Shown: positions 1 through 64,000 of the stretch, piece by piece
How the letters are laid out: each line of letters opens with the position of its first letter
Position numbering within the stretch: the stretch's first letter is position 1
Assembly (NCBI GenBank): GCA_963825055.1
Contig: CAWGSK010000034.1
Location: 64,001 to 128,000, forward strand
From: an uncultured Gemmatimonadales bacterium
GTDB taxonomy: Bacteria; Gemmatimonadota; Gemmatimonadetes; Gemmatimonadales; GWC2-71-9
DNA length: 64,000 bases
Direction of reading: 5' to 3'
The notes under the pieces: generated by a model
The model's database searches: none
The model's input: only the letters and a program-made list of their open reading frames with translations
Told to the model about the DNA's origin: nothing
Program-made: the position numbers and the translations under genes

Positions 1-2
1 GG

Positions 3-326
3 AAGGAACTCATCATCCGCGGGGGCCTCAACGTCACCCCCAGGGAAGTAGAGGACGTATTGCGTCTCCACCCAGGCGTGGAGGAGTCCTGCGTAGTCGG
101 GATTCCCAACGACGTGCTCGGCGAGCTCGTCTGCGCCTGTGTCGTACCGGTGGAGGGTGCCATCATCACTGGCGACGAACTCAAGGAGTTCTGTCGCGAC
201 CATCTCGCCGACCACAAGGTGCCCGACCTCGTGCGGTTCTTCGACGCCTTCCCGATGACCGGGTCCGGGAAGGTCAAGCGACGCGAACTTGCACGGGTGG
301 TGGCTCTGGAGCTGAGCGCTACGTGA
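3..326 (+). CDS. AMP-binding acyl-CoA synthetase/ligase, C-terminal part (5' truncated by window)
   Basis: Frame is open from base 3: [20 protein letters not shown]...[13 protein letters not shown]...P-MTGSGKV (A8 and A10 motifs of adenylate-forming enzymes). Confidence 0.9.
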
Positions 327-1999
327 ATCAGATTCTGTCGTCCCAGGCCCGCACGGGAGTGCGGCCGACCCATGCCCCCAATGCTGCCCTCCTCATCGAC
401 TTCGACAACGTCACGCTGGGCATCCGCTCCGACCTGACCAAGGAGCTGAAGAGCCTGCTGTCCAGCGACATCATCAAGGGCAAGGTGGCGGTGCAGCGCG
501 CCTATGCCGACTGGCGCCGCTACCCGCAGTACATCGTGCCGCTGTCAGAGTCCTCGATCGACCTCATCTTCGCGCCGGCCTTCGGCACGAACAAGAAGAA
601 CGCGACCGACATCCGGCTCGCGATCGATGCGATCGAGCTGGTGTTCACCCGCCCCGAAATCGGGACCTTCATCCTTCTCTCGGGCGACAGCGACTTCTCG
701 ACGATGGTCATCAAGCTGAAGGAGTACGGCAAGTACGTCATCGGCGTCGGCCTGCGGGAATCCGCCAGCGACCTGCTGATCCAGAACTGCGACGAGTACT
801 ACTCCTACAGCGACCTCGCGGGCCTCTCCCGGGAGGATGACCGTCCCTCCGCCCAGCGCGACCCGTGGGAACTGGTCACGGAGGCGGTGACCCAGATGAT
901 CCGGCGCAACGACGTGATGCGCTCCGACCGCCTCAAGCAGGTCATGCAGCAGATCGACCCGAACTTCGATGAGCACAATGCCGGCTTCAACCGGTTCAGC
1001 AAGTTCATCGTGGAAGCCGGCAACCGCGGGCTCGTGAAGGTCCAGAAGCTGGAGAACGGGCAGTACGAGATCGCGCCGGTGGCCGGCGGCACCGGCGCCG
1101 GTACCGCGGCTGCCCCGGCCCCCGAGGCGAAGCCCGAAGGACGCGAAAGCTCGCGGCGGGGCCGCGGCCGTCGCGGTGGAAGGGGCCGGGACCGGGGCGA
1201 GAAGGCCGAGAGGGTCGAGACTGTCGAGACGGCCGAGACGGAGGCGAAGGCGCCGGAGGCCACCGCGAAGAGGGCGACGCCCGGGCGGAGTGGGGGCCGC
1301 CAGGACCTGAGCCTGGCGCAGGCGTTCGACCTGCTGCGCCGCGCGCTCGAGGAGCTGCCGCGTCCCACAACCGACGATGCCCTCCGCAACCGCATGAGTG
1401 CCCTGTACGGGCGGCATGACGTGCTGCTCGAGGGAGAGCGGTTCGAGCGTCTCATCCGTCAGGCGCACGATGCCGAGATCATCGACCTCGCCAAGGGGGC
1501 CGAAGGCGGGTTCAGCGTCACCCAGCGCGGCGTGGCCCCGACGCCCCAGGCCCGGACCGCGCCGGAGGCATCCAGCGGCCCCGCAACCGATGGCAAGGTG
1601 TCGCTCGACACGGCAACACGTGGCCGGCTGGGATTCCGCCGCGGCTCGCGTACCGGGATGCGGTCCGCGGAGGTTCAGCTGGTCGGGGTAGTCGACCTCG
1701 GCGAGGAGGGTGGCCCCGCGAAGGAGGAGAAGGCCGTGGACAGCGGGAAGAAGGAGACGGGCTCCCGCACGACCCGGAAGAAGGCCACCAAGCGGACGAA
1801 GAAGACCGGGACAAAGAAGGCCACGAGCCGGAAGAAGTCCGCGAGCCGGAAGGCGGCCTCCAGCGGTTCCGGGGAGTCCGCGGCCGACCCGAAGGACGAA
1901 ACGAAGGCCGCCTCGGAGAAGGAGGCCAAGCCGCGCAAGCGCCGCCCCAGGCGGAAGAGTACCAAGTCCACGGCGAAGTCGGCCGGGGATGGCGAGTAG
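323..1999 (+). CDS. NYN (PIN-like) domain protein with OST-HTH/LOTUS-like domain and long Lys/Arg-rich disordered tail
   Basis: [26 protein letters not shown] and LLSGDSDFS motifs; QIDPNFDE...[14 protein letters not shown]-like segment; GTGA overlap with upstream stop. Confidence 0.88.
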
Positions 2000-2594
2000 G
2001 CCGCGACGGGCAGCGACTCCGCTGCCCGTCCGCTTTTTCGCCCGCCGGGCCGACGTGGTCGCGCGGGCACTGCTGGGGCAGGTGGTGGTGTCCACCATTG
2101 ACGGCGTGCGCACCGCCGGGCGCATTGTGGAAACCGAGGCCTACCTGGGTGGCGAGGATCCGGCCAGTCACGCATGGGCCTTCCGGAAAACGGAGCGGAA
2201 CCGCGGGCTCTTCGGCCCGGAGGGCAGCTGGTACGTCTACCGCTCCTACGGGATCCACTGGTGCGCCAACCTGGTGTGCGCGCCCCGGCCGGCGGGCGGG
2301 GCAGTCCTTCTCCGGGCGCTCGAGCCGCTGGAGGGTATCGACGCGATGCGCGCCCGCCGCGGCCCCCGCACCGACCGCGAACTCTGCGGCGGGCCCGGCC
2401 GGCTTTGCGAGGCCCTCGGCATTACCCGGGAGCTCGACGAGCGCATGATGGAGGAGAGCGAGGTGCTGGTCATCCCGGGCGAACGCATCCCCCGGAGCCG
2501 GATCGCAGCGGGCCCGCGGATCGGGATCACGAAGGCGGTGGAGCTGCCGTTGAGGTATGTCGTGAGGGGGAGCGGGTGGGTGTCGCGGAAGTGA
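1989..2594 (+). CDS. mpg: DNA-3-methyladenine glycosylase (AAG/MPG family)
   Basis: VARALLG, GRIVETEAYLG-EDPASH, YVYRSYGIHWC, GPGRLCEALGI, GPRIGITKA; start moved to ATG 1989. Confidence 0.92.
   Translation: MASRPRRAATPLPVRFFARRADVVARALLGQVVVSTIDGVRTAGRIVETEAYLGGEDPASHAWAFRKTERNRGLFGPEGSWYVYRSYGIHWCANLVCAPRPAGGAVLLRALEPLEGIDAMRARRGPRTDRELCGGPGRLCEALGITRELDERMMEESEVLVIPGERIPRSRIAAGPRIGITKAVELPLRYVVRGSGWVSRK
2005..2038 (+). terminator. Terminator-like hairpin just after the NYN stop, inside the 5' end of mpg
   Basis: GACGGGCAGCG-actc-CGCTGCCCGTC perfect 11-bp stem followed by cgcTTTTT. Confidence 0.45.
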
Positions 2595-2752
2595 CTGGCG
2601 ATGAGTGAGTGAATGATAGTGATTAGTGATTAGTGCTTGGCGTGCAAGCGCCTGAAGCGAATGAGCGGCGATCGGGGCAATGGCCCGTCGCCGCTCACTC
2701 GTATCTGCCTTGAATTACCAGTCACGACTCAACAGTCACTACTCATTACCCG
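2590..2752. repeat. Degenerate 7-mer tandem repeats in opposite orientations flanking a hairpin between convergent genes
   Basis: AGTGACT..AGTGAGT..AGTGATT AGTGATT AGTGCTT, then GAGCGGCGA/TCGCCGCTC stem, then CACGACT CAACAGT CACTACT CATTACC. Confidence 0.6.
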
Positions 2753-3401
2753 TAATGCTCTCCTTCGCGCCACCCAGCGACAGCCGCAGGCCACCCACGA
2801 AGCTGTGGGTCGGGCCGCTCAGGAGTTTGCCGGCCGCAGGCGAGGTGGTGATCTGGTACATGCCGAACACCTGGACGCCGCCCGCCTGGAGCTGCAGGCC
2901 TGCCACGAAGGTGCCGAAGCCCGTGCTGCCGAGGTCCTCGGCAACCCGGCGCGCGTTGGCGGCCTCGTCCGGGGTCGCAAACGGGCCGGCCGGAACCGGG
3001 TTGTGCAGGTGCATGATCCCGCCCCCCACGCCGATGAACGGCTGCGCGGGTGACTTGAGCGGATACACCATCAGGACGGCTGAATATTTCCGGATGTCAT
3101 TGAAGGTGACCTGGCGCTGGCCGGTGGCCGCGCTCGGGTCGATGTAGGCCGTCACCTCGTCGGACCCGATTCCCTCGTCCACCGACACCATGAGCGCCGT
3201 GCGCCTGGCCGTGATGACCATGCTGCCGCCGGCGGTGGGAATCCCGGACCGTGTCTGGGCGGGGGTCTCGAAGACCGTCACGCCGCCCTGCCCGCCAATG
3301 TACCAGTGGAACATGTTTCCCTTGAGCTGGGCCGCGAGATTCGGGGCGGTCAGCAAGGCGGCGGCAAGGACCAGGATACCGCTCTGGATGAACCTCTTCA
3401 T
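2739..3401 (-). CDS. Exported protein, probable small outer-membrane beta-barrel
   Basis: GGAGGA RBS before ATG 3401; signal peptide MKRFIQSGILVLAAALLTAPNLAA; alternating beta-strand pattern (QPFIGVGGG, FVGGLRLSL). Confidence 0.65.
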   Translation of the reverse strand: MKRFIQSGILVLAAALLTAPNLAAQLKGNMFHWYIGGQGGVTVFETPAQTRSGIPTAGGSMVITARRTALMVSVDEGIGSDEVTAYIDPSAATGQRQVTFNDIRKYSAVLMVYPLKSPAQPFIGVGGGIMHLHNPVPAGPFATPDEAANARRVAEDLGSTGFGTFVAGLQLQAGGVQVFGMYQITTSPAAGKLLSGPTHSFVGGLRLSLGGAKESITGNE

Positions 3402-3747
3402 CAGAGTCCTCCGGAAGTGCGCGTCTCGTTTCGCGGTGCGCAGGTAGGGTGAGACGGGTGACGGCAGGGCCGGCCGCCTCAGGATTAACATCGGGCTTTT
3501 GTCGGAATCCGGCAAATCCCGAACCGGGAGCCGCTCCCGGGCCGTCCGGCGGTGCGCGGGGGCCGCCGGGGAGCCCGGGCTTGTGCTGCATCTATTTGGT
3601 ATGGTTGAACTTGGATCATGACAGCCTGGTCGGCCCGCCGTCCGTTCCGATGAAGGCCGCCGCAGGCGCCGGATAGCCCCCGCCTTCCTGGCGCCGTCGG
3701 CCTAAGGCATTTGCAAACAACAGCTTGCAAAACGCCAGAAGACGCTC

Positions 3748-4947
3748 CTAGATCAATTCGAGTTTCCTGCCGACTTTCCGGATGGCTGACAGGGCCTCGT
3801 CCAGGTCGTCCCGTGTATGGGCAGCGGAGATCTGGCATCGGATCCGTGCCTCACCCTGGGGCACGACCGGATAGCCGAATCCGGTCACGAACACGCCTTC
3901 GTCCAGCAGCATCCGGCTCATCCGGATCGCCTGTGCGGTTTCGCCCAGGATGACCGGGATGATCGGTGTCTCACCCGGCAGGGGGCGGAAGCCTTCCGCC
4001 AGAAGTTGCTCGCGGAAGTAGTTCGCATTGTCCCGGAGCCGGCCGACCAGATCGGGATGGGCTTCGAGGTACTGCACGCTTGCCAGGGCGCTTGCGGCCA
4101 CTGTCGGGGGAAGCGCGTTGGAGAAGAGCTGCGGGCGGGCCCGCTGCGTGAGGTAGTCGCAGGCGGCCTCGCTGCCCGCGACGAAGCCTCCCGCAGCGCC
4201 CCCCAGCGCCTTGCCCAGGGTGGAGGTGATGAGGTCCACCTCTCCCACCATGCCGAAGTGTTCTGCCGTGCCGCGCCCGTTCGTGCCGAGGACGCCCGTG
4301 GCGTGGGAATCGTCGAGCAGCAGGACCGCGCCGTGCTTCCGGCAGACCTCCAGGAGGTCGGGCAGGGGGGTAATCGCGCCTTCCATGGAGAACACGCCGT
4401 CGCTCATCACCAGCTTGACTTTCCGGTCCGACGCGGCGGCCAGCTTCGCATCCAGGTCCTTCATGTCGGCGTGGCGATAGACGCCCGTCGCGCACTTGGT
4501 GATCGACTTGGCGAGCCGGATGCCGTCGATGATGGACGCGTGGTTGAGCTGATCGCTCAGGACGAGGTCGTCCTCGGTGAGGAAGGTCGCCGGGACCGCC
4601 TCGTTGGCGTTCCAGCAGCTCACGAAGCTCAGGGAGGCACCCGTCCCCACCAGCCGGGCGCAGGCGCCCTCGAGTTCGCGGTGGACGGTGAACGTGCCGC
4701 AGATGAACCGCACCGAGGCCGTGCCGGCGCCATAGCGGTCAAGGCCCGCCTTGCCGGCCGCCACGACCTCCGGGTTGTTGCTGAGGCCGAGGTAGTTGTT
4801 GGACGAGAGCACGATCACCTCGCCACGGCCTTCCATCGTGACGCGGGCATCCTGCGGCCCCTCGATGTAGTTCAGGGTCTTGTAGACCTCGTCGCGGCGG
4901 AAATGCTCGAGTCCCTCGCGGAGCCTTGATTCCAGGGTGTTCGTCAT
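3748..4947 (-). CDS. kbl: Glycine C-acetyltransferase (2-amino-3-ketobutyrate CoA ligase)
   Basis: SSNNYLGL, ASVRFICGT, DQLNHASIIDG, STLGKALGGA-GG (PLP Lys), ARPQLFSN; ATGA overlap with tdh. Confidence 0.95.
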   Translation of the reverse strand: MTNTLESRLREGLEHFRRDEVYKTLNYIEGPQDARVTMEGRGEVIVLSSNNYLGLSNNPEVVAAGKAGLDRYGAGTASVRFICGTFTVHRELEGACARLVGTGASLSFVSCWNANEAVPATFLTEDDLVLSDQLNHASIIDGIRLAKSITKCATGVYRHADMKDLDAKLAAASDRKVKLVMSDGVFSMEGAITPLPDLLEVCRKHGAVLLLDDSHATGVLGTNGRGTAEHFGMVGEVDLITSTLGKALGGAAGGFVAGSEAACDYLTQRARPQLFSNALPPTVAASALASVQYLEAHPDLVGRLRDNANYFREQLLAEGFRPLPGETPIIPVILGETAQAIRMSRMLLDEGVFVTGFGYPVVPQGEARIRCQISAAHTRDDLDEALSAIRKVGRKLELI

Positions 4948-5984
4948 GCGCCGATCTCCAGGATGACCTTGCCCGCCGAGCCGTCTTTGATGACCTGGAT
5001 GGCCTCGGCGATCTGGTCGAGGCGGAAGCGATGGGTGATGACCGGGGTCGGGTCGAACTGGCCGGCACGGAGAAAACGTCCCATGAGCGACCACGTCTCG
5101 TACATCCGGCGCCCGGTGACCCCGTACACGGTGATGCCCTTGAAGATGATGTCGCGCGCGAAATCCACCTCGGTGGTGCGGTTGGGCGTACCCAGGAGGT
5201 TCACGCGCCCGGCCGGCCGGACCACGGCGAAGGCCTGGGCGTGGCCGCTGGGATGTCCGCTCATCTCGCAGACCAGGTCGATCCCGTCACCCCCGGTCAG
5301 TTCCATGACGCGGGCGGTGACATCCTCCGAGGCGGGGTCGAGCACCGCATGCGCCCCCATGGCCTGCGCGATCTTCCGGCGGGTGGGGTTGTAGTCGCTC
5401 GCGATCACCTGCGAGGCCCCGGCGGCGCGGGCGATGCCCACGGCAAAGCAGCCGATGGGGCCGCACCCGATGACCATGACCGTGCTGCCGGGCACCTCGG
5501 CCTCGAGCACCGTATGGACCGCGTTGCCGATCGGGTCCATGATGGCACCCACCTCCGGGGCGATCCCGTCCAGCCGTATCACGTTGGAGGCCGGCATGGC
5601 GATGTAATCGGCAAACGCGCCGTCACGGTCCACGCCGATGATCTGGGTCCGGGTGCAGACATGGAAGTCGCCGGTGCGGCACGGGATGCAGTGGCCGCAG
5701 ATGATGTGCCCCTCGGCCGTGACCAGGTCGCCCACGGCCAGCAGGCCTGCGGCCTCGGCGTCGTCGCCGAGCTCGACGATCTCCCCGCTGAACTCATGGC
5801 CGATCACGACGGGGGGCTTGAGCCGGTTGCTGGCCCAGGCGTCCCATTCCCAGATATGGAGATCCGTGCCGCAGACGCCGGCGAAGCGAACCTTGATCAG
5901 GACTTCATGGGGACCGCAGGTGGGCCTGGGGACCTCCCGCAGTTCCATTCCGGGGCCGGCGGTTGTCTTGACCAGCGCGCGCAT
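4944..5984 (-). CDS. tdh: L-threonine 3-dehydrogenase
   Basis: GVCGTDLHIWEWDAWA, GHEFSG, EGHIICGHCIPC...C, GCGPIG; coupled to kbl. Confidence 0.95.
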   Translation of the reverse strand: MRALVKTTAGPGMELREVPRPTCGPHEVLIKVRFAGVCGTDLHIWEWDAWASNRLKPPVVIGHEFSGEIVELGDDAEAAGLLAVGDLVTAEGHIICGHCIPCRTGDFHVCTRTQIIGVDRDGAFADYIAMPASNVIRLDGIAPEVGAIMDPIGNAVHTVLEAEVPGSTVMVIGCGPIGCFAVGIARAAGASQVIASDYNPTRRKIAQAMGAHAVLDPASEDVTARVMELTGGDGIDLVCEMSGHPSGHAQAFAVVRPAGRVNLLGTPNRTTEVDFARDIIFKGITVYGVTGRRMYETWSLMGRFLRAGQFDPTPVITHRFRLDQIAEAIQVIKDGSAGKVILEIGA

Positions 5985-6089
5985 GAGTGCTCGAGGCTGA
6001 GGTGCGGCGGGAAAGGTAATGGGATGCCGAGGCGAGGAGCAGTCGCCGCGCGCGCGCGGCGACTGGCGAGTGGCGAGTGGGGAAGGGGC

Positions 6090-9026
6090 CTAGGCCACCG
6101 CGGCGGGGACGGGCTCGATGCGTACTGCGCTCACCTTGAACGAGGCAATCTTGGCATACGGGTCGAGAGTCGGGTTGGTCAGCAGGTTCACGGCGGCCTC
6201 CCGGAAGTGCATCGGGATGAAGATCTGGCCGGGGGCCTGCCGATCGGAGATCCGGACACCGATCAGGAGCGTGCCCCGCCGCGAGGAGATGCGGACGGTG
6301 TCGCCCTCGCCCACGCCGAGACGCTCGGCGTCGGCGGCGTGCATGTCCACGATGGGCACCGGCTCGCGCGAGTCGAGGCCACGGCTGCGGCGGGACATGG
6401 TGCCGGTATGCCAGTGGTACATCATCCGGCCGGTGTTGAGGACGAAGGGAAACTCCTCATCCGGGAGTTCGCTGGGCGGGAGGAACTCGACGGGAACGAA
6501 ACGGCCGCGGCCGTCGGGGGTGGGGAAGCGTTCGGCGAACAGGAACGGCGTACCGGGGCTGTCGGTGGTCCCCACCGGGTACTGCAGCCCTGCAGGCCGC
6601 AGGTTCGGGTACCGCACGCCCCGCCAGGACGGGGTCACGGTGGCGATCTCGTTCATGACCTCCTCCGCGCCGGTGAAGTGGGTGGGTAGTCCGAGGCGGT
6701 TCGTCAGGTCGACGAGGATCTCCAGGTCACGGCGCGCGTCACCCGGTGGGTCGAGCGCGGCGTCGAGGATCTGGATCCGGCGTTCGGTGTTCACGAAGGT
6801 GCCCTGCTTCTCGGCGAAGCTCGAGCCCGGAAGGACGACGTCGGCCCAGCGGGCGGTTTCGGTCAGGAAGAGGTCCTGTACGCCGAGGAACTCCAGGCCA
6901 CGGACCCAGCCCTCCGCGTGCGAGATGTCGGGATCGGACATCACCGGATTCTCGCCCATGATATACAGGCCGCGGATCCCCGACTCGGGCTTCGTCATCT
7001 CGGTGACCATCAGGCCGTTTTCCAGCGAGAGCGTCTCCGCAGGAATCTCCCAGGCCGCCGCGTAGTCGGCGCGGACCTCGGGGTTGGTCACCGGGCGGTA
7101 GTCGGTGTAGACGAAGGGAATCGCCCCGACGTCGCTGGCGCCCTGAACGTTGTTCTGGCCCCGGATGGGGAGCATGGCCGCTCCCCAGCGCCCGATCATC
7201 CCGCAGCCCAGGATCAGGTTGAGCAGGCTCGCGACGATGTCAGTGCCGGTGGAGTGCTGGGTCAGGCCCATGGCCCAGAGCGTCGAGGTGTTCGGCCCCC
7301 GGGCGTACCGTTCGGCCGCCCGGCGGATCGTCTCCTCCGGGATGCCGGTCAGCCGGGAGCCCACTTCGAGGGTATACGGCCGCACGGCCTCACGGACCGC
7401 GTCGAAGTCGGTCGTCCGGTTGGCGACGAACTCCTCGTTCACCAGTCCGGCATCGATCACGTGGGCCAGCATGGTGTTGAAGAGGGCGACGTCGGTGCCT
7501 GGCTGGAGCTGGAGGTGGATATCGGCCAGGGCGGCGAGTTCGGTCCGGCGGACGTCGGCAACAATGAGCGTCGCCCCGCGAGCCACGGCCCGCTTGATCA
7601 GCGCGCCGAAGACGGGGTGCGACTCCGTGGTATTGGCGCCGGCGATGAAGATGACGTCACACGCCTCCTCGATCTCGCGCATGGAGCCGGAGGCGGCCGA
7701 GGTGCTGAGGGCCCGCATCATGGCGCTCACGGAGGTCGAATGGCAGAGCCGGGTGCAGTGGTCCACGCTGTTTGTGCCCAGGGCCCCGCGGACCATGCGC
7801 ATGAAGAGGTAGTTCTCCTCGTTCGTGCACTTGGCCGAGGAGAGCCCGGCGAGGGCGCGCGGGCCGTGCTCCTCCCTGATGCGGGTGAGTTCCTGGGCGG
7901 CCAGGCTCAGCGCTTCCTCCCATGTCGCCTCGCGGAAGGCGCTGAACCACCCCGGCGGGGTCGCGACCCGGTTGCGGGAGTCGTCGTCGCTGACGACCGG
8001 CAGGCCGGTCCGGCGGGACTTTCCGATGCTCCGCTCGGGCGGCCGTGGCTTGCTGTGGCGCGCGCCTTCGGCAATCGTCTCCCACGGTCCCTCGCGATGG
8101 CGGGGCCACTCGCCGGACCACACCCAGCGGTCGCCCTCGCGCTCCCATCCCTTCCGGATCAGCGGCGAGGTCAGGCGATCCCGGTGCTGGAGGAAGTCGT
8201 ACCCGAATCGTCCCTTCACGCAGGTCGACCCCTGGTTCGGGGTGTCGTCCTCGATCCACGGCGAGGTTACCCGCAGGAGGTCGTCATCCTTCACGTGGAG
8301 GTCGAGCTGGCACCCCACGCCGCAATACGGACAGACCGACCGCACGACCTTGTCGGGGTGACGGAGCGCCTGGGCGCCGAAGCGCTGGTGCGGGATGAAC
8401 TCGAAAATGGCGCCGGTCGGGCAGACCCGGACGCACTCGCCACACCAGGTGCACCCGGCGTGGTCGGGGTCGCCGTCGCCGCCCACCACGATGCGGGTGC
8501 CGGCGCCACGGTCTCCCACGTCAAGCACGCCGACCTCCTGGATATCCTCGCAGGCGCGCACGCAGCGGGTGCAGAGGATGCACAGGGTCATGTCGTGCTG
8601 GATCATCACGTCCCCGGGCCTCTCGTCGCCAGTGCGGAGCGGGAGCTCCGAAGGGTGGTCGACCGGCACATCATAGCGTTCGAGATAGCCCTCGAACTCG
8701 TTCCGCGCCTCGGCCCGGCCGCCGTTGTGCAGGTGTCCCGTGGGATAGCGTTCGAGCAGCAGCGAGAGAACCCCGCGTCGGCTGTCGATCACCGTGGCGG
8801 ACTCCGTCGCGATCTCCATCCCGTCCTCCGCCGGCGTGGCGCAGGCGGGCGCGAGCTTCGGCCGGCCGGCGACCTCCACCAGGCAGATCCGGCAGTTGCC
8901 GACCGTCGGCAGCTTCGGGTACCAGCACAGGGTCGGGATGTCGGCGCCGGCGCGTCGCGCGGCGTCGAGGATGGTTTCGCCGGGGGTAAATGAGACCGGT
9001 GCGCCGTTCAGCGTGATTGTGGGCAT
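6090..9026 (-). CDS. fdhF: Formate dehydrogenase alpha subunit (Mo/W-bisPGD, Cys ligand; N-terminal 2Fe-2S and 4Fe-4S domains)
   Basis: IPTLC...CRIC (2Fe-2S), CILCTRCVRAC and CTWCGECVRVCP, CPYCGVGC...CVKGRFG, SAKCTNEENY, DHCTRLCHS, RGQNNVQG, molybdopterin-dinucleotide C-terminus. Confidence 0.93.
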   Translation of the reverse strand: MPTITLNGAPVSFTPGETILDAARRAGADIPTLCWYPKLPTVGNCRICLVEVAGRPKLAPACATPAEDGMEIATESATVIDSRRGVLSLLLERYPTGHLHNGGRAEARNEFEGYLERYDVPVDHPSELPLRTGDERPGDVMIQHDMTLCILCTRCVRACEDIQEVGVLDVGDRGAGTRIVVGGDGDPDHAGCTWCGECVRVCPTGAIFEFIPHQRFGAQALRHPDKVVRSVCPYCGVGCQLDLHVKDDDLLRVTSPWIEDDTPNQGSTCVKGRFGYDFLQHRDRLTSPLIRKGWEREGDRWVWSGEWPRHREGPWETIAEGARHSKPRPPERSIGKSRRTGLPVVSDDDSRNRVATPPGWFSAFREATWEEALSLAAQELTRIREEHGPRALAGLSSAKCTNEENYLFMRMVRGALGTNSVDHCTRLCHSTSVSAMMRALSTSAASGSMREIEEACDVIFIAGANTTESHPVFGALIKRAVARGATLIVADVRRTELAALADIHLQLQPGTDVALFNTMLAHVIDAGLVNEEFVANRTTDFDAVREAVRPYTLEVGSRLTGIPEETIRRAAERYARGPNTSTLWAMGLTQHSTGTDIVASLLNLILGCGMIGRWGAAMLPIRGQNNVQGASDVGAIPFVYTDYRPVTNPEVRADYAAAWEIPAETLSLENGLMVTEMTKPESGIRGLYIMGENPVMSDPDISHAEGWVRGLEFLGVQDLFLTETARWADVVLPGSSFAEKQGTFVNTERRIQILDAALDPPGDARRDLEILVDLTNRLGLPTHFTGAEEVMNEIATVTPSWRGVRYPNLRPAGLQYPVGTTDSPGTPFLFAERFPTPDGRGRFVPVEFLPPSELPDEEFPFVLNTGRMMYHWHTGTMSRRSRGLDSREPVPIVDMHAADAERLGVGEGDTVRISSRRGTLLIGVRISDRQAPGQIFIPMHFREAAVNLLTNPTLDPYAKIASFKVSAVRIEPVPAAVA

Positions 9027-9053
9027 AGGTCCTTCGCGGGTGATGACGAGCGA

Positions 9054-9083
9054 ATACTAGGGCACAATGCCGCGGGCGGGCAA
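9054..9083 (-). promoter_or_regulatory. Putative sigma-70 promoter of fdh
   Basis: Minus strand TTGCCC-N18-TAGTAT about 30 nt upstream of the fdh ATG. Confidence 0.4.
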
Positions 9084-9385
9084 GCGCTGCGCCGCATGCG
9101 CGAAAGTGTGAACAAACGATGCGATGTGCAGCGATTCACGAAATTCGCGAGACTTTTTTGCACGTGATCGGCATCCCGGATCCGATCCGCGGAAGAAACT
9201 CAAGTGACGGATTTCAAGGAAAGGTATTGCGCGATTTGGTTTTTTTATGATTTTGGTAGTGGCGCTGAGCCCGGAAGTTGCAGGCCAGCACCAGATGCCT
9301 CCGTGCATCGAGGCTTTTTTCCGAAGAGACAGCGGTCTCTTCAACGTCGCCGGCACGAAGCCGGTATCTTCACGCTGGAGGAGTT

Positions 9386-9517
9386 ATGGCGGTAAAGAGA
9401 AAAGCGGCCAAGCGTTCCACGAAGCGTAAGGCGACCAAGAAGAAGGCCGCCTCGCGGAAGAAGGCCTCGAGCCGCAGAAAGACCACGAAGCGGAAGGCGA
9501 CCAAGAAGAAGAAGTAG
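9386..9517 (+). CDS. 43-aa Lys/Arg/Ala-rich histone H1-like basic protein
   Basis: GGAGGA RBS, then MAVKRKAAKRSTKRKATKKKAASRKKASSRRKTTKRKATKKKK*; mostly AAG Lys codons; hairpin downstream. Confidence 0.75.
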   Translation: MAVKRKAAKRSTKRKATKKKAASRKKASSRRKTTKRKATKKKK

Positions 9518-9541
9518 TCTCGCCGTTTTGTGTGTCACCGA

Positions 9542-9563
9542 GGGGCCGGCCGTTGCCGGCCCC
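9542..9563 (+). terminator. Hairpin after the histone-like gene
   Basis: GGGGCCGGC-cgtt-GCCGGCCCC. Confidence 0.45.
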
Positions 9564-9605
9564 AAGTGTTTCTACCCCCCTCGCCTCGTCATCCCCAAAA
9601 CACGA

Positions 9606-9633
9606 ACGCCCCCGGGTACGAACCCGGGGGCGT
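9606..9633. terminator. Strong hairpin between convergent small ORFs (likely terminator)
   Basis: ACGCCCCCGGG-tacgaa-CCCGGGGGCGT; TCGTGTTTT follows on the minus strand. Confidence 0.6.
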
Positions 9634-9657
9634 GATTCCACCTGCACGCTTTCGCGC

Positions 9658-9825
9658 TCAGGCTGCGCGGATCACGGGCACATGCTGGTGCCAGTGGTCC
9701 TGGGCCTCTTCCTCGTCCGCGGTCCACATGTAAGCCCAGATCACGGCCGGCCGGGTGACGGGCTTGCCGTTCTGGATGATGATGCCCATTGGTTCCGCTG
9801 GGGCGGTGCGTGGAATGCTCGTCAC
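9658..9825 (-). CDS. 55-aa hypothetical small protein (absent from ORF track)
   Basis: GGAG-caggacc-GTG start; MTSIPRTAPAEPMGIIIQNGKPVTRPAVIWAYMWTADEEEAQDHWHQHVPVIRAA*; GC3-rich codons; terminator downstream. Confidence 0.65.
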   Translation of the reverse strand: MTSIPRTAPAEPMGIIIQNGKPVTRPAVIWAYMWTADEEEAQDHWHQHVPVIRAA

Positions 9826-9877
9826 GGTCCTGCTCCGGACAGGGGTTTACGGCTCTGAGTTCAGTCCCCTATAAAGG

Positions 9878-9894
9878 AAGCAGGTGGCGTGCCG
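9878..9894 (-). promoter_or_regulatory. Putative sigma-54 (-24/-12) promoter
   Basis: Minus strand CGGCACGCCACCTGCTT = GG-N10-GC, close to the TGGCACG-N4-TTGC consensus; IHF-like site at 9909-9935. Confidence 0.5.
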
Positions 9895-9935
9895 CGCGAT
9901 TTTGATTTGTAAGCTGATGTAACAGAATGGCTTAC

Positions 9936-10814
9936 CTAGGCAAGCCCTTTCCTGGCGTGTCTTTCGGACACGGACTCGGGTGTGTCGAGATGACACGATG
10001 GAGGGTGCGTGAGGATCATGCCGCGGGAAGGACGGGCGCCTTCACGGGGGCGGGTGACGGCCTCGCGTCCCCAGCCGGCGTAGTAGCCGAGAATGGCGTC
10101 CGGAGACAGACCCCCGCTCCTGCCGGGAAGCAGCACGTGCAGGCCACCGGGTACGGTGGCCATCTGGACATTGCGGAGCATCTCCTGGCGCTCGGCGCCC
10201 TCGAGGTGGTCCAGGGTGGAGGCGTCAAGAAGGATCACTTCCGCGGGCTCGACGGGGGGGAACCAGTGGCCCAGCTGGGCGACGAAAGCGTTGAACTCGG
10301 TGCCGAGCGATTCGCTCGCGGCGCGGGATTCGACCCGCTCGACCAGGCCGAGGTCGGCCGCGACGAAGGTGACGGCGGCATCATGCGCGGCGAGGAGGTA
10401 TGACGCTTCCTCGCAGGCCCCGCCCACGGCCAGCACATGGTCGCCGGGCTCGATCCGGGGCAGCAGCGGGATGGTCGGATGGTCCGGCGTCAGCCTCCAG
10501 TGGGTCGGCTCACGCTGGGCCTGGCGGAGGGCCAGGAAGTGGGTCCGCCACCGCCGGTACGAGCGGATGCTCAGCCGCTTCATGATGATGCGGTCGACCG
10601 AGTCCAGCATGAGCACCTCGGTCAGCACGAACTGTCCCTCGGCCGTGGCGTTGAGCTCCTGGACGGCATCGTCGCCCACGCGGAGCAACTCAGCCCGCGA
10701 GAGGGAGTTCTTGTACCCCTCGATCCGCTGAAGCACGTACTCCTGGTACTGCTGCTTCAGGGAAGGGGGCGGCCGGCGGCGCCGCTGCTGGCGGAGCTGC
10801 TCGAGCGTCAGCAT
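9936..10814 (-). CDS. Hypothetical protein with C-terminal class I SAM-methyltransferase-like fold
   Basis: IEPGDHVLAVGG...AVTFVAAD...ATVPGGLHVLL resembles a Rossmann MTase; start overlaps the CDF stop. Confidence 0.6.
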   Translation of the reverse strand: MLTLEQLRQQRRRRPPPSLKQQYQEYVLQRIEGYKNSLSRAELLRVGDDAVQELNATAEGQFVLTEVLMLDSVDRIIMKRLSIRSYRRWRTHFLALRQAQREPTHWRLTPDHPTIPLLPRIEPGDHVLAVGGACEEASYLLAAHDAAVTFVAADLGLVERVESRAASESLGTEFNAFVAQLGHWFPPVEPAEVILLDASTLDHLEGAERQEMLRNVQMATVPGGLHVLLPGRSGGLSPDAILGYYAGWGREAVTRPREGARPSRGMILTHPPSCHLDTPESVSERHARKGLA

Positions 10815-11692
10815 GGTTCCACGTGGACAACGATCTCCTGGATGTCGAGGCGGGCGCGGATTTCCTCCTCCACCGCGTCGGCGATTTCGTGGGCGATCGT
10901 GACGTTGACCGTACCGCTCACCGCGATGGTCAGTTCGGCGAAGCGCACCGCGGCCGCGGTGCGGCTGCGGATGGCGTACGCGCTCTCGACGCCCTCCACC
11001 TGTTCCGCGACGCCGCGGATGTCATCGCCATGGAGCGCCGCCTCGTCCACCAGGGTCGGCATGGCCCGGCGGATGATCTCCACCCCGATGCGGGCGACCA
11101 GGACCGCCACGATCATCGCCAGGACCGGGTCTGCCCACGGGTACCCGGAGGAAGACAGGTACAGCCCGGCGATGACCGCGGCGGTAATGAAGACGTCCAC
11201 CCGGGTGTGAGCCGCGTCGGCGAGGAGCACCTCGCTCTTGAGCCGCCGTCCGGCGCGGGTCTCGTACCAGGACACCCAGATGTTCACCACCAGCGTAAGG
11301 GCCAGCAGGGCTACGTCGAGCGGGGCGGCCGGCAGCGGGCCCGCGCCCTCCAGCAGGCGGCCGATGGAGCCCTTGAGCAACTCGAAGACGCTGACGGAGA
11401 GGAACACCACCACCAGCAGCGCCCCCAGCGACTCGAATTTCTCGTGCCCGTACGGGTGATCTTCGTCCGGAGCCTTTGAGGCGACCCGCATCACGGCCAG
11501 CCCGAGCACGTTGTTCAGCGCGTCCACCGAGGCGTGAATGGCGTCACCGAATACCGCCAGCGATCCCGTCGCCACTCCCACGGCGACCTTCAGGAGGACG
11601 ACGAAGATATTGGCGGCCAGGAGCCCGATGAGCACCCGCCGGATCGCCCGATGGCGGGCATCGGCCTGGAAAGGATTGCGCACTGCGGACAA
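10808..11692 (-). CDS. Cation diffusion facilitator (FieF/YiiP-like) transporter
   Basis: SLAVFGDAIHASVD, PDEDHPYGHEKFE, LADAAHTRVD, AHEIADAVE...VVHVEP. Confidence 0.93.
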   Translation of the reverse strand: MSAVRNPFQADARHRAIRRVLIGLLAANIFVVLLKVAVGVATGSLAVFGDAIHASVDALNNVLGLAVMRVASKAPDEDHPYGHEKFESLGALLVVVFLSVSVFELLKGSIGRLLEGAGPLPAAPLDVALLALTLVVNIWVSWYETRAGRRLKSEVLLADAAHTRVDVFITAAVIAGLYLSSSGYPWADPVLAMIVAVLVARIGVEIIRRAMPTLVDEAALHGDDIRGVAEQVEGVESAYAIRSRTAAAVRFAELTIAVSGTVNVTIAHEIADAVEEEIRARLDIQEIVVHVEPC

Positions 11693-11747
11693 AACTCATG
11701 CATCCCCGACAGGGTGTCAACGCACCACGGTGGCCGATCCCCGCGGC

Positions 11748-11775
11748 TTGAATTAGATGTTTAGCAAATTATTTT
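11748..11775 (+). promoter_or_regulatory. Promoter and imperfect palindromic operator of the ArsR-family regulator
   Basis: TTGAAT-N16-TATTTT 8 nt before the ATG; AATTAGAT-gttt-AGCAAATT imperfect inverted repeat in an AT-rich island. Confidence 0.45.
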
Positions 11776-11783
11776 ATTATATC

Positions 11784-12065
11784 ATGCTGGACAAGTCCTA
11801 TAAGGCCCTGGCCGACCCCACCCGGCGCCGCATCCTCGAGCTGCTGCGCGACCGGGACCTTCCCGCGGGGGACATCGCCGCCGAGTTCCCGGTGGCGTGG
11901 GCCAGTGTGTCACACCATCTCTCTGTCCTGCGCGAGGCCGAGTTGATCCGGAGCGAGCGGGACGGCCAGTTCATCCGCTATTCCATCAATCCCGCCACCG
12001 TGCAGGGACTGCTCGAACACCTGAAGACCGTGACGGGGAGCCGCCGCCGCCGGCGCGCCTCCTGA
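11784..12065 (+). CDS. ArsR/SmtB family transcriptional repressor (SdpR-like)
   Basis: YKALADPTRRRILELLR..DLPAGDIA...SVSHHLSVLREAELI..ERDGQFIRYS. Confidence 0.9.
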   Translation: MLDKSYKALADPTRRRILELLRDRDLPAGDIAAEFPVAWASVSHHLSVLREAELIRSERDGQFIRYSINPATVQGLLEHLKTVTGSRRRRRAS

Positions 12066-12079
12066 ACCTCGAGGACATT

Positions 12080-13435
12080 ATGCCCCGCCCGCGCACGCCC
12101 CTCACCGCCCTGCTCCTCATCCTGACCCTCGCCGCCGTTGCACGGCTCCAGGCGCAGGCCCCCGACTCGGCCGAAGCCCGCCAGGAAGCGGTCGCCTTCC
12201 TTGACCTTCTGGTCGCCGGCCAGGTCGACTCCGCCTGGGTCCGCTTCGATGACAACATGCGGAATGTGCTTTCCGCGGAGAAGCTGGAGGCCACCTGGCA
12301 GACGGTGCTCAACAGTGCCGGGGCCTTCCAGCAGGTGGACAGCACATCCTTCCAACGCTCCGGGCCGTTCCGCGTGGTGACCCTCCTGGCCGCCTTCGAG
12401 CAGGTGCGGGCCGATATCAGGGTCGCCCTCGATGACCAGGACCGGGTGTCCGGCCTCTACTTCCTGCCCCATCGGGAGCACCCGGCGGAGACCTGGGAGC
12501 CCGCCTCCTACGTGGACACCGCAGCATTCCGTGAAGTGCCGGTCATGATCGGTGCGGGTGACGACACCTTGCCGGGCACCCTGTCCGTCCCCCGGGGCGA
12601 CGGGCCCTTCCCGGCGCTTGTCCTGGTGCACGGCTCGGGGCCGCAAGACCGGGACGAGACGATCGGCCCCAACAAGCCCTTCCGCGACCTGGCCTGGGGG
12701 CTGGCAAGCCGGGGCGTGGCGGTCCTGCGCTACGAAAAGCGTACGAAGGTGTACCCGGCCCAGTTCTCCGCAGCGGCGGGCGGCTTCACGGTCGAGCAGG
12801 AGACGATCCGGGATGCGGTTGGCGCGGTGGCGTTGCTGCGCGAACAACCCGGGATCAAGCCGCGGCATGTGTTCCTCCTGGGCCACAGCCTGGGAGGCAT
12901 GCTGGCGCCGAGGATTGCGTTGCGGGCCCCCGGCCTGGCCGGACTCATCATCCTGGCCGGGACGACCAGGCAGCTCGACCTGGTCATCCTGGACCAGATC
13001 AATTACATCGCCAGCATTCAGGGGGATTCGCTGCCCGCCGCGCAGCAGGCGGCCCTGGACAAGGTCAGGACCGAGGCGGCCCGCGTCCGCGAACTGAAAC
13101 CGGGTGACAGTGCCTCCACCGCGCCCGTCCTGGGCGCGCCACCATCCTACTGGCTCGACCTGAGACGGTACGACCCCGCGGCCACCGCCCGGAAGGTGCA
13201 TGTGCCGATGCTGATCCTGCAGGGGGGCCGGGACTACCAGGTTACGGAGCAGGATTTCGACGGGTGGCGGAAGGCACTGGATGGCAGGAAGGATGTGACA
13301 TTCCACCTGTTCCCCTCGCTGAACCACCTGTTCATTGCCGGGGAGGGGCGGATCGCGCCGGAGGAGTACAGTCGTCCGGGTCATGTGGATCCGGAGGTGG
13401 TGGAGCAGGTGGCCGGCTGGATTGCCGGCCACTGA
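12080..13435 (+). CDS. Exported alpha/beta-hydrolase with N-terminal DUF3887-like domain
   Basis: GAGGA RBS; signal peptide; VHGSGPQDRDETIGPNKPFRDLA; GHSLGG nucleophile elbow; QGGRDYQV; LNHLF. Confidence 0.88.
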   Translation: MPRPRTPLTALLLILTLAAVARLQAQAPDSAEARQEAVAFLDLLVAGQVDSAWVRFDDNMRNVLSAEKLEATWQTVLNSAGAFQQVDSTSFQRSGPFRVVTLLAAFEQVRADIRVALDDQDRVSGLYFLPHREHPAETWEPASYVDTAAFREVPVMIGAGDDTLPGTLSVPRGDGPFPALVLVHGSGPQDRDETIGPNKPFRDLAWGLASRGVAVLRYEKRTKVYPAQFSAAAGGFTVEQETIRDAVGAVALLREQPGIKPRHVFLLGHSLGGMLAPRIALRAPGLAGLIILAGTTRQLDLVILDQINYIASIQGDSLPAAQQAALDKVRTEAARVRELKPGDSASTAPVLGAPPSYWLDLRRYDPAATARKVHVPMLILQGGRDYQVTEQDFDGWRKALDGRKDVTFHLFPSLNHLFIAGEGRIAPEEYSRPGHVDPEVVEQVAGWIAGH

Positions 13436-13436
13436 G

Positions 13437-14630
13437 TCAGACCGCGCGGACTATCGCGCCCTTCAGGTAGCTGGTTTCGGGAATGGTGAGGACTTCGGGA
13501 TGGTCGATCCCCTGAACCAGCAACTCCTCGAGCCGGAGGCGCCGGCCACTGTCGGCGGCCGCCTGGGCGAGCATGCCGAAGAACTTCTCCCGGTCCACAT
13601 GGTGGCTGCAGCTGGCCGTGAGCAGGATTCCGTCGGGCGAGAGCAGCCTCATGGCCCTGAGGTTGATCTCACCATAGCCCCGCAGGGCCTGTCCCACGGC
13701 GGAGCGACTCTTGGCGAAGGCCGGAGGGTCGAGGACGATCATGTCGAAGGCCGCGCCCTCCCGCTCCCTCGCCCGCAACCACTCGAAGGCGTCGGCCGCC
13801 TCCCACCTGATGTTCCCGAAGCCGTTGAGCCCGGCGTTGCGGCGCCCGCGCTCCAGCGCCTCGGCGCTCGCATCGAGCGCGACCACCTCCCCTGCCCGTC
13901 CAGCGAGGTGTATCGCGAACGAGCCGTGATAGCTGAAGCAGTCGAGGGCACGGCCGCCCTCCGGCGCGAGCACGCCGGCCCGGAGCCGGGCGGGACGCTG
14001 GTCCAGGAACGCGCCGGTCTTCTGGCCGGTCCAGGGCGCCGCCAGGTAGCGGACGGCGCCTTCGCGTACCTCGATGTCGCCGGGGACGCTGCCTGCCGCG
14101 AGCGAGACCTCCCTGGGCAGGCCCTCCCGGCTCCGGACGGCTGGATCATTCCGGAGCAGGATGCCTTCCGGCCGGAGTACGTCGGTAATGGCCGCGAGTA
14201 CGTCCTCGCGATGGCGCTCGAGACCGGCGGAGAGCAGCTGCACCACTACCCAGCGATCGTACCGGTCCACCACCAGCGAGGGCAGCCCGTCCGCCTCGCC
14301 ATGCACTACGCGCCAGGCCGTGGCATCGATGTTCTTGCGGCGGCGGGCCGCCGCGCCAATCCGCTCGCGCCACCAGGCCGGGTCAATGGACCGGTCTGTC
14401 TCCTCGATCAGCCGGAGTCGGATGCTGGATGCCGGGGAGTTGAGGGCCTGGCCCACGAATCGGCCCCGGGTGTCATGCACGGCGACGATGCCGGCCTCAT
14501 CAGGGGCCTGGCGCACGTCGCTTCGGAAGATCCACGGATGGCCCCGCACCCAGCGCGCGGCGCCGCGATCGCTGACGACGGCCGTGGCACGCGGGGACGC
14601 CGCATGAGGCGGAGGAGAGGTCGATGACAT
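13437..14630 (-). CDS. rlmI: RlmI-like class I SAM-dependent rRNA m5C methyltransferase
   Basis: GHPWIFRSD, GEADGLPSLVVDRY, GQKTGAFLDQR, LDCFSYHGSF, DPPAFAK, TASCS, IPETSYLK; exact start uncertain. Confidence 0.85.
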   Translation of the reverse strand: MSSTSPPPHAASPRATAVVSDRGAARWVRGHPWIFRSDVRQAPDEAGIVAVHDTRGRFVGQALNSPASSIRLRLIEETDRSIDPAWWRERIGAAARRRKNIDATAWRVVHGEADGLPSLVVDRYDRWVVVQLLSAGLERHREDVLAAITDVLRPEGILLRNDPAVRSREGLPREVSLAAGSVPGDIEVREGAVRYLAAPWTGQKTGAFLDQRPARLRAGVLAPEGGRALDCFSYHGSFAIHLAGRAGEVVALDASAEALERGRRNAGLNGFGNIRWEAADAFEWLRAREREGAAFDMIVLDPPAFAKSRSAVGQALRGYGEINLRAMRLLSPDGILLTASCSHHVDREKFFGMLAQAAADSGRRLRLEELLVQGIDHPEVLTIPETSYLKGAIVRAV

Positions 14631-15241
14631 CGGCACGCAATTTAGCCGCGGTACTCCGGCTCATGCTGGTGACCGACGACGGCCTGCTCGCGGGACGGGA
14701 CCCCGTGGCGGTCGCCCGGGCCGCCGTCCTGGGCGGCGTGACATCCGTGCAGGTGCGGCTCAAGGAATGCCCGCCGCGTGAACTCTGTCGTGTCGTGCGC
14801 CGGATGGTGGCCGCCCTCACCGTGCCCGTGTTCGTGAACGACCGCCTCGACGTGGCGATTGCCGCCGGGGCCGCCGGTGTCCACCTCGGTCCGGACGATG
14901 TCCCGGTTGCCCTGGCGCGGCGGATCACGCCTCCCGGATTCCTGCTCGGGGCCAGCGTGGGGACACTCACCGAGGTTGCGGGCGGCGCAGGCGCGGACTA
15001 CTGGGGCATCGGCCCCTGGCGCGCGACCGGGACCAAGCAGGACGCCGGCAGCGCGCTCGGCGCGGATGGGGTACGGGCGATCCTGTCGCTGCCCTCCGCG
15101 CCACCCGGCGTGGTGATCGGCGGCGTGCGTCCGGAGGACGTGCCGGAGATACGCGCGCTGGGTGCGGCCGGGGTTGCCGTGGTGAGCGGGATACTGGCCG
15201 GCGAGGACGTGGAGGCGAGGGCGGGGGAGTATCGGGAGTAG
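14624..15241 (+). CDS. thiE: Thiamine phosphate synthase
   Basis: LMLVTD, GGVTSVQVRLK, VNDRLDVA..AGAAGVHLGPDD, TGTKQDA, VIGG, GVAVVSGI. Confidence 0.9.
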   Translation: MTSARNLAAVLRLMLVTDDGLLAGRDPVAVARAAVLGGVTSVQVRLKECPPRELCRVVRRMVAALTVPVFVNDRLDVAIAAGAAGVHLGPDDVPVALARRITPPGFLLGASVGTLTEVAGGAGADYWGIGPWRATGTKQDAGSALGADGVRAILSLPSAPPGVVIGGVRPEDVPEIRALGAAGVAVVSGILAGEDVEARAGEYRE

Positions 15242-15279
15242 GGAGTAGGGAGTCGTTGAGTGGTAAGTAGCTAACTTCG

Positions 15280-15387
15280 GTCCGCCCTGTCCGCCCTGTC
15301 CGCCCTGTCCGCCCTGTCCGCCCTGTCCGCCCTGTCCGCCCTGTCCGCCCTGTCCGCCCGGTCCGCCCTGTCCGCCCTGTCCGCCCT
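15280..15387 (+). repeat. Tandem 9-mer (GTCCGCCCT)x12
   Basis: 12 consecutive units, one variant GTCCGCCCG, abutting the mltG stop. Confidence 0.95.
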
Positions 15388-15388
15388 C

Positions 15389-16417
15389 TCAGTTCATCAC
15401 CAGCGAGTCCGGCACCGCGGAATCAGGTACCGTCCGCGGGGGCGCCTTTTTCATGGCCCGGGCCCTCGCGATGGCGGCGAGGTGCTGCTGGTAAGTCCGG
15501 CTGAAATCGTGGCGTCCACCCTCGGTTGCGACGAAGTACAGGTACGGCACCTTCTTCGGATAGAGCGCCGCCTCGATGCTGGCGAGGCCGGGGGAAGCGA
15601 TCGGTCCCGGCGGGAGTCCGGGGTTCAGGTAGGTGTTGTACGGGCTTGGCGTGCGATAGTCGCGCACGAAGAGCCGGGCCTTCCGCTCCCCGGTGCGCTG
15701 CTGGATGGCATACTGGACCGTGGGGTCGGCCTGAAGCGCCATCCCGATCCTGAGACGGTTGTGATAGACCCCGGCGATGACCGGGCGTTCCGAGTCGTGG
15801 ATCGCCTCTCCCTCCACGATCGACGCCAGGGTGACGATCTCCCGTCGCGACATGTGCAGCGTGTCGAGCCGGGCCGTCCACTCCGGCTTCCAGGCACGGA
15901 GAAAGCCATCAACCATGGTCCCGACCACCTGTCGGGCCACGACGTCCACCGGGAACTGGTATGTGTCGGGCAGGAGGAACCCCTCGACGGAAGGCGCGGC
16001 GATGCCCAGCAGGCCGGTGATCTCCGGGTCGCGGGCGGCAGCCATGAACGAATCGGGGCTGACCTGGAGCTCTTTCGCCGCCAGTTCCGCCACGTCCTGC
16101 AGCGTCAAACCCTCCGGCACGGTGAGGCGAAGAGTGAGCACCCTCCCCTCCCGGAGGCCGTTCAGTACCTGCCAGGCCGAACTCCCCGGGGTGAACTCAT
16201 AGATTCCCGCCTGCACCTCACGATCGATCCGCCGGACCCGGGCGAGGAGGTTGAACCAGGTGCGGTGGGTGACGATGTCGTGTGCGACCAGGCTGTCAGT
16301 AATCTGGCGGAAGGAGGCGCCCTTCGGGACAGTCACCCGCTCCGGGGTGCCGCCGGGACTCCCGCCGCACGCGGCGGCCAGGATGATCACGGGAAGCGCG
16401 CGGCGGAGCACCCTCAC
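15389..16417 (-). CDS. mltG: Endolytic transglycosylase MltG (YceG)
   Basis: TVPEG, EGFLLPDTY, LASIVEGEA, NRLRIGMALQADPTVQY, SPYNTY..PGLPPGPIASPG, YLYFVA. Confidence 0.95.
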   Translation of the reverse strand: MRVLRRALPVIILAAACGGSPGGTPERVTVPKGASFRQITDSLVAHDIVTHRTWFNLLARVRRIDREVQAGIYEFTPGSSAWQVLNGLREGRVLTLRLTVPEGLTLQDVAELAAKELQVSPDSFMAAARDPEITGLLGIAAPSVEGFLLPDTYQFPVDVVARQVVGTMVDGFLRAWKPEWTARLDTLHMSRREIVTLASIVEGEAIHDSERPVIAGVYHNRLRIGMALQADPTVQYAIQQRTGERKARLFVRDYRTPSPYNTYLNPGLPPGPIASPGLASIEAALYPKKVPYLYFVATEGGRHDFSRTYQQHLAAIARARAMKKAPPRTVPDSAVPDSLVMN

Positions 16418-16884
16418 GCGCCGCTCCGCCGCGCGTCCATCACCTGCTGCAGAAGCACGGCCGCGGCGAGCGCGTCCACCTCCTCGCGACGGCCGCGCAC
16501 CGACCCTCCCTGTTCGCGGATGGCGCCGAGGGCGCGGGCGGTGGTGAAGCGCTCGTCGGCGAGCACCACCGGCAATCCCGTCCGCCGCCTGATGGTGTCT
16601 GCCAGGGTCCGGACCTCGGCCACCTTGGCGCCCTCCGTGCCGTCAGGTTCCAGGGGGAGGCCGATGATGACCGCCGCTGGCGCGAGCCGGCCGACGATTT
16701 CCAGGAAGGCCGGCATGGGGAAGCGCTTGCCGCGCCGCCGGGTGAGCGTGGTGACGGGGGAGGCGATGATCTGCATCTCGTCGCTGGCGGCGACGCCGAA
16801 CCGCACCTCGCCCCAGTCCAGGGCGAGCAGGCGGCCGGACACGGGGAGGGGCGTGCTGGAATCCATCGGGGCGGCCCGCGCCAT
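16414..16884 (-). CDS. ruvX: Holliday junction resolvase-like RuvX/YqgF
   Basis: LLALDWGEVRFGVAASD, IIGLPL, DERFTT, VDALAAAVLLQ; start may be ATG 16866. Confidence 0.92.
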   Translation of the reverse strand: MARAAPMDSSTPLPVSGRLLALDWGEVRFGVAASDEMQIIASPVTTLTRRRGKRFPMPAFLEIVGRLAPAAVIIGLPLEPDGTEGAKVAEVRTLADTIRRRTGLPVVLADERFTTARALGAIREQGGSVRGRREEVDALAAAVLLQQVMDARRSGA

Positions 16885-16892
16885 GGCTCGGG

Positions 16893-18140
16893 CTACTGCG
16901 CCATGGTCGCGAAGAATTCCTTGTTGTTCTTGGTGCGCTTCATCCGCTCGAGCAGGAACTCCAGCGCCTCGACCGGCGGCATGTCGGCCAGGAAGTTCCG
17001 CAGCAGGTAGATGCGGTTGAGCTCGTCCTTGTCCATGAGGAGCTCTTCCTTCCGCGTGCTGGTGCGCTGGATGTCGATGGCGGGGTAGATGCGCCGGTCG
17101 GCGAGGCGGCGGTCGAGCACCAGCTCCATGTTGCCGGTGCCCTTGAACTCCTCGAAGATGACCTCGTCCATCCGGCTGCCGGTGTCGATCAGGGCTGTCG
17201 CGATGATGGTGAGGCTGCCCCCGCCGTCAATGTTCCGGGCGGCCCCGAAGAACCGCTTCGGCTTCTGGAGCGCGTTGGCGTCGACACCGCCGGAGAGGAT
17301 CTTGCCGGAGTGGGGGACGACGACGTTGTGTGCGCGGGCAAGCCGGGTGATGGAGTCCAGCAGGATGACAACGTCGCGACCGTGCTCCACCAGGCGTTTT
17401 GACTTCTCGATGACCATGTCAGCCACCTGGACGTGCCGGTCCGCCGGCTCGTCGAACGTCGAGCTGATCACCTCGGCCTCGACGTTTTCCTGCATGTCGG
17501 TGACTTCCTCCGGCCGCTCGTCGATCAGCAGGACGATGAGCACGACGTCCGGGTTGTTCTCGCTGATGGCGTTCGCGAGTTTCTGGAGGAGGATGGTCTT
17601 GCCGGCCTTCGGCGGGGCGACGATCAGCCCGCGCTGGCCCCGGCCGATGGGGGAGAGCAGGTCCACGACCCGCATCGAGAGGTCACCGTTCTTCCGCTCC
17701 AGCCGCAGGCGGGCGTCGGGGTACCGCGGCTTGAGGTTGTCGAATGCGATCCGGTGCTTGGTCTTCTCCGGCTCCTCAAAGTTGACGCTCTCGACTTTGA
17801 GCAGCGCGAGGTAGCGCTCGCCCTCCTTGGGCGGACGAACCTGGCCGCTGACTGTGTCACCGGTGCGCAGGTCGAAGCGCTTGATCTGGCTCGGGCTCAC
17901 GTAGATGTCGTCGGGCCCGTACAGGTAGTTCCAGTCCTGGCTGCGCAGGAACCCATAGCCTTCAGGGAGGATCTCGAGCACGCCCTCCCCACGAATCACC
18001 GTATCCGCGTCGAGCAGGGATTGCTCGATACGAAAGATCAGGTCCTGCTTGCGGAGCCCGGAGTAGTTGGTGATGTTCAACTGCTCCGCAAGCTCGTGCA
18101 GCTCGGCGACCGATTTCTGTTTCAGCTCAGCGATGTCCAC
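16893..18140 (-). CDS. rho: Transcription termination factor Rho
   Basis: [65 protein letters not shown] start at 18140. Confidence 0.97.
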
Positions 18141-18344
18141 GGGGAGACGGCTCCATGCGGGGAAGGTCCGCCGGCCGGGCGGGGCACCCATGTGCCGCGC
18201 GGAAGCGGCGGCCGGATCGGATTACGTTGGTCAGATTTGCGAGGGCCCGTGTACGGGACCGGGTATTCGGATTGGCCGGGGAGTCCAGGGGTAAAGGAAG
18301 CACTGCATGATAGAACGCGCCGGAGACACCGTCAAGAGGGCACC

Positions 18345-19475
18345 GTGCAGGACCTGATCCCGGCCTTCAGGGCCTGGCGGACGGTTCAGGCCGGTTCCCG
18401 GGAAGTGATTGACGCGATCGTCGCCCCGGAGCACCGGGGGCCTTCCCCGGAACTGGCCCGGGCCCTCAAGTCGTGGCGGGGCGCGTGGTACTGGCCCCGC
18501 CCTGACCGGAGCCACCTGATCCTGATCCGGGAGACCGGGGCACGCCGACGGGAGCGCTGGGGACTGCACCTGGCGCTTTTCCTCATCACTATCAGTACGA
18601 TGCTCGGGGCGGGCGCGGCGCTGGCCGGCAGCTGGACCCCGCCGCCCAGCTTCGGCCTGCTGGGGCTGCTCCAGTCGGCCGGGCAGTTCTTCGTGGACAC
18701 GGCGACCGGCGGATGGCGCCAGCTCATCCCCGGCTGGTCCTTCGCCATTCCGCTGCTCGTCATCCTGCTGATTCATGAGCTGGGCCACTACTTCGCGGCG
18801 CGGCGCTACGAAATCGACACCTCGCCGCCCTTCTTCCTCCCCTTTCCACCAACGCTCTCGCCCATCGGAAGCCTCGGGGCCTTCATCCGACTCCGGAGTC
18901 CGGTGCTCGACCGCCGCCAGTTGCTCGACGTGGGTGCCGCGGGACCGCTGGCCGGGTTCGTCGCCGCCTTTGCGGTGCTGGTCTGGGGGTACTCCACCAG
19001 CGCCGCCGTCCCCGCCGGCATCGGGACCGCGCACACCTTCGTCTCCTTCGCCGGCACCACGCTGGCCCTGGGTGACTCCCTCCTCACCGACGCCTTCCGG
19101 GACTTCTTCTTTCCCGGCGCGGGTGCGGTGCACCTGAGCCTTCCGGCCTTCGCAGGCTGGGTCGGGATGTTCGTGACCGGCCTCAACCTCATTCCCCTGA
19201 GCCAGCTCGACGGCGGCCACGTGCTGTACGGGCTGCTGGGCCGCAAGCAGGCGGTGATCGGGTTCCTCGCCATCCTGGGCCTGGTCTACCTCGGGCAGTA
19301 TCACTGGACCTGGTATGCCTGGGTCGTCCTGGCCCTGCTGGTGGGCGGCGGCCGGTGGACGCACCCGGCCGTTGTGGCACCCAGGCGGGCGGTCCCCCGG
19401 AGCCGCCACGTGGTGGGCTGGCTCTGCGTGGTGATCTTCATTCTCACCTTCGTGGCCGTGCCCTTCAGCCTGTAG
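18345..19475 (+). CDS. Site-2 protease (M50 intramembrane zinc metalloprotease)
   Basis: HELGHY, GAAGPLAG, NLIPLSQLDGGH; multiple TM segments; start re-called at GTG 18345. Confidence 0.9.
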   Translation: MQDLIPAFRAWRTVQAGSREVIDAIVAPEHRGPSPELARALKSWRGAWYWPRPDRSHLILIRETGARRRERWGLHLALFLITISTMLGAGAALAGSWTPPPSFGLLGLLQSAGQFFVDTATGGWRQLIPGWSFAIPLLVILLIHELGHYFAARRYEIDTSPPFFLPFPPTLSPIGSLGAFIRLRSPVLDRRQLLDVGAAGPLAGFVAAFAVLVWGYSTSAAVPAGIGTAHTFVSFAGTTLALGDSLLTDAFRDFFFPGAGAVHLSLPAFAGWVGMFVTGLNLIPLSQLDGGHVLYGLLGRKQAVIGFLAILGLVYLGQYHWTWYAWVVLALLVGGGRWTHPAVVAPRRAVPRSRHVVGWLCVVIFILTFVAVPFSL

Positions 19476-19565
19476 TCGCGCGTGATCGTATTGCGCCAGC
19501 CAAGGTATTTATTATCTTGGACTTACCCGATTCGGCAGCGTGTCCTTCCGCACCGAGGATCATGC

Positions 19566-19856
19566 ATGACCGTTCAGAGCCTTCGGCACTTTGGTAATGA
19601 TCCCCGCGAACCCGCCGTTCATGAACTGACCCCCTTCCGCTTCGAGGGGGCCATGATTGCAACGCGGCTGTGTGTGCGGCATGCCGAGGACGGCGTCTGG
19701 CGGGGTCGCCTGCTGTTTGGTGGTGGCGGGGAGAACGAGGCTGTGGAATGCGAGACCGCGGAGATCTTCTGCGCGACCACGCAGCAGGACCTCTGGCACG
19801 CGGTGCACAACCTCCGCGAGCACCACCTCCGGGATCTGTACCGGTCCCTTCTCTGA
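19566..19856 (+). CDS. Hypothetical protein (96 aa)
   Basis: GAGGA RBS before ATG 19566; coding-like GC3; VWRGRLLF...TAEIFCA...HHLRDLYRSL. Confidence 0.6.
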   Translation: MTVQSLRHFGNDPREPAVHELTPFRFEGAMIATRLCVRHAEDGVWRGRLLFGGGGENEAVECETAEIFCATTQQDLWHAVHNLREHHLRDLYRSLL

Positions 19857-19868
19857 TGCCATGCGCCC

Positions 19869-20051
19869 ATGACTGAACTCGACCGCATCAACAAGCTGCG
19901 CCACGACCTTGCCAATCCGCTGTCCGCCCTGCTCGCCGAGACCCAGTTGCTGCTGCTGAACGAGGCGGAACTCGACGCCGAGACCGTCACCAGCCTCCGC
20001 GAGATGGAGGCGCTGGCCGTGCGCATGCGCACGATCCTGCGCGAACCGTAG
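19869..20051 (+). CDS. Stand-alone histidine-kinase dimerisation/phosphoacceptor (HisKA) domain protein, 60 aa
   Basis: H-box LRHDLANPLSALL followed by a second helix; no HATPase domain. Confidence 0.75.
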   Translation: MTELDRINKLRHDLANPLSALLAETQLLLLNEAELDAETVTSLREMEALAVRMRTILREP

Positions 20052-20059
20052 GATACCGG

Positions 20060-21826
20060 TTACTCAACACCCGACCGCAGCGCCGCCGCACCGTTTGCCA
20101 GATACAGGACCAGAAAGACCAGGCTGGCCGCCCCGACCGCGAGGCGGTAGGCCACCGAGCCGGTGCCCGCTGAAACGAATCCCTCGATCACTCCCGCAAC
20201 AAGCAGCATGACCGCGACCGCCCCGATCATCCGGAGCGCCTGTCGTCCGTTCACGACCAGGGCTTCCCCGCGCGAGAGCCGGCCGGGTGCGATCAGGGCG
20301 ATCCCCAGCAGGTATCCGGCGGCTCCCGCGACGCAGATGGCGAAGAGCTCCAGGGTCCCGTGACCCGCGATGAACGTGCCGAGGTACCCGGCGAGTCCCG
20401 CGTTCGCGAAGTGGCCGTAGGTGGCACCGATGGAGAGGCCGTTGAACGCCAGCATGACCAGCGCGCCGATGCCCGCCAGGATGCCGCCGGCAAAACAGAG
20501 GAACGCCACGCGGATGTTGTTACCGATGATGTAGCCCGCCATCGCCGGGCGCTCCCCGGCGGATGCCTCGTAGTAGCCCCGGCCCTCCGCCTGCCGTGCC
20601 GCCCCTGCCTCCGCCCGCCGGAGCATGCTCTCGGGCAGGACCTGCTCGGCGAGGGACGGGTCCTCCCGGATAACCACGACGCCTGCCACCAGCGGTGCGC
20701 CGAAGGTGAGGCATGCCACCAGCACCAGACCCCGCGCCTGCACGACGGCGGCCGGACACTCCCGCATCAGCACGTGCCAGATGCGCCCCGCGGTCGTGCG
20801 CTGGTCCCGGTACAGCGCGTTGTGTCCGGCGGCCACGAGGCGCTCGAGGCGGGAAATCGTCAGGGGTGGGGCGTGGTACGTCCGGGCCCGCGCGAGGTCG
20901 GCCGCGACTTCCCGGTAGCGGGCCGCGAACTCCGGCAGCTCGGCTGCCGCGAACCGGTCGAGCCCGTCACGCGTCGCCCGGTCCGCCAGGCGCTGGAATT
21001 CCTCCCAACGGTCCATCTTCCGGGCAGTGAAGCGTTCGGCCACGCCCCCACCGCGTGCGGCGGGAGCGAACCGGCTGCGGCGACGGGCCCGCTCGAGGGT
21101 GAAGAGCTCGGCGAGTGCCAGCGTCGGGTCGGCGGTGCGGGGTGTGAACCGGCCGGCGAAGCGGGGAAGGAGGCGGGCTGCCAGGGCCTGCCGTACGTCC
21201 GGCAGCAGCTCGGCGCTGCGCTCGGCGAATTCCCGCACCAGCCGGAACTCGTCCTCGCTGAGCTCCGGCGCGCCATGGTCCACCGCCTCCTCGGCGGCGA
21301 GGGCCGTATCCGTCACGCCGGACGTGTCGAAGGGCCGGTCACGGACCACCATCGTGCCGGCCGCGAGGTCGCCCAGCCGCTTCGCCTGCCGGTGCGTTGC
21401 GACCAGGACGGCGTCGAGAAGGAGGGTGGGGGGAAAGAGGTCGAGGGCCCGGAGGAGATTCCGCACGACCGCCGCGCCGAACGTGACCGGATGACCGGTG
21501 GACTGCACCACGCGAATGCCGAGACGCCGCTTGCCGGGCGTCTGGCCCTGGCGCAGTCCCTCGAACAGGGCGAAGTACCCCCAGAACCCCAGCACGGTCA
21601 CGAGGGACAGCACGGCCTCAACCCAGGAGTTGTGGAGGAGGTTGCCGATTCCCATGACGACGAGCACGGCGAGGATCCACAATGCCATCACCAGCATGTC
21701 GAAGAGCGATGCAAGCAGGCGCGAGCCGAGGCCGGCGACCTCGAAATCGAGGACGACGTGCTCCGGTGTCTCCACCTCCAGGTGCTGCCGGTACGCAGCG
21801 AGCGGTGCGATCCCCGTCGGGTCCAT
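20060..21826 (-). CDS. RDD domain - SpoIIM-family membrane protein fusion
   Basis: ETPEHV..AGLGSRLLASLFD, GQTPGKR, KRLGDLAAGT (RDD); NNIRVAFLCFAGG, HGTLEL, AGVIEGFVS (SpoIIM). Confidence 0.9.
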   Translation of the reverse strand: MDPTGIAPLAAYRQHLEVETPEHVVLDFEVAGLGSRLLASLFDMLVMALWILAVLVVMGIGNLLHNSWVEAVLSLVTVLGFWGYFALFEGLRQGQTPGKRRLGIRVVQSTGHPVTFGAAVVRNLLRALDLFPPTLLLDAVLVATHRQAKRLGDLAAGTMVVRDRPFDTSGVTDTALAAEEAVDHGAPELSEDEFRLVREFAERSAELLPDVRQALAARLLPRFAGRFTPRTADPTLALAELFTLERARRRSRFAPAARGGGVAERFTARKMDRWEEFQRLADRATRDGLDRFAAAELPEFAARYREVAADLARARTYHAPPLTISRLERLVAAGHNALYRDQRTTAGRIWHVLMRECPAAVVQARGLVLVACLTFGAPLVAGVVVIREDPSLAEQVLPESMLRRAEAGAARQAEGRGYYEASAGERPAMAGYIIGNNIRVAFLCFAGGILAGIGALVMLAFNGLSIGATYGHFANAGLAGYLGTFIAGHGTLELFAICVAGAAGYLLGIALIAPGRLSRGEALVVNGRQALRMIGAVAVMLLVAGVIEGFVSAGTGSVAYRLAVGAASLVFLVLYLANGAAALRSGVE

Positions 21827-21947
21827 GCCGGATTCTATCGCGCGTCAGAGGCGACGGTAAGGGTGGTGGCTCTTGCGCGCCCGCGGGCCCACCGGCAAAC
21901 TCAGGTCGGCCCGTCCCCGGCTCACCTCTCCGCAAGGAGCCATTCGC

Positions 21948-22721
21948 ATGGCGCAGCTGACCCTCCGGCCGCTCTCCATCGGTGAAATCCTCGACCTGGC
22001 ATTCACGCTGTACCGCCGCCAGTTCGTCACCCTCTTGTCCATCGCCGTTGTCACCACCGGCCTCCCGCTCATCCTCCAGGTTTACATCCTGTCCGCCGGG
22101 GGATACCTCTATCACCTCGGCATCTCGCTCGCCTATGTGCTGCTGTCGGTGGCGATGAGCGCGCTGGCCACGGCCGCCACGGTCTTCGTGGTCAGCGAGA
22201 GTTACCTGGGCCGGGCCCTTGATGTCGGCGCGGCGTTCGGGCGTGCGCTCCCGCTGCTTGGCCGCGTGGTCCTGACCAGCCTGGCGTTCTCGCTCCTCGT
22301 CGGGCTGGGCGCGATGCTCTTCATCGTCCCCGGCATCATCCTCGCCTGCGGTCTCGGGCTGGCCTTCGTGGTAGTCGTGGTCGAAGGTGCCTCCACCGGA
22401 GAGGCGCTGTCGCGCTCCTGGGCCCTGACCAGGGACTACAAGGGCAAGATGTTCCTGCTCCTTCTCGCCGTCTGGTTCATCATCCTGCTGCCCACGATCA
22501 CAGTCGGGGCCATCGCGGGCCTGGCGATGACCCAGGATCCGCTCACGGCCGGCGACGCGACCGCCGGTGTGCTCGTGGCGGTGGTTGCCGGGCTGGCGCA
22601 GATCGTGGTGTATCCGCTTCTCTACTGCTCCCTGACCGTCGCCTACTACGACCTGCGCGTGCGGAAGGAAGCCTTCGACCTCGAGGTGCTCGAGTCGGCC
22701 CTGCAGCGGGTGGGCGTCTGA
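21948..22721 (+). CDS. Integral membrane protein typical of MoxR/DUF58 clusters
   Basis: AAGGAG RBS; LRPLSIGEILD..F.LYRR, ALSRSWAL, YYDLRVRKEAFDLE. Confidence 0.8.
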   Translation: MAQLTLRPLSIGEILDLAFTLYRRQFVTLLSIAVVTTGLPLILQVYILSAGGYLYHLGISLAYVLLSVAMSALATAATVFVVSESYLGRALDVGAAFGRALPLLGRVVLTSLAFSLLVGLGAMLFIVPGIILACGLGLAFVVVVVEGASTGEALSRSWALTRDYKGKMFLLLLAVWFIILLPTITVGAIAGLAMTQDPLTAGDATAGVLVAVVAGLAQIVVYPLLYCSLTVAYYDLRVRKEAFDLEVLESALQRVGV

Positions 22722-22740
22722 CCGGGCCGGGATTGCACGG

Positions 22741-23370
22741 ATGATCCAGGGTCCCCTGAGCGGGATCGGTGACGATTCCCTGCGGACCGTCATCGATACC
22801 GTGTTCTCCGGGCGTGCCTACGACTGGGTGGAGCCCCCGCGGCCCCTCGCATGGCTCACCCGGACCTGGAACCGGCTCGTGGACTGGATCTTCGGGCTCC
22901 GTGAGGTCAATCCCGTCGCCTACCAGTGGTTGCTGTGGGGGCTCGTCGCCGTGCTGGTTCTGGTATTTGTCCACGGCGGCTACGTCCTGTATCAGACCAT
23001 CCGCGGTGCCGGGGCGCGCGAGGGCGGGCGGGAGCCGGGGGCCGTGCTCGAGGTGCGGGACGAGGCGTGGTATCGCGGGGAAGCCCGGCGTCACGCGGCG
23101 GCGGGACACTACCCCGAGGCGATGCAGGCGGCGTTTCAGTCCCTGATGCAGCGCCTCGAGGCGCGCGGGGCCGTTCGGACTGACCCCTCACGTACCGCGC
23201 GCGAGTACCTGTCCGTGGTGGCGCTCCCCGACGATGAGCGCCGGCGGCTCGCCGGCCTGGTCGGTACGCTGTACGCCTGCGCCTATGCGGGACATCCCTG
23301 CGATGCCGAGACGTATCGCCGGTGGGACGACGAGGCCTTCGGGGCACCGTGGCATGCGACCGCGCACTGA
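22741..23370 (+). CDS. DUF4129-like membrane-anchored protein
   Basis: One TM segment, then A..HAAAGHYPEA...L..RG...DPSRTAREY...YAG motif. Confidence 0.75.
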   Translation: MIQGPLSGIGDDSLRTVIDTVFSGRAYDWVEPPRPLAWLTRTWNRLVDWIFGLREVNPVAYQWLLWGLVAVLVLVFVHGGYVLYQTIRGAGAREGGREPGAVLEVRDEAWYRGEARRHAAAGHYPEAMQAAFQSLMQRLEARGAVRTDPSRTAREYLSVVALPDDERRRLAGLVGTLYACAYAGHPCDAETYRRWDDEAFGAPWHATAH

Positions 23371-24580
23371 AGTCGGGCTGGCCGTCGCGGGACTCGCGGT
23401 CGTCGCGATTCTCGCCGGCCTGGCCGGGGCTGACCGGAACCGCGCGGCCCCGCCGGACAGCCGTCGGAGCAGTTACCTCGCGGGCCCCGAGGGCATCCGG
23501 GGGTATGCGGACGCACTGGAGCGCCTCGGGGTGGACGTGGAGCGCACGCGCTCCAGGCCTGCCCGGCTGAATGCCATGCTGGGTGATGGTGAGATCCCGC
23601 TGCTTGTCATTCTCGATCCAGCGGTGCCGCTCGACCTCGCCGAAGGGGCGACACTGCTCGATTTCACCAGGGAAACCGGCGACCTGCTCCTGGCCGGACC
23701 TGCGGCCGGCGCGGCGATGGCCTGCTTCGGGTATGCGGTGGACCTCCGCAGCCCGGACAGCGTCCCGCTCTACGAGCCCGGCGGACAGCGCATAGTCGGA
23801 TGGGGCCGGGACATGGTGCTGGCGAGATTGAACGATTCCGTGGCCGTCGACTCGTCGGCGCGTTCCGCGGGAGTGGACGCCCGCTGTCTCGTGCCGCCGG
23901 TGGACACGGTCGATACACTGCTGGTCACCTCCGGGGGCCGCACGGTCGCGCTCGCGCTGAGCGTGGACGGCGGTCTGACCGAGGTTGTCCTGGTGGCTGA
24001 CGGGAGCCTCTTCAGCAATCGTCGCCTTCGCGCCGACGATGCGCTGGGGCCGTTCCTGCTCCGGCTTGCCGACCGGCCGCGGGTGGTATTCGACGAGTTC
24101 CACCAGGGGTTTACGGCGGGTGGGTCACTGGCGGGAGCCGTTCTGGCCTGGAGCGGCCGCTCGCCGCTCGGCTGGCTGGGATGGCAACTCGCCGTGACCG
24201 GCCTGCTCGCGATGCTGGCCGCCGCCATCCGCTTCGGTCCGGTGTGGCACGTCATCGTGCGGCGGCGACGTTCGCCGATCGAACATGTGCAGGCCCTGGC
24301 GACGGCGCTGGCTTCCGCCCGGGGAAGCGGCGTCGCGGTCGGGCTCATGGTCCGGGGCCTGCGACGGCGCCTGTCCGCTGCCGGTCACGTCGAGCGCGGC
24401 AGTGCCGCGGAATGGCTTGACCAGATCGCCGATCACGTCCGAAGCCGGTCCGCGCGGGACGCGGTGGCCGCGCTCCAATCACTCATGCAGGACCCGCCCG
24501 CGCCGGACGGCGTGCTGCGGGCCGCTCACGCCGTGGAGGATGTGTGGCAGGATCTCAGCCAGTCAGCCCCGAGGAAATAG
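23354..24580 (+). CDS. DUF4350-like membrane protein
   Basis: SSYLAGPEG.RGY..ALERLG, ADGSLFSN, VVFDEFHQG, RFGP, EHVQALA; ATG 23354 overlaps upstream gene. Confidence 0.75.
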   Translation: MRPRTEVGLAVAGLAVVAILAGLAGADRNRAAPPDSRRSSYLAGPEGIRGYADALERLGVDVERTRSRPARLNAMLGDGEIPLLVILDPAVPLDLAEGATLLDFTRETGDLLLAGPAAGAAMACFGYAVDLRSPDSVPLYEPGGQRIVGWGRDMVLARLNDSVAVDSSARSAGVDARCLVPPVDTVDTLLVTSGGRTVALALSVDGGLTEVVLVADGSLFSNRRLRADDALGPFLLRLADRPRVVFDEFHQGFTAGGSLAGAVLAWSGRSPLGWLGWQLAVTGLLAMLAAAIRFGPVWHVIVRRRRSPIEHVQALATALASARGSGVAVGLMVRGLRRRLSAAGHVERGSAAEWLDQIADHVRSRSARDAVAALQSLMQDPPAPDGVLRAAHAVEDVWQDLSQSAPRK

Positions 24581-25524
24581 CCCGCCAGGGAGAGGTCGCG
24601 CGGACCATCCTGGACCGTCTCGGCCGGGTGGTCCTCGGCCAGCCCGACGCGTTGCGCGACATCCTGATCGCCCTGATCGCGAGGGGGCATGTTCTCCTCG
24701 AAGGCGTGCCGGGCACCGCCAAGACCCTCCTGGTGCGCACCCTGAGTCTCGTGCTCCGCCTCGAGTTCCGGAGGATACAGTTCACGCCGGACCTCATGCC
24801 ATCGGACATCACCGGCGTGAGCCTCCTGACGGGACAGGGAGACTTCCGCTTCCGCCAGGGGCCCGTGTTTGCCGACCTGGTCCTTGCGGACGAGATCAAC
24901 CGCGCGCCCGCCAAGACACAGGCGGCGTTGCTCGAGGCGATGCAGGAGCGCAGCGTCACCGTGGACGGGACCTCCCACCCGCTCAGCCGGTACTTCACGG
25001 TCTTCGCCACGCAGAACCCCATTGAGTTCGAGGGGACCTACCCGCTTCCCGAGGCGGAACTCGACCGGTTCATCATGAAGGTGCTGCTCGACTACCCGGA
25101 TGCGGATACCGAGCAGCACCTTCTGGTGCGCTCGGTGGAGGGGTTCGAGGCCGACGAACCCGCCACGTACGGCGTGTCCGCCGAGGTGAGCCCTGAGGCC
25201 CTCGACGCGCTCCGGTCGGCCAGCCGGGGCGTGCGGGTGGAGGAGACGGTCCTCGCCTACGTGACCCGGGTCGTGCGGGCAACGCGCGAGGCGCCGGCCC
25301 TGACGCTCGGGGCCTCGCCCCGGGCCAGCGTGTCCCTGCTCCGTGCCGCACAGGCCGCAGCGCTCATGGACGGGCGGGAGTACGTGGTCCCGGATGACGT
25401 CAAGGCACTGGCCGCCCCTGTGCTGCGGCATCGCGTGGTGGTGGCGCCCGAACTGGAGCTCGAGGGGATCTCCGCGGACCAGGCGCTCCGCGCCATGCTC
25501 GACCGGATCGAGGTGCCGCGCTGA
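24544..25524 (+). CDS. MoxR family AAA+ ATPase
   Basis: HVLLEGVPGTAKT, RIQFTPDLMPSD, DEINRAPAKTQAALLEAMQE, ATQNPIEFEGTYPLPEA.LDRF, GASPR. Confidence 0.95.
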   Translation: MAGSQPVSPEEIARQGEVARTILDRLGRVVLGQPDALRDILIALIARGHVLLEGVPGTAKTLLVRTLSLVLRLEFRRIQFTPDLMPSDITGVSLLTGQGDFRFRQGPVFADLVLADEINRAPAKTQAALLEAMQERSVTVDGTSHPLSRYFTVFATQNPIEFEGTYPLPEAELDRFIMKVLLDYPDADTEQHLLVRSVEGFEADEPATYGVSAEVSPEALDALRSASRGVRVEETVLAYVTRVVRATREAPALTLGASPRASVSLLRAAQAAALMDGREYVVPDDVKALAAPVLRHRVVVAPELELEGISADQALRAMLDRIEVPR

Positions 25525-26840
25525 TCGTCCTGCCGTCGCGCCGATGGCTGCTCGGAGCAGCCGCGCTGGGGCTCCTCGCCCTCTTCGGCTTCGTCCGTCC
25601 CGCCGCCCTGTCCTGGATGGTGGTGGCGGACGTTGCCTGGCTGGCGGCGTTCGTGGCCGACGCGTTCCTCGCGGTGGGGCCCGACGAGATCACGGTCTCG
25701 CGCCAGGCGCCACCGGCGTTCTCGGTCGGCCGGAGTGTGCCGGTGACGTATCGGTGGCAGAATGCCGGGCGGCATCGCGCGCGGCTGCTGGTGCGGGAGA
25801 TGCTGCCCGGCCCGCTGGGTGGTGCGGAGGGTCCCACGAGGGACCTCGTGCTGGCCGGGCAGGGTGTGGTGGATGAGCGCCTGGACCTGCGGCCGCTCCA
25901 TCGAGGCCGGGGAAGCGGCGGCCGGCTCTCCGTGCGCGCCCTGGGCCCTCTCGGACTCGCGTGGCGGCAGTTCAGCCGCGATCTCCCCTGGACCACTACC
26001 GTCTACCCCACGCTCGAACGCCTGTCGCTTCGCGCGCTGCCATCACAGCAGGCGCGCCGCCGCGAGTCCGGCTTCCGGAACGTCCGGCGCCTCGGCGAGG
26101 GGCGGATCTTCGAGACCCTGCGTGAATGGGTGCCGGGCGATGATACCCGCAGTATCGACTGGAAGGCGACGGCGCGGCGGGGCAAGCTCATGGCCCGGCA
26201 GTATGAGGACGAACGCCGCCAGCAGGTGCTGCTCGTGATCGACGCGGGACGGCTGATGACCGCCGAGAGCGCCGGAACCTCGCGGCTCGAGGCAGCGGTA
26301 GGGGCAGCGCTCAAGCTGGCCTGGACCGTAGTAGAGCATGACGACGACGTGGGTCTCATGGTCTTCGCCGACGATGTCCAGAGCTTCCTGGCGCCGGCCC
26401 GGGGCCGCCGCGCGCTCCGCGGGGTGATGGAAGGGCTGGCGACCGCGGAAGGTCGCCTGGTCGAGAGCGACTACCCTGCCGCCCTCGCATACCTCGCTGC
26501 GCGCAACCGGAAGCGTGCGCTCACGGTGCTCTTCACCGATGTCATCGACCGGAGCGCCAGCGAGGCGCTGGTGGCGCGGGTGGGCTCACTCCGCCCCCGG
26601 CACCTGCCGCTCGCGGTCGTGCTCCGGGATCCGGCGCTCGAGATGGTGGGTACCCGCCACGCAGGGACGGTCATGGAGGCCTATGAGCGAGCCGCGGCCG
26701 AGGAGTTGCTGTTGGCGCGCGAGGCGGCGCTGCTCGACATGCGCCGGCGCGGTGTCCTGGTGCTGGATGTCCCGCCGGCCCGCGCCGCGGAGGCCGTGGT
26801 GGACCAGTACGCGCAGCTGAAGCGGCGCGGGGTGCTCTGA
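25521..26840 (+). CDS. DUF58 / vWA-like domain protein
   Basis: FETLREWVPGDDTRSIDWKATARR, VLLVIDAGRLM, VLFTD; frame open back to CTG 25521 (CTGA overlap with MoxR stop). Confidence 0.88.
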   Translation: MIVLPSRRWLLGAAALGLLALFGFVRPAALSWMVVADVAWLAAFVADAFLAVGPDEITVSRQAPPAFSVGRSVPVTYRWQNAGRHRARLLVREMLPGPLGGAEGPTRDLVLAGQGVVDERLDLRPLHRGRGSGGRLSVRALGPLGLAWRQFSRDLPWTTTVYPTLERLSLRALPSQQARRRESGFRNVRRLGEGRIFETLREWVPGDDTRSIDWKATARRGKLMARQYEDERRQQVLLVIDAGRLMTAESAGTSRLEAAVGAALKLAWTVVEHDDDVGLMVFADDVQSFLAPARGRRALRGVMEGLATAEGRLVESDYPAALAYLAARNRKRALTVLFTDVIDRSASEALVARVGSLRPRHLPLAVVLRDPALEMVGTRHAGTVMEAYERAAAEELLLAREAALLDMRRRGVLVLDVPPARAAEAVVDQYAQLKRRGVL

Positions 26841-26971
26841 TCTAACTGGTTGGAATCAATGGGTTTAAGGTGGAGTACGGAGAGGTATGTGGCGTGAGTC
26901 ACCGCGCTGTGGCTGCCGGACCGGCATCTTTCAGCCAATACGCAGTGCTGTACACCCCAAGAGGAGAATGT

Positions 26972-27472
26972 ATGCCAAGTGTGGAACGTATGAAATCAAT
27001 GCTTGCATGTCTCGCGGTCGCCGTCGTGTGCACCGCCGCCGTGACATCCGTCGCGGAGGCCCAGCAGCAGTTGCATCTCGGCCCCCGCGTTTCCTACAAC
27101 TTCGACGCTGAAGAATTCGGCATCGGGGCGCAGTTCAGCTATCCGGTCGCGCGGCGGATCGAGTTCTATCCTTCGTTCGACTACTACTTCGTCGACCCCG
27201 GTTCGCTGTGGGCGCTGAACGCGGACCTCAAGTACCGCGTGCCCATGGAAGGCGAGTGGCTGTACCTGGGTGGCGGCCTCAACATCGCGCATGCCAGCTT
27301 CAACGGGAACGGCAACAGCGATGCCGGGCTCAACCTGCTCGGCGGCGTCGAGACCCGGGTCGGGCGCGTCCACCCGTTCGCCGAAGGTCGGTTGACCCTG
27401 GGTGACGGCAGCACGTTCCAGATCAGCGCCGGATTGAATTTTACGCTTGGCAAGAGTGTGGAAGTACGGTAA
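26972..27472 (+). CDS. Small outer-membrane beta-barrel protein
   Basis: GAGGAG RBS; signal peptide ending AEA; about 8 amphipathic strands, ends ISAGLNFTL. Confidence 0.75.
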   Translation: MPSVERMKSMLACLAVAVVCTAAVTSVAEAQQQLHLGPRVSYNFDAEEFGIGAQFSYPVARRIEFYPSFDYYFVDPGSLWALNADLKYRVPMEGEWLYLGGGLNIAHASFNGNGNSDAGLNLLGGVETRVGRVHPFAEGRLTLGDGSTFQISAGLNFTLGKSVEVR

Positions 27473-27592
27473 CAGGCAAGTAGCAAGTAGCAAGTGGCAA
27501 GTAGCAAGTGGCAAGTAGCGAGTAGTGAGTAGCGAGTGGCGAGTGGCGAGTGGTGAAGTGCACTGCTTGCCATTCGCTATTTCGCTATTCGC
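27471..27592. repeat. 7-mer tandem repeats (AAGTRGC/GAGTRGY) with a short inverted copy (YATTCGC)
   Basis: AAGTAGC AAGTAGC AAGTGGC AAGTAGC AAGTGGC AAGTAGC GAGTAGT GAGTAGC GAGTGGC GAGTGGC GAGTGGT, then CATTCGC..TATTCGC, between convergent genes. Confidence 0.85.
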
Positions 27593-28442
27593 TCTCCCTC
27601 CCCATTGCATCCCGCACCGCATCCCCCAGCAGCGTACTCGCCACCACCACCAGCACCAGCGCCGCGCCCGGGAAGAGCGCCCCCCAGGGGGCGTTCACGA
27701 GGGTATCGCGCCCCGAGGCGATCATGTTGCCCCAGGACGGGGCAGGAGGCTGTACGCCGAGCCCGAGGAAGGAGAGCCCTGCTTCGAGCATGATCGCGTT
27801 ACCGAGGCCGAGCGCGGCGGCCACGATGACCGGGGTGAGGGCATTGGGGATGACGTGGCGGAACAGCACCCGTGTTCGCCCGGCGCCGAGCGCGCGCGCG
27901 CCGTCCACGAAGGGACGTGCGGCCAGCGACTGCACCTCTCCGTGCACCAGGCGCGCGACCGACATCCAGCCGGTGAACCCCAGGACCAGGACGACGAGCA
28001 GCGCGCTGGGCTGCCACAGCGCTGCCAGGAGGAGGAGGAGCACGACACGGGGGAGGGCGAGCGCGAAGTCCGTGAACCCGAGCAGCACGGTCCCGACACC
28101 GCGCTGCCAGAGGCCCGCCACCGCTCCGATCACGAGGCCGAGCGTGGCGGAGATGAGCACCGCGAGGCCGCCCACCACGAGCGACACCCTGGCGCCATAG
28201 ACCAGCCGGGTCCAGAGGTCGCGGCCGAAACGGTCGGTGCCGAGCAGGTGGAAGGCGCCGAAGGGATCGGTGGCGAACGGCGCGAGGAATCGCGTCGCCA
28301 CCACATCGTGCTGGGCCGCGGGGTCACCCGCCGTGATCAGCGGCGCCAGCAGCGCTGCTGCCACGGCGAGTCCGAGCACGATGGCGCCGGCACGCCCCCG
28401 CCCGTCCTTCAGGACACGTCGCAGGAGCGAGGTCTCACGCAT
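27585..28442 (-). CDS. Peptide/nickel-type ABC transporter permease (OppC/DppC-like)
   Basis: HLLGTDRFGRDLWTRLVYGARVSL, FVDGARALGA..RVLFRHVIPN, EAGLSFLGLGVQPP.PSWG. Confidence 0.93.
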   Translation of the reverse strand: MRETSLLRRVLKDGRGRAGAIVLGLAVAAALLAPLITAGDPAAQHDVVATRFLAPFATDPFGAFHLLGTDRFGRDLWTRLVYGARVSLVVGGLAVLISATLGLVIGAVAGLWQRGVGTVLLGFTDFALALPRVVLLLLLAALWQPSALLVVLVLGFTGWMSVARLVHGEVQSLAARPFVDGARALGAGRTRVLFRHVIPNALTPVIVAAALGLGNAIMLEAGLSFLGLGVQPPAPSWGNMIASGRDTLVNAPWGALFPGAALVLVVVASTLLGDAVRDAMGRESE

Positions 28443-29406
28443 GCTGGTCCCGGACGCGCGGGTCCACACGGGTGACCAGGAGGTCGGCGAGCAGGTTTCC
28501 GGCGACCACCAGGACCGCGCTCACCGTCGTCGCCGCCATGACGACCGGATAGTCCCGCGCCTGCACCGCCTCCACCAGGATCCGGCCGACCCCGGGCCAG
28601 GCGAAAATCACCTCCACGAATACCGCGCCCGAGAACAGCGCGGGAAGCGAAAGCCCCAGCAGCGTGACGACCGGGACCATGGCATTCCGGAACACATGGC
28701 GCCAGAGGATGCGCCGGGGCGAGAGCCCTTTGGAGCGCGCGATCACCACGAAGGGCAGGCCGCGCACGTCGAGCACCGCCCCGCGGACGAACCGCGCGAC
28801 GCCGCCGATGCCGATGAGCGTCAGGGTGAGAAGTGGGAGGGCGAGATGCCGGAGGCGGTCGGCCACGCGCTCCCATCCGGCCAGGAAATCCGCGTCCAGC
28901 CCCGCGGCGCCGAATGCCGGCAGCCATCCGAGCAGGTAGGTGAACAGCATCACCAGCATGAGGCCGAGCCAGTAACTCGGCATGGCGAAGAGCGTCACGG
29001 TAGAGACGGACAGCGATGTATCGAGGGTGGATCCTCCACGCGCACCCTGGATCACCCCGACCAGGATGCCGATCAGGTAGCTCGCCAGGAGTGACAGGCC
29101 GACCAGGACGACCGTGGCCGGCCAGGCCCGGCCAAGCATCGCGGCCACCGGGCGCCCCGTGGCAATGCTGCGTCCCCAGTCGCCCCGCAGAAATCGGCCT
29201 ACCCAGGTGACGAACTGGGCCGGAAGCGGGCGGTCGAGACCGAGGGCATGCCGCTGCTCCTCCACCTGTGTGGCGCTCGCGCCGGGCCCGAGGAGGCGCG
29301 CGACCGGGTCGCCGGGCGCGACCTGAAGCAGGGCGAAGGTGAGCGCGACGACCCCGAGGACCACCGCGAGTCCGGCCAGCAGCCGGCGCGTGAGGAAGGA
29401 GAGCAT
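28435..29406 (-). CDS. Peptide/nickel-type ABC transporter permease (OppB/DppB-like)
   Basis: APGDP, LGLDRPLP.QF, ARSKGLS..RILWRHVFRNA, EVIFAWPGVG, RDYPVV. Confidence 0.93.
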   Translation of the reverse strand: MLSFLTRRLLAGLAVVLGVVALTFALLQVAPGDPVARLLGPGASATQVEEQRHALGLDRPLPAQFVTWVGRFLRGDWGRSIATGRPVAAMLGRAWPATVVLVGLSLLASYLIGILVGVIQGARGGSTLDTSLSVSTVTLFAMPSYWLGLMLVMLFTYLLGWLPAFGAAGLDADFLAGWERVADRLRHLALPLLTLTLIGIGGVARFVRGAVLDVRGLPFVVIARSKGLSPRRILWRHVFRNAMVPVVTLLGLSLPALFSGAVFVEVIFAWPGVGRILVEAVQARDYPVVMAATTVSAVLVVAGNLLADLLVTRVDPRVRDQHA

Positions 29407-29448
29407 GCCGCAATCTCAGGACAAGCGGCCGGCGGCGCCAGCACGGGT

Positions 29449-29493
29449 GACCGCCCTGTCCGTCCCGTCCGCCCTGTCCGCCCTGTCCGCCCT
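29449..29493 (+). repeat. Tandem 9-mer GTCCGCCCT x5 (two variants)
   Basis: GACCGCCCT GTCCGTCCC GTCCGCCCT GTCCGCCCT GTCCGCCCT in the divergent intergenic region. Confidence 0.85.
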
Positions 29494-29510
29494 GTGACTA
29501 ATATCTATCT

Positions 29511-30959
29511 GTGTTCCGATCCCTCCTCCTCGTCATCCTGGTGGCGGGCGCCGCGTGCGCGGACCCGGGCCAGCGCCGGCCCGGAACCGTGCTCTTCGCC
29601 TCGGGCGCCGACCTCCAGAGCATGAACCCCCTCATCACGCTGCACCCGCTGGCCCGCCAGGTCCAGCGCTACGTGCTGCTGACCACGCTCGTGCGATACG
29701 ATTCCACCCTGCGCACGGAACCGTACCTGGCACGCAGGTGGGAGTGGTCCGCCGACGGGCGGCGCCTCACGATGCACCTTTTCGATGGTCTCCGGTGGCA
29801 GGACGGCGTGCCCACGACCGCGCGCGACGCCGCCTTCACCCTGAACGCCGCGCGCGACCCCGTGACCGGCTACCCCCGCCAGCGCGAACTTGACGGCATG
29901 GACACTGTCATCGCGGTCGACGACTCGACACTGTCGATCGCATTCCGCGCCGCGCCCGGCGGACTCCCCGACGTCCTGACCGACCTCGCCGTCGCGCCCG
30001 CGCACTGGCTCGACTCCGTCCCGCGGGATCGGATGCGCCGCGCCGCCTGGAACCAGGCTCCCGTCGGGAACGGGCCCTTCCGCTTCATCACGCACGACCC
30101 GAACCGCCGCTGGGTCTTCGTGGCCGATCCGCGGTTCCCTGCCGCGCTGGGCGGACCCCCGCACGTCGAGCGCCTCGTGGTGGCGATCGTGGACGAGCCG
30201 ACCACCAAGCTCGCCGCGCTCGCCGCAGGGGAGCTGGACTTCGCGGGGATCAACCCGGCCCACGCTTCGTTCGTGGAACATGACCCGCAGCTCGCCGTCC
30301 TCAGTTATCCGCTGATCTTCACCTACGGCCTCATTCTCAATACCCGGCGCCCCCCGTTCGACGATCCTGTGGTGCGCCAGGCCATTTCGCTGGCAGTCAA
30401 CCGGCAGGAGATCGTGCAGGGGTACCTCTATGGCTTCGGCACTCCGGCCTATGGTCCGGTTCCACCCGGCCTTCCGGGTGCCCTCACGCCGGAACCGGTG
30501 CCGTGGGATCCGGATTCCGCCCGGAAACTGCTTGCGGGACGGGACGTTCACTTCGACCTGCTCACCGTCGGCAGCGGTGAAGCAGCGCTTGAACAGATGG
30601 TGCAGGCCCAGCTTGCGAAGGCCGGCATCACGGTCACGATCCGCCAGATGGAACTCTCGGCGTTCCTGGACCGGGTGTATGCCGCCGACCCGGCATTTTC
30701 CGCGGCCGTGACCGGCATCCCGGGTGATCCCGGCCTGGGCTACCTCTCGCCGCTCGCCGCCGTGGCAGGCATACCCGATGGTGGGGGCCCGCCCGCCTTG
30801 CAGGAGCGCTTCCGTAAATCGACCGCGGTAGTTTTCCTCTACCATGCGCGGGGCGTGCAGGGCATGAACCGCCGGATGCTGGACGTGCGGATGGACCTGC
30901 GCGGCGAGCTGGCCACCGTCAGCGACTGGCGGACCACCGGCAGGGCGGCTGGACCATGA
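29511..30959 (+). CDS. Family 5 ABC transporter substrate-binding lipoprotein
   Basis: Lipobox GAAC; PYLARRWEWS.DG..LT.HL..GLRWQDGVPTTARD, PVGNGPFRF, PFDDPVVRQAI..AVNRQEI. Confidence 0.9.
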   Translation: MFRSLLLVILVAGAACADPGQRRPGTVLFASGADLQSMNPLITLHPLARQVQRYVLLTTLVRYDSTLRTEPYLARRWEWSADGRRLTMHLFDGLRWQDGVPTTARDAAFTLNAARDPVTGYPRQRELDGMDTVIAVDDSTLSIAFRAAPGGLPDVLTDLAVAPAHWLDSVPRDRMRRAAWNQAPVGNGPFRFITHDPNRRWVFVADPRFPAALGGPPHVERLVVAIVDEPTTKLAALAAGELDFAGINPAHASFVEHDPQLAVLSYPLIFTYGLILNTRRPPFDDPVVRQAISLAVNRQEIVQGYLYGFGTPAYGPVPPGLPGALTPEPVPWDPDSARKLLAGRDVHFDLLTVGSGEAALEQMVQAQLAKAGITVTIRQMELSAFLDRVYAADPAFSAAVTGIPGDPGLGYLSPLAAVAGIPDGGGPPALQERFRKSTAVVFLYHARGVQGMNRRMLDVRMDLRGELATVSDWRTTGRAAGP

Positions 30960-31952
30960 CCGGGCCGCTGTGCATCAGGGCGCCGCTCCGGCTCGACCTC
31001 GCGGGGGGCTGGACCGACGTCCCTCCATTCAGCGCCGAAGTGGGCGGCAGCGTCGTGAATGTGGCCATCGGCCTCTCGACGACCGTGCGCTGGCGGCCGG
31101 AGGGCAGGACGGTCCGCCTCTCGTCACGGGACCTTGAGGCAACCCTGGAGGCTCCCTCCGCGGACATGCTTCCGCACGGGGGCCCCCTTGAGCTGGTGGC
31201 TGCGGCAGCCCGGCGTCTCGGCCTGCCGCCGGGCTCTCTTGAAACCGCTTCCGAGGCCCCCCCAGGCTCGGGCCTCGGAAGCAGCGGGTCCCTTGGCGTT
31301 GCCCTGGTGCACGCGATGCGGCAGGCCCGCGGCGAGGCGGTGACGGCGATGGAGGCCGCGGAGACAGCGTGGTTGATCGAAACCGCCGATGCGGGTATCC
31401 CGGGTGGCCGGCAGGACCAGTACGCGGCGGCCCTGGGAGGCGTTCATCATTTCCGGTTCCGCGATCCCGGAGGTGGAGGTGGTCCGGCTCACCCCCGGAC
31501 GCGGGGTTCTGGATGCGCTGGCATCCCGTCTCGTCCTCTGCTACACCGGCACGTCGCGGATCTCGGGCCGGATGATCGCCCGCGTCGTCGAGGGATGGGA
31601 GGCGCGGCACGACCCCGTGGTGCGCGCGCTGCATGGCATGGTGGATGTCGCCGGGCGCATGAGCGACGCCGTCCGCTGTGGGGACCTGGCGGCGGTCGGT
31701 GCACTGCTGACGGAGAACTGGTCCCACCAGCAGGCGCTCGATCCCGGCATGCGGACGGATGCAATGGCGCACCTGGAACGCGCGATGCTGGACGCCGGCG
31801 CCCTGGGCGGGAAGGCGGCTGGCGCCGGGGCCGGCGGCTGCATGTTCTTCCTTGGCCCGGAGGATCCGGGGCCGCTGCACGCCGCCGCGCGAAGCGCTGG
31901 TGTCCGTGTCCTGCCGGTCACCTTGAGCATGGAGGGAGTACACGCGTGTTGA
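30956..31952 (+). CDS. GHMP-family sugar kinase (HddA/fucokinase-like), split by one extra base near 31466
   Basis: PLRLDLAGGWTDVPPF, PPGSGLGSSG, GGRQDQYAAALGG in one frame; YTGTSRISG, NWSHQQALDP, GGKAAGAGAGG in the next frame; junction GAT CCC G GAG. Confidence 0.88.
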
Positions 31953-34651
31953 CGGCTGAAGAGCTGGGCGCCCGGCGGGAGGCCGTGGCGGCGTCCGCCG
32001 ACCTGACCGAACTCTACGGGGCCCTGAAGCGGCGCGCCGCCCACTGGCGGGCGGACCGCCCAGCCGTTCCCCGGCGCAAGGCCATTCTTTCGACCACCGG
32101 CGGGGTCTGTCCGCGTGACGGCTCAGCACTCCGGTTCGATCCACGTGCCGGTGGCGCCCATGTGTGTCCGGTGTGCCACGAGCGCGTGAGCGACCAGCGG
32201 CACGAGGACTGGTGGGTCCGCTTCCAGCATCTGTGGATGGCCGAGCGGACCGCCGAACAGGCCGCAGTGGGTGCCATCGGGGAGGACCGGGAAGCACTCG
32301 CCGCCGCGCGGGAGGTACTGGAAGAGTACGCCGGGGTGTACCATGCCCTTCCCAACCGGGACAACGTCCTCGGCCCGACCCGCCTGTTCTTCTCGACCTA
32401 TCTCGAGTCCATCTGGCTCGGTAACTATCTCTCGGCGGCAGTCCTGCTCCGCGAAATGGACGCGCTGGATGACGCGGCATCCGATGCCGTGAGCGGTGTG
32501 GCCGATGCCGCGGCGCACCTGATCGGGGAGTTCAACGAGGGGCTCTCCAACCGGCAGACGTGGCACGCCGCCGCGCTGACCGCGGTGGCCGCCTGGTTCG
32601 GCGACGAGGACCTGGCCCGCGATGCGATCGAATCACGAACGGGACTGATCGGCCACCTGCTGGAGGGTTTCGGCGACGACGGCCTGTGGTACGAAGGGGA
32701 GAACTACCACCTCTTCGCGCTGCGTGGGCTCCTCACCGGCCTCTCCTGGGCCCGGTACATGGGCGCGGACATCATGGAGGACGCGGACCTCGCCGCCCAT
32801 GTTCATCTCGCCTTGCGCGCCCCGATGCTGACCGCACTTCCTGACCTGACCTTCCCCGCGCGGAAGGATGCCCGCTTCGGTGTTTCCCTCGCCCAGCCGA
32901 TGTACGCCGAACTCTGGGAAACCGGGCGGGCGTGGAGCCGCGACGAGGAGCGGGAACGGCTCGAGCGGTGGCTGGTGTCGCTCTACGGGGCGCCCGCGCC
33001 GGGTCCGGCGACATTCGACTCCTGGCTGCACGAGGCGGGTGAGGAGGGCGCCGGCAAGGGGCGGACGGGCCTTTCCTGGTGGATGCTGCTCGAAATGCTG
33101 CCGGATCCTCCCGGTGGGGAGCCGTGGGAAGGGGAGACGGTGCTCCTTCCTTCACAGGGGTTCGCGATCCTGCGCGAGGGGCAGCGATATGCCGGCATCG
33201 AGGCCGGACCGACCGGCGGGGGCCACGGCCACCCCGACCGGCTGAACCTGATCGTGCATGCGGCCGGCCGGTACTGGCTGCCGGACCTGGGGACCGGCTC
33301 CTATGTGAGCCCGGATCTCTTCTGGTATCGTTCGAGCCTGTCCCACAACGCGCCCCGGCTCGATGGCCGCTCACAGGAATCCGGCCGGGCGAGTTGCGAG
33401 ATGTTCGACATGCAGGATGGGTGGAGCTGGGTGCGGGGACGTTTCGGCGAGATGACCCGTACGGTGATCGCAGCCCCTGAGTACCTGCTCGATATCGTCG
33501 AACTGGCCGCGGAACTCCCGCATGTCCTGGAGCTGCCATGGCACCTGATGGGAGACGTCACGGCGCCGGGCAGCAGGGGGCCGGCGGAGATCAACAGTGA
33601 GTTTGCCCGCGATGCCGAGCGACTCGTTGGTGGAGAGGCGGGTGGAGGGGTCAGGCTCGACGCCGAAGCGGATGGGGCACACGCCCGTCTCATCCTGTCC
33701 GGCGGTGAAGTGCTTCGGGCGGTGGGGCCGGGCATCCCGGGGGGGCCGCCGGCCCCGTTCTTCGTGCAGCGCGGGGAGGGGCGCCATGTCCGCTTCGTCA
33801 ACGTGATCGGGCTGGATCCGGCACAGCCGGTCGCCGCGCTCCGCACCGATGGTGACGTGGTGGAGGTGGACCTGCCTTCGGGCACGGACCGGCATGCCCC
33901 GCAGGCCCTGGGCTGGCAGGTCTCCCGCGCGAATAAGACATGGCGGCTCGGTGGTCCGCTTCCGGACCAGGGCCCGATCCAGACGCTCTTCTCGCGTACC
34001 GTCACGCAGGTCAGCGAGGCGCAGGTTCCATGGGTGAGCGATCCGCCGCCGCTCGATGGAACCATGGAGGGCTTTCCGGGCACCGTACGGATTGCGCTGG
34101 ATCATGACGACCAGTACCGCCGCACGGAGGATCCGTGGGAAGGGCCCGGGGAGTTCTCCGCGGGCGCGGAACTGGCATGGAACGAAGGGGGCCTGTACGC
34201 GGCCGTTGATGTCCGGAAGCCGGAACTGGTTTTCCGCCCCCCCGACGACACCCCGCTCGGGCTGGACAATGAAACGGACGATATCAACAGTGACGGGCTG
34301 CAGGTGTACGTGACCATCGACGACATCACGCGCGGGTGGCTGGTCGTGCCCGACGTGTCAGCGGACAGCCTCCGGGTCCAGCCGGTCTCCGGCATGGACA
34401 CGCCCGGCGTCTCGCTCGAGGGCCGGTGGTCCGCGACGGATGTTGGCTATCGTGTCACGATGGCCCTCCGCCCGGAGGATATCGAGTTCGGGCATGGCGA
34501 GCGGCTCGGGTTCGAACTGGTGGTGAACGAAATGCGTGAGGGGCGGGCGCGGCGGGCCGGACAGCTCGTCTGGACCGGTCGTGGCGGATGGGCCTACCTG
34601 CGCGGGGATCGTGAGGATCCGGCCAACTTCGGGACGCTCGAGCTGGTATGA
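31946..34651 (+). CDS. Heparinase II/III-like protein (alpha/alpha toroid plus beta-sandwich) with C-terminal CBM9/DOMON-like domain
   Basis: GGAGGGAG RBS then GTG 31946; SNRQTWH, DGLWYEGENYH, GGGHGHPDRLNL, WYRSSLSHNAP; WNEGGLY..V.V...DGLQVY...GFELVVN sugar-binding-like tail. Confidence 0.8.
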   Translation: MLTAEELGARREAVAASADLTELYGALKRRAAHWRADRPAVPRRKAILSTTGGVCPRDGSALRFDPRAGGAHVCPVCHERVSDQRHEDWWVRFQHLWMAERTAEQAAVGAIGEDREALAAAREVLEEYAGVYHALPNRDNVLGPTRLFFSTYLESIWLGNYLSAAVLLREMDALDDAASDAVSGVADAAAHLIGEFNEGLSNRQTWHAAALTAVAAWFGDEDLARDAIESRTGLIGHLLEGFGDDGLWYEGENYHLFALRGLLTGLSWARYMGADIMEDADLAAHVHLALRAPMLTALPDLTFPARKDARFGVSLAQPMYAELWETGRAWSRDEERERLERWLVSLYGAPAPGPATFDSWLHEAGEEGAGKGRTGLSWWMLLEMLPDPPGGEPWEGETVLLPSQGFAILREGQRYAGIEAGPTGGGHGHPDRLNLIVHAAGRYWLPDLGTGSYVSPDLFWYRSSLSHNAPRLDGRSQESGRASCEMFDMQDGWSWVRGRFGEMTRTVIAAPEYLLDIVELAAELPHVLELPWHLMGDVTAPGSRGPAEINSEFARDAERLVGGEAGGGVRLDAEADGAHARLILSGGEVLRAVGPGIPGGPPAPFFVQRGEGRHVRFVNVIGLDPAQPVAALRTDGDVVEVDLPSGTDRHAPQALGWQVSRANKTWRLGGPLPDQGPIQTLFSRTVTQVSEAQVPWVSDPPPLDGTMEGFPGTVRIALDHDDQYRRTEDPWEGPGEFSAGAELAWNEGGLYAAVDVRKPELVFRPPDDTPLGLDNETDDINSDGLQVYVTIDDITRGWLVVPDVSADSLRVQPVSGMDTPGVSLEGRWSATDVGYRVTMALRPEDIEFGHGERLGFELVVNEMREGRARRAGQLVWTGRGGWAYLRGDREDPANFGTLELV

Positions 34652-35847
34652 ACCGCCCCGATGATCCCGCGGTTGCCGGTTTTACCTCCACGGGGAGCAA
34701 GCACCCACGGCTCCTCTACGGTGTCGAACCGATGGTCGCGGTGGAGGACGGGCTGCCGGTCCGGGTGGCGCGAGCCCGGGGTGCCATGGTGACCGACAAC
34801 GAGGGCCGGGAATACCTCGACTTCATCATGGCGCTGGGTGCGGTGGCCCTGGGGTACGGGCATCCGGACGTGACCCGCGCGGCAGTGCGCGCCGTGGAGG
34901 AGGGTGGAGTGGGACCGCTGGCCCCCGTGCTCGAGGAGCAGGTGGCCGCACGGCTGGTCACGCTGTTGCCACCGGTCGAGCGGGTGCGGTTCCTCAAGAC
35001 CGGGGCGGAGGCGGTGGCGGCCGCGGTGCGGCTCGCGCGCGCCTGCACTGGGCGGGATCTGGTCATCGGGTGTGGCTATCACGGATGGCTCGACTGGTGC
35101 AGCGACGGTCCGGGCGTGCCCAGTGCCACCCGATCCCTGTTCACGCGGATCCCCTTCAACGACCCGCAGTCCGCCCGGGAGGCCATCCGCGCCGCCGGTG
35201 ACCGGCTCGCCTGCGTCGTCCTCGAACCGGTGGTGGAAGCCTGGCCCGACCCGGAGTGGCTGCGTATCGTGCGGGAGGAGACCGCGCGGACAGGCGCGCT
35301 TCTCGTGCTGGACGAAATCAAGACGGCGTTCCGGGTGCACCGGGGCGGGGCAGCCGGGCGGTTCGGGATTCCGGCGGACCTGGTCGTGGTGGGCAAGGCG
35401 CTGGCGAACGGCTTCCCGCTCGCGGCAGTGGGGGGGCGCGCTTCGGTCATGGAAGCCGTGGGCCGGGCATGGATTTCATCCACGCTGGCCACGGAATGGG
35501 TTTCCCTGGCCGCCGCCCTCGCGACGCTTGATGTCATGGCATCGGTGGACCTTCCCGCCGCCCTCGAGCGCTCCGGCCAGGCCTGGTGCGACGGCCTGGC
35601 GTCCCGGGCCGGCAGCGGACCGCTGGCGTCCGTGCGCGGGGTTCCGGCGATGTCCCTGTGTGTGTGGGCGACTGTCGAGTCCGGGAACCGGGTGGTCCGC
35701 GCCGCCGCCCGCCATGGCCTGCTGCTCAAGCGCGATGCCTACAACTTCACCTCGCTCGCGCATGGGATGGACGAGGTGACACGGGCCCTGTCTCTGTTCG
35801 ACCTGGCGCTCGAGGATGCAGGGAGGGAGCGGACCAGTGCTGGTTGA
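34648..35847 (+). CDS. Class III PLP aminotransferase (GSA aminomutase-like)
   Basis: ARGA.VTD.EGREYLDF, RFLKTGAEAV.AAVRLAR, GYHGW, LDEIKTAFR, GKALANGFPLAAVGG. Confidence 0.9.
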   Translation: MNRPDDPAVAGFTSTGSKHPRLLYGVEPMVAVEDGLPVRVARARGAMVTDNEGREYLDFIMALGAVALGYGHPDVTRAAVRAVEEGGVGPLAPVLEEQVAARLVTLLPPVERVRFLKTGAEAVAAAVRLARACTGRDLVIGCGYHGWLDWCSDGPGVPSATRSLFTRIPFNDPQSAREAIRAAGDRLACVVLEPVVEAWPDPEWLRIVREETARTGALLVLDEIKTAFRVHRGGAAGRFGIPADLVVVGKALANGFPLAAVGGRASVMEAVGRAWISSTLATEWVSLAAALATLDVMASVDLPAALERSGQAWCDGLASRAGSGPLASVRGVPAMSLCVWATVESGNRVVRAAARHGLLLKRDAYNFTSLAHGMDEVTRALSLFDLALEDAGRERTSAG

Positions 35848-36646
35848 CGTCCACGCCCATTTCTGGCACGACCGCTCGCCGCGCGCCGACTGGCAGGAAG
35901 TGAACGCCAGCCGGCTTCGCTGGGGCGAGCGTATCGGGATCACCTGGCACGTGGCCTCGATCCTCGGCAGCTGGGGACGGGACTCCCCCACGTACTTCCC
36001 ATCCCCCGCGGACGTCTCCCACGGCAATGCCGTGATGCGGCAACTGGCCGCCGCGCACCCCGGGCAGGTGCTCGGGTACGTTACAGTCAACCCGAATTAC
36101 CCCGAGCATGCGCGGGACGAAGTGCGGGCTGGTGTCGAGGGTGGCATGGTCGGTATCAAGCTCGCCGCGAGCCGCCGCGTAACGGATCCGCTCGTGGACG
36201 GTATTGCGGGCCTGGCCCGCGAGCACGGCCTGCCGGTGCTCCAGCACATCTGGCAGCATCGCCGGCGCGACTGGCCCGGGCAGGAGGCATCGGACGGCGC
36301 CGAGCTGGCCGTCCTCGCTGGTCGGCACCCCGACGTTGCCTTCATCCTCGCGCACCTGGGTGGGGGAGGCGACTGGCTGCACACGCTGCATGCCGTGCGA
36401 CGGGTCGACAACGTATTCATCGACCTCTCCGGCAGCGGCGCGGACGGCGGAATGCTCGAGGCGGCGATCGATGCCGCGGGCGCGGGCCGCCTGCTGTGGG
36501 GCTGCGATCTCACCATCTGCACCGGCCTTGCCAAACTCCGCCGGCTGGAGGGCCTGCTCGATCCCGAATCGTTCGAGGGTGTCCGCTGGCGGAATGCGGC
36601 GGCGATTTTCCCTGAAGGAGCCTTCAGCGGCGGAGCCCGGCGATGA
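35837..36646 (+). CDS. Amidohydrolase_2-type TIM-barrel metallohydrolase
   Basis: VDVHAH, GIKL, PVLQH, ILAHLGG, LLWGCD; GTG start at 35837. Confidence 0.88.
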   Translation: MLVDVHAHFWHDRSPRADWQEVNASRLRWGERIGITWHVASILGSWGRDSPTYFPSPADVSHGNAVMRQLAAAHPGQVLGYVTVNPNYPEHARDEVRAGVEGGMVGIKLAASRRVTDPLVDGIAGLAREHGLPVLQHIWQHRRRDWPGQEASDGAELAVLAGRHPDVAFILAHLGGGGDWLHTLHAVRRVDNVFIDLSGSGADGGMLEAAIDAAGAGRLLWGCDLTICTGLAKLRRLEGLLDPESFEGVRWRNAAAIFPEGAFSGGARR

Positions 36647-37443
36647 GCCTGGTCGACGTGAATGCATTCATCGGGGCGTACCCGTGGCGACGCGTGCCCG
36701 GGACGGCGCCTGCCGACCTGCTCGCAGCGATGGACCGGACGGGGATCGACCAGGCCTGGGTAAGCCACCTGCCCGGTGTGTTCTGGCGTGACCCGATGGA
36801 GGGGAACGGCTTCCTGTTCGACCTCGCCCGCGCGGAACCACGCTTCTCGGCAGTGCCCGCGATCCACCCCGGCCTGGCCGGCTGGCGCGACGCGCTGCGC
36901 GTGGCCCGTGAGTCCGGCGCTCCCGCCGTGCGATGTGACCCTGCCTTCCACGCCCTGGCGCCGGCCGGGACGGAGATGCACGAACTGGCCCGCGCCTGCG
37001 GCGATGCGGGGATGCTCCTCATGATGGCCGTGCGGCTCGAGGACGCCCGACAGCGCCATCCGCGCGACACGGCCCCGGAACTCTCCGGTGCCGACCTGCG
37101 TGGCCTGCTGCGCTGCGATGACCGGCTGCGCCTGCTCGTTACGCACGCCGACCGGGCTCTCATCCATGAGGTCCATTTCGGCAGCACCACGACCGAAGCG
37201 TCGCGCGTGTGGTGGGACATCTCGTGGCTCTGGGGCCCTCCCGAGGAGCATCTGGCACGGCTGGTGCATGAGATCGGGACGGACCGCCTGGTGTTCGGCA
37301 CCGGACAGCCCCTGCGCCTTCCGGAATCGGGGGTAGCCCGGCTGGAGCTGACCGACCTGGACGACGTGGCCGTGAGCGCCATCGGCTCGGGCAACGCCCG
37401 GGCCGCCGCCGGGATTTCCTCCGCCAGGACTGGACGGCAGTGA
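36643..37443 (+). CDS. Amidohydrolase-fold protein with degenerate metal site
   Basis: VDVNAFIG in place of DxHxH; LLAAMDRTGID, LLVTH, RLVFGTGQP; ATGA overlap. Confidence 0.8.
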   Translation: MSLVDVNAFIGAYPWRRVPGTAPADLLAAMDRTGIDQAWVSHLPGVFWRDPMEGNGFLFDLARAEPRFSAVPAIHPGLAGWRDALRVARESGAPAVRCDPAFHALAPAGTEMHELARACGDAGMLLMMAVRLEDARQRHPRDTAPELSGADLRGLLRCDDRLRLLVTHADRALIHEVHFGSTTTEASRVWWDISWLWGPPEEHLARLVHEIGTDRLVFGTGQPLRLPESGVARLELTDLDDVAVSAIGSGNARAAAGISSARTGRQ

Positions 37444-38918
37444 AACGACTCTCCCTGATCATCGCTGCGCTCCTCGCCCTCGGGTCCGCTCGCCTCCCCG
37501 GGCAGGCCCAGCCCATCGCGATCACCCACGTGACCCTCATCGACGCGACCGGCGCCCCGCCGCTGCCGGACCGGACCGTGGTCGTCCGGGACGGCAGGAT
37601 CGTCGCCGTGGAGCCCTCGAGCATCTTCCACGTGCCTGATGGCGCCACCGTGGTGGATGGGACCGGGCGATACCTGATTCCGGGCCTGTGGGACATGCAT
37701 GTGCACATGTCGACGGGATCCCTGCCGCCATATTCGGCCGGGCCGGAGCGCGTTGTCGACAACTGGCGGTATTTCTTCCCGCTGCTCGTCGCACACGGGG
37801 TCACCGGCGTCAGGGACATGTCGGGCGATCTCGACCTGCTCGTCTCCTGGCGGGAGGCCGTGCGCGGGGGTGAGCGGATTGGTCCACGCATGGTGGTAAC
37901 GGGGTGGAAGCTGGGGGATCACCAGCCGGTCGTCGCGGGCGCCCCGTATCCGGTTGAGACCGCCGCGGATGTGGTCGCCTCGGTCCGGCTGCTCAAGCAG
38001 CACGGGGCGGACTTCGTGAAGGTCGACTGGTTCGAACCGTCGCTGTATCCGGCCCTGCAGGATGCCACGCGGCGTGCCGGGTTGCGGTTCGTCGGTCATG
38101 TGTCGCCCGGTATCAACGCCGGTGTGGCGGCGCGGCTGGGCCAGCACAGCATCGAGCACCTCGATGGAATCCAACTCGCCGTCTCGTCCAATGAGGCGGC
38201 CCTTCGGCGGGAGTACGTCGACGGCCCGGGCTGGTGGCGGCGGTACCTCATCCGGATGCACCTCTCCAGCCGGGACCGCTGGCTGCTCGACTGGCAGCGG
38301 CGCCTCAACGGCACGCTGGACACTGCCAGGCTCCGCGCGCTGCTCGGCACGTTCCGGGCGGCCGGCACCTGGGTGGTACCCACCCTCACGGAGCTCCGGG
38401 ACATCAAGTCGCTTCCGGCGCCCGCACCGGACTCCGCCGCCCGGGCGCCCTATACGCCGCCGCCGCGGGCAGTCCGGCAGCAGACCTACTTCGCGCTGGA
38501 CTCAGCCGTAGCATCCGCAACCTTCGCCGAGGAAGTCCGCCTGGTTGGCGCGATACATGAAGCCGGCGTACCGATGCTCGCGGGTACCGACACACCAGGG
38601 CTGCGCCGGCTGCCCGGGTTCAGCCTCGCCGACGAACTGGAACTCCTGGTGCAGGCAGGCTTCACCCCCATGGAGGCGCTCCAGTCGGCCACCGTCGAGC
38701 CGGCCCGCTTCCTTGGCGCCCTCGATTCGATGGGAACCGTCGCGACGGGGAAGGTGGCGGACCTGGTACTGCTCGATGCCGATCCGCTGAAGGACATCGC
38801 CAACGTCGGCTCGGTGCATGCGGTGATCCTGCAGGGGCGGTTGTTCGACCGGAACGCCCTCGACGCCATGCTTGCCGGCGTGCGGACGCTCGTGGAGGGC
38901 TGGCGCGGGGCGCGCTGA
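37440..38918 (+). CDS. Exported amidohydrolase family protein
   Basis: Signal peptide; IPGLWDMHVH, GVTGVRDM, SIEH, AGTD, ALQSAT..PARFLG, GKVADLVLLDADPL.DI. Confidence 0.9.
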   Translation: MKRLSLIIAALLALGSARLPGQAQPIAITHVTLIDATGAPPLPDRTVVVRDGRIVAVEPSSIFHVPDGATVVDGTGRYLIPGLWDMHVHMSTGSLPPYSAGPERVVDNWRYFFPLLVAHGVTGVRDMSGDLDLLVSWREAVRGGERIGPRMVVTGWKLGDHQPVVAGAPYPVETAADVVASVRLLKQHGADFVKVDWFEPSLYPALQDATRRAGLRFVGHVSPGINAGVAARLGQHSIEHLDGIQLAVSSNEAALRREYVDGPGWWRRYLIRMHLSSRDRWLLDWQRRLNGTLDTARLRALLGTFRAAGTWVVPTLTELRDIKSLPAPAPDSAARAPYTPPPRAVRQQTYFALDSAVASATFAEEVRLVGAIHEAGVPMLAGTDTPGLRRLPGFSLADELELLVQAGFTPMEALQSATVEPARFLGALDSMGTVATGKVADLVLLDADPLKDIANVGSVHAVILQGRLFDRNALDAMLAGVRTLVEGWRGAR

Positions 38919-39014
38919 GCGGATAGTGCGGATGAGTTGACAGGAGGCGATGGGTTCCGCATTGTCCCGGAAGTGGTCTCCCCCGTCTCCCGGGGCCCTT
39001 CCGAGGAGGAATCC

Positions 39015-40541
39015 ATGCGTTCCCGTCTCTTCCTTGGAGTCCTGATCGTGGTGGCGCCGGCCGCCCTGCCCGCCCAGGACTCCACTCTGGTCACCGCTGT
39101 CGTCGAGGCCCAGCCCTTCTCCTACAGTACTCCGGAGTGCGGCATCAAGGGCGGCCATTACCGCGTCAACAGCGCGGCTACCTACCTCAAGACCGCCATC
39201 TCGAACGAAGCCAACCGCGGGCGGCTCCTGCACGACGCCCGGAAGGCAATTCTCGACGCGATGCGGGAGAACAACCAGGGTGACAACCCGGCCGCCTGGT
39301 ATTACCTCGGCCGCGTCTCCCTGTACGAGGGAGACGTGATCGGGGCCGACACGGCGCTGGCCCGGGCGGAGGAACTGGCCCCCCAGTGTGTCGACGAGAT
39401 CCGTGGCTTCCGGGAGAGTACGGGACAGGCGCTTCTCCAGGCCGGGAGCGTGGCCATGGAGTCTGACAAGGCCCGCGCCGCCCGGGCATTCCAGCTGGCC
39501 GCCCGTATCAATCCCAGGGACGCCCGGACGTGGTATGTCGTCGGTGGTGCGATCGAGGCCGCCGGGCAGGCGGACAGCGCCATCCCCTATTACAAGAAGG
39601 CGTGGGAGGTCTCGCCCGGCCCCGCCGACCAGTATGGAAAGCTGGGCCTGACCCGGGTTGCGGGGCTGTATGATGCCGCCGGGAACGTCGACAGTGCCGT
39701 CGCCTACTACATGGTCATCGTCGACAAGGTCACGAATGATCGCGACGCGCAGAGCCGGGCCGCGCTTGCCGCAGGCCGCGCCCTCTATGGCGCGCAGCGC
39801 TATCCCGATGCAATCAAGGTCTTCCGTCGGCAGCTCCAGGCCAGTCCGGACGATGCGGATACGAAGCGGTTCCTTGCCATCACCTATGATGCCAATAACC
39901 AGCCGGACAGCGCACAGGCCCTGCGGGCACAACTGGGCATGAGTTCGGGCGTGTCCGCCACGGATACGACCGGAGCAGTGTTCCTCATCAACCGGGGGGC
40001 GCAGAAATACAAGGCGGGCGACAAGGAGGCCGCCGCGGCGGATTTCCAGAAAGGCCTGCAACGCGAGCCTGGAAACCGTACGGCCCTGCGGAACCTGCTC
40101 AGTACCTGGAATGAGTTGAAGAACGGGCAGGGCCTGGTGGAAACAGCGAGCGCACTCCTCGAGCGGGAACCGCTGAGCGAGATGGCCCGCCGGTACCAGA
40201 TCCAGGGCTATATCTACCTGAACGACCGGGACGCCGGGGGCAAGGCGGTGGACGCGCTGGATGCCATGCCCATGACGGTGGACGACATGAAGATGACGTC
40301 CTCCGGTGGTGGGGTGACGCTGGCGGGCGTGGTGAACGGGCGAGACGCGAAGCGCGCGGACAAGACGGCAATTCCGCCCGCCGCCACCTCTCTCGTATTC
40401 GAGTTCCTGAATGCCTCGGGGGAGGTGGTGGCGACGGAGACCGTGTCCATACCGCCCCTGCAGGCCGGCGCCATCCATCCACTGTCGATCACCGCGACCG
40501 GGGCGGGGATCAGCGACTGGCGGTATCGGATCGGGAGCTGA
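39015..40541 (+). CDS. Exported tetratricopeptide-repeat protein with C-terminal beta domain
   Basis: GAGGAGG RBS; signal peptide; repeated AWYYLG/ARTWYVVG/YPDAIKVF..LQASPDD TPR-like helices. Confidence 0.8.
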   Translation: MRSRLFLGVLIVVAPAALPAQDSTLVTAVVEAQPFSYSTPECGIKGGHYRVNSAATYLKTAISNEANRGRLLHDARKAILDAMRENNQGDNPAAWYYLGRVSLYEGDVIGADTALARAEELAPQCVDEIRGFRESTGQALLQAGSVAMESDKARAARAFQLAARINPRDARTWYVVGGAIEAAGQADSAIPYYKKAWEVSPGPADQYGKLGLTRVAGLYDAAGNVDSAVAYYMVIVDKVTNDRDAQSRAALAAGRALYGAQRYPDAIKVFRRQLQASPDDADTKRFLAITYDANNQPDSAQALRAQLGMSSGVSATDTTGAVFLINRGAQKYKAGDKEAAAADFQKGLQREPGNRTALRNLLSTWNELKNGQGLVETASALLEREPLSEMARRYQIQGYIYLNDRDAGGKAVDALDAMPMTVDDMKMTSSGGGVTLAGVVNGRDAKRADKTAIPPAATSLVFEFLNASGEVVATETVSIPPLQAGAIHPLSITATGAGISDWRYRIGS

Positions 40542-40546
40542 CCGGG

Positions 40547-41515
40547 CTAGAACCGGTTGAGGACGACATCCTCCGGCGCGTAGCCGACGCCGAGGATGAG
40601 GTCACGCATCTGGTATCCGTTGGCCGTCACCCGGACGGTCTGGGTCCGGCAGTTGTCCACCAGCGACGCGTCGAACTCGAGCCGGTAGGTTCCGTTGCCG
40701 TCGGTGAAGGTGGACCACGGCGTGCCGAGGACCTGCAGGAATGCGTTGGCCACCGGTGTCCTGTGGTCTGACCGGAGTACCCGTCCCGTTGCCACGCCCA
40801 TCTCCACCGCCTCCCCGTCCCGTCGAGGCGGGCGCGGGGTCATCCGGCAGTCGTTCCGCTCCGCCTCGTAGTTCCGCGCCAGTTCCGCCGCCGACCCGAT
40901 CCCGAGCCGGGCGCCGCCGAGGTTGCCCGCTCGAACCCCCGGGCTCCCGAAGAGTCGCCGTGCCTCGGACTCCAGGGTGGGCACCGCGGACCGGGGGGCG
41001 GGAGTGCCCGATGCCGTGGTGGCGGTTTCCCCGGGCGAGGCCGGCTCGGGACTCTCGCCCTTCGGTGGTGACAGCGCGGCCTCTCCGGGGGCACTCGGCG
41101 CGTCTTCGGTGACCCGGGGAGCGCGGCTTGCCCGGTTCTCCGGCGCCTGCACGGCGTCCGGGGCCGGGGGCCGGCTGGGAGGAAGCGGTTCCGGCGCAGT
41201 CGTGCGAGGCGCGGGCGGGATGTAGATCATCGAGACTTCACGCGGTTCGGCCGGGGCCGCCCCGGCCGCAGACGGGGCGGCCCGCGTTTCCGGCTCATGG
41301 CGAAAAGCCAGGAGAATGAGCACCACGAGCGCCGTGTGGAGGAGGAAACTCACTGCCGGACCGATCCATTCGTGGCGTCCGCGTACGGGAAAAACGCCGA
41401 TACCCCCGACAGCCGGCCGGGCCGGTGAACGGGGGTCGAATGTCCGGAATCCTGGTGGTGATCTCTTCCGCAATACCACTCCGTGAACTGCAGAGTGCCT
41501 CGTCGCACCCTCCAT
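40547..41515 (-). CDS. Single-TM Pro-rich (TonB-like stalk) protein with C-terminal carboxypeptidase-regulatory-like Ig domain; start uncertain
   Basis: SFLLH TM motif, Pro/Ala-rich linker, GRVL...PVANAFLQV.GT...TDGNGTYRL...V.ANGY. Confidence 0.65.
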   Translation of the reverse strand: MEGATRHSAVHGVVLRKRSPPGFRTFDPRSPARPAVGGIGVFPVRGRHEWIGPAVSFLLHTALVVLILLAFRHEPETRAAPSAAGAAPAEPREVSMIYIPPAPRTTAPEPLPPSRPPAPDAVQAPENRASRAPRVTEDAPSAPGEAALSPPKGESPEPASPGETATTASGTPAPRSAVPTLESEARRLFGSPGVRAGNLGGARLGIGSAAELARNYEAERNDCRMTPRPPRRDGEAVEMGVATGRVLRSDHRTPVANAFLQVLGTPWSTFTDGNGTYRLEFDASLVDNCRTQTVRVTANGYQMRDLILGVGYAPEDVVLNRF

Positions 41516-41645
41516 GACTACGTTTCAGGGGCGCGAGCCGTTGGCCGCCTTCGGACCCACATTACGAAGAATGTGTCCCTCGTATCCCCGCGGGTACCCC
41601 ACCGCCCGAATCCGCCCGGCCCAGGCGCCGCCCCAGGGAGTTCCC

Positions 41646-42287
41646 ATGAGACCATTGACCCTGCTGGCCGTTCTCGCCGTCCTGTCGCCCTCGACGGGCC
41701 TGGGCCAGCATCGTATCCGTGCCGGCCTCGGCGTCAGTCTCGACCTCAATACGACCGGAAACCTGGAATTGTTCAGTTCCGCCGCCCCCACGGGACGTTC
41801 CGCGGTGCTCCACTTTCCGATTGAGGTGGGCTCACGCCTCCGGGCCGAGCCGACCCTGGGCTATTTCCGGACCACCGAGGAAACCAGCGACGACGTCGGC
41901 AGCACTTCGGATGCCTTCTCCATCTGGCGGGTTGGGCTCGGCCTGCTGTACCAGTTCCCCATGGATTCCTCAGTCCGCCTTTTCGTCGGCCCCAGGGCCG
42001 GCTTCCGCCGGCTGCGGAGGGATCGCGAGACGTTCTTCGGGGGTGCCGAGCGATTCATCGTCACGAGAACGGACTGGTACGTGACCGCGGCCGGGGGGGG
42101 CGAATATTTCCTCGCGGACCGCTTCAGCCTGGGGGGTGAGGCGCAGTTGACCTGGACCAGTTTCGGCAATGCGGACTTCTCGGTCGACCCGGCGCCGCCG
42201 ACGCCGCTGCCGGCGCAGCGGACGGGAGGCAGCGAGATGGAAACCAACGGCCTGATTACGGTGCGCTGGTATTTCGCGGGTCGGTAG
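41646..42287 (+). CDS. Outer-membrane beta-barrel protein
   Basis: GGGAG RBS; signal peptide; amphipathic strands, GGEYFLADRFSLGGEA, ends TVRWYF. Confidence 0.75.
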   Translation: MRPLTLLAVLAVLSPSTGLGQHRIRAGLGVSLDLNTTGNLELFSSAAPTGRSAVLHFPIEVGSRLRAEPTLGYFRTTEETSDDVGSTSDAFSIWRVGLGLLYQFPMDSSVRLFVGPRAGFRRLRRDRETFFGGAERFIVTRTDWYVTAAGGGEYFLADRFSLGGEAQLTWTSFGNADFSVDPAPPTPLPAQRTGGSEMETNGLITVRWYFAGR

Positions 42288-43662
42288 CCGGTGTGGGATG
42301 TGTCTGGTCGAAATCAATGACCAGACGCGACAGGTCACGCCCGAAGCGGTGTCGGATGCGCAGGAGGAGCAGGATGGCCACCGTGCCGAGGCCCGCCACC
42401 AGGCCGTACCAGAGGCCGACGGCCCCGAGCGGCGTGCGGAAGCCGAGGAGGAGGCAGAGCGGCATCATCAGGATCCAGAAACCGACAACGTTGATCACCA
42501 TCGGGATCCGGGTGTCGCCGGCACCGCGGAGGATGCCGGCGGAGACCACCTGGAGGCCGTCAAACACCTGGAAGATCCCGGCGATCGGGATGAGCGCGGA
42601 TGCCAGGGCCAGTACCGCGGGCTGGCTCGTATAGACCTTCGCCAGTTCCGACGGAATCGCGATGAACATCAGCGCACTCAGCATCATGAATCCGGTGCCA
42701 CACGCCAGCGCCGCGCCGGCGAAACGCCGGGCCCCCTCCGGGTCGTGCCGTCCGATCGCGTTCCCGACCAGCACGGCCGCCGCGGCCCCGATCCCGAGCG
42801 GTACCATGAAGGTGAACGAGGCGAGGTTGAGCGCGACCTGGTGCCCGGCGAGTTGCTCCGTGCCCAGCCACCCCATCAGCAGGCCGATGATGGCAAACGC
42901 CCCGTACTCCAGCTGGAGCTGCACGCCGATCGGCGCGCCCAGCACGAGCATCCGCCAGAGCGGGGCGGGCTCGAGCACCCGGGGGCGGAACCGGGTGAGG
43001 TGGGCCCGCAGGCTCGGCCACCCGGTGGCCAGCATGCCCAGCGCCATGAACCAGCGGCTGATCGTCGTGGCCCACGCGGCGCCTTCCGCCCCTCCCGCCG
43101 GGAAGCCGAGGTGGCCGAACACGAGCGCCCAGTCCAGGCCGGCGTTGACCAGGTTGGAGGCGATGATCGTGAGGACGATCGGCCGCATGCGGTGCTCAGC
43201 CTGCAGGGTCTGCCGCAGGACGAGGAAGGCCAGGAACGGGAAGATGCCCGGGATGCAGATGCGGTCGTAGAGCGCCGCGATCGGCACCACCTCCGGAGGC
43301 TGGGCAAGCCAGCGCAGCACCGGGCCGGCGGGGAGCATGAGGGCGGTGGCGGGGATGGTCAGGAGCAGGGCGAGCAGGAGGCCGCGCTGGAGGCCGCGGC
43401 TCACGCCGAGCTCGTCGTTGGCACCCACTGCCTGGGCGATGACGGGATCAAGCGCCATGACGACGCCCATGCCGAATACCGATGCCCCGAAGAAGTACAG
43501 GTTTCCCAGTGCCACCGCGGCGAGAGCGACGCCCGAGACGTGGCCGACCATGACCGTATCCACGACGCCCATCGCCATCATGCCGACCTGCACGAAGGCC
43601 ACAGGCGCCGCCAGCTTGACGGTGCGTCGCAGGTCCTCGAGGTTCGGGATGAAAGGGCGCAT
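42256..43662 (-). CDS. MATE family efflux transporter (NorM-like)
   Basis: MGVVDTVMVG, LDPVIAQAVGA, GAAWAT, LAGHQVALN, FQVFDGLQVV..GILRGAGDT. Confidence 0.93.
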   Translation of the reverse strand: MRPFIPNLEDLRRTVKLAAPVAFVQVGMMAMGVVDTVMVGHVSGVALAAVALGNLYFFGASVFGMGVVMALDPVIAQAVGANDELGVSRGLQRGLLLALLLTIPATALMLPAGPVLRWLAQPPEVVPIAALYDRICIPGIFPFLAFLVLRQTLQAEHRMRPIVLTIIASNLVNAGLDWALVFGHLGFPAGGAEGAAWATTISRWFMALGMLATGWPSLRAHLTRFRPRVLEPAPLWRMLVLGAPIGVQLQLEYGAFAIIGLLMGWLGTEQLAGHQVALNLASFTFMVPLGIGAAAAVLVGNAIGRHDPEGARRFAGAALACGTGFMMLSALMFIAIPSELAKVYTSQPAVLALASALIPIAGIFQVFDGLQVVSAGILRGAGDTRIPMVINVVGFWILMMPLCLLLGFRTPLGAVGLWYGLVAGLGTVAILLLLRIRHRFGRDLSRLVIDFDQTHPTPATDPRNTSAP

Positions 43663-43667
43663 AGGTG

Positions 43668-43718
43668 AGGGCGGACAGGGCGGACAGGGCGGACAGGGCG
43701 GTCGATAATAGGGCGGTC
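43668..43718 (-). repeat. Tandem 9-mer GTCCGCCCT/GACCGCCCT (4 contiguous plus 1) directly before the MATE start
   Basis: Plus strand AGGGCGGAC x3, AGGGCGGTC, gataat, AGGGCGGTC. Confidence 0.85.
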
Positions 43719-43780
43719 GGAGGGAATAGTGAATAGTGACTGGTGATTCGTGGTTAGTGCCTGGGCGGAGAGTACCTTCG

Positions 43781-43836
43781 CGATACCCGATACCCGATAC
43801 CCGATACCCGATACCCGATACCCGATACCCGATACC
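43781..43836 (+). repeat. Perfect 7-mer tandem (CGATACC)x8, preceded by degenerate GTGAATA-type 7-mers
   Basis: Eight exact units ending 11 nt before the amidase ATG. Confidence 0.95.
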
Positions 43837-45429
43837 CCGAGCTCCCCATGTCCACGCTCCCCCGCCGCGACTTCCTCCAGCTCACCGCTGCCATCGGCGC
43901 GGCGGCGGCGATGCCCGCAGTCCGTCGGCCCATCCGCCGGCCCGATGCAGGGTTCGATGAGGTCTCCGTCCGCGAGTTCCAGCGGCGGATGGCCGCCGGC
44001 GAGCTGACCTCGGCTGCCCTGACCGCGCACTACCTGCAGCGGATCTCGGCGCTCGATCGTACCGGCCCGGCGCTCCACAGTGTCCTCGAGGTCAATCCCG
44101 ACGCGGCGTCGCTCGCGCGCGCGCTGGACCGGGAGCGCGCGGCAGGGAAGGTGCGTGGGCCCATGCATGGGATTCCGGTACTGATCAAGGACAACATTGA
44201 CACCGGGGACCGGATGCAGACCACGGCCGGGTCGTTTGCCCTCGACGGGCATCCTGCTCGCGCCGATGCGTCGCTCGTGGCCCGTCTCCGCGAGGCCGGG
44301 GCGGTCATCCTGGGCAAGACCAATCTCAGTGAATGGGCCAATTTCCGCTCCAGCCACTCCAGCAGTGGATGGAGCGGGCGCGGTGGCCAGTGCCGGAACC
44401 CCTACGTGCTCGACCGGAATCCCTGCGGTTCCAGCAGCGGATCGGGGGTGGCCGTGTCCGCCAACCTCTGTGCCGTCGCCGTGGGGACGGAGACGGACGG
44501 GTCTGTCGTGTGCCCGGCGAACGCCAACGGGATCGTCGGCATCAAGCCGACTGTCGGATGGGTAAGCCGCACCGGCGTCATTCCGATCAGCCACAGCCAG
44601 GACACCGCGGGCCCCATGGCGCGCACGGTGGCCGATGCCGCGCTGCTGATCATGGCAATGGCGGGCGGTGACCCCGGGGATCCCGCCACCCGCGAGGCCC
44701 CCGGGCCGATGCCGGACCTCGCGGCCTCCCTCGACCCGCGCGGCCTGACGGGATTGCGGATCGGCGTGGTGCGCCAGGCCTTCGGCTTCGACGACCGGGT
44801 CGACACCATCATGGAGCAGGCGCTCAGGGTCCTGAGTGGCGGCGGCGCCACGCTGGTGGACCCGGTGGAAATGCCGACCTGGGAAAAAGCGGGAGACGAC
44901 GAGTACCAGGTCCTGCTCTACGAGTTCAAGGCCGACCTGAACGCCTACCTGGCGCGGCGCGGTCATCCCGGCGCGCGCACCCTCGGCGACCTCATCAGTT
45001 TCAACGAGGCCAACACTGGTCGTGAAATGCCATGGTTCGGCCAGGAGATTTTCCTCGAGGCCAACGCGAAGGGTCCGTTGAGCGAGGAGGCGTATCGGAC
45101 CGCCCGGGCGAACTGCGTCCGGCTGACCCGGGTCGAGGGGATCGATGCCGCCCTCCGGCAGCACAGCCTCGACCTGCTGGTGGCCCCGACGGGCGGTCCG
45201 GCCTGGGTGACCGACCTGGTCAACGGAGATCATTTTTCCGGAGGGAGTTCTTCCATGCCCGCGATCTCCGGGTACCCGGCGATCACGGTGCCGGCGGGGA
45301 TGATCCATGGGCTGCCCGTGGGCTTGTCGTTCTTCGGGGCGGCCTGGAGCGAGCCGGTGCTGGTGAAGGCGGCCTATGGGTTCGAGCAGGCGTCCCGGGC
45401 CCGGCGGGTGCCGGAGTTCCGCGGGATGG

Positions 45430-47235
<1,806 letters not shown>

Positions 47236-47249
47236 GTTGTCATGGGATA

Positions 47250-47323
47250 TGGGCCCGACAGGATTCGAACCTGTGACCTCTTGCTCCGGAGGCAAGCGCT
47301 CTATCCAACTGAGCTACGGACCC
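47250..47323 (-). tRNA. tRNA-Arg (anticodon CCG)
   Basis: GGGTCCGTAGCTCAGTTGGATAGAGCG CTTGC-CTCCGGA-GCAAG AGGTCACAGGTTCGAATCCTGTCGGGCCCA. Confidence 0.95.
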
Positions 47324-47479
47324 TTGCGGGGGGTGGAATGTCGCCACGGCCGGGGGTGGAGTCAACTCTGCCCCACCGGGGGCGCGCGGTACATCCGCCT
47401 TCCTCAGAACTTCAGACTTTCCTCAGGATCGTTCTCCTATCCTGCGGGCATGACGACGCGTCCCCTGTGGGAGGTTCCT

Positions 47480-47881
47480 ATGAAAGTCGCCGATGTGATG
47501 CAGTCCCGGGTGATCTCGGTGGCGCACGACGCCACCCTGGCCGATGCGGTGGTCACACTTGCGGAGGCCCACGTCAGCGGCCTGCCAGTGATCGACCGTC
47601 ATGACCGGCTCGTCGGGGTACTCTCGTCGAGTGACGTGATGGCGGCGCTTGCGGACGACCACGGGCTCGGCCGGGGCCGGGATTACCTCAATGAGACGAC
47701 GGTGCGGGAAGTCATGACCCCGCGACCCGCCACGATCCTGGCCGACGTCGACCTCCGTGAGGCGGCCCAGCAGATGCTGTACCTCGGTGTCCACCGGCTA
47801 TTCGTGGAAGAGGGAGGGGAACTGGCGGGGGTGGTCTCCCAGACGGACATCGTCAGCGCGGTGGCGACCGGCAGGGCCTGA
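47480..47881 (+). CDS. CBS-domain pair protein
   Basis: GGAGG RBS; MKVADVM, VSGLPVID...LVGVLS.SD, VREVMT, LAGVVSQTDI. Confidence 0.9.
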   Translation: MKVADVMQSRVISVAHDATLADAVVTLAEAHVSGLPVIDRHDRLVGVLSSSDVMAALADDHGLGRGRDYLNETTVREVMTPRPATILADVDLREAAQQMLYLGVHRLFVEEGGELAGVVSQTDIVSAVATGRA

Positions 47882-47927
47882 CATTATATCCTCCGGGGTC
47901 GGCAGCATCTCCTTCCCCGGAGGTTCG

Positions 47928-48600
47928 GTGCGCTCCTCCCTGCGGCAGGCAACCGTCTGCCTGCTCCTTCTCCTTCCGTTGTTTTCAGGATCCAGGGCCC
48001 AGGCCGCGGATCCCGAAGGACCTTCGGGCTACGGGCTTCTCGCGCTCGATGTCCGGGCCCGCCAGGCCATCCAGGCACACCGGACTCCCGCGGGCAACAC
48101 CGTCTCCAGGATATTCCGGGAATACGGCGAGGCGCCGGTCTATGTCACGGTCGTTGTGCTGCTCCTCGCGTCCGGCCGTGTCCTGCGGCGCCGGCGGTTG
48201 ACGCAGGCTGGCCTCCGGCTCGCGGGCGCGCTCCTGCTCGCGGGTCTCATCGCCAATACGGGGAAAGTGGCGCTGGGCCGGGAGCGGCCCTCCCGCTCCG
48301 AGGCGCCTGACGTTTTCCGGCTGTGGAGCAGCCGGGGCTCGTTCCCGTCCGGTCACACCGCTGTGGCGTTTGTGCTGAGCGGGTCGCTGGCCGCGGAGCT
48401 CGCCAATCCGGTCGTCGGCGCGGGACTGTACCTGGTGGCCGCCGGCACGGGCTGGTCGCGCATGAACGACAACGCGCACTGGCTGACGGATGTGGTGGCG
48501 GGGGCGCTGGCGGGGATCCTGTCCGTGATGATCGTGCGGCGGCGCTGGCCCGGGCTCGTCGTGTGCCGGTCGCTCCGGAGGAGCTTCCGGCGGCGGGGTT
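47928..48600 (+). CDS. PAP2-family membrane phosphatase; true 3' end lost in garbled sequence
   Basis: KVALGRERP, SFPSGH, SRMNDNAHWLTDV motifs. Confidence 0.85.
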
Positions 48601-48965
48601 GTGAGTGTGATTATAGTGTGGTGATGTGGGTGTTGTGGGTTTGTATTTTGATTATTTGTGTTATTGGTTGGATATATATGATATTGTTTTTGTGGTGTTT
48701 TGTTAGTGTAGTATGGAGTTTGTTTTTTTTTTTTTTTTTGTTTTGTGTGTTATTTGTTTGTTTTTTTGTTTTGTTGTTGTATTTGTTTGTTTTGTTTTGT
48801 GTTTTTTGTGTGTTTGTTTTTTTTTTTTTTGTGTTTTTGTTTTGTTTTTGTTTGTTGTTTTTAGTTTTTTTTTTTTTTTTTTGTGTTTTTGTTTGTTTTG
48901 TTTTTTTTTTTTGTGTTGTTTTTTGTTTTGTTTTTTTTTTTTTTTTGTTTTGTGTAGTCTTCTAT
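48600..48965. other. Low-complexity T/G-only stretch (probable base-calling artefact)
   Basis: Essentially no C; T runs; interrupts the 3' ends of PAP2 and cusA. Confidence 0.85.
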
Positions 48966-48969
48966 TCTT

Positions 48970-51900
48970 CTGGGGTGAGAGCGATGTCGTCTCGTAGTGC
49001 TTCCCGCCGGCGCTTTCGGGGTGCTGGGTGACCTGCCAGCGGCGCCATAGCAGGTAGATGGCGGGTATGACGATGAGTGTGAGTAGAGTTGACGTGAGCA
49101 TCTCGCTGATCATGGGTGAGGCGATCCGTTTCATCACGTCGGCCCGTGCGTGGCTCCAGAGAATGGGCCCAGTCCGCGATGATGGCGATGACAGTCATCA
49201 CTCGGGCCGCAGCCGTTCTAGTCGCTTCCCGGACGCGCGGCGACGTCGGCGTCCACTATCCGCCCTTCCAGGCGCGACGATGGAAGGTCTCATCCAGGTA
49301 GATGAGCATCACGACGCCGGTTTCCGCGGCGACGCCGGCGAGGGCGATGCTCGACGCAGACCGCCACGCTGTATTGTAGCTGAGCGCTCAGAGGAACCAG
49401 ATGCCGCCGACCAGGGAGAACGGCAGGGCCAGCATGACGATGAGAGATTCGGGTACGTTCCGAAGTTCAGATAGAGCAACAGGAAGATGATCTCAGGGTC
49501 ACGGGACGACGATGCGCATCTCTGCGACCCGCTGCATGAATTCGTACTGTCCGCTCCATATGAGGCTGTACCCGGTGGGTAGAGTGAGCCGGCTACGACG
49601 TCCTGGGCCAGGCGCACGTAGCCTCCGATGTCCCCCTCACTGATGTCGACGAAGATCGTCGTGACGGGGAAGGCGTTCTCGTTTTCACGCCATGGGACCG
49701 TGCACGACGCGGACCGTCGCGACCTGGCCCAGGGGGATCTGCCGGCCGCCTATGGCGGGCACCACCACCTCCTTCAGCTTCTCGACGTTGTCACGCAGTT
49801 CGCGCGGGTAACGGACTTGACGGCGTAGCGTTCGCGGCCCTCGACGGTGAATGCGGCACTGATCCCCCCGACGTGGCCATGATCGCATTGTGGATGTCCC
49901 CGACGTTGAGGCCGTAGCGTGCCGCCTCGCTCCGGTTGACGTCGATGTCCACGTAGTAGCCAGACACGCCCCGCTCCGCGAAGGCGCTCCGCGTTCCCGG
50001 AACCTGCTGCATGATGCGCTCGACCTGTTCGCCGAGGGCCTGCAGCGTGTCCAGGTCGGGTCCGAAGATCTTGATGCCGACGCCGTTCGCACCCCGGTGG
50101 CGAGCATGTCGATCCGGCCCTTGATGGGCATGGTCCAGGCGTTGGTGACCCGGCATGCCCACCGACCGGTCCATAACGGACACCAGCCGCTCGTACGTCA
50201 TCCCCGCCCGCCATTGCTTTCGGGCTTGAGGGTGATGGTTGTCTCGTACATGTCGAGTGGGGCGGGATCGTGGCGGTGGAGGCGCGACCGCCTTGCCCAG
50301 GACCCGTTCGACCTCGGGGAACGAGGCGAGGATGCTGTCCTGGTAACGCATGATATCCCGCGCCTGCGCGATGGAAACGCCAGGCACGGTCGTGGGCATG
50401 AAGAGGATGGAGCCCTCATGGAGCGGCGGCATGAACTCGCTTCCAGCCGGCGCCAGGGCAGTGCCGTGACGGCCAGAGCGCGTGGCCACGAGAATGACGC
50501 TCCAGGGACGACGCACTGCCAGGTCGATCACCGGCCGGTAGACGCTGGAGAATCGATTGACCGGATTTCCCCGGCCGGAACCGGCGCGAATGAGGTAGCC
50601 CATCAGCACGGGCACGAGTGTGATGGAGAGAAGAGCGGCGCTGGCCATGGCGAACGTCTTGTGAACGCTAGGGGCTTGAACAGTCGCCCTCCTGCTGCTC
50701 CAGGGAAAACACGGGCAGGAAGCTGAAGGTGATGATCAGGAGCGAGAAGAAGAGCGGCGGCCCGACCTGCTTCGCGCTCCCAGCACGATTCCCATCGTGA
50801 GACATCGGGGGCGGCGCGTTCGAGATGCTTGTGCATGTTCTCGATCATGACGATCGCCGCATCCACCATGGCGCCGATGGCGATCGCAATTCCGCCCAGG
50901 CTCATGATATTGGCATTGACGCCGATGGCATGCATGACCAGGAACGAAATCAGGATGCCAATGGGTAGCGTGATGATGGCCACCAGGGCGGAACGGAAGT
51001 GGAGCAGGAAGAGCACGGCTACGGCGGCGACGATCAGGGATTCTTCTATGAGCTTGTCCCGCAGGGTGGCGATGGCGCGGTGAATCAGGTCGCTCCGGTC
51101 GTAGGCGGTGCGCAGCCGCACGCCGGCCGGCAGGCCCCGCTGGATGTCGGCCAGCCGGGCCTTGACGGCCTCGATCGTCTGGAGTGCATCGGAACCGAAA
51201 CGCATGACCACGATGCCGGCCACACCTCGCCCTTGCCGTCCAGATCCGCCGCGCCCCGCCGGGGCGCGGGTCCCACCTGCACGGTGGCGACGTCCCCGAC
51301 GCGGATCGGCGTGCCGTTCATGGTGGCACCGACCGTTACGTCCTCAATGTCGGAGGTGCCCTCGAGGTATCCGAGGCCGCGGATCATGTACTCCCGGCCG
51401 CCCATCTCCAGCACCCGGGCCCCGATGTCCACGTTGTGAGAGCCGATGGCCTGGGCCACCCGTGTGACGGGGATGCCGAACGCCCGCAGTCGCTCCGGGT
51501 CGACCTCTACCTGGTACTGCTTCTGGAAACCACCGAGGCTGGCCACCTCGGACACGCCGGGCACGGCGGTGAGCTGGTAGCGGATGTACCAGTCCTGCAG
51601 GGTACGGAGCTGGGCGAGATCCAGGCTGTCCGATTCCAGTACGTACTCGAACACCCAGCCCACCCCGGTGGCATCGGGCCCGAGCGCAGGCTCCACACCG
51701 GTCGGGAGCGTCTTGCGGATCCCGTTGAGGTATTCCAGGACCCGGGAGCGGGCCCAGTAGATGTCGGTGCCGTCCTCGAAGATGACGTAGACGAGGCTGA
51801 GCCCGAAGAACGAGTAGCCGCGCACGACACGGGCCCCGGGCACCTTGAGCATCTCGGTGGTGATCGGATAGGTCACCTGGTCCTCCACAATGCCGGGCGC

Positions 51901-52068
51901 CTGCTCGGCAAAGTCGGTCTGGACGATGACCTGCACATCGGAGAGGTCGGGAATGGCGTCGAGCGGGGTGGCGAGCATGGCCCAGATGCCGCCCGCGACG
52001 AGTGCCGCCGTTCCCAGCAGGACGAGGAACCGGTTCCGGAGCGACCAGGCGATGATGGCGTTAATCAT
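48970..52068 (-). CDS. cusA: CusA/SilA heavy-metal efflux RND permease, broken by many small indels (probably sequencing errors)
   Basis: [86 protein letters not shown]...[10 protein letters not shown] spread over several frames. Confidence 0.9.
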
Positions 52069-53287
52069 GGGAGTGCTCTGCCGTGTCGGGGGTCGTGCTG
52101 TCGGGCGCCCCGTGCTGCATCCCCGGCATGACCGAACCGGTGGTGGCCAGGCGTGACTCGGCGTCCACCAGGAAGTTGGCCGAGCCGACGATGACTTCTC
52201 CCTCCTTGAGACCGTCGAGGACCTGCACCCGGTCGCCGGCGCGTGCACCCAGCACGACTTCCCTCGGCGACAGCATGCCGGTGGAGTCCTGGATGAAGAC
52301 CAGGTTGCGCTCACCCGTCACGATGACGGCCGCCATCGGGACTGAGGGGAAACTCCCCCCCAGGTCGGATTCGAAATAGATGGTGGCAAACATGCCGGGC
52401 TTGAGTCGGAGGTCGCGATTCGCGACGGTGACCCGGACCCGGTTGGTGCGGCTTCGCACATCCACGGTGGGATAGACGAAACTCACCCGACCCATCACGT
52501 GTTCGCCGGGATAGGCCGAGACCTCGATGTGGGCCTGCATCCCCTCACGGACGAACTTCAGGTCCTGTTCGAACAGCTCGCCCTCCACCCAGACCTCGTG
52601 CAGATCGGCGATGCGGTAGAGCTTCTCACCCGGCATCACCCGTTGCCCCTCGACCAGGTTCTTCTCCAGCACGATCCCGCTCACCGGAGACACCAGCGTG
52701 AGGGTCTTGGTGACCTCACCGCTCTGCTCCAGCCGGGAGATCTGGCCGGGAGTGATGTCCCACCAGGCCAGGCGGCGGCGGGAGGCCTCCAGTGTGGCCT
52801 GGGCGGCCTGCCACGCCTCGCCGGCGCTGGTGTCGATCGACGATGCGAGGCGCTTCGCGGTCAGGAACTCCTCCTGCGCGGCCACCAGTTCGGGGCTGTA
52901 GAGTGCGAGGAGCGGCTGGCCCCGGCGCACCGTTTCACCGGTGGTGGCGACCATCAGCCGCTCCACGTAGCCCGCCACCTTGGGGGTCACCTCCACCACG
53001 TTCTGCTCCGGCGCCATGATCTCGCCGACCGTGCGCACCGTGCGGGTGAGCGGTTCCCTCCCGACGGTGGTGTAGACCACCCCGAGAGCCTTTTCCTGCT
53101 CGGCGGAGAGGTGGACGGCCTGCCGGAGAGCGGCGCCGGCACTGTCGGTCGCCCCCTGCGTCCCGCCGGCCTGCATGCGGGCGTGCTCTTCCGCGGTCAT
53201 GCCCGCCATCGAAGCCTGCTCTTCCGGCCCGCCACAGGCAGCGACCAGCGTGGCCACCGCCAGGGTGACCATCCAGGTGCGGCTCAT
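52061..53287 (-). CDS. cusB: CusB-like RND periplasmic adaptor (lipoprotein, Met/His-rich ends)
   Basis: VAAC lipobox; MAGMTAEEHARM; GYVERL..GETVRRGQPL..LYSPELVAAQEE; LKPGMFA; FLVDAESRL; MPGMQH. Confidence 0.88.
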   Translation of the reverse strand: MSRTWMVTLAVATLVAACGGPEEQASMAGMTAEEHARMQAGGTQGATDSAGAALRQAVHLSAEQEKALGVVYTTVGREPLTRTVRTVGEIMAPEQNVVEVTPKVAGYVERLMVATTGETVRRGQPLLALYSPELVAAQEEFLTAKRLASSIDTSAGEAWQAAQATLEASRRRLAWWDITPGQISRLEQSGEVTKTLTLVSPVSGIVLEKNLVEGQRVMPGEKLYRIADLHEVWVEGELFEQDLKFVREGMQAHIEVSAYPGEHVMGRVSFVYPTVDVRSRTNRVRVTVANRDLRLKPGMFATIYFESDLGGSFPSVPMAAVIVTGERNLVFIQDSTGMLSPREVVLGARAGDRVQVLDGLKEGEVIVGSANFLVDAESRLATTGSVMPGMQHGAPDSTTPDTAEHSHD

Positions 53288-54569
53288 TCGATATCTCCTT
53301 CTCTGCCCAGGAGGGCGCGGATGCGGGCCGTGGCCTGCTGCCACGACGCCGCCAGCCGGACCGACTCGGTCTCGTAGCGGTTCACCGTCATCTCGTTTTC
53401 TATGAGCGTCATGAAGTCCACCTGCCCAACGCGGTAGGCGGAGAGTGCCGATTCGACCGCCGCCCGCGCCTGGGGGATGATGGCGGTTTCATACAGGGCG
53501 TGGAGCGTCCGGGCCCGCTCGGCTTCCGCACGGGCCTCGGTCAGTTGGGCGAACGTCTCGTTGTGGAGGTTCCGCGCCATGGCTTCCTCCCCCTCCTGCA
53601 TCGCGGCCATCTCGCGCCGGAGCGGCAACTGCCGCGAGCCGGCCCAGAGCGGGACGCTGATGCCGACCATGACGCTGACCATGTCGTCGAACTGCGGTCG
53701 CTGGCCGTAGCCCACCGTCACCATGAAGTCGGGGTAGAGTGCCCGGCGTGCGGCGCGGTATCCGGCCTGTGCGGCGTTCACCCGCTCGGCCGCCGCCGCG
53801 AGTGCGGGTCGCTCGCGCACCGCGGTGGCCAGCAGTTCCCCGGCCGGCGGCAGGGCCCCCCCGGGGGCGGGCAGCGCGAGTGCGCCCACCGGCGCGGTGG
53901 CTTCCCGTCCCAGCAGGGCGTTGAGCCGCGCCGCGAGGGCCACGCGCTGCTGCTCGGCCACCGTGATGTCTTCGGTCATCCGCGCCACGGCGACCTGGGC
54001 CTGCAGGACGTCCTGCTGCAGTCCTGCGCCGGTCGCGTACCGGCTCCGCGAAACCTGGAAGAAGTCCCGCAGGAGATCGCGGGTCCTTTCCATGATCAGC
54101 AGGCCGCGGTCCACGAAGGCCAGTTCGTAGTAGGTCTCCGTGACACCTCGGGCGAGCTGGAGGCCGGCCTCGTCCGCGTCCAGGGTGCCGGCACGGGCAA
54201 GGTGCGCCGCCCGTTCCCGGCTGAACCCGAGTTTGCCCGGCCACGGAAGGGACTGGGTCACCTCCAGCCGGTTCATGGTCATGGGCTCGGCCGTGCCGAA
54301 TCCTGTCAGCGGTCGGTTTGCCAGCCCAAGCGTCAGCCTGGATCGGGAAGCGCGCCCGCCTGCGAGACCCGCTCGCCCGCCACCAGGGCGGAACTGCGCG
54401 CGGCGCCGAGGGCGGGGTTGTCCTCCCGGGCGATCCGGAGCGCCTCCGCAAGCCGTAACGTGTCCAGGGCGGGAGCCTGTGCGGCCGAGTCGCCCGGACC
54501 CGCAACCAGCAGGGCCATGGCAACTGACCACGGGCGCGCCAGTGTGGCGCACCAATTGATGATGGACAT
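53284..54569 (-). CDS. TolC/CusC-family outer membrane efflux protein, one missing base near 54340
   Basis: GGAGAGG RBS; LAEALRIAREDNP...GALPDP in one frame joins RLTLGLAN..PMTM..QSLPWPGK...YPDF...VPLW...AYRVGQVDF in another. Confidence 0.88.
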
Positions 54570-54647
54570 ACCTCTCCTGCCTGCGTGTGAGAATTGCAGC
54601 CTGGCGCAACGCGGGGCGATGCGACCAGCACGATCAGGTTGGGGAGG

Positions 54648-54959
54648 TCAGGCCTCGGGAGGTGGGCAGGGGGGTGCGACCGGTTCGGCGGCCCGAAGGG
54701 ACGGCGGCTCGGCTGCGGGTGCCGAAAGGGGGTTGAGCGGAATGTTCGGGATGATACCCGTCTGGATCACGGGTGCCGTATTCACGCAGTGGCTCGGCAT
54801 GAAGCAGCCCGGCGCGGATGGTACAGTGTGGTGGCCGGGTGTGGCGGGCGCGGTTTCATGGCACGGGGTGGATGCCGGGAGCAAGCACGTGGCCGGGAGG
54901 GCCAGCCAGGAAAGCTGGACCACCAGCAGCAGCGTTGCAGCGATCCCGATGCGCTTCAA
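54648..54959 (-). CDS. Small exported Cys/His-rich, Pro-tailed leader protein (DUF2946/CopL-like architecture)
   Basis: AAGGA RBS then TTG; N-terminal hydrophobic helix; C..CH..HH..C....HC; ends PVAPPCPPPEA 78 nt before the TolC start. Confidence 0.65.
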   Translation of the reverse strand: MKRIGIAATLLLVVQLSWLALPATCLLPASTPCHETAPATPGHHTVPSAPGCFMPSHCVNTAPVIQTGIIPNIPLNPLSAPAAEPPSLRAAEPVAPPCPPPEA

Positions 54960-55100
54960 GTGAGTGTCCTTTAACCCTGATGGAGGCGAACCGTCTCCGG
55001 ATCCTGTCGCTTCGCCCATGACGAATCTGGCGTTCCCCCGTAATGCCGCTCGTGAAGGCGTCGTGAGGGTTCCTTCACTCTGCCGGCAGAGTCCGGCTCG

Positions 55101-55147
55101 GTATAGGGGTAGGGGGTATAATGGCAGCTCATGCGAGTTCTGCGCAA
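55101..55147 (-). promoter_or_regulatory. Putative promoter overlapped by a CsoR/RcnR-like operator
   Basis: Minus strand TTGCGC-N18-CATTAT running into TATACCCCCTACCCCTATAC (G/C tracts bracketed by TATA). Confidence 0.5.
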
Positions 55148-55274
55148 GGGGACGCCATCGGCTGCGTGGGGATGGCGCTCCTGGCCGGTGATTGCCCAGT
55201 TGCTCCGCCGGGAGCGGCTGTAACTGCGGCGCTGGCCCGAAAGAAAAGCGGCGAAGCCACGGACCTGCCGTGAG

Positions 55275-55305
55275 TCGCCGCTCATGATCTTCGCCGCTCA
55301 TGATC
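55275..55305. repeat. 15-bp direct repeat TCGCCGCTCATGATC x2 at the 3' flank of tRNA-Pro
   Basis: Exact copies at 55275-55289 and 55291-55305. Confidence 0.85.
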
Positions 55306-55308
55306 CCA

Positions 55309-55383
55309 TCGGGGCGCCCGGATTTGAACCGGGGACCTCCTGCTCCCGAAGCAGGCGCGCTAACCGGGCTGCGCTACGCCCCG
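55309..55383 (-). tRNA. tRNA-Pro (anticodon CGG)
   Basis: CGGGGCGTAGCGCAGCCCGGTTAGCGCG CCTGC-TTCGGGA-GCAGG AGGTCCCCGGTTCAAATCCGGGCGCCCCGA. Confidence 0.95.
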
Positions 55384-55571
55384 TCACTGTTCCGCCGGGT
55401 CGGGGCCCGGCGGACGCGGAATATAAGCGGGGGGGACCCGGACGGAACCCCGCCTCCCTGTGCGAGATCGCGCCGGCTGGTCGTCGCCAGCAATAGGGGA
55501 CCCGCCTAGATTACCGGGGTCCGGCGCGCCATCGGCGCGTGCCCCCTTCCGAGATATCCTGGAGGACGTTC

Positions 55572-56219
55572 ATGTCCCACCGGCTCCGACTTGCCGCCCC
55601 GCTGCTCACCGTCGCCGCCCTTCTCGCCGCCTGCGGCGGGGGGACGGATTCCTCCGGCATCAAGTACAAGATCACCGGGCAGGACCTTGCCCCGCGGAAC
55701 GAGCGGTTGCTCGTGTCCCGGGATGGCCAGGACGTCCCGGACGCCACCGTCAAGGTCAACGGGGTGAACCTTGTGTACGCGAATGGTGCCTACACCGGGC
55801 TGCTGCCCTCGGCGCTCTCGGCGAATGCCACCGTGAACCTGAGCGTGGAGATCGGGAACACGGTTATCACCGGCAGGGGGACGATGCCCGACCCGGCCGA
55901 TGTCCAGGAGCCTTCCGGGGATCCGAGCGTCCCTGTGATTGCCTCGGCGCCGATCATCGTGGAATGGGTGGCCCTGCATGACCCGCAGAAGTTCATCCTC
56001 CGGGCCGAGTGCACCACCTGCACCCACACGTACTTCAGTTCCCCCACCGGCAGCATGCGGAGCTTCCCGATCCCGGCCAACACCCTCATGGCCAATCAGA
56101 CCTACCAGTTCACGGTGACATCCTACAACAACGGCACGTTCACCGGCGCCACGGACAATGGTTCCAGCATGAACATCGCAAACACCGGGCAGACCAAGAC
56201 GGTGCCGGTCCAGCCCTGA
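55572..56219 (+). CDS. Hypothetical beta-rich lipoprotein
   Basis: GGAGG RBS; LLAAC-GGG lipobox; Thr/Asn/Val-rich Ig-like composition. Confidence 0.75.
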   Translation: MSHRLRLAAPLLTVAALLAACGGGTDSSGIKYKITGQDLAPRNERLLVSRDGQDVPDATVKVNGVNLVYANGAYTGLLPSALSANATVNLSVEIGNTVITGRGTMPDPADVQEPSGDPSVPVIASAPIIVEWVALHDPQKFILRAECTTCTHTYFSSPTGSMRSFPIPANTLMANQTYQFTVTSYNNGTFTGATDNGSSMNIANTGQTKTVPVQP

Positions 56220-56239
56220 TCCACACGTGGTGGATGTCG

Positions 56240-56277
56240 AACGGGGAGGCACGCTCTGGCAGGCGTGCCTCCCCGTT
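56240..56277. terminator. Bidirectional terminator hairpin
   Basis: AACGGGGAGGCACGC-N8-GCGTGCCTCCCCGTT 15-bp stem between convergent genes. Confidence 0.7.
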
Positions 56278-56293
56278 TCGCGTTGCGCTCCCC

Positions 56294-58825
56294 TCAGAAG
56301 GCGAAGCCGGCCCCCCCGTACACGGCCATGCGCCCCTCGCTCGTGGCCAGACCCACCCGCATCGTGTTCGCCGGATTGAGAAAGGCGAACCACAGCCCTC
56401 CGCCCCAGGCCGTGTGCCAGAGGTCGGATGACTCTCCCCGTACGAAGACGCGCCCGGCGTCGGCCAGGCCGTAGACGCCGAAGGTGCCGGGCAGGATGAC
56501 GAAGAGCCGGCTCAGTTCGAATCGCAACTCGGCGTTGCCGTACAGGGAGGCTTCGCCCGCGTAGCGGTTCCGCTGGGCGAGCCGTGCCGTCTCATCGTCC
56601 CCGATGAAGGCCGCGTCCTGGTACGGCACGTCTCCCCACAGTTTCCTGCCGCCGGCACGGAGCGCGAGCACGGGACGGAGGGGCAGCGCACCCAGGCCAA
56701 GGTAGGTGCTGGCCGCTCCGTGGACCTCTCCGAAAAGGTCACGCACGTCGAGGAGCCCGGGCACCAGGCTCGCTCCGGCGTCCAGCAGAAATCCCTTCCT
56801 GGCGTTGGCCGGGACGTCCCGCGAGTCATACTGGAAACCGGCGTGGAGTCCGGCCTCCGCAAAGTCACCGGTCCCATAGGGCTGCAGCAGGCTGATGAAC
56901 CGCGGCTGGTCGAGGTTGGTGGTGGTGTAGCGGACCATGGGGCCGACCGAGACCCGGCTGCGGTCGCCCATGGGCATCACGAGCGACGCCGAGAGGGAGT
57001 ACTGGCCCTCGCTCACGCGGAAGAACTCGTTGTCCACTCCGCCCGGCGTCTCGTTCCCGAAGCCGTAGAAATACAGCACCTCGATCCCCGAGGCGAGCGC
57101 CTCGACGGTGGTGTACACCCGGCTGTTCTCGCGATGGAATTCACCGAGAAAGTCTGCCCGGAAGGTGGAGGGTTGCGTCGCGTAGCCGGCCCGGATTCGC
57201 ATGCGGTCGGAGAACGGAAGGGTATGGAACCCGTAGCGCGTGCGCTGGACCCCGCCGCCCAGGAAGAGACCGATCCCGGGGCCGCCGGCAAACCAGGCGG
57301 AGGGCTGCCAGCGCGAGCCCCAGTCGCGTGGCGGCAGTTCGGTTTCGGTCTTCTTCGGCGGGGCATGCCAGTCCCGGGTGTCGACGTGGACCGGGCCGGT
57401 GACGGAGTCCCGGATAGAGCCGTAGTAGCGGATGCCGCCCGTGCGCGAGCTGTCGACCAGGACATCCCGGCCGTCGCCTCCCAGGATCCTCAGGCCGATG
57501 CCGGCGCCCTCACCGCTGACCGTGGCCACGTCCCGGCCCCCGTGCAGGAAGATGCGGAGCTCCGAGGTCTCCCGGTTGAGAAACCGTCGCTGATAGTAGG
57601 GTGTCGCAGCGCGGTCCTCCCCCGTGCCGGACCAGATCCGTACCTCGGTCCCGTCGGCGCCGCGCTCCACTTCGAGCGTTTCGTCCGCATCGGTGGCGTG
57701 GATGTCCACCTCGTCCGCCAGGAGCCGGTAGAACCGGTCGGCGGCCTCGCGGAGACCGTCCCGCCGGCGGCGGAGGACGTTCCGGAACGGGATGCCGATG
57801 ATGTTGCGGTAGTGAGTCGGCAGGCGCGCGATGGCGGAGTCGATCACCTGGTCGGTGAGTTGCCAGCCCACGGCGGCCGCCACCGAGTCCCAGGCGGTCC
57901 GGTCCAGCTCCATCAGGATGCGGCGGTCGAGTTCGCGCCCGTTCCAGACCAGCCCGAAGATGCCGGGGTACGAGGATTTGAAGTCCACCAGTTGCGGTAC
58001 GCTCGAGCGTGCGATATCGAGCAGGAGTCCGTTGTACTTGACGAAGGCCTGGTCACGGTCGCGCGGGATGGGCAGCCAGCGGTGCGGCTTTCCGTCGCCG
58101 AAGCGGGCCCAGCGCCACTGGTCGCGATGGCGATCCCAGTCGCCGAGGTAGATGTCCACGAGCCGGGCCCGAAGGAAGGCCCGCGCATCCACGCGGTCGT
58201 CCGGGGACTCCTCCATCTTGTCGAACAATTCGTCGCTGCCGATGACCTTGGCAGCGCCCTTCCAACCCGGCTTCTCGTTGGGCCATTCCTCGATCGTGCC
58301 GAGCATGCCCGCAAACGCCTCGCGGTAGTGGCCCAGCTTCGGGCTGTCCGGCATGACGTACAGTTCAGGGCGCGCGTTGAGTACGCCCGCGGCGTCCATG
58401 ATCGGTCCGGCCATCAGCGCGCCCGCGGGATTCGCGGCACTGATCTGGTCCTGGATAATGTCGTCGGCAATGGTGCCGCGCAGGTCCGGCGGGAGGATGG
58501 TGGACGGGTCCTTGTCCACCGAGCGGAACTTGTATTCCCGGCCGTCCGCTCCGCGGAAGGAGAGGGACGTTGTCTGCTGCCCGCCGCCCAGCTCGAGCGG
58601 TGTCAGGCCGCCGGCGAAGGTATCGAGGTTCAGCACCGGGACCTGGATGGGTGTCGTCCAGAGGTCCCGATACTCCTTGCCGAGGAAGAGCCGGTGCAGG
58701 CCGCCCGCGCCGTAGCCGGCGCCTGCCACCACCGAACGCACGCTGTCCGCGTCCTGCGCGCGCGCTGAAGGCGTGGCCAGGATAAGGAGGAGGATGGCGA
58801 GCGGGAGGCGGGAGTTTCGGGGCAT
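56294..58825 (-). CDS. Omp85/BamA-TamA-superfamily barrel protein with a large N-terminal kinase-like passenger domain
   Basis: Signal peptide; C-terminal barrel (YDSRD.P...RKG, RYAGEASLYGNAELR, DAGRVF, GFAF); N-terminal GGGQQT...RSVDK...GDWDRH.DQW...PIPRDRDQAF. Confidence 0.78.
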   Translation of the reverse strand: MPRNSRLPLAILLLILATPSARAQDADSVRSVVAGAGYGAGGLHRLFLGKEYRDLWTTPIQVPVLNLDTFAGGLTPLELGGGQQTTSLSFRGADGREYKFRSVDKDPSTILPPDLRGTIADDIIQDQISAANPAGALMAGPIMDAAGVLNARPELYVMPDSPKLGHYREAFAGMLGTIEEWPNEKPGWKGAAKVIGSDELFDKMEESPDDRVDARAFLRARLVDIYLGDWDRHRDQWRWARFGDGKPHRWLPIPRDRDQAFVKYNGLLLDIARSSVPQLVDFKSSYPGIFGLVWNGRELDRRILMELDRTAWDSVAAAVGWQLTDQVIDSAIARLPTHYRNIIGIPFRNVLRRRRDGLREAADRFYRLLADEVDIHATDADETLEVERGADGTEVRIWSGTGEDRAATPYYQRRFLNRETSELRIFLHGGRDVATVSGEGAGIGLRILGGDGRDVLVDSSRTGGIRYYGSIRDSVTGPVHVDTRDWHAPPKKTETELPPRDWGSRWQPSAWFAGGPGIGLFLGGGVQRTRYGFHTLPFSDRMRIRAGYATQPSTFRADFLGEFHRENSRVYTTVEALASGIEVLYFYGFGNETPGGVDNEFFRVSEGQYSLSASLVMPMGDRSRVSVGPMVRYTTTNLDQPRFISLLQPYGTGDFAEAGLHAGFQYDSRDVPANARKGFLLDAGASLVPGLLDVRDLFGEVHGAASTYLGLGALPLRPVLALRAGGRKLWGDVPYQDAAFIGDDETARLAQRNRYAGEASLYGNAELRFELSRLFVILPGTFGVYGLADAGRVFVRGESSDLWHTAWGGGLWFAFLNPANTMRVGLATSEGRMAVYGGAGFAF

Positions 58826-58894
58826 CGGCACCGGAGATGAGTGGTGTCCGTACGTTATACGGAGAGCCGGGTGGGGAGCAACGCGTGAAAAGCC

Positions 58895-58922
58895 GAACGG
58901 CGCCCCTTTCGGGGCGCCGTTC
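58895..58922 (-). terminator. Terminator of the tRNA operon
   Basis: GAACGGCGCCCC-GAAA-GGGGCGCCGTTC then GGCTTTT on the minus strand. Confidence 0.75.
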
Positions 58923-58939
58923 AGGTCAGGCGAGAGAAA

Positions 58940-59013
58940 TGCGCCCCGAGGGACTCGAACCCCCAACCTTCTGATCCGTAGTCAGATGCTCTATCCAATT
59001 GAGCTAGGAGCGC
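58940..59013 (-). tRNA. tRNA-Arg (anticodon ACG)
   Basis: GCGCTCCTAGCTCAATTGGATAGAGCA TCTGA-CTACGGA-TCAGA AGGTTGGGGGTTCGAGTCCCTCGGGGCGCA. Confidence 0.95.
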
Positions 59014-59014
59014 A

Positions 59015-59088
59015 TGGGCGGTACAAGACTCGAACTTGTGGCCTCCACGATGTCAACGTGGCGCTCTAACCAACTGAGCTAACCGCCC
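59015..59088 (-). tRNA. tRNA-Val (anticodon GAC)
   Basis: GGGCGGTTAGCTCAGTTGGTTAGAGCG CCACG-TTGACAT-CGTGG AGGCCACAAGTTCGAGTCTTGTACCGCCCA. Confidence 0.95.
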
Positions 59089-59214
59089 GTCATGCGGTCG
59101 CGGGACCGTGGGTTCGCCTCTGGACAGTCTGAGGGGCCTGTCCGCCTGCTGGCGATCCCGCGGTCCCGCTGGCAGTGCCTGCCGCGCCGTCCGGGCCGCG
59201 TGACCTGCAAGAAG

Positions 59215-59288
59215 TAGCGGGGGTGGGATTTGAACCCACGACCTCCGGGTTATGAGCCCGGCGAGCTACCAGACTGCTCCACCCCGCG
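59215..59288 (-). tRNA. Initiator tRNA-fMet (anticodon CAT)
   Basis: CGCGGGGTGGAGCAGTCTGGTAGCTCG CCGGG-CTCATAA-CCCGG...CCCCGCTA; unpaired C1:U72 and three G-C pairs in the anticodon stem. Confidence 0.95.
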
Positions 59289-59312
59289 CCGTTGTGCGTT
59301 GTCCCTGACGAG

Positions 59313-59385
59313 AGCGGGAAACGGGACTCGAACCCGCGACCCCAACCTTGGCAAGGTTGTGCTCTACCAACTGAGCTATTCCCGC
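59313..59385 (-). tRNA. tRNA-Gly (anticodon GCC)
   Basis: GCGGGAATAGCTCAGTTGGTAGAGCA CAACC-TTGCCAA-GGTTG GGGTCGCGGGTTCGAGTCCCGTTTCCCGCT. Confidence 0.95.
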
Positions 59386-59454
59386 AGCGGGACCAATTCT
59401 AGCGTGCCGGGCGCGACGACGCAACCGGCGCCACGGGCCCGACCACCCTCTAAA

Positions 59455-59527
59455 TGGAGGCGAGGGGAATCGAACCCCTGACCTCGTGAATGCCATTCAC
59501 GCGCTCTCCCAACTGAGCTACGCCCCC
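59455..59527 (-). tRNA. tRNA-Ala (anticodon GGC)
   Basis: GGGGGCGTAGCTCAGTTGGGAGAGCG CGTGA-ATGGCAT-TCACG...CGCCTCCA; G3:U70 and A32-U38 present. Confidence 0.95.
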
Positions 59528-59571
59528 ATTATATTTTTGCGCCAGGCACCCACGGTGCCGGGCAGCACGAG

Positions 59572-59601
59572 AAGCTAGTCACCGCACCAGAAACGTGTCA
59601 A
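59572..59601 (-). promoter_or_regulatory. Sigma-70 promoter of the tRNA operon
   Basis: Minus strand TTGACA-N18-TAGCTT about 45 nt upstream of tRNA-Ala. Confidence 0.6.
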
Positions 59602-59643
59602 GCCGCGCGGGGCGGCCGCAGCAGCCCCGGACGGTCACAGGAT

Positions 59644-60642
59644 GTGAAAGTGAACGAGAGATTGCCCCCCGAAACCACCCCGGAACCTGCCGACGCCCCG
59701 GACATGCCGGTTGAGGAGATGACGCTCGAGGAGATCCTCTCGGACCTCACCCCGGCGGCGCCGAAGAAAGGCCCTCGTCGCCGGGAAACGGCCCGGTCGC
59801 TTGGCGTCTATGACGCGGATCGGAACATCCTGGACCAGTATCTTCAGGAGGTGAGCCGGACGCCGCTCCTGACCCGGCCCCAGGAAATGGCGATTGCGCG
59901 CCTCGTGCGGGCGGGAGACGAGGATGCCATGCGGGAGCTGGTGAAGCGGAACCTTCGCTTCGTCATCTCGGTCGCCAAGAAATACCAGAACCGCGGCCTG
60001 CCGCTCACCGACCTGATCGGCGAGGGCAACGTCGGGCTGCTCACCGCGGCACGGAAGTTCGATCCGGACCAGGGAGTCAAGTTCATTTCGTATGCCGTCT
60101 GGTGGATCCGCCAGGCCATCCTCGCGTCGCTTGCCCGCCACGGCCGCACCGTGCGCGTCCCGCTCAACCGCACCGCGGACCTCTCACGCATCACCCGCAC
60201 GTCGGAAGCCCTGCGCCAGGAGCTCGGCCGGGAGCCCACGCCGCAGGAAATCGCGGACGTGGTGAAACTGTCGGTGGACATCGTCCAGTCACTCGCCGCG
60301 CTCAACACGAGCGACGTCCGGCTCGACGCCCCGCTCGATCCGGAGGGCGACCGCTCGATGATCGAGCGATTCGTCGCCGACGCCCAGGGCGACGCCGAGG
60401 ATGAGGCGATGGACCGGTTCCTGACGGACGAGATCAACCAGGCCCTGGCCACGCTCCCGCCCCGGGATGCCCGGGTGCTCCGCCTCTACTTCGGGCTCGA
60501 TGGCGGCAGGGAACACACCCTGGAGGAAATCGGGGGCATGCTCGGTGTGACCCGCGAGCGGGTCCGCCAGCTGCGCGACCGTGCCCTGAGCCGTCTCCGC
60601 GCCGGCGACGTCGGGCGGGCGCTGGCGAGTTTTGCGGCCTAG
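59644..60642 (+). CDS. RNA polymerase sigma-70 factor, RpoD/SigA family (short, no region 1.1)
   Basis: YLQEV...PLLT..QE, NLRFVISVAKKYQNRGL.L.DLI.EGNVGL..AA.KFDP..G.KFISYAVWWIRQAI, TLEEIG..LGVTRERVRQ. Confidence 0.93.
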   Translation: MKVNERLPPETTPEPADAPDMPVEEMTLEEILSDLTPAAPKKGPRRRETARSLGVYDADRNILDQYLQEVSRTPLLTRPQEMAIARLVRAGDEDAMRELVKRNLRFVISVAKKYQNRGLPLTDLIGEGNVGLLTAARKFDPDQGVKFISYAVWWIRQAILASLARHGRTVRVPLNRTADLSRITRTSEALRQELGREPTPQEIADVVKLSVDIVQSLAALNTSDVRLDAPLDPEGDRSMIERFVADAQGDAEDEAMDRFLTDEINQALATLPPRDARVLRLYFGLDGGREHTLEEIGGMLGVTRERVRQLRDRALSRLRAGDVGRALASFAA

Positions 60643-60648
60643 GAAGCG

Positions 60649-60748
60649 GGGATCGGCAGTCGGCAGTCGGGACGGCCGAATTGCCGATTGCCGATTACCG
60701 ATGGCCGATCTCAGTACTCTCTGCTCCCGACTCCCTATTCCCAGTTCG
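60649..60748. repeat. Degenerate 7-mer repeats in inverted arrangement between the sigma gene and mlaE
   Basis: GGGATCG GCAGTCG GCAGTCG, then CCGATTG CCGATTA CCGATGG CCGATCT ... CCCGACT CCCTATT CCCAGTT. Confidence 0.65.
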
Positions 60749-60772
60749 CCGCTCGTCCCGTAACTTATTCCC

Positions 60773-61534
60773 GTGAATCACGCTCTCGCCGCTCGCCCGG
60801 GCAGAGTGTCGGGCCTGGTGACGACCGTTGGTCGGGCCACGGTCGACACCACCCGGGCCGTGCTGGACGTCCGGACCTGGGGCCCGCTCCTGGCCACGCA
60901 GATGCGTCGCCTGGGGGTGGATTCCATCCCCATCGCGCTGTTCATCGCGGTGTTCACCGGGATCGTCCTCTCGCTGCTCGCCAGCTACATCTTCACCGGT
61001 GCCGTGCCGCTCTACTTCGTCGGCGCGCTGGTGGGGAAGACGATCATGATGGAACTGGGCCCCGTGCTGACCGGCCTCGCGCTGGCCGGACGGGTGGGCG
61101 CCAACATCGCCGCCGAAGTGGGCACGATGCGGGTGACCGAGCAAGTGGACGCGCTCGAGACCCTCGCCTACAACCCGCACAGTTACCTCGTGGTCCCCCG
61201 CGTCATCGCGGGCGCGGTGATGTTCCCCATCATCACCGCCTTCGCCATCGGGGCGGGCATCGTCGCCGGGTGGATCACCGCGGTGAACCTGCTGGACCTC
61301 TCCACGCCGGACTTCATCCACGGCCTCCGCATCTTCTACAACTTCAAGGACATCTGGTTCGGCCTGCTGAAGGCCTCCAGCTTCGGCCTCGCGGTGACGC
61401 TCATGGGGTGTATCCAGGGGCTCCGCACCATGCATGGCGCTGAGGGCGTGGGCCGGGCGACGACCCGTGCCGTGGTGCTGGGCTGCGAGGCCATCCTGGT
61501 CCTCGACGCCTTCTGGGCGGTGGCCCTGCTGTGA
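60773..61534 (+). CDS. mlaE: MlaE-family ABC permease
   Basis: ELGPVLTGLALAGRVGA.IAAEVGTMRVTEQVDALE, YLVVPR, GAEGVGRATTRAVV. Confidence 0.92.
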   Translation: MNHALAARPGRVSGLVTTVGRATVDTTRAVLDVRTWGPLLATQMRRLGVDSIPIALFIAVFTGIVLSLLASYIFTGAVPLYFVGALVGKTIMMELGPVLTGLALAGRVGANIAAEVGTMRVTEQVDALETLAYNPHSYLVVPRVIAGAVMFPIITAFAIGAGIVAGWITAVNLLDLSTPDFIHGLRIFYNFKDIWFGLLKASSFGLAVTLMGCIQGLRTMHGAEGVGRATTRAVVLGCEAILVLDAFWAVALL

Positions 61535-62298
61535 TCCGGTTCAGGGACGTCCACAAGGGGTTCGGGCCGAAGGTGGTGCTCGACGGCCTCGACCTCGAGA
61601 TCCCGGACGACGGAACCACGGTCATCCTGGGCTACTCGGGCTCGGGCAAGAGTGTCGCGCTCAAGCTGATTACCGGGCTGCTGGAACCCGATGCCGGCCA
61701 GGTGGAGGTGGACGGCGCGGTCGTGCACGACCTCGATCGCGACGACCTCATGGCTCTCCGGGAGACGATCGGGGTCGTGTTCCAGTTCGCGGCCCTCTTC
61801 GATTCCATGACGCTGGACGGCAACCTCCGCCTTGGCCTTGCCCGGCGCCGGCTGGATGACGACGAGATCGAGCGCCGTATCGTCGAGAGCCTGGCACTCG
61901 TGGACCTGGCCGACGCGCGCGAGCGCTATCCGGCCGAGCTCTCCGGCGGCATGCGCAAGCGCGCCGGCATCGCCCGGGCGATCGCGCTCAGGCCCCGCTA
62001 CATTCTGTATGACGAACCCACCACCGGCCTCGACCCGGTGACCGCCGCCGTGATCGACCTCCTCATGCGGCGCACCCAGGAGGAACTCGGCGTTACCGGC
62101 GTGATGGTGACGCACGACCTCCGGAGCGCGTTCACGGTCGGCACCCGGCTGGCCATGCTCTACGAAGGGCGCATCCGGGCAGCCGGCAGTGTCGAGGAGA
62201 TGCAGGCCAGCACGGATCCCGTGGTGCGGCAATTCCTGGAAGGACGGCCCGATGCCGTCCCGGGCAAGGAGGCGGCCATGCCGTCACGCGAGTCATGA
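61531..62298 (+). CDS. mlaF: MlaF-family ABC ATP-binding protein
   Basis: GYSGSGKS, FQFAALFDSMT, LSGGMRKR.GIARAI, YDEPTTGLDP, VTHD. Confidence 0.92.
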   Translation: MIRFRDVHKGFGPKVVLDGLDLEIPDDGTTVILGYSGSGKSVALKLITGLLEPDAGQVEVDGAVVHDLDRDDLMALRETIGVVFQFAALFDSMTLDGNLRLGLARRRLDDDEIERRIVESLALVDLADARERYPAELSGGMRKRAGIARAIALRPRYILYDEPTTGLDPVTAAVIDLLMRRTQEELGVTGVMVTHDLRSAFTVGTRLAMLYEGRIRAAGSVEEMQASTDPVVRQFLEGRPDAVPGKEAAMPSRES

Positions 62299-63302
62299 AG
62301 CGGGGCAATGAGTTCCTGGTCGGGCTGAGCGTGCTCGCCGCACTCGCGCTCGTCGTGGTGGCCGCGCTGTGGTTGAGCGAGACCAGCCTCGGCAAGGTGG
62401 ACGAACTCCACACCGCGCGGTTCCAGACCGTGGGGGGCCTGAGCGTCGGCGCGCCGGTCACGCTGCGCGGCGTACGCGTCGGGCGGGTGCAGACGATCCG
62501 GCTGACCGACGACGGCTGGGTCGAGGCCGACCTCAAGGTAGGTGCCGAACTCGAACTGCCGCCCCGGCCCGCCGTCATCGCCGCCAGCAGCAGCCTCTTC
62601 GGCGAGTGGGCCGCGTCCGTGGTCAGCATGGACCAGACGCAGGAGGATCCCGCGGTGGAGGCGATGCTGCGCGAGGCGGCACGCCCCGGAGGCCCCGCCT
62701 GGCCCGGCGCGACCCTGCCTGATGTCGGCCAGCTCACCGCGCAGGCCGGCCGGATCGCCGGGGACATTGCCCAGCTGGCAGACCGGGTCGGGAACGCCTT
62801 CGACACCTCCGCCGTGGAGGACCTCCGCGGCGCCATGCGCGACTTCGCTTCCATTGCGCGGCAGCTTCAGGGCTTCACCGAGAGCCAGTCCGCCCGGCTC
62901 GAGAAGATCACCGGCAACCTCGCGTCATCGAGCGACGCCTTCAGCGGCGCCTCGGTCAGCCTGCGCAACACCCTCGCCCGTGTCGACACCGCCACCGGCG
63001 AAGGGCAGCTCGCCGAGATCCTCAACTCCGGGCGCGATGCCACCGTTGACCTCCGGCAGGCCTCGGGCGACATCCGCGAAATCGTGGCCAGCATGCGCAC
63101 GCACGAAGCCAGCCTGATCCGCGTCCTCACGGCCGCGGACTCGCTCATCACCCGGATGCAGTCGGGCGAGGGCACCCTCGGCAAGCTGACCACCGACTCG
63201 ACCCTCTACCGCGAAACCACCGCGGCGGTCATCCAGCTGCGCGTGCTCCTCGAGGACATCAAGGCCAACCCGCGCCGCTACTTCACGTTCTCGGTCTTCT
63301 GA
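62295..63302 (+). CDS. mlaD: MlaD/MCE-domain protein
   Basis: EFLVG TM segment; GGLSVGAPVTLRGVRVGRV; helical tail GEGTLGKL..D..LY...DIKANPRRY. Confidence 0.9.
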   Translation: MKRGNEFLVGLSVLAALALVVVAALWLSETSLGKVDELHTARFQTVGGLSVGAPVTLRGVRVGRVQTIRLTDDGWVEADLKVGAELELPPRPAVIAASSSLFGEWAASVVSMDQTQEDPAVEAMLREAARPGGPAWPGATLPDVGQLTAQAGRIAGDIAQLADRVGNAFDTSAVEDLRGAMRDFASIARQLQGFTESQSARLEKITGNLASSSDAFSGASVSLRNTLARVDTATGEGQLAEILNSGRDATVDLRQASGDIREIVASMRTHEASLIRVLTAADSLITRMQSGEGTLGKLTTDSTLYRETTAAVIQLRVLLEDIKANPRRYFTFSVF

Positions 63303-63787
63303 TGACGAAACGCCGTACCCAGCGCGAGGTGAGCGCCGGCGGGATCGTGTTCCGCCGGGGCGAGGACGGGATTACCCGGTTCCTGCTCATCCGGGATTCC
63401 TATGACAACTGGGGGTTCCCCAAGGGGCACCTGGAGGAGGACGAGGCGCCGGTGGACGCCGCGAGGCGGGAAACCGCCGAGGAAACCGGGCTCACCGACC
63501 TGGTCGTGCACGGGCCGATCCGCATCATTGACTGGTACTTCCGGTTCCGGGGCCGGCGGATTCACAAGTACTGCCACTTCTTCCTGCTCGAGAGCCGCTC
63601 GGGCGAGCCTGTGCCCCAGGAGGACGAGGGGATCACGGCGTGCGAGTGGTATCCGTTCGAGGACGCACTGCGCGTGATGAGTTACGATAACGCGCGCGGG
63701 GTGCTGCGGCGGGCCGGGGAGATGGCGCGGACGCTCGTGGCGGTCGGCGCCGGACGTCCGCGGTACCCGGAGGACGCCCGCCGCTAG
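63302..63787 (+). CDS. NUDIX hydrolase (Ap4A hydrolase-like)
   Basis: SAGGIVFR, WGFPKGHLE.DE....AARRETAEETGL Nudix box. Confidence 0.92.
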   Translation: MTKRRTQREVSAGGIVFRRGEDGITRFLLIRDSYDNWGFPKGHLEEDEAPVDAARRETAEETGLTDLVVHGPIRIIDWYFRFRGRRIHKYCHFFLLESRSGEPVPQEDEGITACEWYPFEDALRVMSYDNARGVLRRAGEMARTLVAVGAGRPRYPEDARR

Positions 63788-63798
63788 CCGGCGCTGCC

Positions 63799-64000
63799 AT
63801 GGCCGCCGTCGCCGCCCTCCTCGACCGGCCCGCCCCGCTGACCGCACTCAGGCGCGCGCTGTCCCGCGCCGGCCTGCGCCTCGTTCCCTGCCGCAACACC
63901 GACGCCCTCGAGCGGATGCTGCACCAGCGCCTGGTCGAGGCGATCATCACCGACCCGCCGCCGCTGACCGGGCCGCTGGCGGCCCTGCTCGGACGTTTCC
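63799..64000 (+). CDS. Hypothetical protein, 3' truncated (receiver-like N-terminus possible)
   Basis: ATG 63799 opens MAAVAALLDRPAPLTALRRAL...LVEAIITDP, which runs to the window end. Confidence 0.55.
   Translation, partial: MAAVAALLDRPAPLTALRRALSRAGLRLVPCRNTDALERMLHQRLVEAIITDPPPLTGPLAALLGRF

Follow-up and report, generated by a model that had tools for sequence, protein, structure and literature searches.

Eight neighbouring genes in a 64,000-nucleotide stretch of Gemmatimonadales DNA (the window) behave as a single module, running from two ABC permeases through the second member of an amidohydrolase pair (Table 1). The likeliest role of this module is the uptake of a short acidic sugar chain that contains nitrogen and is then dismantled in the cytoplasm by an undescribed route. 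Gene calls and Pfam agree with the earlier note on this DNA that two OppB/OppC-type permeases lie on the minus strand, divergent from the plus-strand genes, and the overlapping stop and start codons it described are seen at all six plus-strand junctions. Its gene identities (binding protein, GHMP kinase, heparinase II/III-like protein, class III aminotransferase and amidohydrolases) stand as well, except that the kinase reading frame is split. All seven plus-strand genes are present; the third amidohydrolase, however, is a passenger, so the conserved plus-strand unit is smaller than the note had it. We rejected this Amidohydro_1 gene as a member because its product has a signal peptide, it has many paralogues in the genome and it lies downstream in none of 70 related loci. 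No sigma-70-like promoter was found at the locus, and terminator-like sites were not in excess.

Table 1. Genes of the locus and their positions in the window.
Feature	Position	Strand	Status and evidence
OppC/DppC-type ABC permease	27585..28442	-	core; PF00528 E 5e-24 on residues from 28430; start taken from overlap with OppB stop codon; retained in relatives
OppB/DppB-type ABC permease	28435..29406	-	core; PF00528 and PF19300; retained in relatives
Family-5 (cluster C) solute-binding protein, probable lipoprotein	29511..30959	+	core; PF00496 E 2e-68
GHMP anomeric sugar kinase, HddA-like overall, fucokinase-type sugar pocket	30956..31952	+	core; PF00288 and PF08544 in two frames
901-aa PL17-fold lyase/epimerase-like protein, N-terminal Cys motif, C-terminal CBM9-like domain	31946..34651	+	core; PF07940
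Class III PLP aminotransferase, GSA-aminomutase-like/PRK06209-like	34648..35847	+	core; PF00202 E 1e-43
Amidohydro_2 subunit a, full metal site	35816..36646	+	core; PF04909; alternative start possible (GTG 35837)
Amidohydro_2 subunit b, without HxH and strand-8 Asp	36643..37443	+	core; probable non-catalytic partner of subunit a
Exported Amidohydro_1 protein	37440..38918	+	passenger, non-core; overlaps operon end in this genome

The genes are co-conserved and co-lost among Gemmatimonadota, the point on which the earlier note had staked its proposal. Among 120 Gemmatimonadota genomes, one and the same set of 58 encodes the binding protein, the lyase-fold protein and the aminotransferase, and 59 encode subunit b; in one family (f2) a Trp-type kinase that is unlinked to the module is found in 13 of 15 carriers and in none of 13 non-carriers; because the genomes are related, such co-loss counts overstate the association. 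In two genomes without the rest of the module, the kinase has an eroded sugar pocket and, in a quick tree, long branches. The same gene order recurs in three families of the order Gemmatimonadales, so the arrangement is not chance. In 21 of 48 loci the operon also encloses a TrmJ methyltransferase gene, a sign that a gene's position is by itself no proof of its function; we rejected TrmJ as a member, as it persists in genomes without the module and is located elsewhere in this genome. About half of the carriers (27 of 58) have aldolase-like, unknown-type and enolase-family enzymes after the module. These do not occur in this genome, whose short form of the module helps to define the minimal core. 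An accessory 400-aa protein, with no match in Pfam, NCBIfam or PDB sequences, presumably resembles dihydroorotate dehydrogenase, to judge by its motifs. Of 42 long loci, 17 have a GH38 gene after the cluster, and the ESM Atlas returned generic names only.

Uptake followed by cytoplasmic processing, as proposed earlier, is supported by the predicted location of the proteins: within the core module a signal peptide is predicted on the binding protein alone (29 of 32 sequences) and on none of the five enzymes. The binding protein also has a hydrophobic N-terminus and a Cys16 that is invariant in 32 sequences. Its best matches are peptide and nickel binders, and no close solved relative names the ligand. 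A complete Opp/Dpp importer has its own OppD/OppF genes, whereas the 118 module loci hold no match at the OppD/F level, only 11 distant ATPases at 27–30%; that an ABC ATPase gene is missing from the window had been noted correctly. This genome has a single OppD/F ATPase pair for three permease sets.

The 901-aa protein probably represents a new polysaccharide lyase family. Its predicted model (pLDDT 90.6) has Alg17c (PL17) as its best Foldseek match, aligns to AlgL17 (9irq) with Z 31.0 over 587 residues (rmsd 3.0) and shares the toroid and beta-sandwich fold of the PL17 oligoalginate lyases (Alg17c 4nei/4ojz, AlgL17 9irq, AlyA3 7bjt), at about 16–18% identity. N202, R203, Y254, Y453, H429, D447 and H467 are invariant in 37 of 37 sequences; Y254 and Y453 correspond to the PL17 acid Tyr Y258 and base Tyr Y450, and H429, D447 and H467 to the PL17 His/Asp/His metal site. 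For the PL17 carboxylate neutralisers N201/H202, the Asn is kept (N202) but the His is replaced by Arg203 in all 37, and substitutions or deletions affect the positions of Gln146, Asn149, Arg260 and Arg438, the last being lost with its whole loop. Given these subsite changes, lyase activity is not certain, and the same fold is also found in an epimerase (6hzn, dermatan sulfate epimerase). Compared with PL17 enzymes, the module protein has an additional N-terminal C55/D58/C74/C77 (zinc-ribbon-like) motif and a C-terminal CBM9 domain (Z 21.3 against 1i82), and it lacks a signal peptide. Scored on a frameshift-fused ORF, it reached 22 bits against the NCBIfam oligoalginate lyase cut-off of 1400. 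The best 120 of 3231 matches to the lyase profile carry no functional name beyond heparinase II/III; plasmid matches are short and distant.

That fused ORF arises from one extra base near 31471, which splits the kinase ORF in this assembly, so that the N-terminal half of the kinase runs in frame into the lyase and yields a spurious 1231-aa ORF. The frameshift is probably an assembly error because an independent short-read contig (n = 1; 333 nt, depth 6.2; such contigs span just parts of the stretch) lacks the extra base, the gene is intact in 28 relatives and other errors are also present in this assembly. The contig and the intact relatives likewise led us to reject a kinase–lyase fusion protein as an artefact. 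The best overall match of the kinase is to the HddA/WcbL heptose-7-phosphate kinases (E 2e-76), yet an intact orthologue scores 137 bits against the NCBIfam HddA cut-off of 600, and the third position of the GGGTD motif, Gly in HddA, is W, Y or F in 28 of 28 module kinases. Six of the seven residues of the FKP fucose pocket are kept (R592, W599, D601, E751, Q761 and D762 as R12, W19, D21, E142, Q153 and D154), and the seventh, T602, is Val. Unlike L-fucokinase (FKP/FUK), the module kinase is not fused to a pyrophosphorylase domain (PF07959), and a search of this 87%-complete genome gave no match to a partner pyrophosphorylase.

The two Amidohydro_2 genes form a portable pair, one with a full metal site and one without. 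The metal-ligand pattern of this family is HxH, Lys, His, His, Asp. It is complete in subunit a, where H8, H10, K110, H139, H175 and D226 are kept in 33 of 33 sequences; subunit b has no HxH and has Thr or Ser at the strand-8 position (31 of 31), and is probably a non-catalytic partner of subunit a. The gene for subunit b adjoins that for subunit a in 67 of 80 distant loci, and the two are fused in five haloarchaeal plasmid proteins. Elsewhere, the pair lies among glycosidase, sulfatase, Gfo/Idh/MocA and DegT genes.

The aminotransferase shares the class III fold (TM 0.85–0.89) with GSA aminomutase, the PRK06209 family and the aminoglycoside C-6' aminotransferases GenB and NeoN. It falls below every NCBIfam cut-off (TIGR00713, 195/527 bits; PRK06209, its best match, 202/486 bits), including the NCBIfam/TIGRFAM cut-off for GSA 2,1-aminomutase (HemL). 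Its PLP lysine is invariant, as is the Lys of its DEIKT motif, where the compared GSA aminomutases have Met. Similar aminotransferases are also encoded in loci for glycan biosynthesis, which counts against our preferred, catabolic reading. A possible link between HddA-type kinases and class III aminotransferases in hygromycin B biosynthesis found no confirmation among the open-access papers listed in a search.

We see about an even chance that the module imports a putative N-acylated amino-uronate oligosaccharide, which then undergoes beta-elimination, deacylation and deamination in the cytoplasm; a hexosaminuronate-containing fragment of a microbial cell-wall or capsule glycan would be a candidate. 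The substrate named in the earlier note, an N-acylated amino-sugar oligosaccharide or glycopeptide, is still the best guess, while the uptake and cytoplasmic processing it envisaged have gained support. The chain would enter through the two permeases with the help of the family-5 binding protein, the importer presumably borrowing the OppD/F ATPase pair of the genome. The PL17-fold enzyme, with the residues observed, could then cut beside a uronate by beta-elimination, Tyr453 acting as base and Tyr254 as acid, with the carboxylate neutralised by Asn202/Arg203. The amidohydrolase subunits, whose genes are observed to pair and which probably form one complex, would take off the N-acyl group. In what is the weakest step, the ring-opened product may be an alpha-amino aldehyde resembling glutamate-1-semialdehyde, which the class III enzyme would transaminate, or whose amino group it would shift, recovering nitrogen and replacing the reductase of the alginate pathway. 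The kinase, given its observed pocket, would phosphorylate C1 of a released neutral sugar, and in the 27 of 58 carriers with the added aldolase-like, unknown and enolase-family enzymes, these may use the carbon skeleton. One may speculate that this amounts to a new catabolic logic for hexosaminuronate glycans of microbial cell walls, in which a PL17-fold Asn/Arg lyase with zinc ribbon and CBM9 would release an N-acyl amino-uronate in unsaturated form, its deacylation would fall to a two-subunit amidohydrolase that includes a pseudo-enzyme and a GSA-type aminomutase/transaminase would replace the reductase; in this specific form we consider it unlikely.

The fate of the carbon bears on this scheme. 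Eda, the usual uronate sink, was found in 9 of the 40 carriers examined and in 3 of the 18 non-carriers; as it is not co-distributed with the lyase, we rejected the Eda route as the uronate sink, and the failure to find it in 31 of the 40 carriers calls for a non-canonical one. It counts against the preferred reading that searches of this genome, which is 87% complete, turned up neither a fucose pyrophosphorylase nor KduI, Eda or a DHDPS-family gene. Recycling of the peptidoglycan type gained no support: AnmK is present in 59 of 60 genomes, whether or not they carry the module, and the module was therefore rejected as a substitute for it.

A different substrate would be an O-glycosylated Ser/Thr peptide, imported by the Opp-type transporter; the PL17-fold enzyme would eliminate the sugar, the amidohydrolase pair would cleave the dehydro-amino-acid amide and the kinase would capture the sugar. 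The transporter is of the peptide class, the carboxylate-site residues are unlike those of PL17 and Eda is mostly absent; in Haloprofundus a RidA gene follows the fused amidohydrolase, and in several f2 genomes an M20 peptidase gene follows the unlinked kinase. However, the top structural matches are all uronate-glycan enzymes, sugar-binding family-5 proteins exist (5hm4 group) and we know of no member of the PL17/heparinase fold that acts on peptides. We regard such glycopeptide salvage as distinctly unlikely. Also quite improbable is that the cell salvages or remodels its own envelope glycan, with imported fragments being epimerised or trimmed, re-aminated and re-activated via a sugar-1-phosphate for reuse. 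Neither nucleotidyltransferase nor glycosyltransferase genes recur among the frequent neighbours in 118 loci, nor does the HddA neighbourhood of nucleotidyltransferase and glycan biosynthesis genes; the two Gly-type (true HddA) kinase copies examined sit in separate glycan loci beside a nucleotidyltransferase, and 26 of the 84 sampled genomes of the order do not have the module. Such remodelling would nevertheless fit with HddA/FKP-type kinases feeding nucleotide-sugar synthesis, PRK06209 as the best NCBIfam match of the aminotransferase, a fold that includes dermatan sulfate epimerase and a catabolic sink that was not found in this genome.

We give little credence to the idea that the module degrades a small natural product of the amino-sugar kind (aminoglycoside-, aminocyclitol- or opine-like), with the class III enzyme deaminating a terminal carbon. 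Such compounds mostly lack the uronate required by a PL17-fold enzyme, and order-wide retention suggests an abundant substrate. The aminotransferase profile does score high on the aminoglycoside C-6' enzyme 7lld (E 2e-66), but GSA aminomutases score higher; the matches of the binding protein include family-5 opine binders, and the haloarchaeal fused-pair loci contain close class III enzymes (304–333 bits), DegT enzymes and an AAC(3)-family gene. That the genes form a conserved neighbourhood with no single pathway, kept or lost together through adjacency alone, is very improbable: although TrmJ and the third amidohydrolase ride inside the operon or at its end, and one deletion event can remove adjacent genes, the unlinked kinase still tracks the module and decays when left behind, and TrmJ outlasts the module. 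An ordinary alginate or glycosaminoglycan utilisation locus is hardly credible. PL17 oligoalginate lyases are the nearest structures, but identity to them is low, the His202, Gln146, Asn149, Arg260 and Arg438 positions are altered, KduI and Eda were not found in this genome, and the aminotransferase and amidohydrolase pair would have no role there.

The combination had not been recognised as a named pathway, and we likewise found no description of the gene cluster in open-access full texts. In the Sphingomonas A1 alginate system, ABC import (binding protein plus permeases) feeds an intracellular exolytic lyase, and the module shares this logic; its transporter, however, is Opp-class and without its own ATPase, and an aminotransferase, amidohydrolase pair and anomeric kinase stand in place of the reductase, KdgK and Eda. 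The proposed deacylation followed by deamination resembles the OngB/OngC/KdgK pathway for 2-acetamido-2-deoxy-gluconate, in which an acidic amino sugar loses its acyl group to an amidohydrolase and its amino group to a second enzyme (PMC12017989). OngB is described there as D-aminoacylase-type with a Cys/His/His site, whereas the module encodes an Amidohydro_2 pair together with a class III aminotransferase and a lyase, and contains no KdgK or Eda.

The module gives four biochemical targets: the lyase family; the amidohydrolase pair, which is uncharacterised and ranges from bacteria to haloarchaea; the kinase, a subfamily between HddA and fucokinase; and the binding protein, since identifying its ligand would be enough to name the pathway. 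Soils widely harbour Gemmatimonadales, which are poorly cultured, and what these bacteria feed on is largely open. That 58 of the 84 genomes sampled from the order, roughly two in three, carry the module points to a common substrate. If the catabolic logic speculated on above is true, Gemmatimonadales would mine nitrogen from bacterial glycans in soil.

The two OppB/OppC-type permease genes lie on the minus strand and the plus-strand genes begin 104 bases away, in a series encoding a family-5 binding protein, a GHMP kinase, a heparinase II/III-like (lyase-fold) protein, a class III aminotransferase, two Amidohydro_2 proteins (amidohydrolases a and b) and an Amidohydro_1 protein. All six junctions between plus-strand genes overlap, and the divergent arrangement that the earlier note described is present as claimed. 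The kinase is read as two halves in different frames, which join without a gap when aligned with 28 intact orthologues; the base at 31471 is absent from one independent soil contig (a lone contig at depth 6.2). Other flaws are present in the assembly: poly-A/poly-T debris within a low-quality stretch with extreme skews, and frame-split genes at 4 of 40 places probed, two of them being the module kinase. Given these observations, the frameshift is most likely an error, which would give the lyase-fold protein the start shown in the table and a length of 901 aa. Genes beside the low-quality stretch also seem to be broken into frames. A 9-bp tandem repeat occurs at three intergenic sites, with 57 dimer matches genome-wide, and is common to unrelated soil contigs.

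Coordinates of features in the window and in related loci (L numbers, own coordinates)
Feature	Position	Remark
9-bp tandem repeat	15280-15387	
9-bp tandem repeat	29451-29495	between divergent permease and binding-protein starts
9-bp tandem repeat	43668-43701	
Neighbouring genes	20060-26840	presumed, by translation: RDD/SpoIIM-like membrane gene, two small and one further membrane gene, MoxR-type AAA ATPase, DUF58-like gene
Soil contig coverage	31238-31552	
Lyase-fold protein, start	31946	
Amidohydrolase a	35816..36646 (+)	
Amidohydrolase b	36643..37443 (+)	
Third amidohydrolase	37440..38918 (+)	Amidohydro_1
Low-quality stretch	45500-49700	debris at 46.8-49 kb
Seemingly broken genes	49794-52314	
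Kinase, f1 non-carrier	L169:6850-7836	beside trmJ
Kinase, f1 non-carrier	L173:160-1152	beside trmJ
SusC/SusD-like pair	L065:12542-17351	one f2 genome
Heparinase-like locus	L213:2940-8050	metagenome contig
Distant b without a	L180:8001-10052	immediately before anmK
Distant b without a	L181:8001-10011	immediately before anmK

The cluster is conserved in relatives. Of 60 relatives, 47 have a match to the lyase, weak in a few cases, and the 38 loci around the lyase keep a constant gene order (aminotransferase in 36, a in 34, b in 33, kinase in 29; several absences are contig ends). In 80 loci centred on b, where flank sufficed, we found a in 73/73, the aminotransferase in 60/62, the lyase in 39/48, the kinase in 37/46 and the binding protein in 31/41. 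The best 80 of at least 567 confirmed relatives of b in GTDB are all labelled Gemmatimonadota, mostly Gemmatimonadales. The synteny check that had been proposed thus bears out the co-occurrence, and six of the seven plus-strand genes stand as one unit. The seventh, the third amidohydrolase, was seen in none of 70 b-centred loci and gave two 27% paralogue matches and nothing more in the lyase-centred loci; together with its signal peptide and many paralogues, its absence rules it out as a member.

Among 120 phylum genomes, each at least 90% complete and including the unpublished G014 and G095, the lyase, the binding protein and the aminotransferase each have orthologues in 58, an identical set, as co-conservation in related genomes predicts; b is found in 59, besides a single weak match. 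Carriers make up 42/55 genomes of the Gemmatimonadales family f1, 15/28 of f2, 1/1 of f3 and 0/36 across nine other families; the genomes are kin and not independent, so these counts are no statistical test. The kinase is present in 41 of the 42 f1 carriers. In f2 it lies away from the module locus, yet occurs in 13/15 carriers vs 0/13 non-carriers, with the Trp motif in all ten copies examined. Two f1 non-carriers retain a kinase that has lost its sugar-binding motifs and sits on branches of 1.09 and 1.27 in a quick tree; the four module kinases closest to these have branches of 0.29-0.53. The unlinked co-occurrence and these eroded copies show that the kinase is bound to the module by more than adjacency. 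That the genes are mere neighbours seems to us highly improbable. The unlinked f2 kinase often follows a trehalose-6-phosphate synthase family (GT20) gene and precedes an M20 peptidase and RNase H (L156, L159, L167).

Downstream of b, many f1 genomes encode a DHDPS-family protein, an unknown 400-aa protein and an OSBS/NAAAR-family enolase; all three occur in 42/42 loci whose downstream flank reaches 7.5 kb (f1 is over-represented among these), followed by GH38 in 17. The 400-aa gene is found in 27/120 genomes, every one a carrier. In the window's genome (87% complete) we found none of the three, no DHDPS-family gene of any kind and no GH38 match. TrmJ is inserted between lyase and aminotransferase in 21/48 loci; in the window's genome trmJ is on another contig, preceding cytochrome c and molybdopterin-type genes that in relatives come after the cluster. 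One f2 genome has what we take, by translation, to be a SusC/SusD-like pair between binding protein and lyase, which could be an outer-membrane step.

The claim that the locus has no ATPase gene holds for the OppD/F type in all 118 loci, where 11 distant ATPases were seen. The window's genome has one OppD/F pair for three permease sets, alongside four family-5 binders, so the simplest reading is that the module permeases share that pair. Among the six plus-strand core proteins a hydrophobic N-terminus is confined to the binding protein (29/32; the others 0/37, 0/33, 1/31, 0/36 and 0/30), and on these signals the five enzymes are predicted to be cytoplasmic.

The model of the lyase-fold protein (pLDDT 90.6) has PL17 as its top structural match and a C-terminal CBM9 domain (Z 21.3, 179 residues, rmsd 2.4 vs 1i82). 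PMC8600288 describes for PL17 a neutralising pair, N201/H202, the base Y450, the acid Y258 and a metal site made up of His/Asp/His; the aligned counterparts, N202, R203, Y453, Y254 and H429/D447/H467, are invariant in 37 sequences. Thus Arg replaces the neutraliser H202. C55, C74 and C77 are also invariant, and D58 nearly so, which suggests a zinc ribbon. The positions of Q146, N149, R260 and R438 of the oligoalginate lyase Alg17c, presumably its substrate contacts, are Ser, Leu, variable and deleted, respectively. The protein does not qualify as a PL17 member, and an alginate or GAG locus is the least probable reading we considered. By its fold and residues it resembles an exolytic lyase or epimerase. 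A metagenome contig (L213) carries, just upstream of an a/b pair and with Opp permeases nearby, a distant heparinase-like gene whose N-terminus has CxxC motifs; this may be an independent version of the module.

The metal site is complete in a; b lacks a full site and keeps invariant motifs of its own. Five haloarchaeal plasmid proteins and three further proteins are fusions in which a precedes b. Eighty distant metagenome loci, gathered with 11 of 56 distant sequences, have a adjoining b in 67 (47/52 where both flanks exist), and we predict that a and b form a physical complex. In these 80 loci the kinase, binding protein and aminotransferase of the module are all missing, and two loci have a distant lyase-fold gene. 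Among 83 chosen neighbours some were unrelated, and others included sulfatase, glycosidase, Gfo/Idh/MocA, DegT and creatininase genes. In 3/5 haloarchaeal loci a class III enzyme scores 304-333 bits on the module profile, vs 256 for the top solved GSA aminomutase.

WcbL/HddA is the kinase's best overall match, with a score far below the HddA cut-off. It keeps six of the seven FKP fucose-pocket residues named in the available part of PMC11982464, among them the stacking Trp, which HddA lacks. Its substrate is likely a neutral, unphosphorylated sugar; no fucose pyrophosphorylase was found in the window's genome (87% complete).

The best fit to the parts, to which we give an even chance, is a pathway in which an N-acylated amino-uronate oligosaccharide would be imported, cleaved by beta-elimination and deacylated, its amino group lost or shifted by PLP-dependent chemistry on a ring-opened alpha-amino aldehyde, and the neutral partner sugar phosphorylated at C1. 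It builds on what is established here, namely which genes are present, their order and co-loss, and the location signals, folds and residues of their products; every substrate and every reaction we infer. Of the uptake and cytoplasmic breakdown proposed earlier for an N-acylated amino-sugar oligosaccharide, the enzyme location is upheld by the N-termini, and the substrate remains the best guess. A classical uronate route fits poorly: Eda occurs in 9/40 carriers and 3/18 non-carriers (leaving aside two genomes of unclear carrier status), and neither Eda nor KduI was found in the window's genome (87% complete). Glycopeptide elimination and envelope salvage are each unlikely, and a small amino-sugar natural product as substrate slightly more so. 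A role as AnmK substitute fits no better than the uronate route, AnmK being present in 59/60 genomes.

We found no description of the cluster in open-access full text, which agrees with the earlier view that the combination is not a named pathway; supplements of Gemmatimonadota CAZyme surveys may list the gene. In their accessible portions, PMC11890756, PMC9426454 and PMC11316326 handle Gemmatimonadota CAZymes in bulk only, and that of PMC12017989 holds the chemistry nearest to the proposed pathway. We regard the cluster as a genuine, uncharacterised variation on the import-plus-cytoplasmic-lyase theme.
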